From NCBI GenBank assembly GCA_964247055.1, contig OZ176054.1, forward strand, positions 9,672,001-9,736,000: a stretch of 64,000 nucleotides of DNA, written 5' to 3'. The DNA is from Paragordius varius. Taxonomy: Eukaryota > Animalia > Nematomorpha. A model generated the notes under the pieces. The model did not search any database, had not been told where the DNA came from, and worked only from the letters and a program-made list of their open reading frames with translations. The translations under genes and the position numbers were made by a program. Of the stretch, positions 1 through 64,000 are shown piece by piece. The stretch's first letter is position 1. The number at the start of each line of letters is the position of its first letter.

Positions 1-702
1 GTAATAAATCTTTCTAACTGAAATTATTGATCTACACTTTATATACCGATAGTGCATGTTAAACCATACTTTTCAACTCCTAAATGTTTAGTTTTTAGAT
101 CGGAAAGTGAACTAATGGCTGAGTGCAAGAATATAATATCTTAAAAAAATTTGTTAAATATTGTCTAAAAGTTATATATTTTTTAGTATAAGATTTGCAT
201 CATAATTAATTTTGACCATTACTTTTCTACTAATTTTTACTTAAATCATAATATTTTTGTTGCATTTAAAACTTTACATGTTTGGTTTTCTTAAACGATT
301 TGCGCAGCAAAATATATTTCAAATCGCAATAAATATTATCAAAAGATGTCCAACTTTAAGTCATAAACAAATATATTTAAAAAAATTAAATATAAACAGA
401 AGCAAAACCAATTTAACCACTTTTTGTAAAACGTTAATCAAATTCAAATTTTATTTTCAGTTAAGACTTTGGTTCTAAGATCTTTAATGCCATGATTTAT
501 ATTTTTTTAACATTTTAAATTATAAAAAATAAAAGCAAATTAAATAATAACCGGTTACAAACGCTTATATTAATAAAAAAAAATTGCAGTTTCTATTAAG
601 TGACTTCAGGACTAAATCTGAAAAAAATATTTTAAAAACTACATATTTTAAGATAAAGGTTGTAGATTACGCTTTAAACCGTTTAATTTAAAATAATTAT
701 AC

Positions 703-1350
703 CACTAAGTATCAATATATCAGGGTAACGAAGGCTAATCAAATCAATAGGTTTAGGATGAGCTGTAAGACTAGATGATTTAGAAAGGTAAACAATTTTG
801 TGAAGGGCTGTTTCGAAAACCCAATTACAGCTTCCCATTGCGTAACCTGAGCTTGTGGCATAAAACGTAAGGTGACCAAATAAATTTTTACGCTCCAAAA
901 AATTTATTGTAGTAATCATTGCAATTGCATTTTCAAGATCCTATATGTATATAAGAATATAATACTTGGAAAGTATAAAATTGAGAAAATTTAGATTCAC
1001 GAGAAGAATAATCCAACATATCAATATAGCTGATTAATTCATTCATATACAACTTTCCAAACTAAATTATTAAGTGAACTAACTTGAAGTGTTGGCTCTG
1101 TTGCATATATTTCACCCCTAAATCCCTCTTTTATAATAAAGGGTAGCGATAAGATATTTGAAAAATTTGATATTAGGAGAATATCAATTGTATGGTAGTT
1201 AAGTTCGTTTAACACAGGATCAACATTAATTTTGTACTTTTGGTTGCAGTTTTGTGTAAAAATATTTTGGAAATTTAGAGGGCATTCCAACAATATATTA
1301 ACTTCATTTAGCGTTAATATAAATTTGTTTTCTGATTTTTGAATTTTCAT
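703..1350 (-). CDS. INTS9: Integrator complex subunit 9, 5' part (exons 1350-1084, 1061-966, 940-703); the remainder was not resolved and probably lies beyond the left edge
   Basis: The spliced translation contains TIDILLISNFSNILSLPFIIKEGFRGEIYATEPTLQ|FGKLYMNELISYID and QFYTFQ|DLENAIAMITTINFLERKNLFGHLTFYATSSGYAMGSCNWVFETALHKIVYLSKSSSLTAHPKPID. These match remembered INTS9 motifs (TVDVILISNY...[36 protein letters not shown]...SGSSLLTTHPQPMD). Collinear homology needs GT-AG introns at 1083-1062 (22 nt) and 965-941 (25 nt). Confidence 0.9.
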
Positions 1351-1399
1351 GTAAAATTATATGTATGAATGGTTGTGTAAAACAAAGAATTTTAAACAC

Positions 1400-1825
1400 T
1401 TTGATTCAAATTGGGGGATCAAGTGACCTCAGTAAAAAACTGTTCCAATATTCATGCGTCTGACCAATAAAAAAACCAAAATATTTAAATATCTTTAGAT
1501 TTGAAAAGGTTCTATATCAAAAACTTTGACGCCATATTTATTTTACTATAATTTACATATAGTGATTTTATTCTCTAATATTGAAGCTAAATATTTAAAT
1601 CAAATTTAAATTTTAAAGAAAAGTGGTTTTTTTGGCATTATTTATATTTAACTAATGCACACATGATATATTGTCAATTTTTACCTTGACGTTATCCATA
1701 AAATAACAATTCGTAATGGTTATATTTGTTTATATTTTTAGAAAGTTTGATTTTAACTGGCTTGGGTTACCAACGACTTCGATTTGAATCGGAGGACCGA
1801 AATGATTTTGTTGTATCCAAGTATT
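1400..1825. mobile_element. MITE-like inverted-repeat element (family A)
   Basis: The reverse complement of 1741-1825 matches 26917-27000 and 28895-28980 (cttggatacaac...cgattcaaat...). The left part carries ttgattcaaattggggg. Boundaries are approximate. Confidence 0.6.
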
Positions 1826-2299
1826 AGGAATTGAGGTTTATCACAGATTTAACAATTTACTAAATTTTTATACGCGATGGCATTTTGGGGTGGTTTTCTA
1901 TACCAGAGCTAAACACTATTTAACATTCTTATTTATTACGCGAAGATTTCGGTTCTAACCCATAACCAAATCTGGCAAAAAAGCTACTTTTTTGAAAATA
2001 TTTCGATCAAAAATAATCAACCTCTTTTCTCCTCTATTAGATAATAAAAATAAGTTATATTTTTTACAGTTTTTAATCTATTTGTGGGAGACAGAGAAAC
2101 ATTATAGTACATTATATTAAATTAATAATTTAATACAATTAACGATATAAACTTTTTGTATATATCATATTTTCATTAAACTAAAGTAAAATAACGTTTG
2201 CCTATTTAATTCAAATGTCATATCATATTTTATCCAAATACTAGGCTTGTCTTAATAAGGTTACGCATATAGATAATATCAAATCCTCTACCATATCTC

Positions 2300-4900
2300 C
2301 TATGTGAATCTGATTCAATCCAATATATTTCTTTATCTGATCTTGTCTTGTCTTATCTTCTCTTTGATTCTTCTGCTTGTCATTCCCTTATCCATTTCCA
2401 CCACTTTTAAATTATTAATCAAACTACTGAACTCTTTTGTTTGTAAACGTTTGATTTCCCACTATCCGCACCATCGCGAAGCCGGTGGGCCATAATTGAA
2501 GCATGTCGTAAAGGTCGATTCCCATCCTTTACAGTGTGCGGGAATACCCCAGTTTTTTCCAATATCGAATCTTTTCTCCACCCAGTATTGATCATTATTT
2601 ATGTACACCTCTTCGTTCGGTAAAAATTTGATTATGTATGATCTTCATTTAATTGATGAGTGGGTGTTTCTAGACATGTAGCAACGGGGTAATAATATTT
2701 CTCTTTAAGAATATGTGTATGGACACTCTTTTGTGACGCCATCACGGCTGACCTCATATAATTCATTTTTTGTGGGAGGCGAATCGTAATCAGCTAGACA
2801 TTTATATGCTAAAATCTAAATAGACGTTCAAGGAGCCCATTTGTTCGTGGATGATAGGGGGCACTGGTGGAATGTTTAATTGTTCATTGTAAGATATCTT
2901 CAAAGTCTTTTGATGCAAAATATAATGTATTAATTATCGGTAACTATCATTTGCAGAAACCCGTACCTTAAACACCAAGTTTCTAACCAATGCAATATGT
3001 TTACAGTATACTTATTAAAAACTCAACTTCAACCCATTTTCAGTTACTACCGATAGTCACCATTCAATAGGACCGGTTAAATTTAGATGGATTTGCTCTA
3101 TGCCCGTAACTAAATCCAGATATATCCGTTCTTATATACCCGTAGCGAAATTCCATTTGTACGTGAGATCGCTTTTAAGGGTATTCTGGTTTAAGTGACA
3201 CTCCATACAAGACCATTTTCAATGTTTTGGTTTATTCATACAAAAAACACTAACCTTGGCAAACTCTTTCCTTTACCCCAGAATGTTTTCATGAAAAAAA
3301 TAACGTTTCATTGCACTCCTTGGGATTAAGTATAAAATTGCCCCAATTTAGCAACCGATGCAATTTTTTCCTTATATTATCGGATTAAAAATTGGAGTTA
3401 ACCAATCATTAAGATGTAGAGCCGCTATAAATGCTACCAAAAATTTATCACCTAACGTATCTCCTTTAATCCGCTTTACGTTTATATCCCTTGTTAGAAA
3501 GTTGATCCATATTAATTGCTTGTTCCTCAACTTCCTCACTGGGTTCATACGGTGACGTGATAAATATTATATATTGTTATAGGCTTTTAAGTATCAATCA
3601 TAATAATCCACTATTATTAATATCACTCTGATATTTATAGCCCAACAACTAAATTAATGTATGATCTCTCATACTACGAACTTTCTACCTTACGCAAACA
3701 TTTTAAATTTTGCGCATATAGAATTGTCCTTTCTTCGTTTTCAATCGATGAGAAATGTTGTTCTGCCTTCGCACATTTTTGAGCAAAAGTTATCGGCCGT
3801 TTACCATAATTTGTCATATGCGATAATACTGCTCCAAATCCGTCATTCGATTCATCTTTTTCCAACACCAATGAAAGGTTAGGGTTAAATATCGAACCTA
3901 TCGTCGTATTCAATAACAGTTTAGTATTTAAACCTGTCTTCTTTTGTCGACCAACACCGTTTCTTGTATCCTGTTAGCGCATGTAAATTCGGTGTAGCAT
4001 ACATAAATTGAATAAAACGAGTGTCTAACATTACTAATAAAGACTGAGATGTGTTATTGGTTGATATATTGCCATTTTAGTTATCAGGTTTAATTCCCTT
4101 AACCAAAATTTTCTATCCTAAATATGAGACCGAAGAACGAGTCTATTGGATTTTATCCTTTTTTTCTAACCCACAAATGCCAAATTCTTCATAACTTTTT
4201 CCAAGTTATCAACGTGCTCCATTACTGTATTTCCACTAACAATTACATCATACAAGTAAACTGTCGTCTGAACAATTTTTTAATAACTCATACTTAATTT
4301 ATTGAATTATCGTTAGTGCACTAGAAATAAAAAAGATCTATATGGGAACAAACGTAGTAAATTCTGTTAATCTTGGGGATGCCCAACAAGCTTGTTTCGG
4401 TACGCAAAAGCGCTCTAAATGTTAAAAAAATAAAAAATTGGATTTCAATCAAAAATTTACGATTATTTAGAAGATATATTCAAAATGGTCTCAAAACAAA
4501 TTAAAAAACAATCATTATCAAAGCAACCCCAAAGATATTTGTTTTAGGCTCCCCTGATCTTAGTGAATGGGCATTTACCAATAAAACTCTTTTAGATCCA
4601 GGATCGTAAAAATTTTTCTACGCAACTTTGTGTGCAAATCTTTTGGAGAATCTCCCTTTTTTCTAACAGCTTGAAGGGTGGTATTGTGTCACCAACACCC
4701 TCACAAAACAAATCTTTAAATTTATTTCAAACATACATTTATAATGACTGCATCAGGGAATCCACATTGGAAACTCTCCATCCATGGTAACCCGAAAATG
4801 TTACCCCAATTCTTCATATAACCATTTTAGCTCCTTGGCTATCCCGTTCCGCACCTACCATGCCATCACCACACTTTAATGATTGAAACCCCTTATTAGA
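2300..4900 (-). pseudogene. Decayed Ty3/gypsy gag-pol relic
   Basis: Minus-strand fragments occur in gag-pol order: zinc knuckle CFQCG (~4770), RNase H (3674-3913, NPNLSLVLEKDESNDGFGAVLSH..AEQHFSSIENE, paralogous to the pol at 9141) and a post-integrase tail (ILEKTGVFPHTVKDGNRPLRHA, ~2500). Many stops and frameshifts; no LTRs recognised. Confidence 0.75.
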
Positions 4901-5026
4901 CCTGCAGGTGCTTACGTTGGCCTCCCAATCTTCTGCCATGTGCTTTTCCTAATCAATGACATTTACTATACCATCCTCACCTATTTGCCATATCTCAATT
5001 ATGCTGATTTTAACATTATTATTTAC

Positions 5027-5326
5027 TGTTAATTGGTTATAACCTTAAGTTATATTATTATTATTATTTATATATATAATTTATATGACATTGTATGTAC
5101 AAATGGTATTTTAATTATTGTTGCCAAGTTTATAACCTTAAGTTAAATTATTATTATTTATATTTTATATGGCATTGTATTTACAAATAGTATTCTAATT
5201 TGGTTATTGTTAATTATCCTTGTTAAAATATATAAATACACCTGTACCATCACAAAGCTATCGGTTAATAAATGAACTCAATTTGAGATAATAAATTATA
5301 TTTTGTTTCTATTATAAACTCATTCA
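5027..5326 (+). repeat. 5' LTR of the outer element
   Basis: Direct repeat of 13217-13568, with two internal copies of a ttataaccttaagtta...gacattgtat unit. Confidence 0.9.
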
Positions 5327-5327
5327 T

Positions 5328-5337
5328 TGGTGCCGTG
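5328..5337 (+). other. Primer-binding site, tRNA-His-like
   Basis: TGGTGCCGTG lies 1 nt after the LTR and is complementary to the 3' end (CACGGCACCA) typical of eukaryotic tRNA-His. Confidence 0.7.
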
Positions 5338-8205
5338 TAGAAATGGAAAACGAAATTTCCAAAATTAGTATTAACGAATACAATCCAAACACTAATTTTA
5401 AACAATACTTAAATCAAGTGAATCGTATTTTAATCGCTAAAAACATTAATCCAAATGATGAAATATTAAAAAACCTATTCCTTGCGTATGCGCAGGACTC
5501 AGGACAATCTCGAAACTGGAAAATCAAGCATTCCCAACCAAAATAGAGGATATGACATGGCCTCAAATTTAAAAATTGGCATTTCAAATCTTTGCCCCTG
5601 ACAAAAGTATAGGGCTAAGTCGAAAAGAATTCTTTTAAAACGACAAGACATGAAGGTGAGTCAATCATGAGTTATGTGGAAAGATTAAAAGTAATAGCTG
5701 ACGATTGTGATTTCGAAGGCAATATAGCATACTTATTAAGAGATGTTTTCTTGATAGGACTAAATATGCCAATCCTAGAACGGAAATTACATATAAGATT
5801 CCCCACGGGTCAAAATGAAAGCGAACCAGTGTCATTACAGATGATACTAAATATGGCAAGATCCCTATAATTGATTGAACCTAGTGCTTAAGATCCACCA
5901 AGAAAGAGTCATCAACAAAGAGACTGCCAACGATGTGGCAAGCGTCATGTGATCGACAGATGTAATGCAAAGAGCCAACGTTGCTATAAGTGCGGAAAAT
6001 ACAATCATTTTGCAAAGAATTGTCGTACCAAGGGTCCCACCAAACAAGGTATTCGGTTAGCAACAAATTCAATTGGGATGGGTCCAACAATAACCGTGCA
6101 ACTAAACGGAATAGAAACAACAATGTTATTTGACACAGGTGCTGATATGACTGTTATCAATGACAGATGCTGGAACCGGACAACCACGACTAGATGTAGC
6201 ACACAGACTATCCGCATACTATAACGAAACAATCCCGACCATCGGTATAACAGAATTAAGCCTAACAATGAACGGTATCACAAAAATCCTTGAATATTTT
6301 GCAACTGAGGGAAATCGACCATTAATTTTTGGTCTCCCTTGGATTCGTGCACTTGATTTAAATTTACCCAATAATGTGATGATTACAATATAACTAATAT
6401 ATATAACCAGGATAATAGGTTGTTCTCGGACGGGTTAGGCTGTCCAAAGAATATGGAGGTATCAATTGCAATAAAAAATAATGTAACACCCAAAATATAA
6501 CCCTGCAGGAGAGTTCCCCTACCCCTGCAAGAGCGTGTGGAAAAGGAGCTAGATAGATTGATAAACCTAGGTATCCTGAGAAAAATCGACCCTAATATGG
6601 AGTGTATATCTTGGGCCACACTAACAGTAAATATTTTAAAACCAAATTGTAAAATAAGGATATGTGCGGATTTCCGAGTCAGCATCAATCCTCATTTGCT
6701 TCCCGATTCCCACGTAATCCCAACCTTTGATGAACTAATCACAAAAACAGCTCAAGGAACAGTTTTTACATCACTAGATCTGAAAGATGCTTACCTGCAT
6801 ATTCCCTACAACAATCATCACAACCACTACTGACCATAACTACCCATCAGGGTTTTTATTGTTACCAAAGACTTCCATATGGGTTGACTACTGCCCCTCA
6901 TATATTTCAACAAATCATGGATAATTTGCTTGGTGATATACCAGGTATATGCATCTATTTAGATGACATATTAATATCAGGTAAAAAAACCGAACATGAT
7001 GCCACATAGACCAGAGTATTGCAACGATTGGAAGCTGCAGGGTTGAAACTGAGCAGAGACAAATTACAACTTGCCGTTTCATCTGTCAATTACATGGGAT
7101 ATGAAATTTCAGAGAATGTAATTCATCCCACCAATGACAAAATTCAAGCTTTGATCAAATGTCCGAGACCCACCAATAAGACAGAACTGAGATCATTTTT
7201 AGGACTGCTAAACTTTCAAAGATTCATACCAAACCTCCATTAAGCGATATCCAACCTTCACAGAAACACAGGTTAAATTAGACCATGGGCCTGGACCGAG
7301 GTAGAAGAAGAGGAGTTCCAATCCGCAAAACAACTAATGATAAATTACAATACCTTAATACCGTATAACCCAAATTGGCCGATACTAATAGAAACAGCAT
7401 CAAACAAGGGATTTGGAGAGATTTTACTACATAATACCCCGGAAGGAAAGCGTCTCTCATCTCACGCAAACATACCGATGCCGAAACTAATTATTCAACA
7501 ATAGAGAAAGAAGCAAAAGCTATCACGTTTGCCATAAAAAAATTTAAGCCATTTATATATGGCAGAAAATTTAAAATTATAACCGACCACAAACCACTAA
7601 TCGCGCTATTTGGTCGAACTCGAAATTTACAAAATATTAATAATGTTAAACTTCTTAGATTGATCTATAAAACATCGGGGTACGACTAAGAAATCGAATA
7701 TAAGAAAGGGCAAAAGAATTTAGCGGACACTCTATCCAGATTACCAAATAATGATAATATCACGGAGGTACAAAATGAAGATGATGATGTATCACTGTTA
7801 GAGGCTAATTTGAATAGACTTGTTAAACACACTACATTCGTTATTTATCAGTGCATTAACCTATTAACTTATCTGTATACTATTATTATATTGTTATAAC
7901 CTCCCCACCACTTGTGAATATTATTATTATACCTTGCAGTACATTAACCTATTAACTTATCTGTATACTATTATATTGTTATAACCTTCCCACCACTTGT
8001 AATTATTATTATACTTTGAGATAATTGTATATAAGCAAACATCTTACCTTGATATATGTGAATACATTAAACCTAATTATCGTAGATATATATATATATA
8101 TATAGAGATCATGATATAACGCGTTGTTGTTTTTGTGATATACAATATTTTGTGATTTACAATAAATACCTTGCCATCCCCAAATATTATTGGTGGCCAA
8201 GAGAT

Positions 8206-9102
8206 ATGACAGACGAACCAATGAATATTACAGCTCAAAAATACAATAATAGTAGCAATCGATACAGTAACAACAATAATATCAATCGGTTACAACATAA
8301 TAAATCCAATCGACAAACAATAATAAAATCATCTATTACATGCAAACATTGCGGTTTCACACACCCACCCAACAAGTGTCCAGCCTGGAGACGATCCTGC
8401 AACAAATGCGGAAAGCTAAACCATTTTGCGAGAATGTGTGTAGCCAAAAAACAAAGACCGCACTTCAATAGGCAATTGTCGAAGGAAGTTAACGTGGGTC
8501 ATAAGGCGCTAACTCCCTTACTGATAACACTAGTAATAAACGGGTCAAAAAAAGATTTTATATATGATACCGGTTCGGACATCAGTGTAATAAACTTTGC
8601 CACATGGGAGCAAATCGGTAACAAGCTGCATCCGACACCCCCAGTAAAATCGTACAACAATACCACAGTGCCAATGATGGGGACGGCAAGTGTCAAAGTC
8701 CAAGTAAATGGTAAACAAATGGTCGGGGACATATGTGTCCTATGCAAAACGATGGGAATGGCCCCGCTAATCTGTGGACTGGACTGGATGGCGAAATTCC
8801 AGATTGAGATGCCACAGGTTAAAGTTAATTATCTTAAATTGAATGAGATTTGTGAAAATTTTAAAAATTTATTCGAAAATAAGTTAGGGTGTTATAAGGA
8901 CCCTGTAAAAATTCGCATTGCAGCGAATGCGATCCCGAAAGTATGGCCATGTCGCAGGGTGCCTTTTCCATTAAGAGAAAAGGTGGAGAAAGAGCTGACG
9001 AGGCTAGAAAAGTTAGGCATTTTAGAACCGGTTGATCCTAACACCACACCTGTGACATGGGCCACGCCTACGGTTAATGTACTTAAACCGAAGGCGAATT
9101 AA
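8206..9102 (+). CDS. Nucleocapsid (zinc knuckle) plus aspartic protease plus start of RT of the inner element
   Basis: ATG lies 15 nt after the PBS start. CKHCGFTHPPNKCPAWRRSCNKCGKLNHFARMC, protease FIYDTGSDISVI, RT start PVTWATPTVNVLKP. The frame is lost by a 1-nt deletion near 9092. Confidence 0.9.
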   Translation: MTDEPMNITAQKYNNSSNRYSNNNNINRLQHNKSNRQTIIKSSITCKHCGFTHPPNKCPAWRRSCNKCGKLNHFARMCVAKKQRPHFNRQLSKEVNVGHKALTPLLITLVINGSKKDFIYDTGSDISVINFATWEQIGNKLHPTPPVKSYNNTTVPMMGTASVKVQVNGKQMVGDICVLCKTMGMAPLICGLDWMAKFQIEMPQVKVNYLKLNEICENFKNLFENKLGCYKDPVKIRIAANAIPKVWPCRRVPFPLREKVEKELTRLEKLGILEPVDPNTTPVTWATPTVNVLKPKAN

Positions 9103-11588
9103 GAATATGTAGTAATTTTCGGGTAACGATTAATAAGTGGTTGCAAGAAGACTCCCACATAATTCCCACGTTTGATGAGTTGGTGTCGAAAATAGGTGAA
9201 GGTATCACATTCACGAAAATTGATTTAAAAGATGCTTACCTCCAGATGCCAGTGGCAGAGGAGTGTCAAGAATTGTTAACTATCTCAACACATAAGGGTT
9301 TTTTTAGATACAAACGCATGCCGTTTGGACTGGCCACGGCACATATCATCTTCCAAAGAGTGATGGAAAAAGTGCTGGTTGAAAGTCCGGGAACTTGCGT
9401 ATATTTAGATGACGTCCTAGTGACTGGTAGGACGGAAAATGAGCACATTAACAATTTAAATAACGTATTAAGTCGTCTCGATAAGGCCGGATTTAAATTA
9501 AGACAAGATAAAATAATGATAGGCGCAGAATCAGTAAACTATTTAGGATTTGAAATATCGAAAAAGGGTATAAGTCCCTGTGAAAGCAAAATTAAAGCAA
9601 TCAAGGAACTAAAAAGGCCGGTAGATAAAAAGTCGTTACGTAGCTTTTTAGGTTTTTTGACATTTCATGAACGCTTTATACCAAAATTACAAATGATAGT
9701 CGGTCCCTTACATGAATTAACTAGTAAAAATACGAGATGGTATTGGACTGAGAAACATGAAAAAAGCTGGTTAGCAGCTAAGAATTTGTTAAGCGAAAAA
9801 GTGTTTTTAACACCATATAATTCGAATAGGAAATTGATAATAGAAACTGATGCGTCAGATTTAGGATTCGGATGTATTCTAAGTCATGAAATTAATAGTG
9901 AAAGGTTACCGATAGCGTATGCCTCACAAAAATGTAGCAACGCTGAAAGGAATTATTCCACGATAGAGAAGGAATTAAAAGCAATATTATTTGCGTTAAG
10001 AAAGTTTCATAGTTTCATATATGGTAGAAAATTTACAATATTAACTGACCATTTACCCTTAGTAAAGTTAATAAATAGAGATCGAAACTTAAAAGAGATA
10101 CATAATGCTAAAATACTAAGGTGGATTAATATGATAAATGAATACGACTTTGAAATAAGTCATCAAAAAGGGGCTCAAAATAGAGCTGATTATTTATCGA
10201 GATGGCCGATTGACGAGATCGTTGCCTATGATGAAGATTATGCGGTTACCAGATATTTGAGATTTTTGAATTGTCATAACGTGCGGTTAAGCCGAGATGA
10301 AATTCGAAAAGAAACTGCATTAGATGCAGTATTACAAAAAGTAATTAAAGCGTTAAACAACCATGACTGGAGTTCTCCAGACTTAAAAAAGTTTGTAAAC
10401 CGTAAAGACGAGTTGGCATATCAATATGGCTTATTAAGTTTAAATAATCGGATTGTAATTCCGAAGCCCCTCCAAAAAGAGGTGGTGAGATACCTACACA
10501 GCGGGCATAACAACGTAGAGACCATGAAAGCGATGGCCAGATTTACGTGTTATTGGCCAGAATTAGAAAATGACCTGGTAAAAGCCAGTAGTCAATGCGA
10601 ATCGTGCCAACGTAGTAGGCCGAATGTCACTCAGAATTCCACGTATCAGTGGGATCATAATGTTGCTGTGTGGGAGCGTTTGCATATTGATATAGCCGGA
10701 CCGGTAGACGGTTTGTATTGGTTGTTGATAATTGATAGTGCCTCGAAATGGGCAGAAGGATTTATGTTGAAAAAGGTAACCGCAGCGAATATAATCCACA
10801 AATTAGAAGAAACGTTTGCAAGGTTTGGCTTTGCAAGAGAGATTGTGAGCGATAACGCTTCATATTTCAGTAACGAGTACTTTACGTCAACATTAAGTAC
10901 GTTAGGGGTGAAACATATTAAGGTTACCCCATACCACCCTAAGAGTAATGGGATGGTAGAAAGGTTAGTAGGTACAATAAAAAATAAATACAAAAGAATA
11001 AAAAACAATGGGTTATCCACCCACGAAGCGTTTAACACTAGCTTATGGGCGTATAGAAATTCTATACACTCAACAACGAAAGAAACCCCGGCCCAGTTAA
11101 TGTTTAAGCGTACCCCCCATACTCCCTTAACCTGGTTAAATAGTAGGGAGAGATTGTTAGATGCACCGGCCCCCCGACGGCAGTTTGCCATTAATGACCA
11201 GGTAATGATTAAAAATGAATTAAGTCCAGGGTGGCGCGCCGAAGAGATTACGGACCGCACAGGGTTATTTTCATACAAGGTATGGGACAAGGACCGAGAC
11301 AAAGTTGTGAGGAAACACGCTGACCAAATAGTACAACAACCACAACCACAGCCGACCACTTCCAGCAACACAAATGAGGAGGAGGTAACCACTGCCACGG
11401 ATGATGGAACAATCGCTGAAACGCAACCAAACACGATCAATGCAAGGGACGAAATCGAACCAATTACTCCGACAGCCGAAAGTCCAAATAATGATAATAC
11501 CCAGAAACCGACTATCTACTCCCCCGCTAAAACACAAGAACGGAGATACCCGACGAGAAGTCGGCAGAAACCTGCCCGCTTCCGTTAA
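9093..11588 (+). CDS. Pol: reverse transcriptase, RNase H and integrase of the inner element
   Basis: Stop-free frame GELRICSNFRVTIN...FTKIDLKDAYLQ...VYLDDVLVTG (RT), ETDASDLGFG...YSTIEKELKA (RNase H), HSGH...CESC, RLHIDIAGP, IVSDNASYF, SNGMVERLVGT (integrase). The RT-RH-IN order is that of Ty3/gypsy. Confidence 0.95.
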   Translation, partial: GELRICSNFRVTINKWLQEDSHIIPTFDELVSKIGEGITFTKIDLKDAYLQMPVAEECQELLTISTHKGFFRYKRMPFGLATAHIIFQRVMEKVLVESPGTCVYLDDVLVTGRTENEHINNLNNVLSRLDKAGFKLRQDKIMIGAESVNYLGFEISKKGISPCESKIKAIKELKRPVDKKSLRSFLGFLTFHERFIPKLQMIVGPLHELTSKNTRWYWTEKHEKSWLAAKNLLSEKVFLTPYNSNRKLIIETDASDLGFGCILSHEINSERLPIAYASQKCSNAERNYSTIEKELKAILFALRKFHSFIYGRKFTILTDHLPLVKLINRDRNLKEIHNAKILRWINMINEYDFEISHQKGAQNRADYLSRWPIDEIVAYDEDYAVTRYLRFLNCHNVRLSRDEIRKETALDAVLQKVIKALNNHDWSSPDLKKFVNRKDELAYQYGLLSLNNRIVIPKPLQKEVVRYLHSGHNNVETMKAMARFTCYWPELENDLVKASSQCESCQRSRPNVTQNSTYQWDHNVAVWERLHIDIAGPVDGLYWLLIIDSASKWAEGFMLKKVTAANIIHKLEETFARFGFAREIVSDNASYFSNEYFTSTLSTLGVKHIKVTPYHPKSNGMVERLVGTIKNKYKRIKNNGLSTHEAFNTSLWAYRNSIHSTTKETPAQLMFKRTPHTPLTWLNSRERLLDAPAPRRQFAINDQVMIKNELSPGWRAEEITDRTGLFSYKVWDKDRDKVVRKHADQIVQQPQPQPTTSSNTNEEEVTTATDDGTIAETQPNTINARDEIEPITPTAESPNNDNTQKPTIYSPAKTQERRYPTRSRQKPARFR

Positions 11589-13216
11589 GGGGGGGGGGAA
11601 GTGATGTTAGAGGCTAATTTGAATAGACCTGTTAAACACACAACATTCCTTATATATCAGTGCATTAACCTATTAACTTATCTGTATACTATTATTATAT
11701 TGTTATAACCTCCCCACTACTTGTGATTATTATTATACTTTGAGATAATTGTATATAAGCAAACATCTTACCTTGATATATGTGAATACATTAAACCTAA
11801 TTATCGTAGATATATATATATATAAAGACCATGATATAACGCGCAGTAGTTTGTGATATACAATATTTTGTGATATACAATAAATACCTTGCCATCCCCA
11901 AATATTAATCACATACGCTAAAATTAACAATAAATAAATTTAATCTAAGTAAGGAGTTAGTGGAAAATGAGATAATGTTAGATCCACTGGGAAACAAACT
12001 TAAATCAGCAATAAGGACAAATGATTGGAGTGATCCTAGTATTGAAGAATTCCTGAAAGTAAAAAATGAAATTCAAATATACTATAATCTTTTATTTGTA
12101 AATGATACAGTACTAATACCCACATCCTTTTACAGCGCGACGTAATAAAATTCCTACATATTGGACATAACGGAGTGCAATCGATGAAACAACATGCAAG
12201 ACAATTCATATATTGGCCAAACTTACAAATAGATTTAGAAAATTTTGTAGAAACATGTGAACCGTGTTAAAGAAACAAGCCTAATATAAAGGAAAATCCA
12301 ACGTGGAAATGGAATTCAACACCGCGTTGTGGGAGAGAATTCACATCGACATAGCCGGACCCATAGATAGTTATTTTCGGTTATTCACCATTGATAGCGC
12401 GTCAAGATGGGTTGAGGTGGATTCTCAAATCGATTATCTCACAACAATTATTGAATTGTTTAGAAAAACATATGGCCAGATTTGGTTTCCCGAGACAGAT
12501 AGTCACCGATAATGGGCCATTTTTTACATCCCATGAATTCAGAAGTACCTTACTTAATCTTAATATAAAACATATTTTAATGAGTCCATACCATTCCAAG
12601 TCCAATGGATTGGATGAAAGATGTATTGCAACCCTAAAATTTCGATATAGAGCTATCAAAACTTAGACAATGAATGCACACGAGGCAATCAACACAATTT
12701 ATATGGCTATCGAAACTCACATAGTGCAATTAAGAATACCGCATCGAAGGTCTTTCTGAAGAGGCACCCAAATGGTCCAATGTCATGGCTCAAATCGCAA
12801 ACAACTGAATTTATCGATAATGAAATAGAACCGACTCGCCAATTCGTTCCAATGCAGAAGGTTTTTAATGAAATAGAAAAAGGATGGGCAGGAAAAGTAT
12901 TAGACCACAGGGGTCCATTGTCATATATGGTAAAAGACGAAACCGACAGAGTCCTCAGAAAACACGCTGATCAATTAAACAAGAATGGAAAGTTCGAGAA
13001 CAACCACGCCAGCGCCCCAAACACCAATTACTTCAGAAGAAATTACTTCTACTCCACTAGATCTTGAAGCCGTAAACAATGATATACAATCATTGACAAT
13101 AGGCATAGCAACACAGGATAACAACGCAGTTCCAACAACGAGTATAGACACACCTAAACAGGTATCTACAACGCCAGCGAAAACCCCCAGACCGCTTTAC
13201 TATAGGGGGAAGATAA

Positions 13217-13568
13217 TGTTAATTGGTTATAACCTTAAGTTAAATTATTATTATTTATATATATAATTTATATGACATTGTATGTACAAATGGTATTTTA
13301 ATAGTTGCCAAGTTTATAACCTTAAGCTAAATTATTATTATTTATATTTTATATGACATTGTATTTAATAAGTAATCTAATTATTATTATATATATGGAT
13401 ATTTTATATGATATTGTATTTAATACAAATAGTATTCTAATTTGGTTATTGTTAATTATCCTTGCTGAAATATATAAAAACCCCTGTACCACCACAAAGC
13501 ATTCAGTTAATAAATGACCTCAAATTGAGATAATAAATTATATTTTGTTTCTATTTTAAATTCATTGA
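13217..13568 (+). repeat. 3' LTR of the outer element
   Basis: Matches 5027-5326 plus about 50 bp of extra partial internal repeat; follows the PPT. Confidence 0.9.
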
Positions 13569-14100
13569 GTTACTATAAACTTCTTTTACTTCAAAAGAAT
13601 CGGCTAAAATGGCTTCGTCCCCTATTTGTAAAGTCATTATTTGAAGCTGGACATCAATTGCCATACACGTATCCCGCATCTCCCGCACTTTTTTCGTTAT
13701 TACCCTATATTCGAACCCCTGTTCAGACAAACAACTGTCCGTTTTTTCATACGCCATCTCAAGCTTGACTGGTTAACCGTCAAACATGGCATCGGGAAAT
13801 TTCGTAACAGATCCAAGCAGCCTTTTGAACTGTTAACCAACACAAATATCTCGGACCTTGCCCTAAGTTGCACCTGGTAGACGATTTCCTTCAACCGAAT
13901 CAAATAATATATCACGGATTCAGTTTACCTCTTTCGCAATTGTGTGAATCGGTATCTGGTTGCAAAACATTATACGTTGGGCGAATATTTTTTTCCAGAG
14001 CATCCCACCTCACTTCCTCTAACTGAAGGGGAAAAAGAATTTCTTTAGCTTTGTAAAATGACTAAGACCGATGTAAGCCAACAACAAATTCATTATCTCC
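13569..14100 (-). pseudogene. Non-LTR (LINE) RT relic, target of the outer LTR element; it appears to continue at ~4920-5026
   Basis: Degenerate RT-like peptides (EIFVLVNSSKGCLDLLRNF; QIGDEAILADSFEV) run up to the TSD on the minus strand. Confidence 0.5.
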
Positions 14101-14339
14101 TCGTATGCTTCAATCAGTTTGACTTTTAACATTCTGTCAATATAGGCATAATCTCTAACCGCTCGCGAAATTATATGCTTCCAGACTTAATTTTTCCATC
14201 CGCACAGCTAAATGTGGTGAAACAGAGAAACAATAAATTAAGAATATTTATTAAGGTTATTTTAAATTTACCATGGATATATGGATATAATATGCAATAT
14301 GAGGTGGATACTAGAGAAACATATCAAATTAAATAAGGA

Positions 14340-15200
14340 ACTGCACATGTGCTTTGTCTATTTTTCCAAGCATTTATAATAAACTAAAAACTTCCTTGAA
14401 ACAAATTGGAGTATCAATCCATCTAATAAACGTCATCTTCTCATTCAGCTATTCCAAGGCTGTTGTATCTACACCTCATTGTAAAACTGATTCATATAAG
14501 GTGCAAGTTGGTTTACAGGGCTGCGTATCCAATTCTTTTCAGTGCCTATCTCGTATGAAAAACTTGCTTACCTCCGTTTATTAAGCAGATGACACAGTTA
14601 TAGTTGCAGAGAGTATCGGCACCTTATCGCAAATCTTCAAGTTGTTGCAATCGAGTGCGATAAATACCGATTAAAAACTAATTTTAAAAAAACAAAAGTA
14701 ATACAAATCGACCCGGCTCAAATAATCAAATTAATAATCTTCAAGGGAAATTCGATTGAAACCGTAAAGATCTACACGTATTTGGGCTTTTTATATATTG
14801 ACAAAAAATCTGCCCAGAAATACGAAGAATCGCCGCAAAATTAGTTACGTTCAAAGACAATAAGATTTAATGGTCTTATCAAATTAAAAACCATCAGATT
14901 AATCAAGGCAACAGTATCCCACATTACTATAGTAGCTGGAAATTAAAAATATATGATAAACGATTAATAAATTCTTCGGAACTATGGGTATTGAGGAAAT
15001 CTTCAAACAAAATGGTCAGACGAAATACCTAACTCTACTATTTTAAACAAAAATCCCGAAATGACTCTATTTGCTAACCAAAAACTCTCCTATTAGAAGA
15101 ACTCGCGGGATGGAAAACATCCTCAAAGAATTAAATCAAACATTAGCCGAACTAAATGCTAGATCTGGTATACGCAATGAGTGGAGGAGTAATATTTTCA
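14340..15200 (+). pseudogene. Non-LTR (RTE/CR1-like) RT relic
   Basis: TDSYKVQVGLQGC, ADDTVIVAES and RLKTNFKKTKVI correspond to RT motifs; many stops. Confidence 0.75.
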
Positions 15201-15619
15201 ATGTTGCAGTTAGTCGGAATCACCTTAGCAACAACTACATATAATTTTTTCTATACCATATTTGCATGTTTAAACTAAGGTAAAATGATGGGTGCAGCAT
15301 GTTTAATACAGAGGTAATACCATAGTTTTATTCAAATACTAGATTTGGTAAAGTAAGGTTACGTATATAAATGATGTATTCAAATTATCTAAAAAGTCTA
15401 TATTTCGGATACCTCCAAAACAAAATTAAACAATGGATATTAAAACCGATAAAGATTAAAAATATGTTGGTAAAATGTTATTTGAACCCTTTTAAAATTT
15501 AATTGAAAAAAGATGGCGGTGTAAATTTCGGTGGTTTGCACTTTTTTAAAAATGTATCATGCACCCAAAAGGCTAAAGAAAACCTTTGTCCCATTACAAA
15601 AAATATTTTTTAAGATATT

Positions 15620-18600
15620 TTAATTTTTGATGGCTCTGGGCTATAAACTACTCTATCATCAAGTGTTAATCTTGTAAAAGTTGTTAGAGTTGAATAGTGA
15701 ATTAGATAAAGCTCATATATTTACAGTTAACTTCTAGAGTCTAGAATTGGGACAACCTAAAACACGATTAAAGAAAACACTTGATAATAAATAAATTAAC
15801 ATATAGTATTTGCTCGTAAATATAACCTGAAATTTGAGTTTTCTCACCGTAGTCTGTTTTATAAGCGATTCAAAAATTTAAAATAAAAAAATGGCGCCGA
15901 AAAATTTCGAGATGCTTTTTTACAATTCTAGATTTTTCAAAGTATATTTTGGAAGCATGCGCCTAAAAAACTAAAGCATATTTTTAAATTTTGCCTAATA
16001 CCTTGAATTACTTTTCAAGATTAAAATTTGAGATCGGTCCAAAAAGATAATGAAGTGGAAATTTCACAAAAGAATTTGTATAAGGAACGGCATCTATTAA
16101 ACAGTGCACAAAATAAGGGGATAAAAAAAATTTTTATAATATAAATTTTGATCAGGGTCATGAAATAATAATTAGTTTTAAATTTATACCAGGGGTGTCC
16201 GCTTTTTTTGACTCGACCTTTTTTTTGAAAAAAAGATCGCGATCAAACAAAAATATTAGTTATCAAAAGACAAAATCAACACTTCAAATGAATTATATAC
16301 CCGCTTTACAGTGACCTATCCACATCAATTTATAATTTAATTTTAAGATTGTCCAAATACAAAAATAATTTTAATCGAAAGACGACGGGTTACTAACTAC
16401 CTTAAATTTAACTAACATGTATTTAAATATGCAATTTTGGAAGGTGGTATGGTTCTCTAATCATTTACTTTACTCTTGCATTCCTTAGATTTCAATGATT
16501 GGCATATTAATGAAGGCTCAAAAAAGCTCCTTATAACTACAAAGGAATCTTTATCAATTTTTTTAATTATTTATAATAGGGCTATTAAATTTTTAAGTTT
16601 TCAATATTTGACTTTTTAGGCAGCAACATTAATGTTGCATATTATAAAAGTCCATGTCTCTATATAGAGCGTTTTTTTTCTGACTTATTCTAATAAGTGT
16701 AAAACTTGGTTCTGTTGTATTCTTAAAAAGCTCAACTCAAAGTTTAAATAATATATTCCAGGAATATGACTGAGTAATTCAAATGCTCCAAGACATATGC
16801 ATCATAATTAAAAAATAATTAGGGTAGTTGTCGCGGTCACCTTTTTGAACCTTCCGGTTATATATATTTCATAAACTATATATATTTACAGTTATATTTT
16901 GGGGTAGTTTTAGGCACCAGCGCTATTTAAAATTCGAAAATAATACAATTTTAATCATTATTTAGCTTTTGCCCATAATTTAATTTTTTAAAAATGTAAA
17001 AAAAATAATTCTCATATCTACCTTTTTGGTCGCAATTTTATTATATTTTTGATCCTTTAACAAGAGACAAAAACATGTTTATTTTTAAAATTGAGCTAGA
17101 ATGCATATAAAATAAAATTAGATTTTGATTTTTACTGAAAAGTCATGATCGAAAAATTTTTTAAAATATATATCACTCATTATAATCTTTTTCTTTTTAT
17201 AATGTTGTAAAGGCAATTGATTTTTTCCATTATACAACAATCTTGAAGTTAATAATTTTTTCGTCAATTACACTATATAAGGCTGACATTTTGTTTTAAT
17301 TCATTGAATTTTTTTCGATAAAGATAAATTAAATATAATTCATTTTATACGCATTCTTGCCTATTTTTTTAAATACATTGTATATAAATGCGTAATCCCC
17401 TCAATTTTCCTATGTTTATTTTGTTTCAAACATGTTTTTGATTACATAGTCGCAATTTATGATATTCAGGTCTCGATATCTCTATTTCGGACACTAGATT
17501 AAAAAATTATAAAATATTTTTTCATCAATACAGGAGAACAATATTTGGTAATTTAATTAGAGCCAAATTAACTCTTAAAACAATATATTTAATTAGTAAG
17601 CCCTCCTGTACAAAACTACCCCAAAATGTAATCATCGACAACGGTAGTATTAACCAAAATTACTTGGAATAAAATATTTTTCTCGTCTAAAGGGCCGCCC
17701 ATGCCATACATATATTGACAAATTTCGGACATTGTAAAGTCGGGGTGTTCAACATGACCGAAGTGACCTCTGAAAATTTTGATTTTTTCAATGCATCATT
17801 AAATTTTTTCGAATAGCTGGCTAAAGGTATAAATGTAATAGTTATTTTTTTAATTATTATGCATATGTTTTGGAGTATTAAAACTTAAAATCAGTCATAT
17901 CCCTGTAGTATAGTATTTAAACCATAAGCGAAGCTTTTTAAGATACAATAGACGTAGGTTTTAACTTATATTTTAGAATGAGTCAGAAAAAAAGTTAAAA
18001 TATATTGTTTTAAAAGATGGGAAGAAGATTTTTTTGTTGATAATTGAGAAATTCACTTATCTAATATGCAACAGTAATATTTATATGCCTAAAAAGTCAA
18101 ATATTAACGGTCATTTTTTGTGAATCCCAAACAAAATCTAAAATATGCAAGGTTAAAGTAAAGGAATTAAAGGAACATTAACCGCCTTATGAAATTGCAT
18201 ATTTAAATACATTTTAGTTAAAAATTTAAGGTAGATAATAACCCTTCTTTTTTTATTACAATTATTATTATATATTAACAATCTTTAAATTCAATAACGA
18301 AATGATATGGATATCACTTTAATCTGTAAGGAAGTTATATAAATCATTTTAAGTATTGGTTGAGTCTTTTGATACTAATATTGGGTGACTGCGATTTTTT
18401 TTCAAAAAAAGTGGACATTCCTGTTAAGGAATATTTTTCTTCGACACGCGAATAGTACAATAATTCTTCATAGTCTACGAAACGTCCTATTATTAAATTT
18501 TTAAATAAATTTGCATATTTTTTAATTTTGCATAGCTGTATGCATTTATACTCTAGATAAGTACATCATTAAGATCATACTAAAGCTAAGGCCGCGCTTT

Positions 18601-19450
18601 GAGTACCACTGGTCTACAAAAAGATGAAAGGGTAATGAAGTGTTAAAGGTTTGCTAAAAATTTTACGTTAATTCCTAGGTAATACTCAAAAAAAATTATG
18701 GGCTCAGATCATCTTTTTACTTAAAATTAATTACCACATAAGAGCAAATTGTCAAAAAACTACCAAAGTTAGATATCTTAGCCTTAATGTAAGATTTTAA
18801 AGAAATAATGACTCTTAATAAGGGGTCAACACGAGACCAAATTTTCAGAAATTACTAATATAATCTAAATACTATAATTTTCAATTATTTGCTTTAAATG
18901 TATTTTCTAATTTAATTATTTATAATATTAAAATAAAATTGCTCGTTTTGGCAGTTACGCCGTTTAAACACTCCATATACCTTTTGAAGGAGATTCCAGA
19001 GCGATTTAAAATTTGAATTTAAAAAGCATTTAAGGTAAAGCCGAATTTAAAAATATGTATCTTTAGCCTTTTAGCCCATAACACAAAATGAATTTTTTTA
19101 CAAATATAAAATTGTAAAAAACCCTCATCTCAAACTTTTTTGCCGCCATTTTTTCTATAATTTTTTAATCGCTAATGCAACAGGCAAATAAGTGTATATT
19201 ATGGTTAGAAAATGTAAATAAATAAGTCAAAAAAGTTTTCAGTCTCCAGCAAAAACTTGAGATATATTGATTCTAATATCTGCTGTTTATTTCGGGTTTT
19301 GCAGCTATCCCAATTATAGACTCTAGAAGCCACTGTAGAAAATATAAGCTTTATTCAATACATTCGAACAATGCTTAATAAAAATTTAATTAAAATAATT
19401 TTCAAAACTGTAGTTGATTTACAATGAACTCTGAAGATATAAAATTACCC
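15620..19450. mobile_element. Old nested foldback structure: outer arms ~15620-16190 and ~18700-19450 around an inner palindromic element 16194-18423
   Basis: Successive blocks are mutual reverse complements, e.g. 15730 ttctagagtctagaattggg vs 19305-19330; 15890 aaaatggcgccg vs 19140; 16420 atttaaatatgcaattt vs 18195; 16890 ttttggggtagtttt vs 17612. Inner termini are CAGGGGTGTCC...GGACATTCCTG. Boundaries are approximate. Confidence 0.7.
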
Positions 19451-20096
19451 TAAAATATAAACTATGACAAAAAAATGAAAAGGTGATGAAGTGTTAAAGT
19501 GTACTTATAATGATGATTTATTACACCTATTAATTAAATTTTATTAATATCGATTGTATATAATGTGTTTGAATTAATTTCCATATAAAACAAAATTTTT
19601 CGGATCGTTATATATATATATATATATATATATAACTCACATAATATTTTAAAGAAATAAGCCTTTATATCTAATAAAATGACATACATTCAGTTATGCT
19701 TTAGGATTGTAACAATTTGTTTTCAGAAATAATGTATCCTAAAAGCTATTAAAATTTCTTTTCCTACACCACAAAAGAAATTTTTTTGCTTTTATAATAT
19801 TGATTCAGCAAAAAGCAGTGGTTGCTATAGTATATAGCTATCGCATTGAAACCCTTTAAAGAATATATTGGATATTTATTGGGAAATATTTGTTCTGTAA
19901 TGGAATTTTTTCAAATTACAAAAAGTTAAGCCCTCCAAAAACACAAAATGAGATTGAAGTTATTTATGCTGACTAAATTTATTGGTACTAGCAACTAATA
20001 AATGAATTAACAAGATTATTTTGCTGGTTCATAAATCGTATAACTAATTTTATTTGTTAAAGATTTGTGGGTGGTGAAACGAACGAAAACACCAAC

Positions 20097-22488
20097 TTTC
20101 CGTAAACATTGTTGATAGTGGGTTTAGGCCGATATGCCAAAAAATATTCATCATCTTCGAAAGTTGTCCCATTTATATCCAATTTGAAACAATTTTTCTC
20201 CTAAAACATAAAATATTTTCTTTTTGATTACAAAAAAGATTACTATAATTGAACCGAAAATCAGAAATAAATTATCAAATTAAATAAAGTAGAAAAATCT
20301 TAAATACAGTATGGATAATGTTGGTCAATTCACATTCTTTTTGACCGATCGGCATTACAGTAGCGAATGATTCTAAAACAACATAACTGCAAATTGCCTA
20401 TATTTACATATTAGATATTATTAGATTATGGAAATTTTTTATATCTACAAATGGGCAATAATGTGAATTGACCAACATTTACGAACATACGTAGTGTCCC
20501 TAAAGCTCTTATAAGAATTAAATTCGGAACTATTCGCGAGAGATCTACTAAAGAATACTTGGCGATTTAATGAAAAATATAATGGTTAAATTTATGATTT
20601 ACTCAAATAGTCCTTGTAGAACATATTGTGACAAAATGATATTAATAAAATTTAATCGTAATTCTAGAAAAATTCAGCCTTTTAAAATAAATATTTTATC
20701 GTGAATCTCATGCAATTCGTTTTGTATACTATTATATTTCATCAATCCTTTATAAACAAATGAAATATATTGACATATCCAGCACAGGTCTTCAAAATTG
20801 GGCAGAAATTTATGATTTGCTCTTTTCCCCTCATTCAAACTTTTTTGTAAAAACATAAAATTTTAATTCCGCCATCAAAAAACGTGGGATATTTATTACA
20901 TTTTATTAAAATTATTTTAAAATTTAATTAATTTACATAAACAAAAAATGATTGCCATTAGTATCAGAATAAATTTACTTACACGTTTTATATCTACCAC
21001 CTTGTCTAGTATAGTTTCATTTCTGGTTTTAAGAAAAATTTTATATTGATTAGTTGGGTTTAAATCCAAAAATTTTGTGCAGATTTCCAAAGTTTTTTCA
21101 TTGATACAGCCATAATCATCTTTCAATATATTGTCGCTTTCTGATTTATAATTAATAAAAATTAATAATATAAAATTATTAGAAATATATAAAACTTTTT
21201 ATGATTTTTAATATTAAACATACACCCAATTAAACTAATTAAATTAATTTTTTTGGTTATTCTAAATTTACATTTTCAGTTCCCACACATTTTATGTAAA
21301 ACAATGTATAAAAATGAAAACTTATATTCCTATATAAAGAGAAAATAGGCGTTTTCCCTGAGTTGTATATCCATGTGTAATGGGAATAGTGTGGATTGTA
21401 CATTAAGGAAATTAACCCCAATTTTGCACAATTTTATTGTATGCATTTTAATGTTAACTTATTCGCAATATAGTCAATCAATCAGCAATACACTAGTGTA
21501 TGAAAAAAAATTTATTTTTTCCTATGTTATATTACTATACTCGTTTATTTTATTACTTTCCTTGTTTTTTTCATAAATTACGTGTTGCCGATTGACCAAC
21601 TTTAATGGCGAATAAGTCAGTACGCATATTCTAATTCAAATGGTTGATTTTAATTTGGTAATGCGTATTAAGCTGGATTTAAGAAATCTAATTTAATAAC
21701 GTCGAAATAATAAAATACTCATATAATTACCAATAAGTGTTTTGCCATCGACTATAAATAAATTAAAAATTATAAAATATAATGTGTGAAGTTGCATAAT
21801 GCCATTTTTAATGTAATAGCTATCTTTCCACTTTATCAAACACAAATGGTCACTTATTAAAATTCTTTTTGGATATTTCGATTATGTAAGATCACATCCT
21901 TTTTTTCTATTTTGGGATTTGAAATTTGATAATATTTCCCATACAAAAAACTAATTATCTGTGCGCTTATTAAAATTTGCACATCTATTGGCTAATATTA
22001 ATATCAAATTAACGCAAAAATATTTAGGATAACTCTTTAATCATTATGATTGTTATATATAATGATTTTATAATTTAGCGGTATAATTTTATTAACATAA
22101 CTATAATACTCTTACAGTAAAATGTTGTCAAGCTTTGACGGGACATAGCCAATGCTCCGTCAAGATTTGTTTGTATCATTATCGAATAATTTCCAGGTTC
22201 CAAATTATTAACCATAAATTTTGGCCTCTCGTTCTAAAATAGATAAAAAGTAAATTAAAAACATATTTATTGAATATTTTATTACCATCGCATTTGTCAA
22301 TTTCACACGTTTCTTTCCAGACATGGTGAATACAATATAACTATTATTGCCCATTTCTGGCACCTTATAATCGAATACAAATTTTGTTGCGTTTCCAGAA
22401 TTTTCAATTCGCATTTCATAGTTCTCTATTTCGATTAAAACAGTTCCCCTTCTCCAATACTGTGATAAAAAATTTAAACTGCTTATAA
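20097..22488 (-). CDS. Candidate exons of a fibronectin-type-III-like extracellular protein (about 22488/22459-22286, 22233-22116, 21140-20983, 20200-20097)
   Basis: Canonical splice sites flank open frames. FN3-like E/F-strand motifs FMVNNLEPGNYSIMIQTNLDG and FLDLNPTNQYKIFLKTRNE. A 52-nt intron at 22285-22234. Some junctions are unresolved. Confidence 0.5.
20309..20490. mobile_element. Small MITE
   Basis: Inverted repeat aatgttggtcaattcacatt (20318) / aatgtgaattgaccaacatt (20460), with a TA-CAGT-like left end. Confidence 0.65.
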
Positions 22489-22707
22489 CTAAATAATTTT
22501 TTGATTCCAACAATTAACAATTTTAAACAAAGGATATTTTATGTTTTGGACTTTATATATATTTAAAATTTTGATAAAAATCGTGGATTCATGTGTTCTT
22601 TATAACAGATCGATTATCACAAAATAATATTTTACAAAACGTATTATAGTTAACAGCATATATACAAAATATAACCTCCAAAACATTGATTTTTTTATAA
22701 ATATATA

Positions 22708-23003
22708 CCATTTACATTTCACCCTTGAACAATCGAATTCACCCTAAAAATAATGTATTTTCAACCTAATATAACTTATATGATTATATATATAGCATAG
22801 TTTATTTTAATTCAGTATTATTTTCATTTTAAACAAAATTACATTTTTTAAAAATATAAAAAATATAAGTAATTTTTAATCTTAAAAAACACATAATTTA
22901 TTTTAGGGTGAAAATGAATTGTTCGAATATAATTTGAATTGTTCAAGGGTGAAATTCAAGGGTGAATATGAATTGTTCAAGAGTGAATTTAAAGTGTAAA
23001 TGA
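22708..23003. mobile_element. MITE family B (TA|CCATTTAC termini); other copies at 47242-47489 and ~49950-50230
   Basis: Terminal inverted repeats with TA flanks and internal cacccttgaac / gttcaagggtg subrepeats shared between copies. Confidence 0.75.
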
Positions 23004-24257
23004 TATATTAACAATCAACAAATTTTATTGATATTTAATTCATACTAAATTTTAGCCCGATTTCAGTGCATATCCTATATTTATGTCCATTTTTCATATG
23101 ATATATTACACTGTGCCGTCATAATGGAAATTATTAGATTGCTAAGAGCTACCAAATAATGTATCGAATAATATATGCGGTATATAATAGAAACAAAGAT
23201 ATTAATTTATCTTATTAACCAAAATCAAATGGCAATTTCATGGTTCATGGTAAATAAAATACATTCTAAAAGTATAAACTTAATTAATGATTTTACATTT
23301 TTTTTTCAAAGGGTATTTCACTCAATATATCGCCTTAAAAAAATGTCTTATATAGAAAATAAATTTTTTGAAAACAACAAAGCTAAAGTAGAGTATAATT
23401 TTTACATACCCAATATATATTATTACTTTTCTCATACATTCGACAAAGAGATCTATCGATTCAGTTTATCGATTTTGTGTATTTTTATGCAAAAGATTTG
23501 GTATCAAAAGCCAAAATGGCGCCTGAAATATATAAACTAAATAGATAGATCTTTTTTCTGCACCAATTATCTTAAAAAAAGAAATAATATATAAATGAAT
23601 GTTTTGTAATAATTATACGTTTCTTCCACTTTGGTGCAAATTATCCAACTTTTTTTATATCGGGCTTATTTTTGAAGAAGATATATTGGAGAAAATATAT
23701 ATGGTGTGATTGAAAAATTAATATAACGTATGTTAACTAGTTTTTATGATTCAAATTTGACCATGCGCGATTTATTATCTTCGATTCTAGGTTTTTTGTA
23801 TCGTCTCAAAAACTCTAAAATTCTTATTGCTAATAATTTTTGTTTAGGTCCATCCTTATAATATAATTTAATTAATTTTGGTTGTCGCGTATTCATGGAT
23901 TTAATTTTATTTGACCTGTGCGATAAAAATGCAATTTTTAATTTTGGTTAATATCATAAAATTAAAAAATATCGTTTTTTCTAGTATTTTAACCGCATTT
24001 CTTAATAATATTCTTTATTCGTAATTATTGGTTATCGAATGATATATCATTCATAAACCTTTATTTTTGCTGTACACCGTGTTATTTAAAGGCTTTAAAT
24101 AAATGAGTAAAATCTATAAAATCCAATATATAATCAATTATATTGTGTTGCGATGAAACATATTATATATAATAAATAGATTTAGTTTATTTAACTAATG
24201 AAAAAAATATGCTGTGTGGTTACAGCCAAAAACTAAAGTATTTTATCAATTGTAGAC

Positions 24258-26434
24258 CTGTGTTGGGAACATCAATTTTTATCATAATGCCATCATCAGT
24301 TTGATTTACGATGGTTGATGTAAGATTGGCATGAAAAAATTCTCTACTCTCTAAAATACTATATATTTTAAAATTTTACCATTTGGTGCCTTTATTGTCG
24401 TTTCTATTTCAAGTTATTAAAAAATAATATTACCTTCAGTTCCGGAATGCTTTACAGGGATCGTAAAAATAAAACTTGTTTCTAACATTTTACAGTCATG
24501 TAGACTTTATATTGTTAAAAATTTACTTTTTTTCGTTAATTGGGTATTAATATTTGGTAAAGAATATAAAAACAAGAGCAATATGGTATTACCATATCAT
24601 ATTCTTTAAAAAAGTAAAAAATGAAGGGGAAGGGCGTCGGAAATCTTTGGTAAAAAATGAAAATACACTAACTACTAACCCTTCACTTAAATTATGGATA
24701 TTTTGTAATGTTAAATTTTGAGAATATTATAGCAATTTATGTTAACATTTGAAATATTGTTGTTACGTATTTAGATGCGGAATTTTGTGGGTTTTTATCT
24801 TTAATAATTTAATAAATAGTAAAATGGGTATTTTATTATTTATGATTAATAATTAAATTCAATATTTACTATTTATCAACATGATAAATACCTGTATTAA
24901 TCGATATTGGTATCATTTTATATAGTTGTTATTAGTAATTAAAATACAGCTTATATATATATATTAAAATTTAAGGAGATTTTGGATTGTTTTTGTTTAT
25001 GTTATTCATTGTCAATTTTTATGTATTGACATTTTAATCAGGTAAAAATGCGGTTTGTAAATTTAGTCAAATTTATTTTTTTTTGTTTTTTTATTTAACA
25101 TTGTTAATTGTAATTAATTACTATTTATTTAATTTTAAAAAATACAGGTAAAAATGGCGTTTTTTAACAAATTTCAAATTTAATTTTTTTTGTATCATTG
25201 TTATTTGTTATTAATTATCAAATATTTTCGACATTTAAAAAACATGTGAAAATTGCGGTTTTTAATAAAATTAATAAATTTTTAATGATTTGTTCAACCT
25301 TGCTAATTTATTCAAATGATAGTAATTTTTACCTGTATATATCAATGTATCAAAAATATATAGTATATAATAAATTAGCGAGGTTTAACAAAAAAAATCT
25401 TACTAATTTATTAAAAACCGCAATTTTTACCTGTTTTTTAAATGTCCAAAATATTTATTAATTATAACAATGATACAAAAAATGTTAAATTTGAAAAACT
25501 GCCATTTTCACCTGTATTTATTAAAATTTCCAAAATATGGAGTAATTAATTACAATTAACAATGATACAAAAAATAAATTTGAAATTTATTAAAAACCGC
25601 AATTTTTACCTGTATTTATTAAAATGACCAAATAAATTAATTACAATTAACGATGCAAATCCTAAAAATAAAAACTCAATTTTTATTAAATTTATTAAAA
25701 ACTGCAATTTTTACCTGTTATTATTAAACACAATATGTAATTAATTACAATTAACGATGTTAAATAAAAAACAAAAAAAAATTAAATTTGACTAAATTTA
25801 AAAACCGCAATTTTTACCTGATTAAAATTTCAATACATAAAAATTCATAATGAAATAACATAAAAACAAAAACAATCCAAAATCTCCTTAAATTTTAATA
25901 TATATATATATATATATATAAGCTGTATTTTAATTACTAATAACAACTATATAAAATAATACCAATATCGATTAAAACAGGTATTTATAATGTTGAAAAA
26001 TAGTAATTATTGAATTTAATTATGAATCATAAATAATAAAATACCCATTTTACTATTTATTAAATTATTAAAGATAAAAACCCACAAAATTCCGCATCTA
26101 AATACGTAACAACAATATTTCAAATGTTAACATAAATTGCTATAATATTCTCAAAATTTAACATTACAAAATATCCATAATTTAAGTGAAGGGTTAGTAG
26201 TTAGTGTATCATTTTTTACCAAAGATTTCCGACGCCCTTCCCCTTCATTTTTTACTTTTTTAAAGAATATGATATGGTAATACCATATTGCTCTTGTTTT
26301 TATATTCTTTACCAAATATTAATACCCAATTAACGAAAAAAAGTAAATTTTTAACAATATAAAGTCTACATGACTGTATATACAAACTTTACCATTGTTC
26401 TTATCTATATAAAATATTTCGGTTGTTATATATA

Positions 26435-26474
<40 letters not shown>

Positions 26475-29400
26475 TAAATATATAATAAAAACGAACATGG
26501 CTAATTTTGTGTAATAAATATCTTAGGATTATTCAACAACCAAATGTTTGATAAAAAATACTTCAAAAAGATTTACACTAATATTCATCAATGATTGCCG
26601 AAAAGACAATGTTCAAAAAATCAAGATGTGCTTTTTATTGTTGTTTATAACTATTTTTATGGGTATTAACCATATTTAAACGTAACAAATAAAATAACCA
26701 TGTTTTATTTGTGCAAAAGCATTTTTTACACGGTAAAATTGAAAATGTTATGTGTATTATCGAATCAAGACGGATTCGAAGATATATATGGATGAATAAC
26801 ACAATAGGTCGATTAAAAATGTGTGAACCGCATATGGGGCTTATCGCGCAGTCTGTTTCAATGGTAACCATAAATTATTTTAAAATTAAAAGTTTGCGTT
26901 TTTGTAACAATTAACACTTGGATACAACACATTCATTTCAGTCCTTCGATTCAAATTGGGTTAGTTGGATACCCCAGGCCTGTTTAAAACTAAATTCTTC
27001 AAATAATATAGAAGGAATCGAAACCATGGCAAAATTTTGCACTTATATAACATTAAAAAACCGATATATATAAAATATTTTATTCAAATATACTTGATAT
27101 TACTTATTTTAAGCTAAGACCGAAAGGTAAAAATTCTGTCAACGTGACATGTGTGCGGTAAAATTGAAAAATAATACAAGATAAACCGCTTTTTCTGTTT
27201 CTATCAATGTTAGATGTAATTTAAATAAAAAATAAGCTTTAATTCTACCCTTAAAATTAATGAAAGACGATATTTTGCAAAAATTTTGTAAAATAAAAAT
27301 TGCGGCGAAGTAGTTTGACATGGAACTTTTTTTTCAAAACAAAATTTCATTTAGATATTTTGGCATGTTTATATAATTTTTATTAGGATAGAAGCATAAA
27401 TTAAATTGGGACCGTTTCATTCAGTAGTTTTTTAAAAGTCTTAACTCAAATTTAGACTGGGGTATTTAGGTACCCCAAATTGAATCGAAGTGTTAATATC
27501 GATATCAACTTTGATAGAAATAAAATCCTTCCGTAAATACCTTCAGTGTTGGTTATTATCCCATGATTGGTATCTAAAATTTTTAGAAAATACAATTACC
27601 GCATGGATAATATTAAAATAAATTTTTATCAAAATAACAATATTTTTCGTGAGAGATGAAGGCAATCCGATACATGTAGTTAACGGTATTAATTATAAAA
27701 AAATCAACTTAGTTGCTACTCTTAATTATATATTATAAAATTAACACTGAATATTTTTTATGTATATGTTTTTTATCACAATATAATGTGAAAAACATGC
27801 ATTCAAATTGGTCGGTTACCAACTGTTATAGCTTTTTTCGTAAATCTTATTAACCCCTTATAAATAAAACACCAACTAATATTAATTATTCACCTTTACC
27901 GAGTTTGAACATACCTGAAAAAGTATATCCTCTCGAAGCTATAGTACTTCCAATCATCCCTGTTAAAATATATTATTTTGATACCTCCAATGGTTGAGCC
28001 CAATATCCCTCCAAAAACAATTCCTGTTTATTTGTAATGATTTATATCGATTTTATAAAGCATTACCTTTCCCAACTGTTATTAATACCGATATTAGAAC
28101 ATAATATAGTAACTATTATTATAGAGACAAAATGTAATAACTTAAAGACATATATTTTTTAAAGTAACAGCTTATTTAAATCTTTATATTTTGGCTAAAG
28201 GGTAGCGAAATTTGGAATAGAGGTTCAAAGTTAAGCACTCATAATTCAATATTTTACACTATTATCATATGTTAATTAGTAAAAATCATATAAAAAAATA
28301 TTAGTCTGTTAGTTTTTACGTTTTGTCTTCATTATGATTATATACATATTTGAAATTTTAATACGCTACCGATTGCCGTTTTGCCTAAAATGATAAATAA
28401 CAAATTAAGTATTGATGAACAGTAGACAATATTTAAATAGAATACCGCCAATAGCTGTTTGTATAGCCCTTTTTAGTGTGTTCGGGATATGGGGCGTCGA
28501 TTTGTATCCTGTATAGTTTATTAAGATACATATTTAATATTTACATATTGAACTTGATTTTTCCGGTTATCGTTTGATGTATATATATAGCACCCTTATA
28601 GTTGGCCACTTAGCATTATTTACTGCCATGTTTAGTGGTAAACTATACTTGCCTCATGCCATCCAGAAAAATTTGGTAATAGAAAAAAGATATATTTGAT
28701 ATCAAAAGATTTAAAAATAACTGAAATACTACTATTTGACCTATGGGAGCACGTTTACTTCAAAAAGTGTAACCATTTAGTTAACTTTTTTCTTATTTAA
28801 TATTTAAGATGAGTATATAATAAATCACCATTTTAATTATTTATTGATTATTAATCAGCTGTGAGCCGCCCTTTTTTATTTTTGGCTTTTTACTTGGATA
28901 CAACGCATTCATTTCGGCATCCGATCCAAATTAGGGTCTTTGGGATCCAGGCCTATTCAAAATCGAATATTCTAAATTTATGGAACAAATTGGAACCATT
29001 GCAAAAGTTTGCGCTTATTTAATATTGATGCATCGTAAAAAAAAGAATCTTTTAAAAATACTTAATAGCACTTATTTTATGGATATACCTTAAGGTTAAA
29101 ATATAGTCGACATGACATGTGTAAATTAGCTAAATGTAAAATTATGCATTAACCCTTTTTTTGTTTATATCTGTTTATATCAATTTTAGATGTTTTTCCG
29201 TAATAATTTAGTTAATAATTATTCAATAAAATGCGCGAAATCACCATTATAATATTTTTTTATATTTTTATTATTTTCGTTTTATTTAAAGTATATTACA
29301 TTTTCCTTTTCATAATTCTTATCCCTCATTGGAGTTGTAATAATGCGTATTTTATTTTTTCATTTTTAATTATTAATATGTTTATTATATGAATTTGTTT

Positions 29401-32400
29401 ATGAGGGTTAAAAAGGTAAATTTCTTGTGCATTCGGGAGATTGGATATCTTGGAAACGGCGCTAAGACGTTAGAGGGTAACTATAAAATATAATACCATT
29501 TGCACACTAAGAGTGTCATTAAACACTTCAAGTTGGTCCTTGAACATTTCAGGTGGGTCCTACATTTTCTTCTAACATTGTGTTATAACTTTAATCAATC
29601 AAATCATTTATTGTTTATCTATTTTATCATTTTTAACGTATTTTCTTTATTTATAAACTTTTAAATCCATCACCGTATATCTTTATACTTTCTTAAAAAA
29701 TATTTTTTATATTATTAAAATATATAAATTTTTTGGGTTGTTAATCTTAATTTTTTGTTAAAAACATTTATGTAATTATCATAAACTAAGAAAATAGGTA
29801 AAAAAATAATAAAATAAAAATACATCTAAAAATCATGGTTATCAAATTTAAAAATTTTATAGACCAACTTGAAGTGTTCAGGGACACTCTTAGTGCAAAT
29901 ATGATATTTTATTCAGGTTCTTAGGATGGTTACAGTGGGGTCGCCATGATGTTGTGTCCAAGATTCGCCAATCAAGGAATTGAGTTTAAACGTGCTTAAA
30001 ATTATAAGTATTGACTTATTGTTAGATAAGAGGGTTTTTACCATCTTATCGTTTATGCTCCCCAGATAGGATTGAGTAAACTACAGAAAGATAAATTTTA
30101 TGATTTGTTAGAGGAAGAAATGAATTCATTAATGAAAGACAGAAAAATCATATTTTTTGGCAATTTCAATGGGCATGTAGGACAAAATAGAAGATGTTTT
30201 AAGTCTTGGCATGGCGGAAAAGGTTACGGGGTTAAAAATAACAAAGGGACTAGTTTAAGATTTGCTCAACCATATAACTTAGCTATAACAAATACCTTCT
30301 TTACTAATAGGGATAGCCACTTAATTACCTTGAAAGTGAAAATGAGAAGTCACAAATCAATTATATCCTTGTATTGCGAAAGTCTTTAAAGTACTATGTG
30401 GACTGCAAAGTCATACCTAACCTGTAGATTAGTACACAACATATTTTAATTATGTGTAAGTATATGACAGGTATACCAAATGTTATTAAAAAGCGTAAGC
30501 TTATAGTGCCAAAGGTAATTAAATGGGACTTAAAAAACAGTAAAGAAAGATTTGTAGAAACCGTACGCATACCAGACAGGAACATTGTTGCAGAAATTGT
30601 CTCAGGTGACTAAATTAGAGAAGCGGGAATTAAGGTGTGTGGAATGAAAGGTGATAGAAATCAGTTGTACGAGGCATGGCTGAAAGACAAAAGTGGATTT
30701 TGAAATAGCGAGAGAAAAGTAAAGCTTTTAAAATGTGTTGTTTTACCCACCAAGCAGAAGACAAGGAATAATATAAAAGGATTAATAAGGAACTTAAAAG
30801 GCTTGTGAGGATGGTCAAAAAAGAGAAAACGGAATTACTATATGAGGAGTTTAATCGTGAGAAAGGTCCAAACAAAGTTTTTTAAATTGATCGACTAAGA
30901 CACAGAAGAAAGCTGCCCCCTTAAGCGACCGCTATTAAGACACAACCGGTAAATTACTCGTTGCGTTGAGGAAGAGAATTCGAAGAGGTGGACAGAACGG
31001 ACCTCGAATTGGGCGTCAGTAAAACGAATTTACCCGACACCAGATTATGTAACTGCGCCTATTGAAAGTATTTTTAAAGAAGTCCGGGTTGGTTTAGAAG
31101 AGTGTCTCTAAATAAAGCTGTAGATCCAAATGATATTAACATAAACTATTGGAAAATAAAGTCAGAGAAAGTTGATTTTTAAACGAATATTTTTATAGTA
31201 GTTGCTACAGGTATCTAATGAAAGGATAGTTTAACTGTTCTTATATTTAAGGGCAACGGAGATATTGATTGTAACAAATACAGATGGATAAGATGGATGT
31301 CGCTTACAATGAGTTATTGGGGAAAATACTAGAGAAACGGGTAAGAAAAATGGTTAGAGAGGGTAATCAATTTGATTTAATTCCGGGAATGTCCGCGATC
31401 GATCCTATTCACGCATGATGGCGAATTGAAAAGCATATGGAAATAAATGTAAAAGGAGTTGGGTGGTATTTTTCTCCACATTGAAAAGGGGTTTGAGAGG
31501 ATACAACGGAGTTATGGTGGAGTTTAGAATCAAAAAACGTTCCTAAAAATTACATAAAAATTCAAAAAGCATGTACGGCTCTCATCATACCAAAGTTGCA
31601 ACAAACCAGGGAGTGTCAGATCCTATTGAAATAAACCCAGGCGTCTAACGAAATTTCAAAAAAGTGCGGTAATATGATGGCCGATAATTTCTTTATGCAG
31701 GCGACCTAATAGTGCTGTCAGACTAGTTGCATGAATTAAAAGAATTGGTGAACAAATGGATTGATGTGTTACGACGGGGTGGTTTAAAAGTTAATAAAAA
31801 AAGGAACTTATAAATTTTGGTGAAAAAATGATAAATGGAATTGGAAGAAGGTTGGGTATTAAAAGGTCAGAAAAATGCAAATATTTAGGCGATTATAGCA
31901 GCAGATGGATCTTTAACGCATGATATAAATCTAAGAATTCGAATCGTTGGGCAAATAAAAAAAATCTCAAATGTTTTGTGTAATAAAAAAATTGACCTAA
32001 AAGTCAAGTGAAGATTTAAGTGCTGTTGTATGTCCAACATGGATGTACAACTCACAGACATCGGTAATAAAATCAGAAGAGAGGCACAAGTTACGGAAAT
32101 GAGAATGCTTTGATTGATGTGCGGTGTAACGAGGAAAGACAACATGAGTAATGCACTGTGTGCAAAAATTTTTTAACAAAATATTTCATGAGAGAACTTA
32201 TGACGAGGAATTCATTTGCCGTAAAAAATTTTATTTGTTTACGACCTAGTTTTTGAAATATTGAGAGAAAATGGAAATCGGGCAAAAGGTGAAAATTAAG
32301 GATAATTAAGGATAATTAAAAAAATAATGATAAAATTTGAGATATTATGGTTTAGTATCATTTTAGGAGATATTTTCAAAATATAAATAGCCTAAAATCA

Positions 32401-35400
32401 TATAGTTAGGGTTTCTATAAAATCTCAGCTCAAAAGATAGCGTTTTTCTTTGAACACAGTTAAAGACAAAAAATTTTTTATGAAACTATATTAAAATATT
32501 TTTTTTCATTATCTACTAGCTAAATTAAAATCTTAACATTCATATTTTATTCAGTAAAAAAACTTATATATCAAATAAAACCAAAAATATTGTATTTTAT
32601 TTTTTCATTTTTTTGCCATCTGGTTTATGAGTGTATAAAAAATTTATACTGTTTTATTTTGGAATCTTACATGAGTGCGAATTATAAAGTATATAATTTA
32701 TGCAAAGTAAATATAAAAGTAATGGAATATCAACCAACAATTCTTACAAATTCCCGTAACAAACTTGTTTAACACAAGTTAATATTTCTACTGGGATATG
32801 TACGGATTTTAAATTAATTTCCACTAATTGTAATTTTATTTTGTAATGTGAAGTTCCAAAATAGACAGTAAATTTTTATACCGTTATAAACCAGAAAAAA
32901 AAATGAAAAAATACAAAACAATATTTTTTAGTTTTATTTTGATAGAGAAGTTTTTTACTGAATAAAATATGAATGATAAGATTTTAATAGTGAGGTTAGC
33001 TAGTAAATAATAGAAAAAAATTAGTTAAATATAGTTTCATATAAAATATTTTGTCTTTTGAGTGTGTTAAAGGAAAAACGCCATATTTTAAGATTTTATA
33101 GAAACCCTAAATATACGATTTTAGGCTATTTATATATTGAAAATATCTACTAGATAAAACCATAATTCAAGTTTTTTCATTTTTATAATTATCCTTAATT
33201 TTCACTTTTTGCCCGATTTCGATTTTCTCTTTTATTATAAAAACTAGGTCGGCAACAAATAAAATTTTTTGTGTCAAATAAATTCGCTGGTCAAAAGCTA
33301 TCTCATGAAAAAAAAATTTGTTAAAAAAATTAAACCTCTTTTTTGCACACTGTGATGTATAAATTATTAAAAGAAGTACAGAAAGACCAATAAGCCAAAA
33401 AAGATGTTAGATTGTCTTTGCATTTGGACACGTAGAAAGAAGAGATAATAACTAACAGATTCTTTAATTAATAAGATAAAGTTTTTAATATATAGATTAA
33501 AAAACTATAAATATTAATGTCTGTAATTCTCTTCATGTGTTATAGTTAAGATATTCAAAATTAAGATGAAAACTCCTATTCAATCCGATACGATATAAAA
33601 TGTTATAATACAATCGATTTTTTATAATTATAATACACAAAAAATTTAAAATAATAATGGTTATTCCATTTTAGATTAATAATTTTTATTATGCAATCAA
33701 TATTAACAATATATGTCCTTTTGGGGTAATTTTATATTCCAGCGATTTAACTTTAAATATCCTAAAAAGTTTTAAGGTATTAGGCCGAATTTAATCTTTC
33801 TTTAGCCTTTTAGGCGCATAAATTTTTTTTATCAAAAATAAAATTGTAAAAAAACTCAAACTATTTGCCGCCATTTTTTTAAATTTGAAATCCCAAATGT
33901 AATAGGCAAATAAATGTATATTATGGTTGCAGATAATTAACTTTATTAAGCTTTCAGGTTGCAATTTACTAGGAAAACCTCATATTTATTGATTTTAAAA
34001 GCAGTATAATTTAATCGTGTTTTCGAGCTAAAATTTTATCTAGGAATCACAACACTGTAAAAAATATGGGTTTAATCTAATACAAGCGAGCAAATTTGAT
34101 AATCAAATTTTAATTAAAATTTTAAAACAGTAGGTTATTTAATATTGAGCTCGGGAAATAAACCCCAATATGTCATCGTGACAAAAGTGAAATGTTAAAT
34201 AATAATTTAAACAATAAATTTTATTATTTAAAAATAAAAGCACATGGGAACCACTTAATTTGAAGGTGGAACCGGAACCAAACTGGTTTATGGACGGTTC
34301 CAAAACCGGCCTGGCGCCTAACAATATAGAAATAGAAACGGGTTTGTTCTTGCAAACCTGGGGCTCTCTTAGAAAGCGGGATCGAAACCCCGGGTCCTGA
34401 TGAAATCTCAAAAACCCAGTTCCTCTTTGGGAAGTTCTGGTTCCAAGCCTGAAGGAGTTCATGAAATTTATCATACTGATATTATATGAATATGAAAATA
34501 ATACTATATAAAAAATATATTTTTTGAAAGAATATGATTTACTGTAAAATTACATTCTAATTTATTTCATACTATTAGAAGTTTACAAATCCCTAGAAAT
34601 AAATGGTTTATGTGAACTCTCACCTGAAGCAATGACAGAATTTATTAAAATATATTTTTTTCAGCCGATTTTTACTTTTATTGCTTTATATTAATATATC
34701 CAAGCTAATAATTGTATAAATTAGGTATTGCTATTTTTAGAAATGTACTATATCCGATATCAATAATAATAATAATAATAATATTGCATTTAGGACATAT
34801 ACTAGCTCTTACCTGTATTTCCTGATTTGGAAGTATCGTCAAGTTCTTTAAAAAAATAGATTAAAATTAATTTTATTGTTTCAATAGCCATTTTATATTT
34901 GTATTTTTTATTTACTTGGTGGTAAATTTTTCACATTTGTATCCACAGATTTTTCTGCGTGATCTACAGATAAATACAAAAATATTATTAAATTAAAATG
35001 AAATATATTTTTTTTTTATTATTTCATTCAAAATTAGCATTTTTTATAATCAAACGATTATTAAAAACAATTTTTGGGTTCTGACATCAATGTTGACCCA
35101 TTTTTTCATAAATGTTTTCTTTTGAATGAATTTGGATACAAAATCATATAACATTTATGTAGTATCATAAGCGGTATTTCCTGGTTTAAATCTCGGCTTC
35201 AAAAATTTTAATAGAATAAAATTAATTTTCTTAAAATAGCCATTTCATATTTCTATTCATTTACTCAATGGTAGTTTTTTCACATTTGTATCCACAGATT
35301 TTTCTGCTTGATCTACAAAAGAAAAATATAACAATATAATTAAATTATAATAAAATATATTGTTTTATTACTATTTCAATCATAATGACATTTAATTGGT

Positions 35401-38400
35401 ATTTTTTTATAATCAAACGATTATTAAAAACGATTTTTGGGTTCTGATAATGTTGACCCATTTTTTGGTATTTTGTTTATCTTTTGACTGAAAATCGATA
35501 CATATATATAAATTATGTAGTATCATAAGCGGTATTTCCGTGTTTGAATCTTGGCTTCAAAATTTTATCAGAATAAAATTAATTTTTAATAGCTATTTTT
35601 TCACATTTGTATCCACAGATTTTTCTGCTTGTTCTACATAAGATTGAAATCACAATATAATTAAATTAAATTAAATATATTTTTTATTACTATGTCCTTC
35701 ATAATTGACATTACGCATCTTTTCATAATCAAATGATTATTTAAAATTTTTGGGTTCTGACTCAAGGTTGACCCATTTTTTAGAATCTAATTTGACTGTA
35801 AAGGCGATACAAAATTATATAAATTATGTAGAATCATTAGCTGTATTTCCGGCTTTGAATGTATCTTGTGGCTTTGAAATATTTAATAATAGAGTAAAAC
35901 TTGAAACAGACAAAACAGAAAGAAACACAAATATTTTAATAATAAATTTGATTTTTTTCTGTTAAGAATGGGTGTCTTTAAAAATTTTTGTATTTTTTTT
36001 GTGTGTAAAATAATTTTTACTGTAAATAAATATTTTATTCGCAAAATAGGCATTTAATATGGGTATTTATAGTTTACTCGTTTTCTGTGGGTTTTTCAGC
36101 TCATTTATATTGGAAGATTTTTGTGATTGATCTATAACATACATATATTAATAAAATTTTTTTTTGTCATGTCTTTAACAAAAAAACCTTCTTCTTTTGG
36201 TACGTCTTCGTTGGGTTGATTCTCCGAAAGTTTGACTAAAGTTTGAGAAAATTATATTCGTGAAAACAAAGAATATATAAATTGGTATAGAAAATTTTTT
36301 ATTCTGAGTCTGAAATTAAATTAATCTAACATAATATGTAAAAGTGTATTATGAATTGGCGTGGAAAAATAGCATAAAAATATTACATGGAGGATCCGAT
36401 TAAATGCGTAGGTAATGAAAAAAAGGTTTTTTTGAAGCAAAAACATCATAACATAAAATTTTTTTTGGCGCAATATTTTACGAAATTACTCCGTTTCCGG
36501 TCAGGTTCTTCGTCTGAGGAAGAATCATCAGGATTCAAAGTGTCGCGATTCCTATTTGATGGCCCTGCACATTTAATAATAAATTGATTTATACCGGGCT
36601 CTTCTTCATCAATGAATATCGGGTTATTCGCATCTAAGTTTAGTTCACTTTCGGTTAGTGTATCAGGCATATTATTTAAATCTAAGAATATCAAATAAAT
36701 TAGCGTAGAGATTTCGGCTATTGTTAAACACAATATCCAAAATTATCAAACATTCATACCGGATTGAATTCCTTCAACCTCTAAATATTAAAAGTTAGAG
36801 TTATTTTTAAAATATCTTTTCCATGTTATCAAATTTTTCAATGACCCTAGTAAAAATTTGCAACAGATATAATTGACCCGCTCGGATATTTTTAATTATT
36901 AGTATTGTACAAATTAAGCTTGAAAAAGGTTAATAAATTGTCGACATACAAATAAGATATTCCTTAAAGATCCAATTTAAATTTTTGTGTCAAAGATTGT
37001 GTTTTACTTTTTTAATTGTAGGACAACCTTAAAAATTATTTACTAATCCTCATTTAATAACAATACAACAAAAACATAATATGTAGAAAAACTCCTGAAA
37101 CTGATGTTATATTTAATTGATTATTTGGTAACACATTATAATATTAATATGTTTCAGCTTTAATTACCTGAATCAAAATCAGATCCTTCACCTAGAAAAT
37201 TTTATCAATTGGTTTACTTGAGACCCAATCATCCATATCTGCTGTAAAATTAGCAAATATTAATACCACCAGGGTTCTCTAAATTCATAATTTCTAAAAT
37301 ATAAAAATATATATAGAATTATATGTATATCAGAGTGTATCAAAATCGGGGTCCGCTTTGTGTATAAGTTTTAGAAAGAAAAAATTAAAACGCTAAATAT
37401 AGAAAATAACGCAATTATATCAAGTGTGTGCAACACAAAAAAACTTTACAGCTGTTTAGATAATTTTTAGTTTTTTCATTTATTTTGAGCCTAATTACCT
37501 TGTGAATATCGTAAATTTGTGATTAAAACTTTTTATTTTTTATTAACATTTTTTTCGAGCACTATCGAAAATGCATGTCGTTAATCCCTGTCTAAATCAT
37601 TTAGAATTTTTTGGTTTAATTTGTTTGTAAAAATATATATTTGTCATATAATTAAAGTATAAACACAGAATAAACTTGATAAAATATGTTTAAATTTAAT
37701 TTTTCCTCTCATTTTAAATTATAAAAAAGCCTCAGAATAAAATAAGTGTATTAGGTTACCTTATAGGAGAGTTTTGTTTAATATGAATTTATTAAAAACT
37801 CGTCTAATTTACCAACTTGCACAGCAAAATTTAATTCCTTGTTTATTTTACCCGTAAACAACGTATATTACTACATTTTGACATAAAAAACCAATGTTTT
37901 TAATGATATTTTATAGTTTTTTCTTGTTATTAGCTTAACAAAAGTCGATTATTAAAATGGGATAACTAAATAATATTCATGAATCTTGATCGAAGCAAAA
38001 TGTTAGTTCAGCAAAGCACCGAAGCATCTTGAAGCTATTTCGGGTTTGTTTGTCAAAATTATGAAAATTTTAAAATATTTAAATCAACTTACAAAGCTAA
38101 AAAACATATGGATATTTAATGCTTAAGTGTGATACATGTAAGGATTATAAACCCGAAAACATTTATTTTAACTTTAAAAACGTGTATAAAAGCTATGTTG
38201 AGAGATTATTGAACGGCATGGAAAATCTTACGCTCATGATATATACAGGGTAATAAAAAAAGCCAGATATAAATTATTCATATGATTTCGTTTTAAATGC
38301 CTAAATGGATATCGATTTGAATAAAAAAATAGTAATATTTTTGCGAACAGACACTAACGGACATTAACTAGCTGCATTTTATAACTTGAAATAATTTAAT

Positions 38401-39959
38401 TTAATAAAATTCATTTTTTATCTAAAATAATTATTAGTTTAATGAAATCATTAAGAGACTGTATTAATAGAATTAATTTGGTTAATGTAAAATTTGCAAA
38501 TAATAACTTGGTATTGATTGTCTTGATCTAATTATATATTATGATAAAGCATTCGATGTTGTAAAATGAATAATTTGTTTTCTAATTGTTATGCATAAAT
38601 CTTTGATATAAGTAGGGTTAATATACATATGCTATGAAAGTTATAATATTTTTGTTAATATAGTTTTTTTATTCTAAAAGCTAATTATTTAACTCAAATG
38701 GTGCATATACCAGATGCAGTGATAATTTTTTACCTGTTTTGGTAAACATGTAATTTTCAAAGAAAAGTAATTAATTGAAAAAAATACATCGAGTCTCTCA
38801 GGTGTATGAATGCCATGCAAAAAACTGAATGTAATATACGAAAAACATTCATCAAGCTATTTTTCAACGTCTTCAAAATAATTAAAAAGCTGCTATGCGG
38901 CCCCATTGACGCGAAATTTGAATATTCCGATTGCCCCAGAAGAGGAGAGTTCAGTGGAGACGGAAAAATTTCCAATCGAAGCACTTTCAAGATGTCTTTC
39001 ACTGATTTTGCTGTGTAAAGCGGAACATCATCATGTACAATACTTGGTGGTTTCCAGTTGATGATAAATAAAATTGATTCTTTTTTAGGGATAATGTTTG
39101 GTGTATCGGTGTCACCAGGTTTAATTTCAGAATACAAAATATAGCTCTGGTCTCACCTGGTACAGAGCACGGTTGTCTTGCAAAGGTGATTTGGCAATGG
39201 AGTGATGAATTGGGTTGAAGAGGCGAAAGCTCCAATTGTTTCGCTTTGCCATTACAAAATAAAGTCATTTCTCTGATCCATTCAAATTTAATACAAAATA
39301 ATTTTTTTTCATGCATTGAAGTTGGGTTTCACACAAGTTATTTGACGATTTAAATTTGACATTGCATTTGATATCATTTTTGCTCGTAAACTATTATCGT
39401 TTTTTGTGACCATATAATTTGCCAATTTTTGTGAGGTTTGGGTGTCAATTAGAGGATGTGTGGTTTCCCAGAGCGCCCATTTTACATATCATAACTTATA
39501 ATATTTCGAACCATTCCCATGTGTTAATTGATACAGCATGTAATGTTTCTGATAACTTTCTAATTGTAATATCAATTCATGTCACAAATGCTCTTTTCGA
39601 AATTTGACGTAACTAGTCAATGATAAAATAAAACTCTAATTTTCGGTGAATCAATTTGTGTGTGTTGGTCGTAATGTCAAATTCAAAAGGGGTCTGTAAT
39701 AAATTAATCGTGAGCCTACTTTTGCTTTAGTTTCTCTTTTAATCGAGGACTTATAACTACACCTGATATTACGTTTAAAATAAAGTTATATTTTTATAAT
39801 TTTTACCCCAATTTACTGGCGGGTTTATTAAAACATCATCAATGTCAGTATTGAGGGCTGCGAGTACCTGCCAACCAGGATTTTCATCTATTAATGCTTG
39901 GAAATTTTCTATAAACATCCCTAAATTTTCTTCATTTTCAAGTTCGACATTCTCAATTT
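24258..39959 (-). CDS. Uncharacterised micro-exon gene: at least 25 symmetric phase-1 exons, about 380 aa; ends not located
   Basis: Exons, all AG/GT bounded, multiples of 3 and stop-free: 39959-39807, 37293-37267, 37241-37218, 37191-37168, 36780-36760, 36681-36595, 36564-36490, 36235-36188, 36131-36078, 35312-35265, 34963-34916, 34845-34813, 34448-34416, 34396-34358, 34317-34273, 28508-28446, 28384-28370, 28075-28067, 28023-27985, 27959-27915, 27573-27541, 26404-26393, 24481-24434, 24403-24380, 24350-24258. No homolog recognised; membership of all clusters in one transcript is inferred. Confidence 0.7.
24493..26376. mobile_element. 1.9-kb foldback element (Tc1/mariner-type ends)
   Basis: TA|CAGTCATGTAGAC...GTCTACATGACTG|TA. 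The arms are reverse complements almost to a centre near 25320-25370 and carry tandem aaaaccgcaatttttacctg subrepeats. No ORF. Confidence 0.92.
26917..27490. mobile_element. MITE family A copy (another starts at ~28895)
   Basis: Arms ttcgattcaaattggg...atacccc and ggggtat...ccccaaattgaatcgaa are inverted; homologous to 1741-1825. Confidence 0.65.
29496..29904. mobile_element. MITE family C (TA|CCATTTGCAC termini); second copy at 41461-42034
   Basis: Inverted ends gagtgtc...aacacttcaa...gtccttgaac / gttcaaggac...gacactct are shared by both copies. Confidence 0.8.
29950..33450 (+). pseudogene. RTE-clade LINE relic (AP endonuclease plus RT), interrupted by a DNA element
   Basis: Endonuclease motifs YAPQ.GLS..QKDKFY, FGNFNGHVG and LAITNTFFTNRDSHLIT (30072-30389), RT remnants, and the C-terminal CGVTRKD and FGHVERR motifs on either side of the 32154-33354 insertion. 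Confidence 0.85.
32154..33354. mobile_element. 1.2-kb palindromic non-autonomous DNA transposon, CMC (CACTA/Chapaev)-like
   Basis: Termini CACTGTGTGCAAAA...TTTTGCACACTGTG, 3-bp TSD ATG (32151-32153 and 33355-33357), long inverted arms. Confidence 0.8.
34813..36235 (-). repeat. Tandem amplification of a ~330-350-bp three-exon cassette
   Basis: Blocks tgtatccacagatttttctgc (34938, 35288, 35608), gttgacccatttt (35092, 35453, 35767) and gcggtatttcc/ctgtatttcc (34812, 35171, 35529, 35841) recur in order. Confidence 0.85.
38757..39775 (-). pseudogene. Intronless, frameshifted relic resembling a baculovirus-F/errantivirus env ectodomain
   Basis: Fragments in order: VISPRLKEKLK, LLQTPFEFD, YMLYQL, then FEWIREMTLFCNGKAKQLELSPLQPNSSLH, followed by a hydrophobic tail. 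The assignment is from remembered motif patterns only. Confidence 0.35.
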
Positions 39960-41039
39960 CTAAACATTAATATAGTATGAATAAAATATGAATAAAACCT
40001 ATTTTTTTAAGAATTTTAGCTTTTTAATATTTAAGAAATAAAATGACGTTTTCATTGTCTTTTAAAGTCAATTTATAATCAAACGGTAAGAAAATCACAG
40101 TATTAATAATCAATGAACAGAAACTGAAAAATTATAAACATGTTTTGGCCTCTAGTCCAAGAAATGTTACACATTTTCCTATCATAACAATTCTGGTTTC
40201 TAAAAATTGTCAAAAAGCTATCTGGTTTACAGTTTTTTCTCAAATAATATTGTTGTCACTGTTTGTGTTATTAGATAGCTTAAATATTTAGAATTATTTT
40301 GAATATATAAGTTAATTATTATTATTGAATAAGTCAGCTTAAATTGAATGAATTTATTAGGTAAATGTTCCACTATAATCTTTGTCGAACGTATATTTAT
40401 GGTAAAAATCTAAAAAATTATACTTCCAATATTTAGATATTGTAAACATTGAAAAAGATTCCTCATTTTATTTTATCGCGTAACATTTGTTAATAATAAT
40501 TTTAAAAATAATAAAGATACAGTTATTTTGAAATTATTGCATTACATAATTAGTTGTTTATTCATAATTCGTTAATTTTTAATTTATCGCGTAAATAATA
40601 TAATATATGGTTGATAATAATAATACAAAAGATTATTTAATTGGTAAATAAATGTTTTACCCAACTGATTAATAGCTTCTTCGGGATCCGGAGGATTAAA
40701 AAAATCATCTAAAATTTTTATGAACACATAAAATTATCATTATAATTAATTTAATACCTAGAGCTTATCAAAAAAAATATTAACTAAAATTTTGAGCCAA
40801 ATTTAAAAATATAAAAAATAAATTATATAATCATTTTGTGAATTCGGCCAATATTTTTCTGAATTAAATGCCTATCTAATCATGTTGACAAATTAATTTA
40901 ATTATGAGCATAAAGATATAAAGTTACATTACAGAAAATACTTGTTATATTAAACACTGTTTGTTTCAGTTATTCGATGATTCTTATTTAGATTTATGCA
41001 AGTATAAAACTGAAAAAAATAGGATTACATTGCCAGTTT

Positions 41040-42150
41040 TCAGTAGTGCCTAGCATAATCATTAAAAGTTATTGGTTTAAAGATATTTTCTCTTTTTTCA
41101 GCAAATTTTTTTTGATATGCTATATTTATATGGTATTTTATAATAAATTGTATTTATTTATGCTCTTATTTGATAATTATACTATAGTTAAATATTAAAG
41201 CTCTAGAACAAAGCACCAAATATTATGATAAATTTTTGTATGTAATGAAGTGTTAAATGATGGTTCAAAAATAACTTACCCATATCTAAAATTTTTACAC
41301 AGTTCAAATAGAGGCGTATATGTGATAATACAGTCACTCGAAAAAAAATTTCTAATAAATATATATAATTTCTGGATAAATGTATCAGGATTCTTATGGT
41401 TATTTGGTTTTGGGGGTGAAGAGCCATTATAACTATCAAAAAAAATTTCAAACCAAAATATCATTTGCACTTATAGAGTGTCCTGGAACACTTCAAATTA
41501 GTCCTTGAACATTTCAAGTGGTCCTTGAACACTTTAGTTGCCCTTTAACTTTTTTGTTTGGTTTTTAACTTTTGTCAATCAAATCGTATATCATTCATCT
41601 ATTTTATGGTTTTTAACGTATTTTCTATTATTTAACATAAATTTTAAATTAATATCAACTGTGACTCACTGACAAACCGTATATCTTTTTAATTTCTTAA
41701 AATTATTTTGGATATTTATAAAATTTTAACACGTAATAAAAAAATATATAAGTTTTCTGGTTCATTATTTACATTTTTTATTGAAAACATATAAAAGTTA
41801 ATAATTTTGTTAAATTGGAAAAAATTAGTTTGAAATAAAAAGGTGCTTTTTGAATAAAATTTTTTATTTTTAAATGAATAAATATATAATAAATAAAGTA
41901 AATTAGGTTAAATAATAAAATAAAACTATACATCCAAAAATTATCGTTAAATCAAAATTTTAAAATTTTAAGGACCAACTTAAAGTGTTCAAGGACCATT
42001 AAAGTGTTCAAGGACATTCTTAAAGGGCAAATGGTTTATATACAAAATCAATAGAATCTAATACAAATTTTTTTTAGAGGTTGGCTCTAAAAGTTACAAA
42101 CTTTGTACCTTTAAAAAGAGACAAGTCTTTAATATAAGGACGAGATAGCG
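41040..42150 (-). CDS. Candidate 3' exons of another unknown gene (42150-42109, 42086-42065, 41432-41280; possible terminal exons to ~41040)
   Basis: Phase-compatible chain LSRPYIKDLSLFK|EPTSKKN|FYNGSSPPKPNNHKNPDTFIQKLYIFIRNFFSSDCIITYTPLFELCKNFRYG, with a 22-nt intron (42108-42087) and a GTAAGT donor at 41279. Confidence 0.5.
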
Positions 42151-43498
42151 CTAAAAGAATTTATATATTTTATGATGTAAATAAATTATTGTTAAAGAAA
42201 GTTCTCATAAATTCTACTTGAAATTAGTCAAAGATTATTTTATGGTATAGCAGGATAATTGAAAAATTTATTTTAATAATATCTTATGTAAACAGTTTTA
42301 CATATTTGAATCCACAATAACCCTTTAAAAATTCACTCTATAAATATCTCAACAAAGTAGGTTTTAATATAATTTTACGTCATATAATAGCGTATATCGT
42401 GCAATAGCGGCATTTTTGGATTGAAAACTAGTCCTTAAAGGGGTCCAAAAATTTAGATTCTGAGCGCGCCAATAAAATTTAATATATTATATTAAAATAT
42501 ATTGGTGATGTCTTAAGACACTACCTAAATCATTTGCGAATAGATATGGAATAAATAATAAAGTTGTAATAACTTTCTGAAATGATTCGGAAAGAAGTTA
42601 GAATCTTGATACATTTTTCTATTATACATATATAATTAATTGACATTTGACTGAGTGATTGGTGATTAACCTAGAGGCCAATAATTACAACAGCCAGAAA
42701 TGTTAATTTAATTGAAAATAATTATTTGATAATTTAAATCCTTAGATCGTATTAATACAAATTAATTCTATTAGAGAGTGAAAAAAATTTCTGATAAAAA
42801 ATATATGTTCTGATAGGAAATGCATTAGGATTATATGATGTGGTTTTGTCCCTTACGAGTAATAAAAGTTATTAAAGCTTTTTAAATAAGTGCTCCATAT
42901 CAGGAAACGGCAAAATTGCGCACATTTTTAGATAAATTTTTTGGTGAAAGCTGGATGCTTTATTCCAGAAAATATCGGTAACATATATCAAAATTTTCAT
43001 ATAAATAACAAAAATATATATTTAAAAATTTTTAATTTTATGTGGGTCTGAAACCCGAATTTTGACTTAAATGGGCTAGTTCTCTTAACTAGTGCACGTA
43101 TTCCATGATGAAAATTCTAATTATGCGCTAAATTTTGGTATCAACTAAAAAGATAAAAAATGCATATATTTTCAAAAAATTAAATTTTTAGCGAAATTTT
43201 GTTGAAGCGTACTTTATATACTTTTTTACTTGTTGAAAATGGTATACGCTTTAATATATGCCTCAAATAGTAGGTACACTTCAATGAAATTTCGCTAATA
43301 TTAAGTTTTTAAAAAAGTATGCATTTTTAAAAAAATATTTTTATTTGATATCAAAATTTAGCACATAATATGTTTATGCCATCTCGGCATTGCGTTTATG
43401 AAAGGTGGTCCATTTGAGATTAGAAAAAAATTGGGATTTAAGAGAACACATCTAAAAAATTTATAGAATTTTTTTTTGCTTTTTATATAGTTTATGAC

Positions 43499-46102
43499 TA
43501 AGGTGACCAGACGTGCCGCTTTTTCACACTTTGTCCCGCGTCCCGCTACGTTTTTGAAATGTTCCCGCTTTTTCACGATTATATAAAAATTTATTTATTT
43601 TTTCCGGTTAAATTTTTTATCGTTGGTTATCTTTAAAATCCATATCAATTTTAAATTAATTTTTTTTATTATTAAATTAAAAATATTTATTTTTTTCGAC
43701 GAATCGGTAGCTAATATGATTTACTCCAGAAAATTAAGGTAATAAAATAATTTATACTAATATTTTAGTAATATACCTAACATTATCAAAAAGACAAATT
43801 AATACCACAAATCGGTAGCTTATACGTTTAATTTAGAAAATTGGTAATATATACCATTTTACATGCAAAAACATCATTTTTTTAACCAAACGCACCATTT
43901 TTTCAAGCAAACGCAACATTTTTTCAAGCAAAGACACCATATTTTCAAGCATACGCAACATTTTTTCAACCAAAGACAACATTTTTTCAAGAAAAAACAA
44001 CAATTTTTTGAAAATTACAAAGAATTTTTTTTATTTTATGACAATTTAATTATAAATTATTTATTTAATTTTTAAGTTAATGTTATTAAATTTTAGCGTT
44101 GAATTATGATTTCATTGTTTTATCATTAATATTTGATGGTAAATTGATTGATTTTCAAACATTTTAATTTTTCCCATTAATTGCCTTATTTATCATGTAA
44201 TTTATCTATTATTTTTAAAAAAATGATGTTTTTGAATGAAAAATGGTATAGTATTTTTTTCTAAAATTAGTTTAAAAATATGAGTACAAAAAGAGGTTGT
44301 AAATTCACGATGAATTAATGAAAGAATTTCCTTTTATCAAAACCAAGAATGAATCATTTGTTAAATGTTCTTTATGCGAGGGGTAATTCACCCTAGCACA
44401 TGGCGGCAAGCATGATATCACAAAGCATATACAAACACAGAAACATAAAAAATGTTTAGATATGGCGGCATCATCTTACAAAATGAGCGATTTCTAAAAA
44501 CCACTTTTGGAGAGGAAGAAAAGAATTTGGCACTAGCCGAAGGCGTTTTATCTTTTCACGCCGTTAATCACAATCATTCCTTTAGATTGGATTGTACCTC
44601 ACAGGTTTTTCGTACCTAATTTAATAAAAATTTACATGTGCCCGACAAAGGTTGAAGCTATTGTATGCTATGTCCTTTCGCCGCATGCATTTTCTGATAT
44701 ATAAAAAGATTTGCTAAAAATGAATTTTTAAATTTCAAATTTATTACCGGGTAAAAATTCCGACATAATTTTTACTTCAATAATGAATATTCTAGAAAAA
44801 ATTTAAAAGACAAAATCATCGCATATTGCACTGACAACACCATCACAAACTTCGGTGGAAAAGCAAGGAGGGGGACAAAAAATATTTTTCATAATTAGCA
44901 GATAATCTAAATTATAACATTATTGGCGTTGGGTGGGCACCGCATATGATACGTTCAAACAGTTGCTGATTCGTTACCCATAGATGTGGAAAATGTAGTT
45001 GTTAAAATATATTCCTATTTTTATATATACATGGTACGCGTTGAAACGCTTAAGAAATTCTGTAAAAAGGCAGAAGTTCAATATCAAAAAATGCTTGGAA
45101 ATCGTAAAACTGGTTCGCTCTTCTGCCAGCTATCGAAGGAATTTTAAAGATGTATGATCCTTCAATATCCTATTTTTATCACAGGACAAATGTCCTACAA
45201 TTTTGGAAAAGTTTTTTGAAAGTGATTCTTTAAAAATATGGTTAGAGTATCTACATAATCAGGCTTTTCTCTTTTAAAATGTTATTAAATTGATAGAAGG
45301 TAACAAAATTTCGGCAATCGAAGTAGCCAATGATAGTAACCTAAAATTCGAATGTCAAGAAAGGTTAGAAAATAATTTTATACCATTAACCATCCGCAAT
45401 ATTATAAATAATTTAGAAAAACAAGGCTTAATAAATCGTCAAGATATCCTGTACCCTATAAATTTTTTTTATACAAAATGTAAAGATTATTTGGAAGACT
45501 GGACGGTGCTATTCGATGAAATAGATCATTTTCATCGGATAACAATAACAAAATATAATTGGTGCGATGTTCAAAAAACATTTGATCACATCTGCATCTC
45601 CCAAAAATTCCCACAAAGTAATCTTTCAGAAAATGATCTTTTTTCTGAAATATCATTGAAAAAATATATTAATAATGAAAAACTTAAATTATGTACAACA
45701 GAAAACAGTAGAAAAGAAATGGTTAGAAATATTTCATTATTTTGAAACAAACTATGTTTGATACAATATTTAATATTTTAAAAATTGTGGAATTCGCACT
45801 ATCTTTACCTGGAACCAATGTTGCCATTGATCGCGTTTTTTCCATAGTAAATCAGGTGTCATCGGAAAAATCAAATTTAAATGTTAAAACTTTAGGCCAT
45901 TTTATCTAATCTGCTAAACGCATTCCCTCAAATAAAATATATACCAAAGAATAAAGTATTTTTTTTTATTTATATGTATTTGTGTTAAAAATAAATAAAT
46001 ATTCTGATAAATTTATTGTAAAAATTCTTTGGTTGTACCCCCCATGCTCCCCCCTTTCTCAGATTTTTCCCGCTTTTTCCTTTAAAAAATCTGGTCACCC
46101 TA
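43499..46102 (+). mobile_element. hAT (Blackjack-type) DNA transposon with a decayed transposase
   Basis: TIRs TAAGGTGACCAGA / TCTGGTCACCCTA and a perfect 8-bp TSD TTTATGAC (43491-43498, 46103-46110). Transposase relic at ~44280-45900 with CSLC..F...HGG..DI.KH...KH zinc finger; stops and frameshifts. Confidence 0.92.
43854..44246. mobile_element. MITE family D (TA|CCATTTT termini, ~21-bp internal tandem repeats) inside the hAT; a larger copy at 46114-47746
   Basis: Inverted termini with TA flanks and caacattttttcaa subrepeats. The 46114 copy hosts an RTE fragment and a family B MITE. Confidence 0.7.
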
Positions 46103-46430
46103 TTTATGACATACCATTTTTCAATTTAAAACATCATTTTTCAACCAAAAACAACATTTTTCAACCAAAAACAACATTTTTTCAAACAAATGCAACATTT
46201 TTTCAACGCAACATTTAATCATCCAAAAGCAAATTTTATTTACCGGAAACAACATTTTTTTTAACAAAAGCAACACTTTTAAATAAATGCAAATTTTTTG
46301 ACAATCTATTATTAAGTATTCATTTAAAGTTAATGATTAGTTAAATTTTAGCGTTGAATAATGATTAATTAATTATTTGATGAATGGATTTTCATATTTG
46401 CCAATAATTAATTATATAATATAATTATAT

Positions 46431-47160
46431 TGAATGAATGAATGAATGAATGACACCGTAGTATATTTAACTTTTGCTGGACTTCATGGATATATTTTCT
46501 GTAGGCTGATCCGTCTGAGGATTAATTGATCAGAGTGGATATTGTAAGGTGGATGTCATCTGTTAATTGTTTTGACCATCCTTTTCCGGGTCTCTCTCTT
46601 TTACTTATACCTTCTATCAGTCCCAGCATGATTGTTTTCTCCAATTTGTTGTTGCGGATGACGTGGCCAAATTGGCCTAATCTCCGTTCTGTTATCATTT
46701 GAAGTAATGTAGTCTTAGGGTTGATTGTATTGCGTATCCATTCATTAATGAGTTTGTCCGTACATTTTTTACCAAGTAGCATTCTCCAGGTTTGCTCAAA
46801 AGCTTGTATTTGGTCGGAGTTTTTATAAACCCAGCTTTCACAGCTGTAGGTTGCGATTGGGAATGATTTGCTAATAAAAATTTTATTTTGGTAGTGCTTA
46901 TTTTTCGATGAAATATATGCGTAATGATTTCATTTTAGCCCTGGCTATGGCTAGTCTTCTTTTAATTTCAGGTGTTGTATTATTTTTTTTATTAATTTCG
47001 ACTCCTAAATATATATAGTTGTCTAGTGTTTCTATACAGTGTTCGCCCATTTTGATAAAGCATGTGGCGTCTTGATATGACTTTGGCTTTTACCAAGTTA
47101 ATTTCGAGGCCATGCGATTGGCTTTCAAGATGTGTGTATTTATTATATTCAACTTTATTT
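46431..47160 (-). pseudogene. 5'-truncated RTE LINE fragment with a (TCAT)n tail
   Basis: RRLGQFGHVIRNNKLEKTIMLGLIEG..KRERPGKGW is the typical RTE C-terminus; tgaatgaatgaatg microsatellite at 46431-46452. Confidence 0.85.
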
Positions 47161-50100
47161 TCAAAACATTTAAAATATATTTCAAATATTTAATATGTTT
47201 ATAACAAAAACATAACGAGGTTAATTTTTTTATATATTATACCATTTACATTTCAAATTAACCCTTCAACTATTCAAAATGACCCTTGAAGAATTCAAAT
47301 TCACCCTAAAAATAATTGTGTGTTTTTTAAGATTAAAAATTACCCATCTGTTTAAAATTAATATAATGCTGAAAAAATAATAAACTATGTCGTAAAAATC
47401 ATATTAATGATGAGTTATAATACCCCGAAAACACATAATTTGTGATTTAGGGTGAATGAAATATCTTAAGGGTGAATTTTTGTAAATGGTATAATATAAT
47501 AGATTTTAATATAATTAGGTTATCAAATATAAAATATTCAATATTGATAATATAATAAATCATAAATCAACGCTAAAAATCAACTAATCATTATTTATTT
47601 AAATTAAAACTTAATAAAAAATTATCATAAAATAAAACATATTTTTGTTTAATTTTAATAAAAATTGTTTCTTTGTTTGAAAAAATGTTGTACTTGCTTA
47701 ATAAATGTTGCGTTTGGTTTAAAAAATATTTTTGATTGAAAAATGGTATATTGTAGTGTATTTTTTCGAAGGAAGCAATTAGCCTGCACTAAAAAAATTG
47801 ATCTAATAAAATGTACGCAAATTTTGCAATTTTTATATGGAGCGTTAACCCCAAAAGTATAATTAACTTCTTACTCGTAAGGGCCTAAAAGCTTATGATA
47901 TTCTCGATACATATTCCTATCAGAAAATATTTTCATCACGGTATTTTTATTCACCCCGATTTCGGACTCAGTGTTATTTAAAACATGCAGTGAAAGAAAA
48001 TTAAATTCTTTACAATTAAATATTAAATAAAAATACTTTCACGCGATGGAGCTTTGAACAAATCTATTCATATAATAAAATAAAAATTTTCTATAATAGA
48101 ATCTCAAAAATGGAATGACGGTAGTGGATTGAGGTCTTCGATTTAAAAATCATAGGGTGAAGGAAATGATTTTGTTAGCATATGCAAATTTTTCAGAATA
48201 CATATTTTTGATAGATTTATAATTATCATGGTGCTTTTGACCTTTATGAGTGTCTTAAGGTTCATTTACACTTTTGCGGTAACTGCTTCATATCAAAAGA
48301 TGGCAAAATTTGAGCATATGTTGTCATATAAAAATTTTTTGGTGAAAGATGGTTGGTTTATATCATAAAATATCACTAAAATAAATCATAAACTATATTT
48401 ATAAAAGCTAACAAGATTTTAAAATTAATTTTACGTTGGCTCTAGAGTCCCTGTTGATTCTTTTGCCCTTTTAAAATGGGTAAGCTCTCTTAAATCATAA
48501 AACTGCCGAGGTTGCGCAATAAAAATATTAGAAATATGATAAAAAGTTTTCCGAAAAATAGATATTTTGCTAAAAAATTTAGTTATAGCAAAATTTTGGT
48601 GATGCGAGTTTTATCGTATTTTGAAGCATGGTAGAAACGGTATAATAACACTTAAATATATTATTAAAAATTAACTATAATTCGATGCTGAATATTGAAT
48701 TTTAAAAAAGTTCGTTCTTATTTAAATTCTTGTTGAAAAAAGGTGTTTTTCGACAGTTAGCTAACGAATCCTTAAATTTAATTCTGAGGTAATAGAGGTT
48801 TAGTGTCATAGAATTATATGATAAAAGTGTTTTCATAATAGCTTAAATGTTTTCATACTGTTTCCGTCATGCCTCAACATATGATTATATACGTTTCAAC
48901 AAAAATTTATTATAAATCAAATTTTTTTTTCGAAACGTTTTTTAGATTTATAAATTTAACATTAATATTTTTATCGCCCAATCTCGGTGTTTATTATAAA
49001 AAAATTTGCCGATTATAGAAGGGCATAAAATTTTGGGACTTTGGAGCCCACAGAAAAAATATAAATATAAAAAATATTGTTTTGCTTTTTTATGTAGTTT
49101 ATGATTTGGTGAAATTGTAGCATTTATATTTAAACAAAAATATTTTTAATATAGATTTTGCCATTCCCTGAAATAAAGCAATTATCACAAAAGTGCAAAA
49201 TAAATTTCTTAAATTTGTCCTGTACCAAATGCGCCATGATAATCCTCATATATAATCCTATAAGAATTTATGTTTCATTAGAATATTTTTTACTCCTTGG
49301 ACGTAATGTATATTAAATTGAGAATTCACTACTAGTAAAAATATGTAATACTAGTAAAATGTCTCTTACTACCTTATTGTCTATTTGACTTAAAATTATA
49401 TCTATATAAGCTGAAAAAAATATAATTATACGTAGAAAACGGAAAAACTAAAAGGCAAATATTCTTTTCAAAAAGACAGCTACACTTTTTAAGTATGACC
49501 TAACTTTGGTTGTATGGAACGAATGGAATCACAATCAAATTCTCATATTTTTTCTCGAACCGATACAACTATATTTGCACCCATTTTTTAATAATTTATA
49601 AAACGGAACTGGAAACGAATTTATCACATTTTTTAGTATTATAATTTTGTTTTTTTTTAAAAATGAATTCAATTATTTTAGCCAAAATGCATAAAAATTA
49701 AGATTATATTGTAATCTTTGTCAAACGTAAAAATAAAATAAAAATATAAACTAAAATTTAAATTATAAAGTAAAAATATTTAATGAGATATGAAACTAAA
49801 AAAACATGTGTGTCTTATCCTATTTGAAATATTTTCCATACTTTAATCAAAACTTTAGTAAAAAAACTTTTAGAAGATTATAAAATTACGCCATTTTTAC
49901 CGATGTTTTTAGGAGACATCATGATATATATAATTTACATCCTAAATCCTTATACAATTCAATTTACCCTTGAACAATACTAATTCACTTTCAATATAAA
50001 TTTTCTGTTAGGGCGAATATAACTCATTATTAAAATGAATTATTTCTTTTTCGCATAGTTTATTTTTCAGCTTTATGTTAATTTTAAAAATTTCATTTAA

Positions 50101-50323
50101 AAATATGATATAGATAATTTTTAATACTTAAAACCACATAATATTTTTTGGATGATCGTTCGATTTTTAATTATGATTTTTGTATTGATCGAGGGTGAAT
50201 TTGAATAAGGATGAATTTGAGGTGTAAATGAATGAAAAGTTAGTTTCAATAAGACTCGTACAAAATATATGATATACATAATTTAAAATACTATATTATA
50301 AACTTTTACCAGTTTTATCAGCT

Positions 50324-50327
<4 letters not shown>

Positions 50328-50362
<35 letters not shown>
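50328..50362. repeat. (TA)n microsatellite (others at ~19610-19635, 25900-25921, 26440-26470)
   Basis: Direct reading. Confidence 0.9.
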
Positions 50363-50366
<4 letters not shown>

Positions 50367-50415
50367 ATATATATTTAACATCATTAGATTAGTATAATCA
50401 GCATAAAATATTTAC

Positions 50416-50724
50416 CTCGTTTTCTCCGATATTTAATCTTGGTTTGCATATTAACCCGAAAAATTCTATTTGATTCGTTTTTAGTTTTAGTTCCAATCAA
50501 ATACATTGAGTTATTCTGATAAACAGGTGTTATAACAAGCCCGGCATGTATTTTATTGATTTTGTCATATTCTAAATATTTTTGAGCAATATAATGTTCT
50601 GTAATAATTATCAGTATGTTTTAAAGAAATAGGATGAAAATACTTGGATCATATATTTTTACGATATAATATTTCCGATTTTTGTTTTTCATCTGAAACG
50701 AAATCATAGGAGCTGTTATATTTT
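50416..50724 (-). CDS. Two candidate exons (50724-50644, 50598-50416) of an unknown gene
   Basis: AG/GT bounded, phase 1-1, 81 and 183 nt, with a 45-nt intron: NITAPMISFQMKNKNRKLYIVKIYDP|KHYIAQKYLEYDKINKIHAGLVITPVYQNNSMYLIGTKTKNESNRIFRVNMQTKIKYRRKR. Confidence 0.55.
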
Positions 50725-51469
50725 CTATATGTAAAATATTCTTCCATAATATATAAAATCTTTAATTATTCTAAATAACATTAAATGTCCCAAAAATGTC
50801 CCAACGCCCCAAGGGGTATAAAAATCTAGGGGCGAAGGAGGGTGTAAAAAATTTGGAGAAACGACCTTAAATTTATGTTATAACATAATGTTTACTTTTA
50901 TTTGATAATTGAATCACTTATTATTATTAAATTAACTTTTGGATCAACGTATTTATGTGGATTGGATTCTGAGCATTGTTCAATCAAAAAATTAAAATGG
51001 AGACATAAAGGTTAATGGGGACAGGTGAAAATTATCACGATTTGTCCCAGATATGGAAAAATATTTCAACAATTGCATATACAAAGTTACCATAGATTAT
51101 AATTATATTATAATAAATTTTGGAATATTTATCTTTGTTTTTTGGAGTGGGAGAGGGGGGCGCAATATTTTTTTTCAATTTGGTGGGGAATGAATAAAAA
51201 TAGGTTAGTAATTACTACATTAGTGCTTTTCTTCCAAAATATAAATTTGGTAAACAAATGCACTAATAAGGCTGTGCTCTTATATGCCTTAGATCCTGAA
51301 ATGCCTATGTAATCGATAAATATTTATTATCATGTTAGATATATGGCGGGTTTTAACCGTTTAATTGATTAAGCGATGTAACAAATTATTAAAAAATCGT
51401 AAATAAAATGTTACTATCAGAAAAAATTCTGGAGTAAATTGTTACACTCAGGGTTGTCCACACAAATGG

Positions 51470-53150
51470 TTTCACGGGCCGCATTTTTGCACAAAAATCC
51501 GAGGGGGCGGCATTCGCAAAATATATGGGCATTCATAATATTAAATTTCATACATCCAAAAATTAACCATCAAGTTAGGTGTGGGCAAGCTTTTTGGAAG
51601 GCAGGCCACTTCGGAAAAAAAATTCAAATTGGGCCGATTTAAATGTATATAGTTAATAATGCTTTTATATCATTCTCGGTATAAACTATAATGAAAATAC
51701 GAATTAATTTTATACTTTGTAAAAAAAAAATACAATAACCCTATCTAAAAATGTTATATATTATTGTAAACATAAATAACTGGTATTCAGAGATTTCGGA
51801 ATTTCTAAATGGAATCGGCACACCATATAATTTAAGAATTAATTGGTCAGCCGTGAGATTTGAATAGAATTTGTAGGATAGAAAGGGAGATGTAATATGA
51901 TTTTTATATAAAGTAAATGGATAAATGCCTAAAAATTTCTTGTGGCCACGATTCAACGAAAAATTAAATAACAAGCTATTTTCACATCTTGTCTATTAAT
52001 CTTGTAATAAATTGTCTTTTTCTACTTTCTTATCGTAAGTAACGACAAAAAATCTCCAAAATTAATTTATTAAAATTGCTAAAGAAACTTTTAAACAATT
52101 TTATTTGAAACTCAAAACATAAAACCTAGGCTCATTAATAAAAATTTAAAAATGTTAAGATTATATGCATCGCACATGAAACTTAGAAGGATAACCTAAT
52201 ATTGTCTAATTTATTAAAGTCCGTTTGTGTTTGCGATAGTAAGACCCTCATAAAATTATTTAAAATTTCATTCGTCAATCTCGTTCTAAGTATAAAATTT
52301 ATTTTTAAAATGTTTGTTCACATAAATAAGACACAATTCATTGATTTGGCAAAATTTCTTAAATGAAAAAAGTATTTTCTGGCAAATGTTTATAAATAAA
52401 TTATTTTCCTTAAAAATATTTTAAAAAGCACTGCTAGATTGTTAATCAATTAACTCCAACACAGTCATGTGCTATAACAATTTCAAAATCAAAAGGATTT
52501 TCAAACATAATTTAAACCGATTAAAAAAATTATCATCCAGTACTTTTAGTGAATTAATAAAATATGCGAGGATGGTTTGTCGATTACAAACGATTGCAAA
52601 GTAACAAAATGACAGTAACTATTTTTTTTAAAGTGAGAAATAAACAATTTTATTTAGGCTGAAAACCTTTTATTTCTGCACACAGCTTGTTAATTGATTT
52701 GTCCTTTCCTTGTAATAATGAAACACAAAATTGAATATTAATCATATTTAATTTTGCGTTTGTTCGTAGTGGCCAAGCAAATAAAATTCTTTAAACACAA
52801 TTGATTCTTTGCATATTAAGCAAAATTTTTGTTGTAAGTTTTAATAATAATCATAGGTCCAATTTACATTAACTTCGCGGTTTTCTTCCTTAATTTTCCT
52901 TTTCTTTGACATTATATTAGATTTTTTCAGAATATATATCTTTTTACCAATAAGTTAAAATTTGGTTTACGTGTTTATGTGAACATATAAACATTCAGCA
53001 TCAAACTGGTCAAAAGAAAGAATGCGTTTAAAGCAACCCTTTATTTAAAACTAGGTAATATTTAATAAATTTGCGTAACAAAATAAGATTTTAACTTTTT
53101 AAGATTTTTTCGGGCTGCACTATTAAATAATTTTATTGCGCCGGCCTATT
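51470..53150 (-). mobile_element. hAT (SPIN/Buster-like) relic with a transposase N-terminus at ~52912-52640
   Basis: MSKKRKIKEENREVNVNWTYDYY*...FCLICKESIVFKEFYLLGHYE matches the SPIN/GTF2IRD2-type start. Degenerate CAGGGTTGTCCAC...CGGGCCGCA end at 51470. Boundaries are uncertain. Confidence 0.55.
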
Positions 53151-55175
53151 TACGTTTATTTTAATAGAAAAGCAAGAAAAGAATTTGGTACTTTCGGAGC
53201 TTACATTTAAAAATTGAAATTTTATAAAATATTAATTTTCTTTTTATACATACTTTATTTTATATAAGTAATTTCCTAAAAAAATTGCATTTTTCAATAA
53301 ATAATATATGCGTTTTATCAGGATATTTTTCTAACTTCAGATACGCTAAGCGGCTAAGTAAGGCTCCTAAAAATGCGCCACCTTAGAAACAATAATTTTT
53401 ATATTTTTTCCAAAAAAAGAAAAAGTGGATATGGGATCAAATAGATATAAAATTGAAACGCTTTTTCAAACATCAAATAATTCTTCCACATATGTATGAA
53501 TATTTTAAATACGGAAAAAAATGTCTTGTTGCAATGTTTGATGGGTATTTTAAATTTTTTTATTTGGGCGCAGCATATTATATACTAAATTGTTATGGAA
53601 AATATGCATGTTTAACAGTATGATTGGAGATAGAACGTTTTAATCCATTTTTATAGTCAGATAGGTGTTTAGGATGCGCATAACATTGAAAAAATATGAC
53701 TGATCATTTGAATTATAATTGTTTAAATTAAAGATTATGGATAAACTAAAATAAGAATTTATACCTTTTATTAGAAATGCTTTGGTAATAGTTCTTATAT
53801 TCCTGACATTTTGCTCAATATCTATTGTGACAAAGAAAATATGTTTTACAATAAAAATATATGATTTATTTAGTATAATGTCACTTTTTATATTATGTAA
53901 AAGATTGGACATGTATTTTATATTTTCCTAAGAAAAATGTCCAAGTTTTACCTGATAGATTGGGATAGGACTTTTTAAATGTGCATTTCATTCCTTTATT
54001 CTTTTTGAACATTAAGGCGCTAATTTCATATTTGATGGCTATAAAATACCGAAAACATCCAATTAGAAATATAATCATTTTGATAACACTAGACAACAAA
54101 TTTTTCTGCCATCGAGTTTTTTGCATTTTTGATATTTACTATCTTTTAAAGTAAATTTGAATTAAAAATAATTTCCCTAAGAATTTTTTTATAATTTGAT
54201 ATATGATTATGCGTATTCTTTAAAATTTCACTAAAAATATTTATTAAAAATAAAATGATTTCCCATTTGTAATATATCATTCGAAAGAGTTATGAAAGCT
54301 CTATTAAATGCATAGTATATGTTTAACGATAGTTTATATTAAAATAGCCATTTTTTAATTTTTTGTTTTTAAAAATTACCCTTTTAAGTTATTATCTTTT
54401 GAAGGCTTTTAATTTTAAATTTAAAAACTAGATTTATTCTTGATCTTTTTTGGTTATTGGTCTACAGTTATAACTATACATTTTAGTAAGCACTATGTAA
54501 AATAATTATAATAATGATTTTATTAAAAGGAAACCAAAAGCTTTTTTAAAAAAATTTTTAATTTTACTATGTGACACTAATAATTATATTATAATTTATA
54601 TAATTTTTAAAATAGTTTGTCTTTTGACTTATTTATGGGTTAAAAATTTTGACCATATAAAGTTAAATTACTTTAACATCAGATTGATTTATATAACTAA
54701 CTACCATTCGAAAGATTAGGATTGTGCTCTTTGGAATGATATAAAATACATGGCTATATATCTTAAAAAATTATTTTGGAAATTTCAAGTTGTTAAATTG
54801 TGCCAAAAATTTTCGATCCCTAATTCTTAAGTGTTAGATTAATATTTTTTCAGATATTCTATCTATGTACTATAAGTAATATATTTTTAATTTAATTACA
54901 CTAAAAAAAGTCAAAATTTGTTGTCTAGTATAATCCTATTATATATTTTGTACATATAAAAATTTAATTTATATTTAAATTTATTACAAAATTAATCTTT
55001 TATTAGAGGAGATCCAAATTACTAAATCTGTATATTTTAGAGACAAATAATTTTTTTATACAGTATAACAAAAAACCAAAATATCTAAATATGTATTTAT
55101 TGTTCCAAAGTTTTCAGGTGTATTCCTTAAATAGTACGGGTTAACTAAGATAGAGTACGTGGTGAATTACATACC

Positions 55176-58100
55176 TGTTTATATATAACTTGAATAGTAC
55201 CACTTTTATAGATACGCAAATTGTTTATAGCAACGCATACACAATTTACTTTTATTAAAGTTATATAAACGGATAATTATTTTTGCACACACGTTATTAC
55301 CTTAATATTTACTGTGAACATTTAATAAATTCCACACATATCTTATCTTTACGGTTATTCGCTCGCTTACAACAGTGCGGCCATAAAAAGATAGAACCTT
55401 AATTCATTCAACGCGAATTTCAATTTTACCAACTACATTACGTGTCTTAAAAGAAATATCGTAGTAAAGAGTGTGCCAGTCACTGATAAGAAAATAAGAG
55501 CCTGCTTATTGACCTTTGGTGGGATTGAAAACGTGCACAAAATTGAAAACTATTTTTAATTTATCGACACTATATCATGGGGAGAACTATTCAATGCAAG
55601 TTTAAAAATATTCCCCTTCAAAAATTTTTCGTCTCGTTTGAATTTATAAATATAAGGAGGGAATACGCTTAGAGCTTTATAATTTTATACTCCGATTGAA
55701 ACAAATGGCAATGCACTGCCAGGTTAATACTAACATCGATGAACACATACACGATGTGTTGATCGCAGGATTGAACGAACAGGCTGTGGCTGGAATTAAC
55801 CACACGATTCCTAGAAGCCTTGGGTATCTCTATACACAGTCGTTAACACCGTTTTATCGCACGAAAAAGCGCGAAAAGGTATCGCTAATATGGAGGTGTT
55901 GGCGCTTCATACCAATAGTAATAATTCGTATTACAATAAATAATATCCAGAATAGGGATTCTGAAGAGATATAAATAGCGGCGATCAACAAATCAAATGT
56001 CAATAGTAATAAACAATACCAGCCGCGATTACTTACTCCATCCAGTACACTGATCACCCGCGAAAATAAAAGTGTGGCAGAATCTTAGGTTGGGTCAATG
56101 TCCGGCGTGGAAACTATGTTATAAATGTCAAACGAATCATTTCGCGAAAGTATGCCAGGTAAATAAATTTACGCACTTTTTAATAATAATAATAATATAA
56201 ACGCAAAATTTGTCTAATAAATAAATAATATGGAAATCAAAATGATTTTTGATACCGGGTTGGACATTTCAATCTTAAATGTCCAGGACTGGGTTAAAGT
56301 GGGTAAACCTAATATAACAGTAATATTCAATAGTATATTATTATTCAAACATATAATTAAAATAGAGTACATATATTGGGGAAATGCCGGGTTGAAAAAG
56401 AGGTAAACGACATCAAATACCAACCATGCTATATTGTACAAAACATACCTCCTATTTTTGGAATGGACTGGGTTGAATAATTTAAAATTATTAAACTACA
56501 TTATCATGTCAAAAATTCGTTATGTGAAAAAAACATTTGACAAATTTCCTTAATTATTTTCAGAAGGACTCAGGCGTTGGAAAGGCAGCCTTGTTAAAAT
56601 ATAGCAAATAATAGGGGAAAAATTAGGAATGTGTGCCGATAAAGTCAGTATTAACCCTCATATCAGAGCACAGCACATAATATTAACGTTTAATGACCTG
56701 ATTGCTCTTATTTTGTACGGTAAAACATTCTCAACACTCGACCTCAAAGGTGCTAATCTACACATACCCGTAGATACAGGAAGACAAAATCTGTTAACTA
56801 TATCAACTTATATAGGTTTTTTAATATAGCCATTCAACATAAATTGAACCCCTAGTTTTTACCAACAAAAAATGGACAAGTTATTAAAAAATTGTAGGGG
56901 GATATTAGGAGATGTAATTGTTACCGGGGAAACAGAATTTTTTTTGAAAATTTATGTGAAGTCCTAAAACAAATTGGGTCTAAAATTAATATGAGATAAG
57001 TTAAAACTGTAACTCCGTAGAATATGGCGTACCGATGGGGGGGGGGGGGGCAAGGGGGGTGCATCATGCCCCGGGGGCCGTTATTTAGGGGCGTCTAAAT
57101 GAATTTTTTTTAATTAAAATTAAATTATGCCAAAAAAATTTCTTTTATTTTCATCAGATATGCCTAAACTCAGCGGTTACGCAAATAGAAACGAAAAATC
57201 CATGGAGAGAATAAAACAAATAAAATGCGAATGAGTATGAAATCTTATTTAACGAAAATATCTGACCATAACAAAAAAGTGTATGCGACAACATAACGGT
57301 TCCCTTATAACACTAGACAACAAATTTTAACTTTTTTTAACTGCCATTCTTGTAAATTTAAAATTTATTTCATTAAAGTACATAATTAGTATATCTGAAA
57401 AGAAAATTGGTCTCGCATGGAAGAATTTTTTATATTAGAGTTTATCGATAATTTTTGGCCCCGATTTAACATTAAACTCGAAATTTCGAAAATTTAAAGT
57501 TTTAAATATGAAGCCATGTATTTTATATCATTCGAAAGAGCGCAAAAAACTGCATCTTTTAATTGGTAGTAAGTCATTTAAATCAATCGGATGAAAAAGT
57601 TATTTGGATTTAAATGGTCGAAATTTTCAATCCTTAAATAAGTCAAGAATTTTCACAGACATACTAATTTGAAAATCAAATAAATTATTTTAAGATAAGA
57701 ATTAAGGTTATATTAGTATTTAAAGTAAAAAAATGTTTGAAAAAGCTTTTGGTTTGCTTTTTTAATAAAAATTATTATTATCATTAATATTTTACCTAGT
57801 GAATACTAAAATGCATAGTTATAACTGTAAATTTATTACATAATGGCTATAAAAAATTAAACATACCTTTTTGTATTATCTTTAAAATTTAGAAATTACA
57901 GCCTCGTAAAGAAAATAATTTAATATTAATGAGATGGTAATTTTTAAATTACAAAAAACTTAAAAATGGCTGTTTTGAGTGACATAAAAGCAATAAAAAA
58001 TGTTTTAATCAAAAAAAAACTTTCTTGTGTTATCTTTTTTAGACATTCATCTCCCTCTAAATAAAGTTTGAGCTATTTTCATCCATTAGTTTTAAAAATA

Positions 58101-60274
58101 TAATAATTAAAAAAAATGCTCTCGCTTCGCGCGTTTGTCGCTCTTTGTGTCCAATATTAACTGATGTAATACATATTAGTATGCATTTTATAGAGTTTTT
58201 AATACTCTTTCGAATGATATATTACAAATGGGCATTACTTGTATATTTTCAAAGAAAAACATTTTTTAGTAAAATTTTGATAAAGAGGGCGCATAATAAA
58301 AAAATCAAATTATACAAAATTCTTCCATCGAGTTATAATTTTTATTTCAGATTTACTGCTAAAATGATACTAAATATCAGAATATGCAAAATACTCGAGG
58401 GGGAGAAAAATTTGTTGTCTAGTGTAATAATAACTTAAATACTACACCCCTAGTTAATGATCCAATAAATACAGATAAGAAAACTACAAATATACCATTA
58501 GTAATTCCAAGCGCTATCCTATAGAGTTTAATGATGTCGCCTTTTTAAAATTTACTAATAATAGTGTTCCCGTAATATCTAATCAACTTCGCACAAAAAT
58601 GATTATTCGTGGAAATCAACGTTCAAGATCGTTTGAATGACAAAATTGTTGAGTGTGAAAGAAAAATTAAATATGATAGCTTTTAATGATATAATTGATA
58701 ATTTTGCAATATCTAAAGCCAGAAAAATTTTTACATAAAAAAAATTTTTTTTCTTAGTTGCCTCTTTCCCTTCCAAGTAGTAAAATCTCATTTATATACT
58801 TAATATTTTACAGATTAAATAAATTGCATTACATAAATTGTCATAAAATTCCGTTAAAATCTGCATTGTAAAATTCGCCTAGATTTACAACTTTTTAAAT
58901 TGTTCTATCATAAGATCAATTCAATATATGCAACGAAAATTAATGTGTATTATTATTATATTTATAATTACCATATTATAGAATTAGTTAGAATATTTAC
59001 ATGTATGTATTTAATATGAATAAATTTAGTTTCATATATAAATATTTAATAGATTTAAAATTCATATGACTGTGCTGTATTATCTATGGTGTTTAGGTTA
59101 CGTTTGTATTTTTTTAATTATTGGCTTTCAAAAAGAGGAGGGGATGGGGGCGCCATCAGAGTTTTATGCTCCGGGCGCCGCAAATGGTTGGTACGCCACT
59201 GAGTATAAACCGTTAATACCACATATATTAGAATTTTTGGGAAAATGTTTCTGTCGTTTTGGGTACTTCAAGATGATAATAACAGACAACGCGTCTTATT
59301 AAATCATTTGAGTTTGAAAAAAAACTCTGGCATGCTCAAAGATTAAACACGTCCCGTCAGGACCATACCATTCACGGACCAACGGTTTAAAGAGGTTGAT
59401 CTATGCTTTCAAAAACCACTATGCGATGACAAAAACTGGCAACTTACTAGACACCGACGACTCAACCAAACCTTGTGGGGGTACAGTACCTCCCTTTCTT
59501 CCAAGGAAACCCCAGCTCATCTTTTAAAACGTACAATTCAAAATACACTAATTTGGGTGAAAATGACACCAATTAAATTTTAGATAGCCCGGACATACCA
59601 AACGTATTTACGAAAGGGAAGAAAATGTACATTAAAAAAGTACATAGTATTGGATGGAGGGAAGGAGTCGTTTTGGATAGAATAGGGTGGTTGTTATACC
59701 ACGTGAGGGATGGCGAAAAGGTAGTTTAGAAACATGCTGATTAAGAAGCCGGGGTGTTCGGACAGCGTTGGTGGCCAATCGTAAAGTAAAGAAACCGATT
59801 ATGAGGGGTTTATCAAAGTTGGTAAAACGGACAAGAATGACCAGCTAGATGAGGTTGGTAGCAGAATCAATGACAATAGAACAAAGGGTTCCGACAAGCT
59901 AGGGTATGAGGACAAAATCAATGGAGAAACAGGCAAGCTAGATAGCATCCAAGGGCCGGATAGCGGTTATTCTGAATCCTGGACGAAACCTGCAGTTACC
60001 GGAAGTAATACCTCCTTCAACAAACAGTAGGCGTTATACGACTCGTACTAGGAAACCCCCCAGAGATCTGGGACGTGAGGGGGAAGATAGGTTATATATA
60101 TTTTGAATTCATTTAAAAGTACCAATTTTATAGCAACACATACACAATTACTTTTATTAAAAAATATTAACGGAGAATTGTTTTTGCACAGACGTCATTA
60201 CCTTAATTTTGTTCTACTGAGAGCACTTTATTCTGAATATATCTAAACTTTACTGTTATACGCTCGTTACAACA
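55176..60274 (+). mobile_element. Old Ty3/gypsy LTR retrotransposon
   Basis: Diverged LTRs 55176-55374 and 60090-60274, both ending TACAACA. PPT GAGGGGGAAGA; TSD ATACC/ATATC. Relics of gag (DVLIAGL), knuckle (CYKC..NHFAKVC), protease (IFDTG), RT (TFSTLDLKG) and integrase (FGYFKMIITDNASY). Confidence 0.85.
57021..59201. mobile_element. Non-autonomous hAT-like element inserted in the old gypsy
   Basis: Right end GGTACGCCACTG and degenerate left end TGGCGTACC, with GC-rich subterminal blocks. The interior at 57400-58450 is an inverted homolog of ~53900-54950. Confidence 0.65.
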
Positions 60275-60281
60275 ATATCCA

Positions 60282-60390
60282 ATTATGTTCGTCTAGCATT
60301 AAGCGCAAAAATTTATTTTATTAAATTATCGACTTATTTTTTTTTCATAATCATGTCGAATTTTGTTCCTGAAAATAATCATTGCCAATA
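60282..60390 (+). pseudogene. Possible mariner 5' fragment
   Basis: ATG TCG AAT TTT GTT CCT GAA AAT (MSNFVPEN) resembles the start of Mos1-type transposases; very short. Confidence 0.4.
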
Positions 60391-60559
60391 ACCTTCAGAA
60401 ATTAGTGTTTGCGGGTAGATCCATGTAGATCCTCCATTAATTACAAGTGAAAATGCTTACGATATATTAAAAGTTGTGATTGTGGTAGGACTTTGTATAC
60501 CACATAATTGCGAAAACGCTTAAATCCAAGAGTTATTTATTTAAATAAACAACAATCGG

Positions 60560-61200
60560 ATTGCATATCATAAAAAGTGTTCATGGGAATAATCAACAAA
60601 CTCGGTGGTCCCACACAATTTAAATGAGCCTCGAATTCAAATCGCAAATGACTTGTTAAATCCTGCTTCAACGACACCAAAAGTAATCATTATTTGCATC
60701 TAGCCTGCGTTTTATCTATTCTTTTTAACGCTTATCTCGAATGCATACTAAGAAATCTGCCAGAAATTTCTGGCATCAACTTCGGAGGTAACTAGCTCAC
60801 ATCTGTTTATTACGCAGATGATACAGTTATATTTGCGGACAGTATCAACCCCCTATCGCGAATTTCATAGTTGGATAATCAAGTGCTACAAATACGGACT
60901 AAAAATTAACTTAAAAAACAAAAGTAATTCAAAAAACTCAATAATCCTCAACGGAACTATTGAAATTGTAAACAGCTGCACAAATTCAAGTAGAGTAATA
61001 ATAACAACTCTACCACATAAATAAAACGAAGAATCGTCTTTGCAAAATCAATTACTTTCAAACACAGCAAGATTTGGTCGTGGCATGATATCAAATTAAA
61101 AACCAAAAAACAAATAAAGACAGCTGTATGTAAATTTTATTTTCTGAATAACTCTTTCCTATGTTTGGCAATGAGCAAGCAGAAACTGTTAAAATAAGAA
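60560..61200 (+). pseudogene. LINE RT relic
   Basis: YLECILRNLPEISGINFGG, YYADDTVIFADS and YGLKINLK motifs. Confidence 0.75.
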
Positions 61201-62694
61201 GTTATACATTGTTAGTAATTTTTTTACAATCTCATAGTTTGACATCTAATAAAAATTTTATTAATGCCCATATATTTTGCAAATGCGCGTCGGATTCTTC
61301 GAATTATAAATGCGGTCCGCCATTTGTACTAGACACCCCTGATCTAGATTGATATAAATGCGTCAAAAATAGAGGGATATAAAAAACCTTATGAAATATA
61401 CATATATTTGGGGAAAATTTATCAGGATTATCATGGTGCTTTGGTTTTGGCCCTTACAAGTGATTTAAGAAAGTAATTTACACCTTTGTGGTAAGTGTTC
61501 CATATCAGAAAATGAGAAAATATGCGCCCTTTTTAAAAAATTTTTTTTTGGTGTGAAAGCTAGAAACTTTATTCCATAAATTATCACTATAATATAATTT
61601 ACATAAAGCAAAACAATATTTTAAAAAAATTTAATTTTTAGATTTGGGCTCCGAAAGTCCCAAATTTTTTTGCTCCTCCATCTCAAAAAAATTGCTCTAT
61701 ATACATTTTAAGTATCTGCTAAATTTTGTTATCAACTAAAAATAATTTTAAAAAAATGCATAATTTTTTCAAAAATTTAATTTTGAGCATATTTTGTTGA
61801 AGCTTACTTCACACTATTCTGAGTCATGATGGAAACGGTTAAAACGCTTTAAGATATTATAAAAACACTTTTTCTATAATATCATAATGATTATGCAATT
61901 TATTTTATATCGAAATCGTTAAAATTTTATACTTTGTAAAAAATACAATTTCATACATGATAACCTATTCATCTAAAAAAGTTATATTTATTGTGAAATT
62001 CGAGATTAGAATAGAACTTTTAGCATAAATGAATGTTATATAAAAATTATAAAATTCGAATGGATAGGTCTGTTACATTTTTTTGTGGCTACTTTCAATG
62101 AAAAATTTAATAACGAGCTATTTTCATCTTGTTTATTTATATTAATCATTGTCCTTTTTCTATTCTCTTATCGTTTGTAACGACAAAAAATCTCCAAACT
62201 TAATTTATTATTGCAAGATAAACTTTTAAACAATCGATTAAATCTTAAACAATCAAAGCATAACACCAGATTTATATAAATTTAAAGTTGAGCTTCTCTG
62301 CATCGCACATTAGCTAAATTATAAAACTATATTTTAAAGATAAAACATCATAACTGGATATTGTTAACGCCGAAGTGTTATTAATTAGTATTAGGATTTT
62401 ATTCAGCTATAATTGAATGAATTTAAGGAAATTTTGGTATATTACAAATAATATTTGTCAAACGTAAAAATAAAATTAAAATATAACTAAAAATTAAAGT
62501 AAAAATTTATAAGAAATAAAACTATAAAAAACATGTGTGCATTATTATTCAGAAAAAAATTTGTAATGCTATTTATATTGTTGATTCTCTTTCTGTTATA
62601 ATTTCTTTTTATATAAAAACTTTCATTTAATATTCTTTTGGTCTTCTTTTGTTATTTATACAACTTCGGCATCCCAGTTTATATTATGTTTTAT

Positions 62695-64000
62695 CAGGGG
62701 TTCTTAACTATGGGTCGCGACCCCATTGGGGTCGCGAATGATAAAAATACAATTTAACAAAAAATGTTTTTTAACTTTTAAAATTATTGTTATAAAAAAA
62801 ATAACAATTATCGTATATATATATATATATCATCTGGTTCCGAAAAATTGTTTTATACCAGCATTTCTCTTCCGAACATAGCTATTTCACATGTTTTAAA
62901 GAAGATTAAAGAAAGATTGTCTTTGGGAACGTCTTTTGTGAAAAAAACAAATATATTTGCTCTTCTAGTTTTAATTTGTCAGTGCCCTCTGTAACAAGAT
63001 TTTAGTTTTCTTTTTATTCGGTAATTAATAATTAAATATAATCTGCAATATGTTACTATTATATATTTATTGTATTTTAGGATAAAAATAATTTTTGCTT
63101 ATGGATAAATGGCTGTTAAATAAGAATTGTAATGACGCTGATATTAATTCACTAAATTCTTCTCAGTCAGGACAAAGTATTGGAAAAGAGACATCTAATG
63201 TGCGAAAAAGAAAATATGATGAGTCTTTTCTTCAATTTGGCTTCACATTAAAATTGGAATGGTAATTAACAACCTCTTTGTTTGATTAGCAATGAATTAT
63301 TGGCTTCGAAGAGTATGAAACCATCAAAATTAAGAAGACATTTTGAATCAAAGCATGTTTCGTATGTCAATAAACCTAAAGAATATTTTGAAAGACTGTG
63401 TATATATTTAAATAAAGAAAACAAAAACATCGAAAAATTTATCACCGTTAATGAAAAATGTTTACTAGCATCTTATGAAGTTTCATACTGTATTGCTAAA
63501 AATAAAAAGCCGTTCACCATTGGCGATCATCTTGTGTTACCTGCAGCTATTATAATGGTAGATACTACATGGAAAAAAATATGGCGATTATATTCGAAAA
63601 ATTCCTTTGTCAAACGACACTGTCTTAAATAGAATTTCTGATATTAACCAGGTTACAATTAATACAACTTATGACAAGAATTAAAGAAGGCCCAAAAATT
63701 TCGCTTCAGTTGGACGAAACAACTGATATTACTAAATTGGCTCAGTTGTTAGTATATGTCACGTACGTTTATAAAGAAAGCATGGAGGACGAATTGTTAT
63801 TTTGTTGTCCTATGGAAGACCATACTACAGGGAAAGACATATATCGTAAAATGGACGAATTTAAAGCAGAAGGTTTATAATGGAAAATTGCTGTGGAATA
63901 TGCACAGATGGTGCAAGAGCGATGACGGGCAAAAATGCTGGTTTTAAATCATTTTTAGCTGCTCATTATGATCATATAACTTTTACTCATTGCCTTATTC
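62695..64000 (+). mobile_element. hAT Charlie/Buster transposon, left end plus frameshifted transposase running off the window
   Basis: TIR CAGGGGTTCTTAAC. Peptides KRKYDESFLQFGF, SMKPSKLRRHFESKH, LLASYEVSYCIAKNKKPFTIG, SLQLDETTDI and ICTDGARAMTG in shifting frames. Confidence 0.92.

Follow-up and report, generated by a model that had tools for sequence, protein, structure and literature searches.

What happens when a transposon lands in an intron of only 25 nt, and does it matter that the transposon is a palindrome? The question is raised by a locus in the genome of Paragordius varius, where a micro-exon gene on the minus strand carries an insertion of nearly 1.9 kb. A first-pass annotation of this DNA suggested that the two halves of the element fold together in the pre-mRNA, so that the donor and acceptor return to roughly their former spacing. 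In what follows, the window is the whole 64,000-nt stretch that was analyzed (C5:9672001-9736000), and positions without a prefix refer to it.

The element and its empty site

Read along the minus strand, the sequence runs from the 12-nt exon ATAAGAACAATG through GTAAAGTTTGTATA, TA, the element (26376-24493), a second TA and AAATGTTAG to a 48-nt exon. The acceptor TATAG lies directly 5' of the 12-nt exon. The first-pass annotation had placed the insertion between the exons at 26404-26393 and 24481-24434, and this is what the sequence contains. It had also stated that excision of 24493-26376 together with one TA leaves 25 nt. Direct reading confirms that a GT..AG interval of this length remains, and the paralog empty sites described below agree. 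The parts of the element, none of which is assigned to a strand, are as follows:

24493..26376, foldback (palindromic) Tc1/mariner-type element, 1,884 bp, non-coding, with ends CAGTCATG...CATGACTG
24491..24492, left copy of the TA target-site duplication (a single TA in the paralogs)
26377..26378, right copy of the TA target-site duplication (direct reading, paralog alignment and family flanks)
24493..24660, left terminal inverted repeat, a perfect arm (170 nt counting the TA) common to transposase-bearing relatives
26209..26376, right terminal inverted repeat (inverted-repeat search and comparison with the longer family copies L048 and L057)
24663..25003, inner left arm, 341 nt, 93% complementary to 25869-26209
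25869..26209, inner right arm, pairing with 24663-25003
25569..25820, core array of ~105-nt tandem units (period 105, 2.5 copies), with inverted counterparts at ~25044-25283

In an inverted-repeat search, the outer arms with their TA (24491-24660 and 26209-26378; 170 nt) are 100% complementary, and tandem- and inverted-repeat searches show that the ~105-nt units of the core run in both orientations. Mirror-image matches cover 100% of the element (coverage 1.00), so the earlier description of it as almost wholly self-complementary was accurate. It is the sole large palindrome in the 64-kb window, and its 24-nt terminus occurs there twice (vs. zero expected). The longest ORF that overlaps it is 87 aa, and an Rfam search over 24000-28200 returned no matches.

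The features of the host gene, all on the minus strand, are as follows:

24482..26392, intron, now 1,911 nt (the ancestral 25 nt, the element and one TA; reading and alignment)
26393..26404, 12-nt micro-exon, kept with its acceptor in five of five paralogs
24434..24481, 48-nt exon (reading, paralog alignment and frame)
24380..24403, 24-nt exon, with introns of 30 nt and 29 nt on its sides
24220..24350, terminal exon, with the stop codon TAA at 24222-24220
27541..27573, 33-nt upstream exon between two long ancestral introns, with a 3-nt deletion in one paralog
26405..27540, 1,136-nt intron, non-palindromic, common to all paralogs
27574..27914, 341-nt intron, non-palindromic, common to all paralogs

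The gene, an orphan with micro-exons, belongs to a colinear tandem array of five paralogs (C5 ~9696000-9917000), each ~15 kb long and 38-58 kb apart, of which this copy occupies window positions 24200-40800. The other four lie on the same contig (~C5:9752700, 9801600, 9839700 and 9897700), and in every one of them the two flanks of the element are contiguous, with a single TA and an uninterrupted GT..AG interval of 24-25 nt. These four uninterrupted copies establish the empty site and the intron alike as genuine. The alignment shows that all five paralogs share the 12-nt exon, the 24-25-nt interval, the 48-nt exon, a 24-31-nt intron, the 24-nt exon, a 24-29-nt intron and the terminal exon, and that similarity collapses ~20 nt upstream of the 12-nt exon and past the stop codon.

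That the interval is an intron follows from several observations. Its length varies (24 nt in one paralog, otherwise 25 nt), and keeping it introduces an in-frame stop in five of five paralogs. A single open frame runs across the last eight exons (9, 39, 45, 33, 12, 48, 24 and 131 nt), and the two exon indels between paralogs are of 3 nt each; indels in the introns show no such constraint on length. Each exon that was checked has a length divisible by three, and the introns fall into a tiny class (23-43 nt) and a long one (>300 nt). The small introns of this copy measure 43, 25, 25, 30 and 29 nt, the third being the ancestral length of the interrupted one. An unsupervised intron-length spectrum over 144 kb gave no peak and is uninformative on whether 25 nt is the modal size. 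We are highly confident of the identity of the element (a TA-duplicating foldback Tc1/mariner) and of the ancestral empty site. Judged from these comparisons, the first-pass gene model holds at the terminal-exon end of the gene.

When searched against 1.84 billion representatives, the terminal-exon peptide gave weak matches to repetitive bacterial proteins, which we take as chance. In the absence of a credible homolog for this exon, the gene family looks lineage-specific. An internal repeat of ~360 nt of the micro-exon gene lies at 34800-35960, and a Pfam search of the larger minus-strand ORFs in the gene span (38757-39137 and 34139-34474) returned no matches.

A palindromic Tc1/mariner family

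A search of the 110.6-Mb assembly, allowing at most two mismatches to the 24-nt terminus, found 64 + 66 matches (~130), vs. none for a reversed control. A sample of 38 copies was assembled from the element studied here and 37 others taken with their flanks. TA is present on both sides in 37 of the 38, and mirror coverage is at least 79% in 27 of them. The non-coding copies range from 859 to 2,358 bp (0.86-2.4 kb). Full-length identity to the nearest copy (L052) is 98.0%, in one fixed orientation; thus, the arm mismatches were already there in the source copy and cannot date the insertion. Two longer, non-palindromic copies, L048 (2,941 bp) and L057 (2,769 bp), have the same termini, and their homology to the element is confined to the outer 170-204 bp (92-96% identity). 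Both carry decayed pieces of DDE_3, the Tc1-like transposase domain, at 32.7 bits (above the cut-off) and 24.8 bits, respectively. The TA duplication, the CAGT ends and these DDE_3 pieces between shared termini place the family in Tc1/mariner. On the same sequence comparisons, the element is a non-autonomous foldback derivative of that family, and its palindromic form is characteristic of the family and did not arise at 24493-26376. It is an ordinary young insertion of a type common in the genome.

Drosophila FB and Galileo elements have longer target duplications and belong to another superfamily. The element resembles them (PMC4168063) in having arms that make up approximately the whole element, internal tandem repeats and copies of variable length, and it differs from them in superfamily, in its TA duplication and in having Tc1-like DDE_3 relatives. 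Stowaway-like MITEs and Bari variants are described as non-autonomous Tc1/mariner elements with long inverted repeats (PMC3814204, PMC4877112). Like Tc1/mariner MITEs, the element has a TA duplication, CAGT-type termini, no coding capacity and tens of copies, and its ends are shared with transposase-bearing copies. Unlike a typical MITE it is much longer (1.9 kb), and its interior, a palindrome in its own right, has no relationship to the transposase-bearing copies.

Several other observations were made during the genome search. Intact Tc1-like DDE_3 ORFs of 341 aa are present in the genome, many as inverted pairs, for example, at C2:4376215(-)/4377838(+), C9:1406528(-)/1408151(+) and C11:1383523(-)/1386669(+). 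The paired ORFs are spaced 1.2-3.1 kb apart, and these are apparently palindromic elements with two transposase copies. An intact transposase between family termini was found at none of the 100 termini listed of the ~130. A Pfam scan of the ORFs in a 5.3-kb copy (L068) returned no matches. One foldback-family copy (L037, C2:3274564-3277339) lies within a retrotransposon protease coding region (DTGA motif). A 5.5-kb palindrome ~1 Mb away (L071), considered as a possible member of the family, was ruled out, given that it lacks the family terminus.

The termini invite comparison with another kind of sequence. Paramecium internal eliminated sequences (IESs) have TA boundaries and TAYAG-type (Tc1-like) ends, a consensus that the TACAG ends of the element fit. 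Given also that its ends read TA-CAGTCA and that the genome is AT-rich with 25-nt introns, the element could be imagined as a germline-limited, ciliate-IES-like sequence that is removed at the DNA level, and the likeness to Paramecium indeed extends to a TA-bounded element, Tc1-like TAYAG ends and a 25-nt-intron genome. However, CAGT is the usual Tc1 terminus, the contigs, at 10-15 Mb, are as large as chromosomes, the genome contains Tc1-like ORFs and a CAAP1-domain match, and the genetic code is standard, as established by an 815-aa pol ORF without TAA or TAG; unlike in Paramecium, nuclear dimorphism is not indicated. We rejected the IES reading, to which we give next to no credence, in view of the ORFs in standard code and of content typical of an animal. 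The pol ORF itself, which encodes reverse transcriptase, RNase H and integrase with no stop codon, is part of an LTR-retrotransposon coding region at 8152-11588 on the plus strand, along with a 316-aa ORF that has a zinc knuckle and an aspartyl protease. Elsewhere in the window, a ~3-kb element (54624-57646) with 93-nt inverted repeats that are 81% complementary is a candidate ordinary TIR transposon.

Proposed splicing of the enlarged intron

The 1,911-nt intron retains its GTAAAG donor and the last 11 nt before the acceptor (TAAAATGTTAG). It is because the TA was duplicated that these 11 nt, including the likely branch A, were kept, and the donor was kept too. We think it on balance probable that the locus is explained by a Tc1/mariner foldback insertion, ordinary splicing at the same GT and AG, and a hairpin that is a by-product. 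The first part of this is shown by the sequence: a non-autonomous foldback element inserted by cut-and-paste at a TA midway along a spliceosomal intron of 25 nt, in a single member of the five-paralog array and after its members had diverged. The 1,911-nt intron would most likely be removed by the ordinary spliceosome at the unchanged GT and AG, for which the long non-palindromic introns of the same gene would be the precedent, and the ~940-bp hairpin would simply arise as a consequence. The hairpin may be of some benefit, masking cryptic sites inside the intron and keeping its two ends close, and would not be required. Taken by itself, the outcome that the enlarged intron is still removed at its original GT and AG is close to an even call, leaning slightly to the doubtful side.

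The precedent comes from the neighboring introns. In all paralogs the 33-nt exon sits between two long introns, and the presence of 341-nt and 1,136-nt non-palindromic introns in this same gene implies that long introns need no hairpin here. If the gene family is expressed, then long introns without hairpins would be spliced in it.

The predicted fold of the intron is extreme in one respect only. The minimum free energy of the 1,911-nt RNA is predicted to be -1051 kcal/mol, vs. about -307 for shuffles, and the predicted structure is one hairpin of ~940 bp with 90% of bases paired. Its stem pairs positions 15 to 1902 of the intron, leaving 14 bases unpaired at the donor end and 9 at the acceptor end. 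The claim that the hairpin restores a spacing of ~25 nt is thus upheld to the extent that the predicted stem leaves 14 + 9 nt, but shuffled introns give an equal path (an exterior-loop path of 24 observed vs. a mean of 23.0 in the shuffled predictions). In these models, end proximity is a general property of predicted long-RNA folds, and it is only in stability that this intron is exceptional.

There is precedent for intron structure of this general kind. In yeast, zipper stems and downstream stems shorten the effective distances between splicing signals, and modeling indicates that a formed stem needs at least 20 nt to the branch site (PMC12350175). The helix predicted here is likewise internal to the intron and would shorten the effective signal distance; this is so by prediction only (23 free nt), and the shuffles do the same. 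Whereas yeast zipper stems are short and evolved, the predicted stem is that of a 940-bp transposon hairpin that abuts the likely branch site. It starts 14 nt from the donor, an acceptable distance, and ends 9 nt from the acceptor, only ~2 nt off a candidate branch A at -8. This A is present in this intron and missing in some tiny introns of the gene.

It is important to ask whether other copies of the family occur in tiny introns. We reconstructed the empty site of each of the 37 other copies and looked there for a GTA[AT]..[ACT]AG span of 20-32 nt. Such a span was found at three of the 37, compared with 23% of random TA sites, and a bare GT..AG pattern that is this frequent at random sites proves nothing on its own. 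On inspection, one of the three fits lies in a retrotransposon protease ORF and two are without coding flanks. There is thus no convincing tiny-intron site among the 37 other family copies (one in 38 overall), and no sign of enrichment. The first-pass annotation had spoken of an abundance of foldback elements in these introns; this did not hold up, given a single large palindrome in 64 kb and no other copy, of 37, in a tiny intron.

A second sample comes from the array itself. Across the five loci there are 18 paralog-specific insertions of at least 250 nt, with mirror coverage of at most 0.11 for 15 of them and of 0.27 and 0.36 for two. A second near-fully palindromic insertion among the 18 (1.19 kb, coverage 0.90) is in a long intron, and the element at 24493-26376 is the only one in a tiny intron (n = 1). 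This copy of the gene also holds, in another long intron, a 3.6-kb window-specific cluster of non-palindromic repeats.

Some of these insertions can be described further. The 1.19-kb palindrome lies in paralog P3 (L027+L031; gene-strand 16786-17978) at a (TA)n microsatellite. Part of the 3.6-kb cluster is a 2.2-kb dispersed, non-palindromic repeat (29950-32200) with at least 40 genome copies (~79% identical); it is absent in paralogs P1 and P3, and a Pfam search of its ORFs returned no matches. A window-specific repeat of ~587 bp (26911-27497) is inserted in the 1,136-nt intron that immediately precedes the 12-nt exon, and an 87% identical copy of this repeat occurs elsewhere in the P3 paralog locus.

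These results bear on the possibility that the hairpin, by restoring ~25-nt spacing for a tiny-intron splicing machinery, makes the insertion tolerable and so biases which transposons survive in tiny introns. The single predicted hairpin with its 14 + 9 free bases is what such a process would leave, and of the 18 paralog-specific insertions the sole tiny-intron one is a foldback element, although one case carries no statistical weight. The possibility seems to us quite unlikely, considering that the same gene holds long non-palindromic introns, that none of the 37 other copies is in a convincing tiny intron, that the exterior path is equal in shuffled introns, and that the stem is ~2 nt from the likely branch A rather than the at least 20 nt of the yeast modeling (PMC12350175). 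As far as the models go, hairpin rescue of splicing is plausible; nothing that we checked demands a hairpin, and in that sense it is not needed. Overall, the first-pass interpretation is partly supported. In its broadest form, the idea is that near-complete self-complementarity lets DNA transposons occupy 25-nt introns, either because the hairpin re-creates tiny-intron geometry or because it summons SOS-type excision (see below) that leaves a spliceable remnant, and we consider this improbable.

Tolerance, damage, and related pathways

There are two points that may be set against uneventful splicing. The 12-nt exon, now between two long introns, may be hard to recognize without help, and a ~940-bp hairpin could equally trigger Dicer- or ADAR-type processing and lower expression. 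The insertion may in fact damage this gene copy: the intron could be retained, giving a premature stop, the 12-nt exon could be skipped in frame, or the hairpin could trigger RNA silencing. In that case the insertion would survive only on account of its youth and the four remaining paralogs. We regard this as possible but unlikely. It would fit a young insertion (98% to the nearest copy vs. 14-17% divergence between paralogs) in one of five tandem gene copies, in which retention of the interval leads to a stop and the checked exons, as multiples of 3 nt, can be skipped with the frame kept. However, the splice sites and frame of the last eight exons are intact, a point tempered by the recent date of the insertion, which would have left too little time for decay. 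In any case, the youth of the insertion relative to paralog divergence, together with the four sister copies, explains its tolerance without any special mechanism.

A different route to tolerance is offered by SOS splicing, in which pairing of inverted repeats in the mRNA leads to spliceosome-independent excision by AKAP17A, CAAP1 and RTCB (PMC12779559). The process is conserved from C. elegans to human, is imprecise, and acts on exonic or UTR insertions; intronic Tc1 copies are not its substrates in C. elegans (PMC12779559). Here, it would cut the element from the transcript, and the near-25-nt remainder would then be spliced normally. Like known substrates, the element is of Tc1 type with inverted repeats that are predicted to pair, and its host gene is buffered; the trigger, paired transposon inverted repeats, is known to act on Tc1-type elements (PMC12779559). 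In addition, the genome has a CAAP1-domain match above the Pfam cut-off (C3:9724963-9725082, minus strand, 38.1 bits), so the pathway may exist in this organism, although nothing ties it to 24493-26376. Unlike those substrates, the element is intronic and thus outside the part that enters mature mRNA, and intronic Tc1 copies are not SOS-spliced in C. elegans, where SOS junctions are also imprecise (PMC12779559). We therefore consider excision by this route very improbable.

Ordinary splicing of a young foldback insertion remains our preferred reading. If self-complementarity were what admits transposons to tiny introns, selection for hairpin-permitted insertion would go some way to accounting for the many palindromic transposon families in this genome. 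More generally, the array is a natural experiment, in that a hairpin-forming insert has expanded the 25-nt intron of one gene copy 76-fold and four sisters keep the original. It is thus well suited to show how tiny-intron splicing responds to an intron of this kind, and what part, if any, RNA structure or an SOS-type pathway plays in that response.
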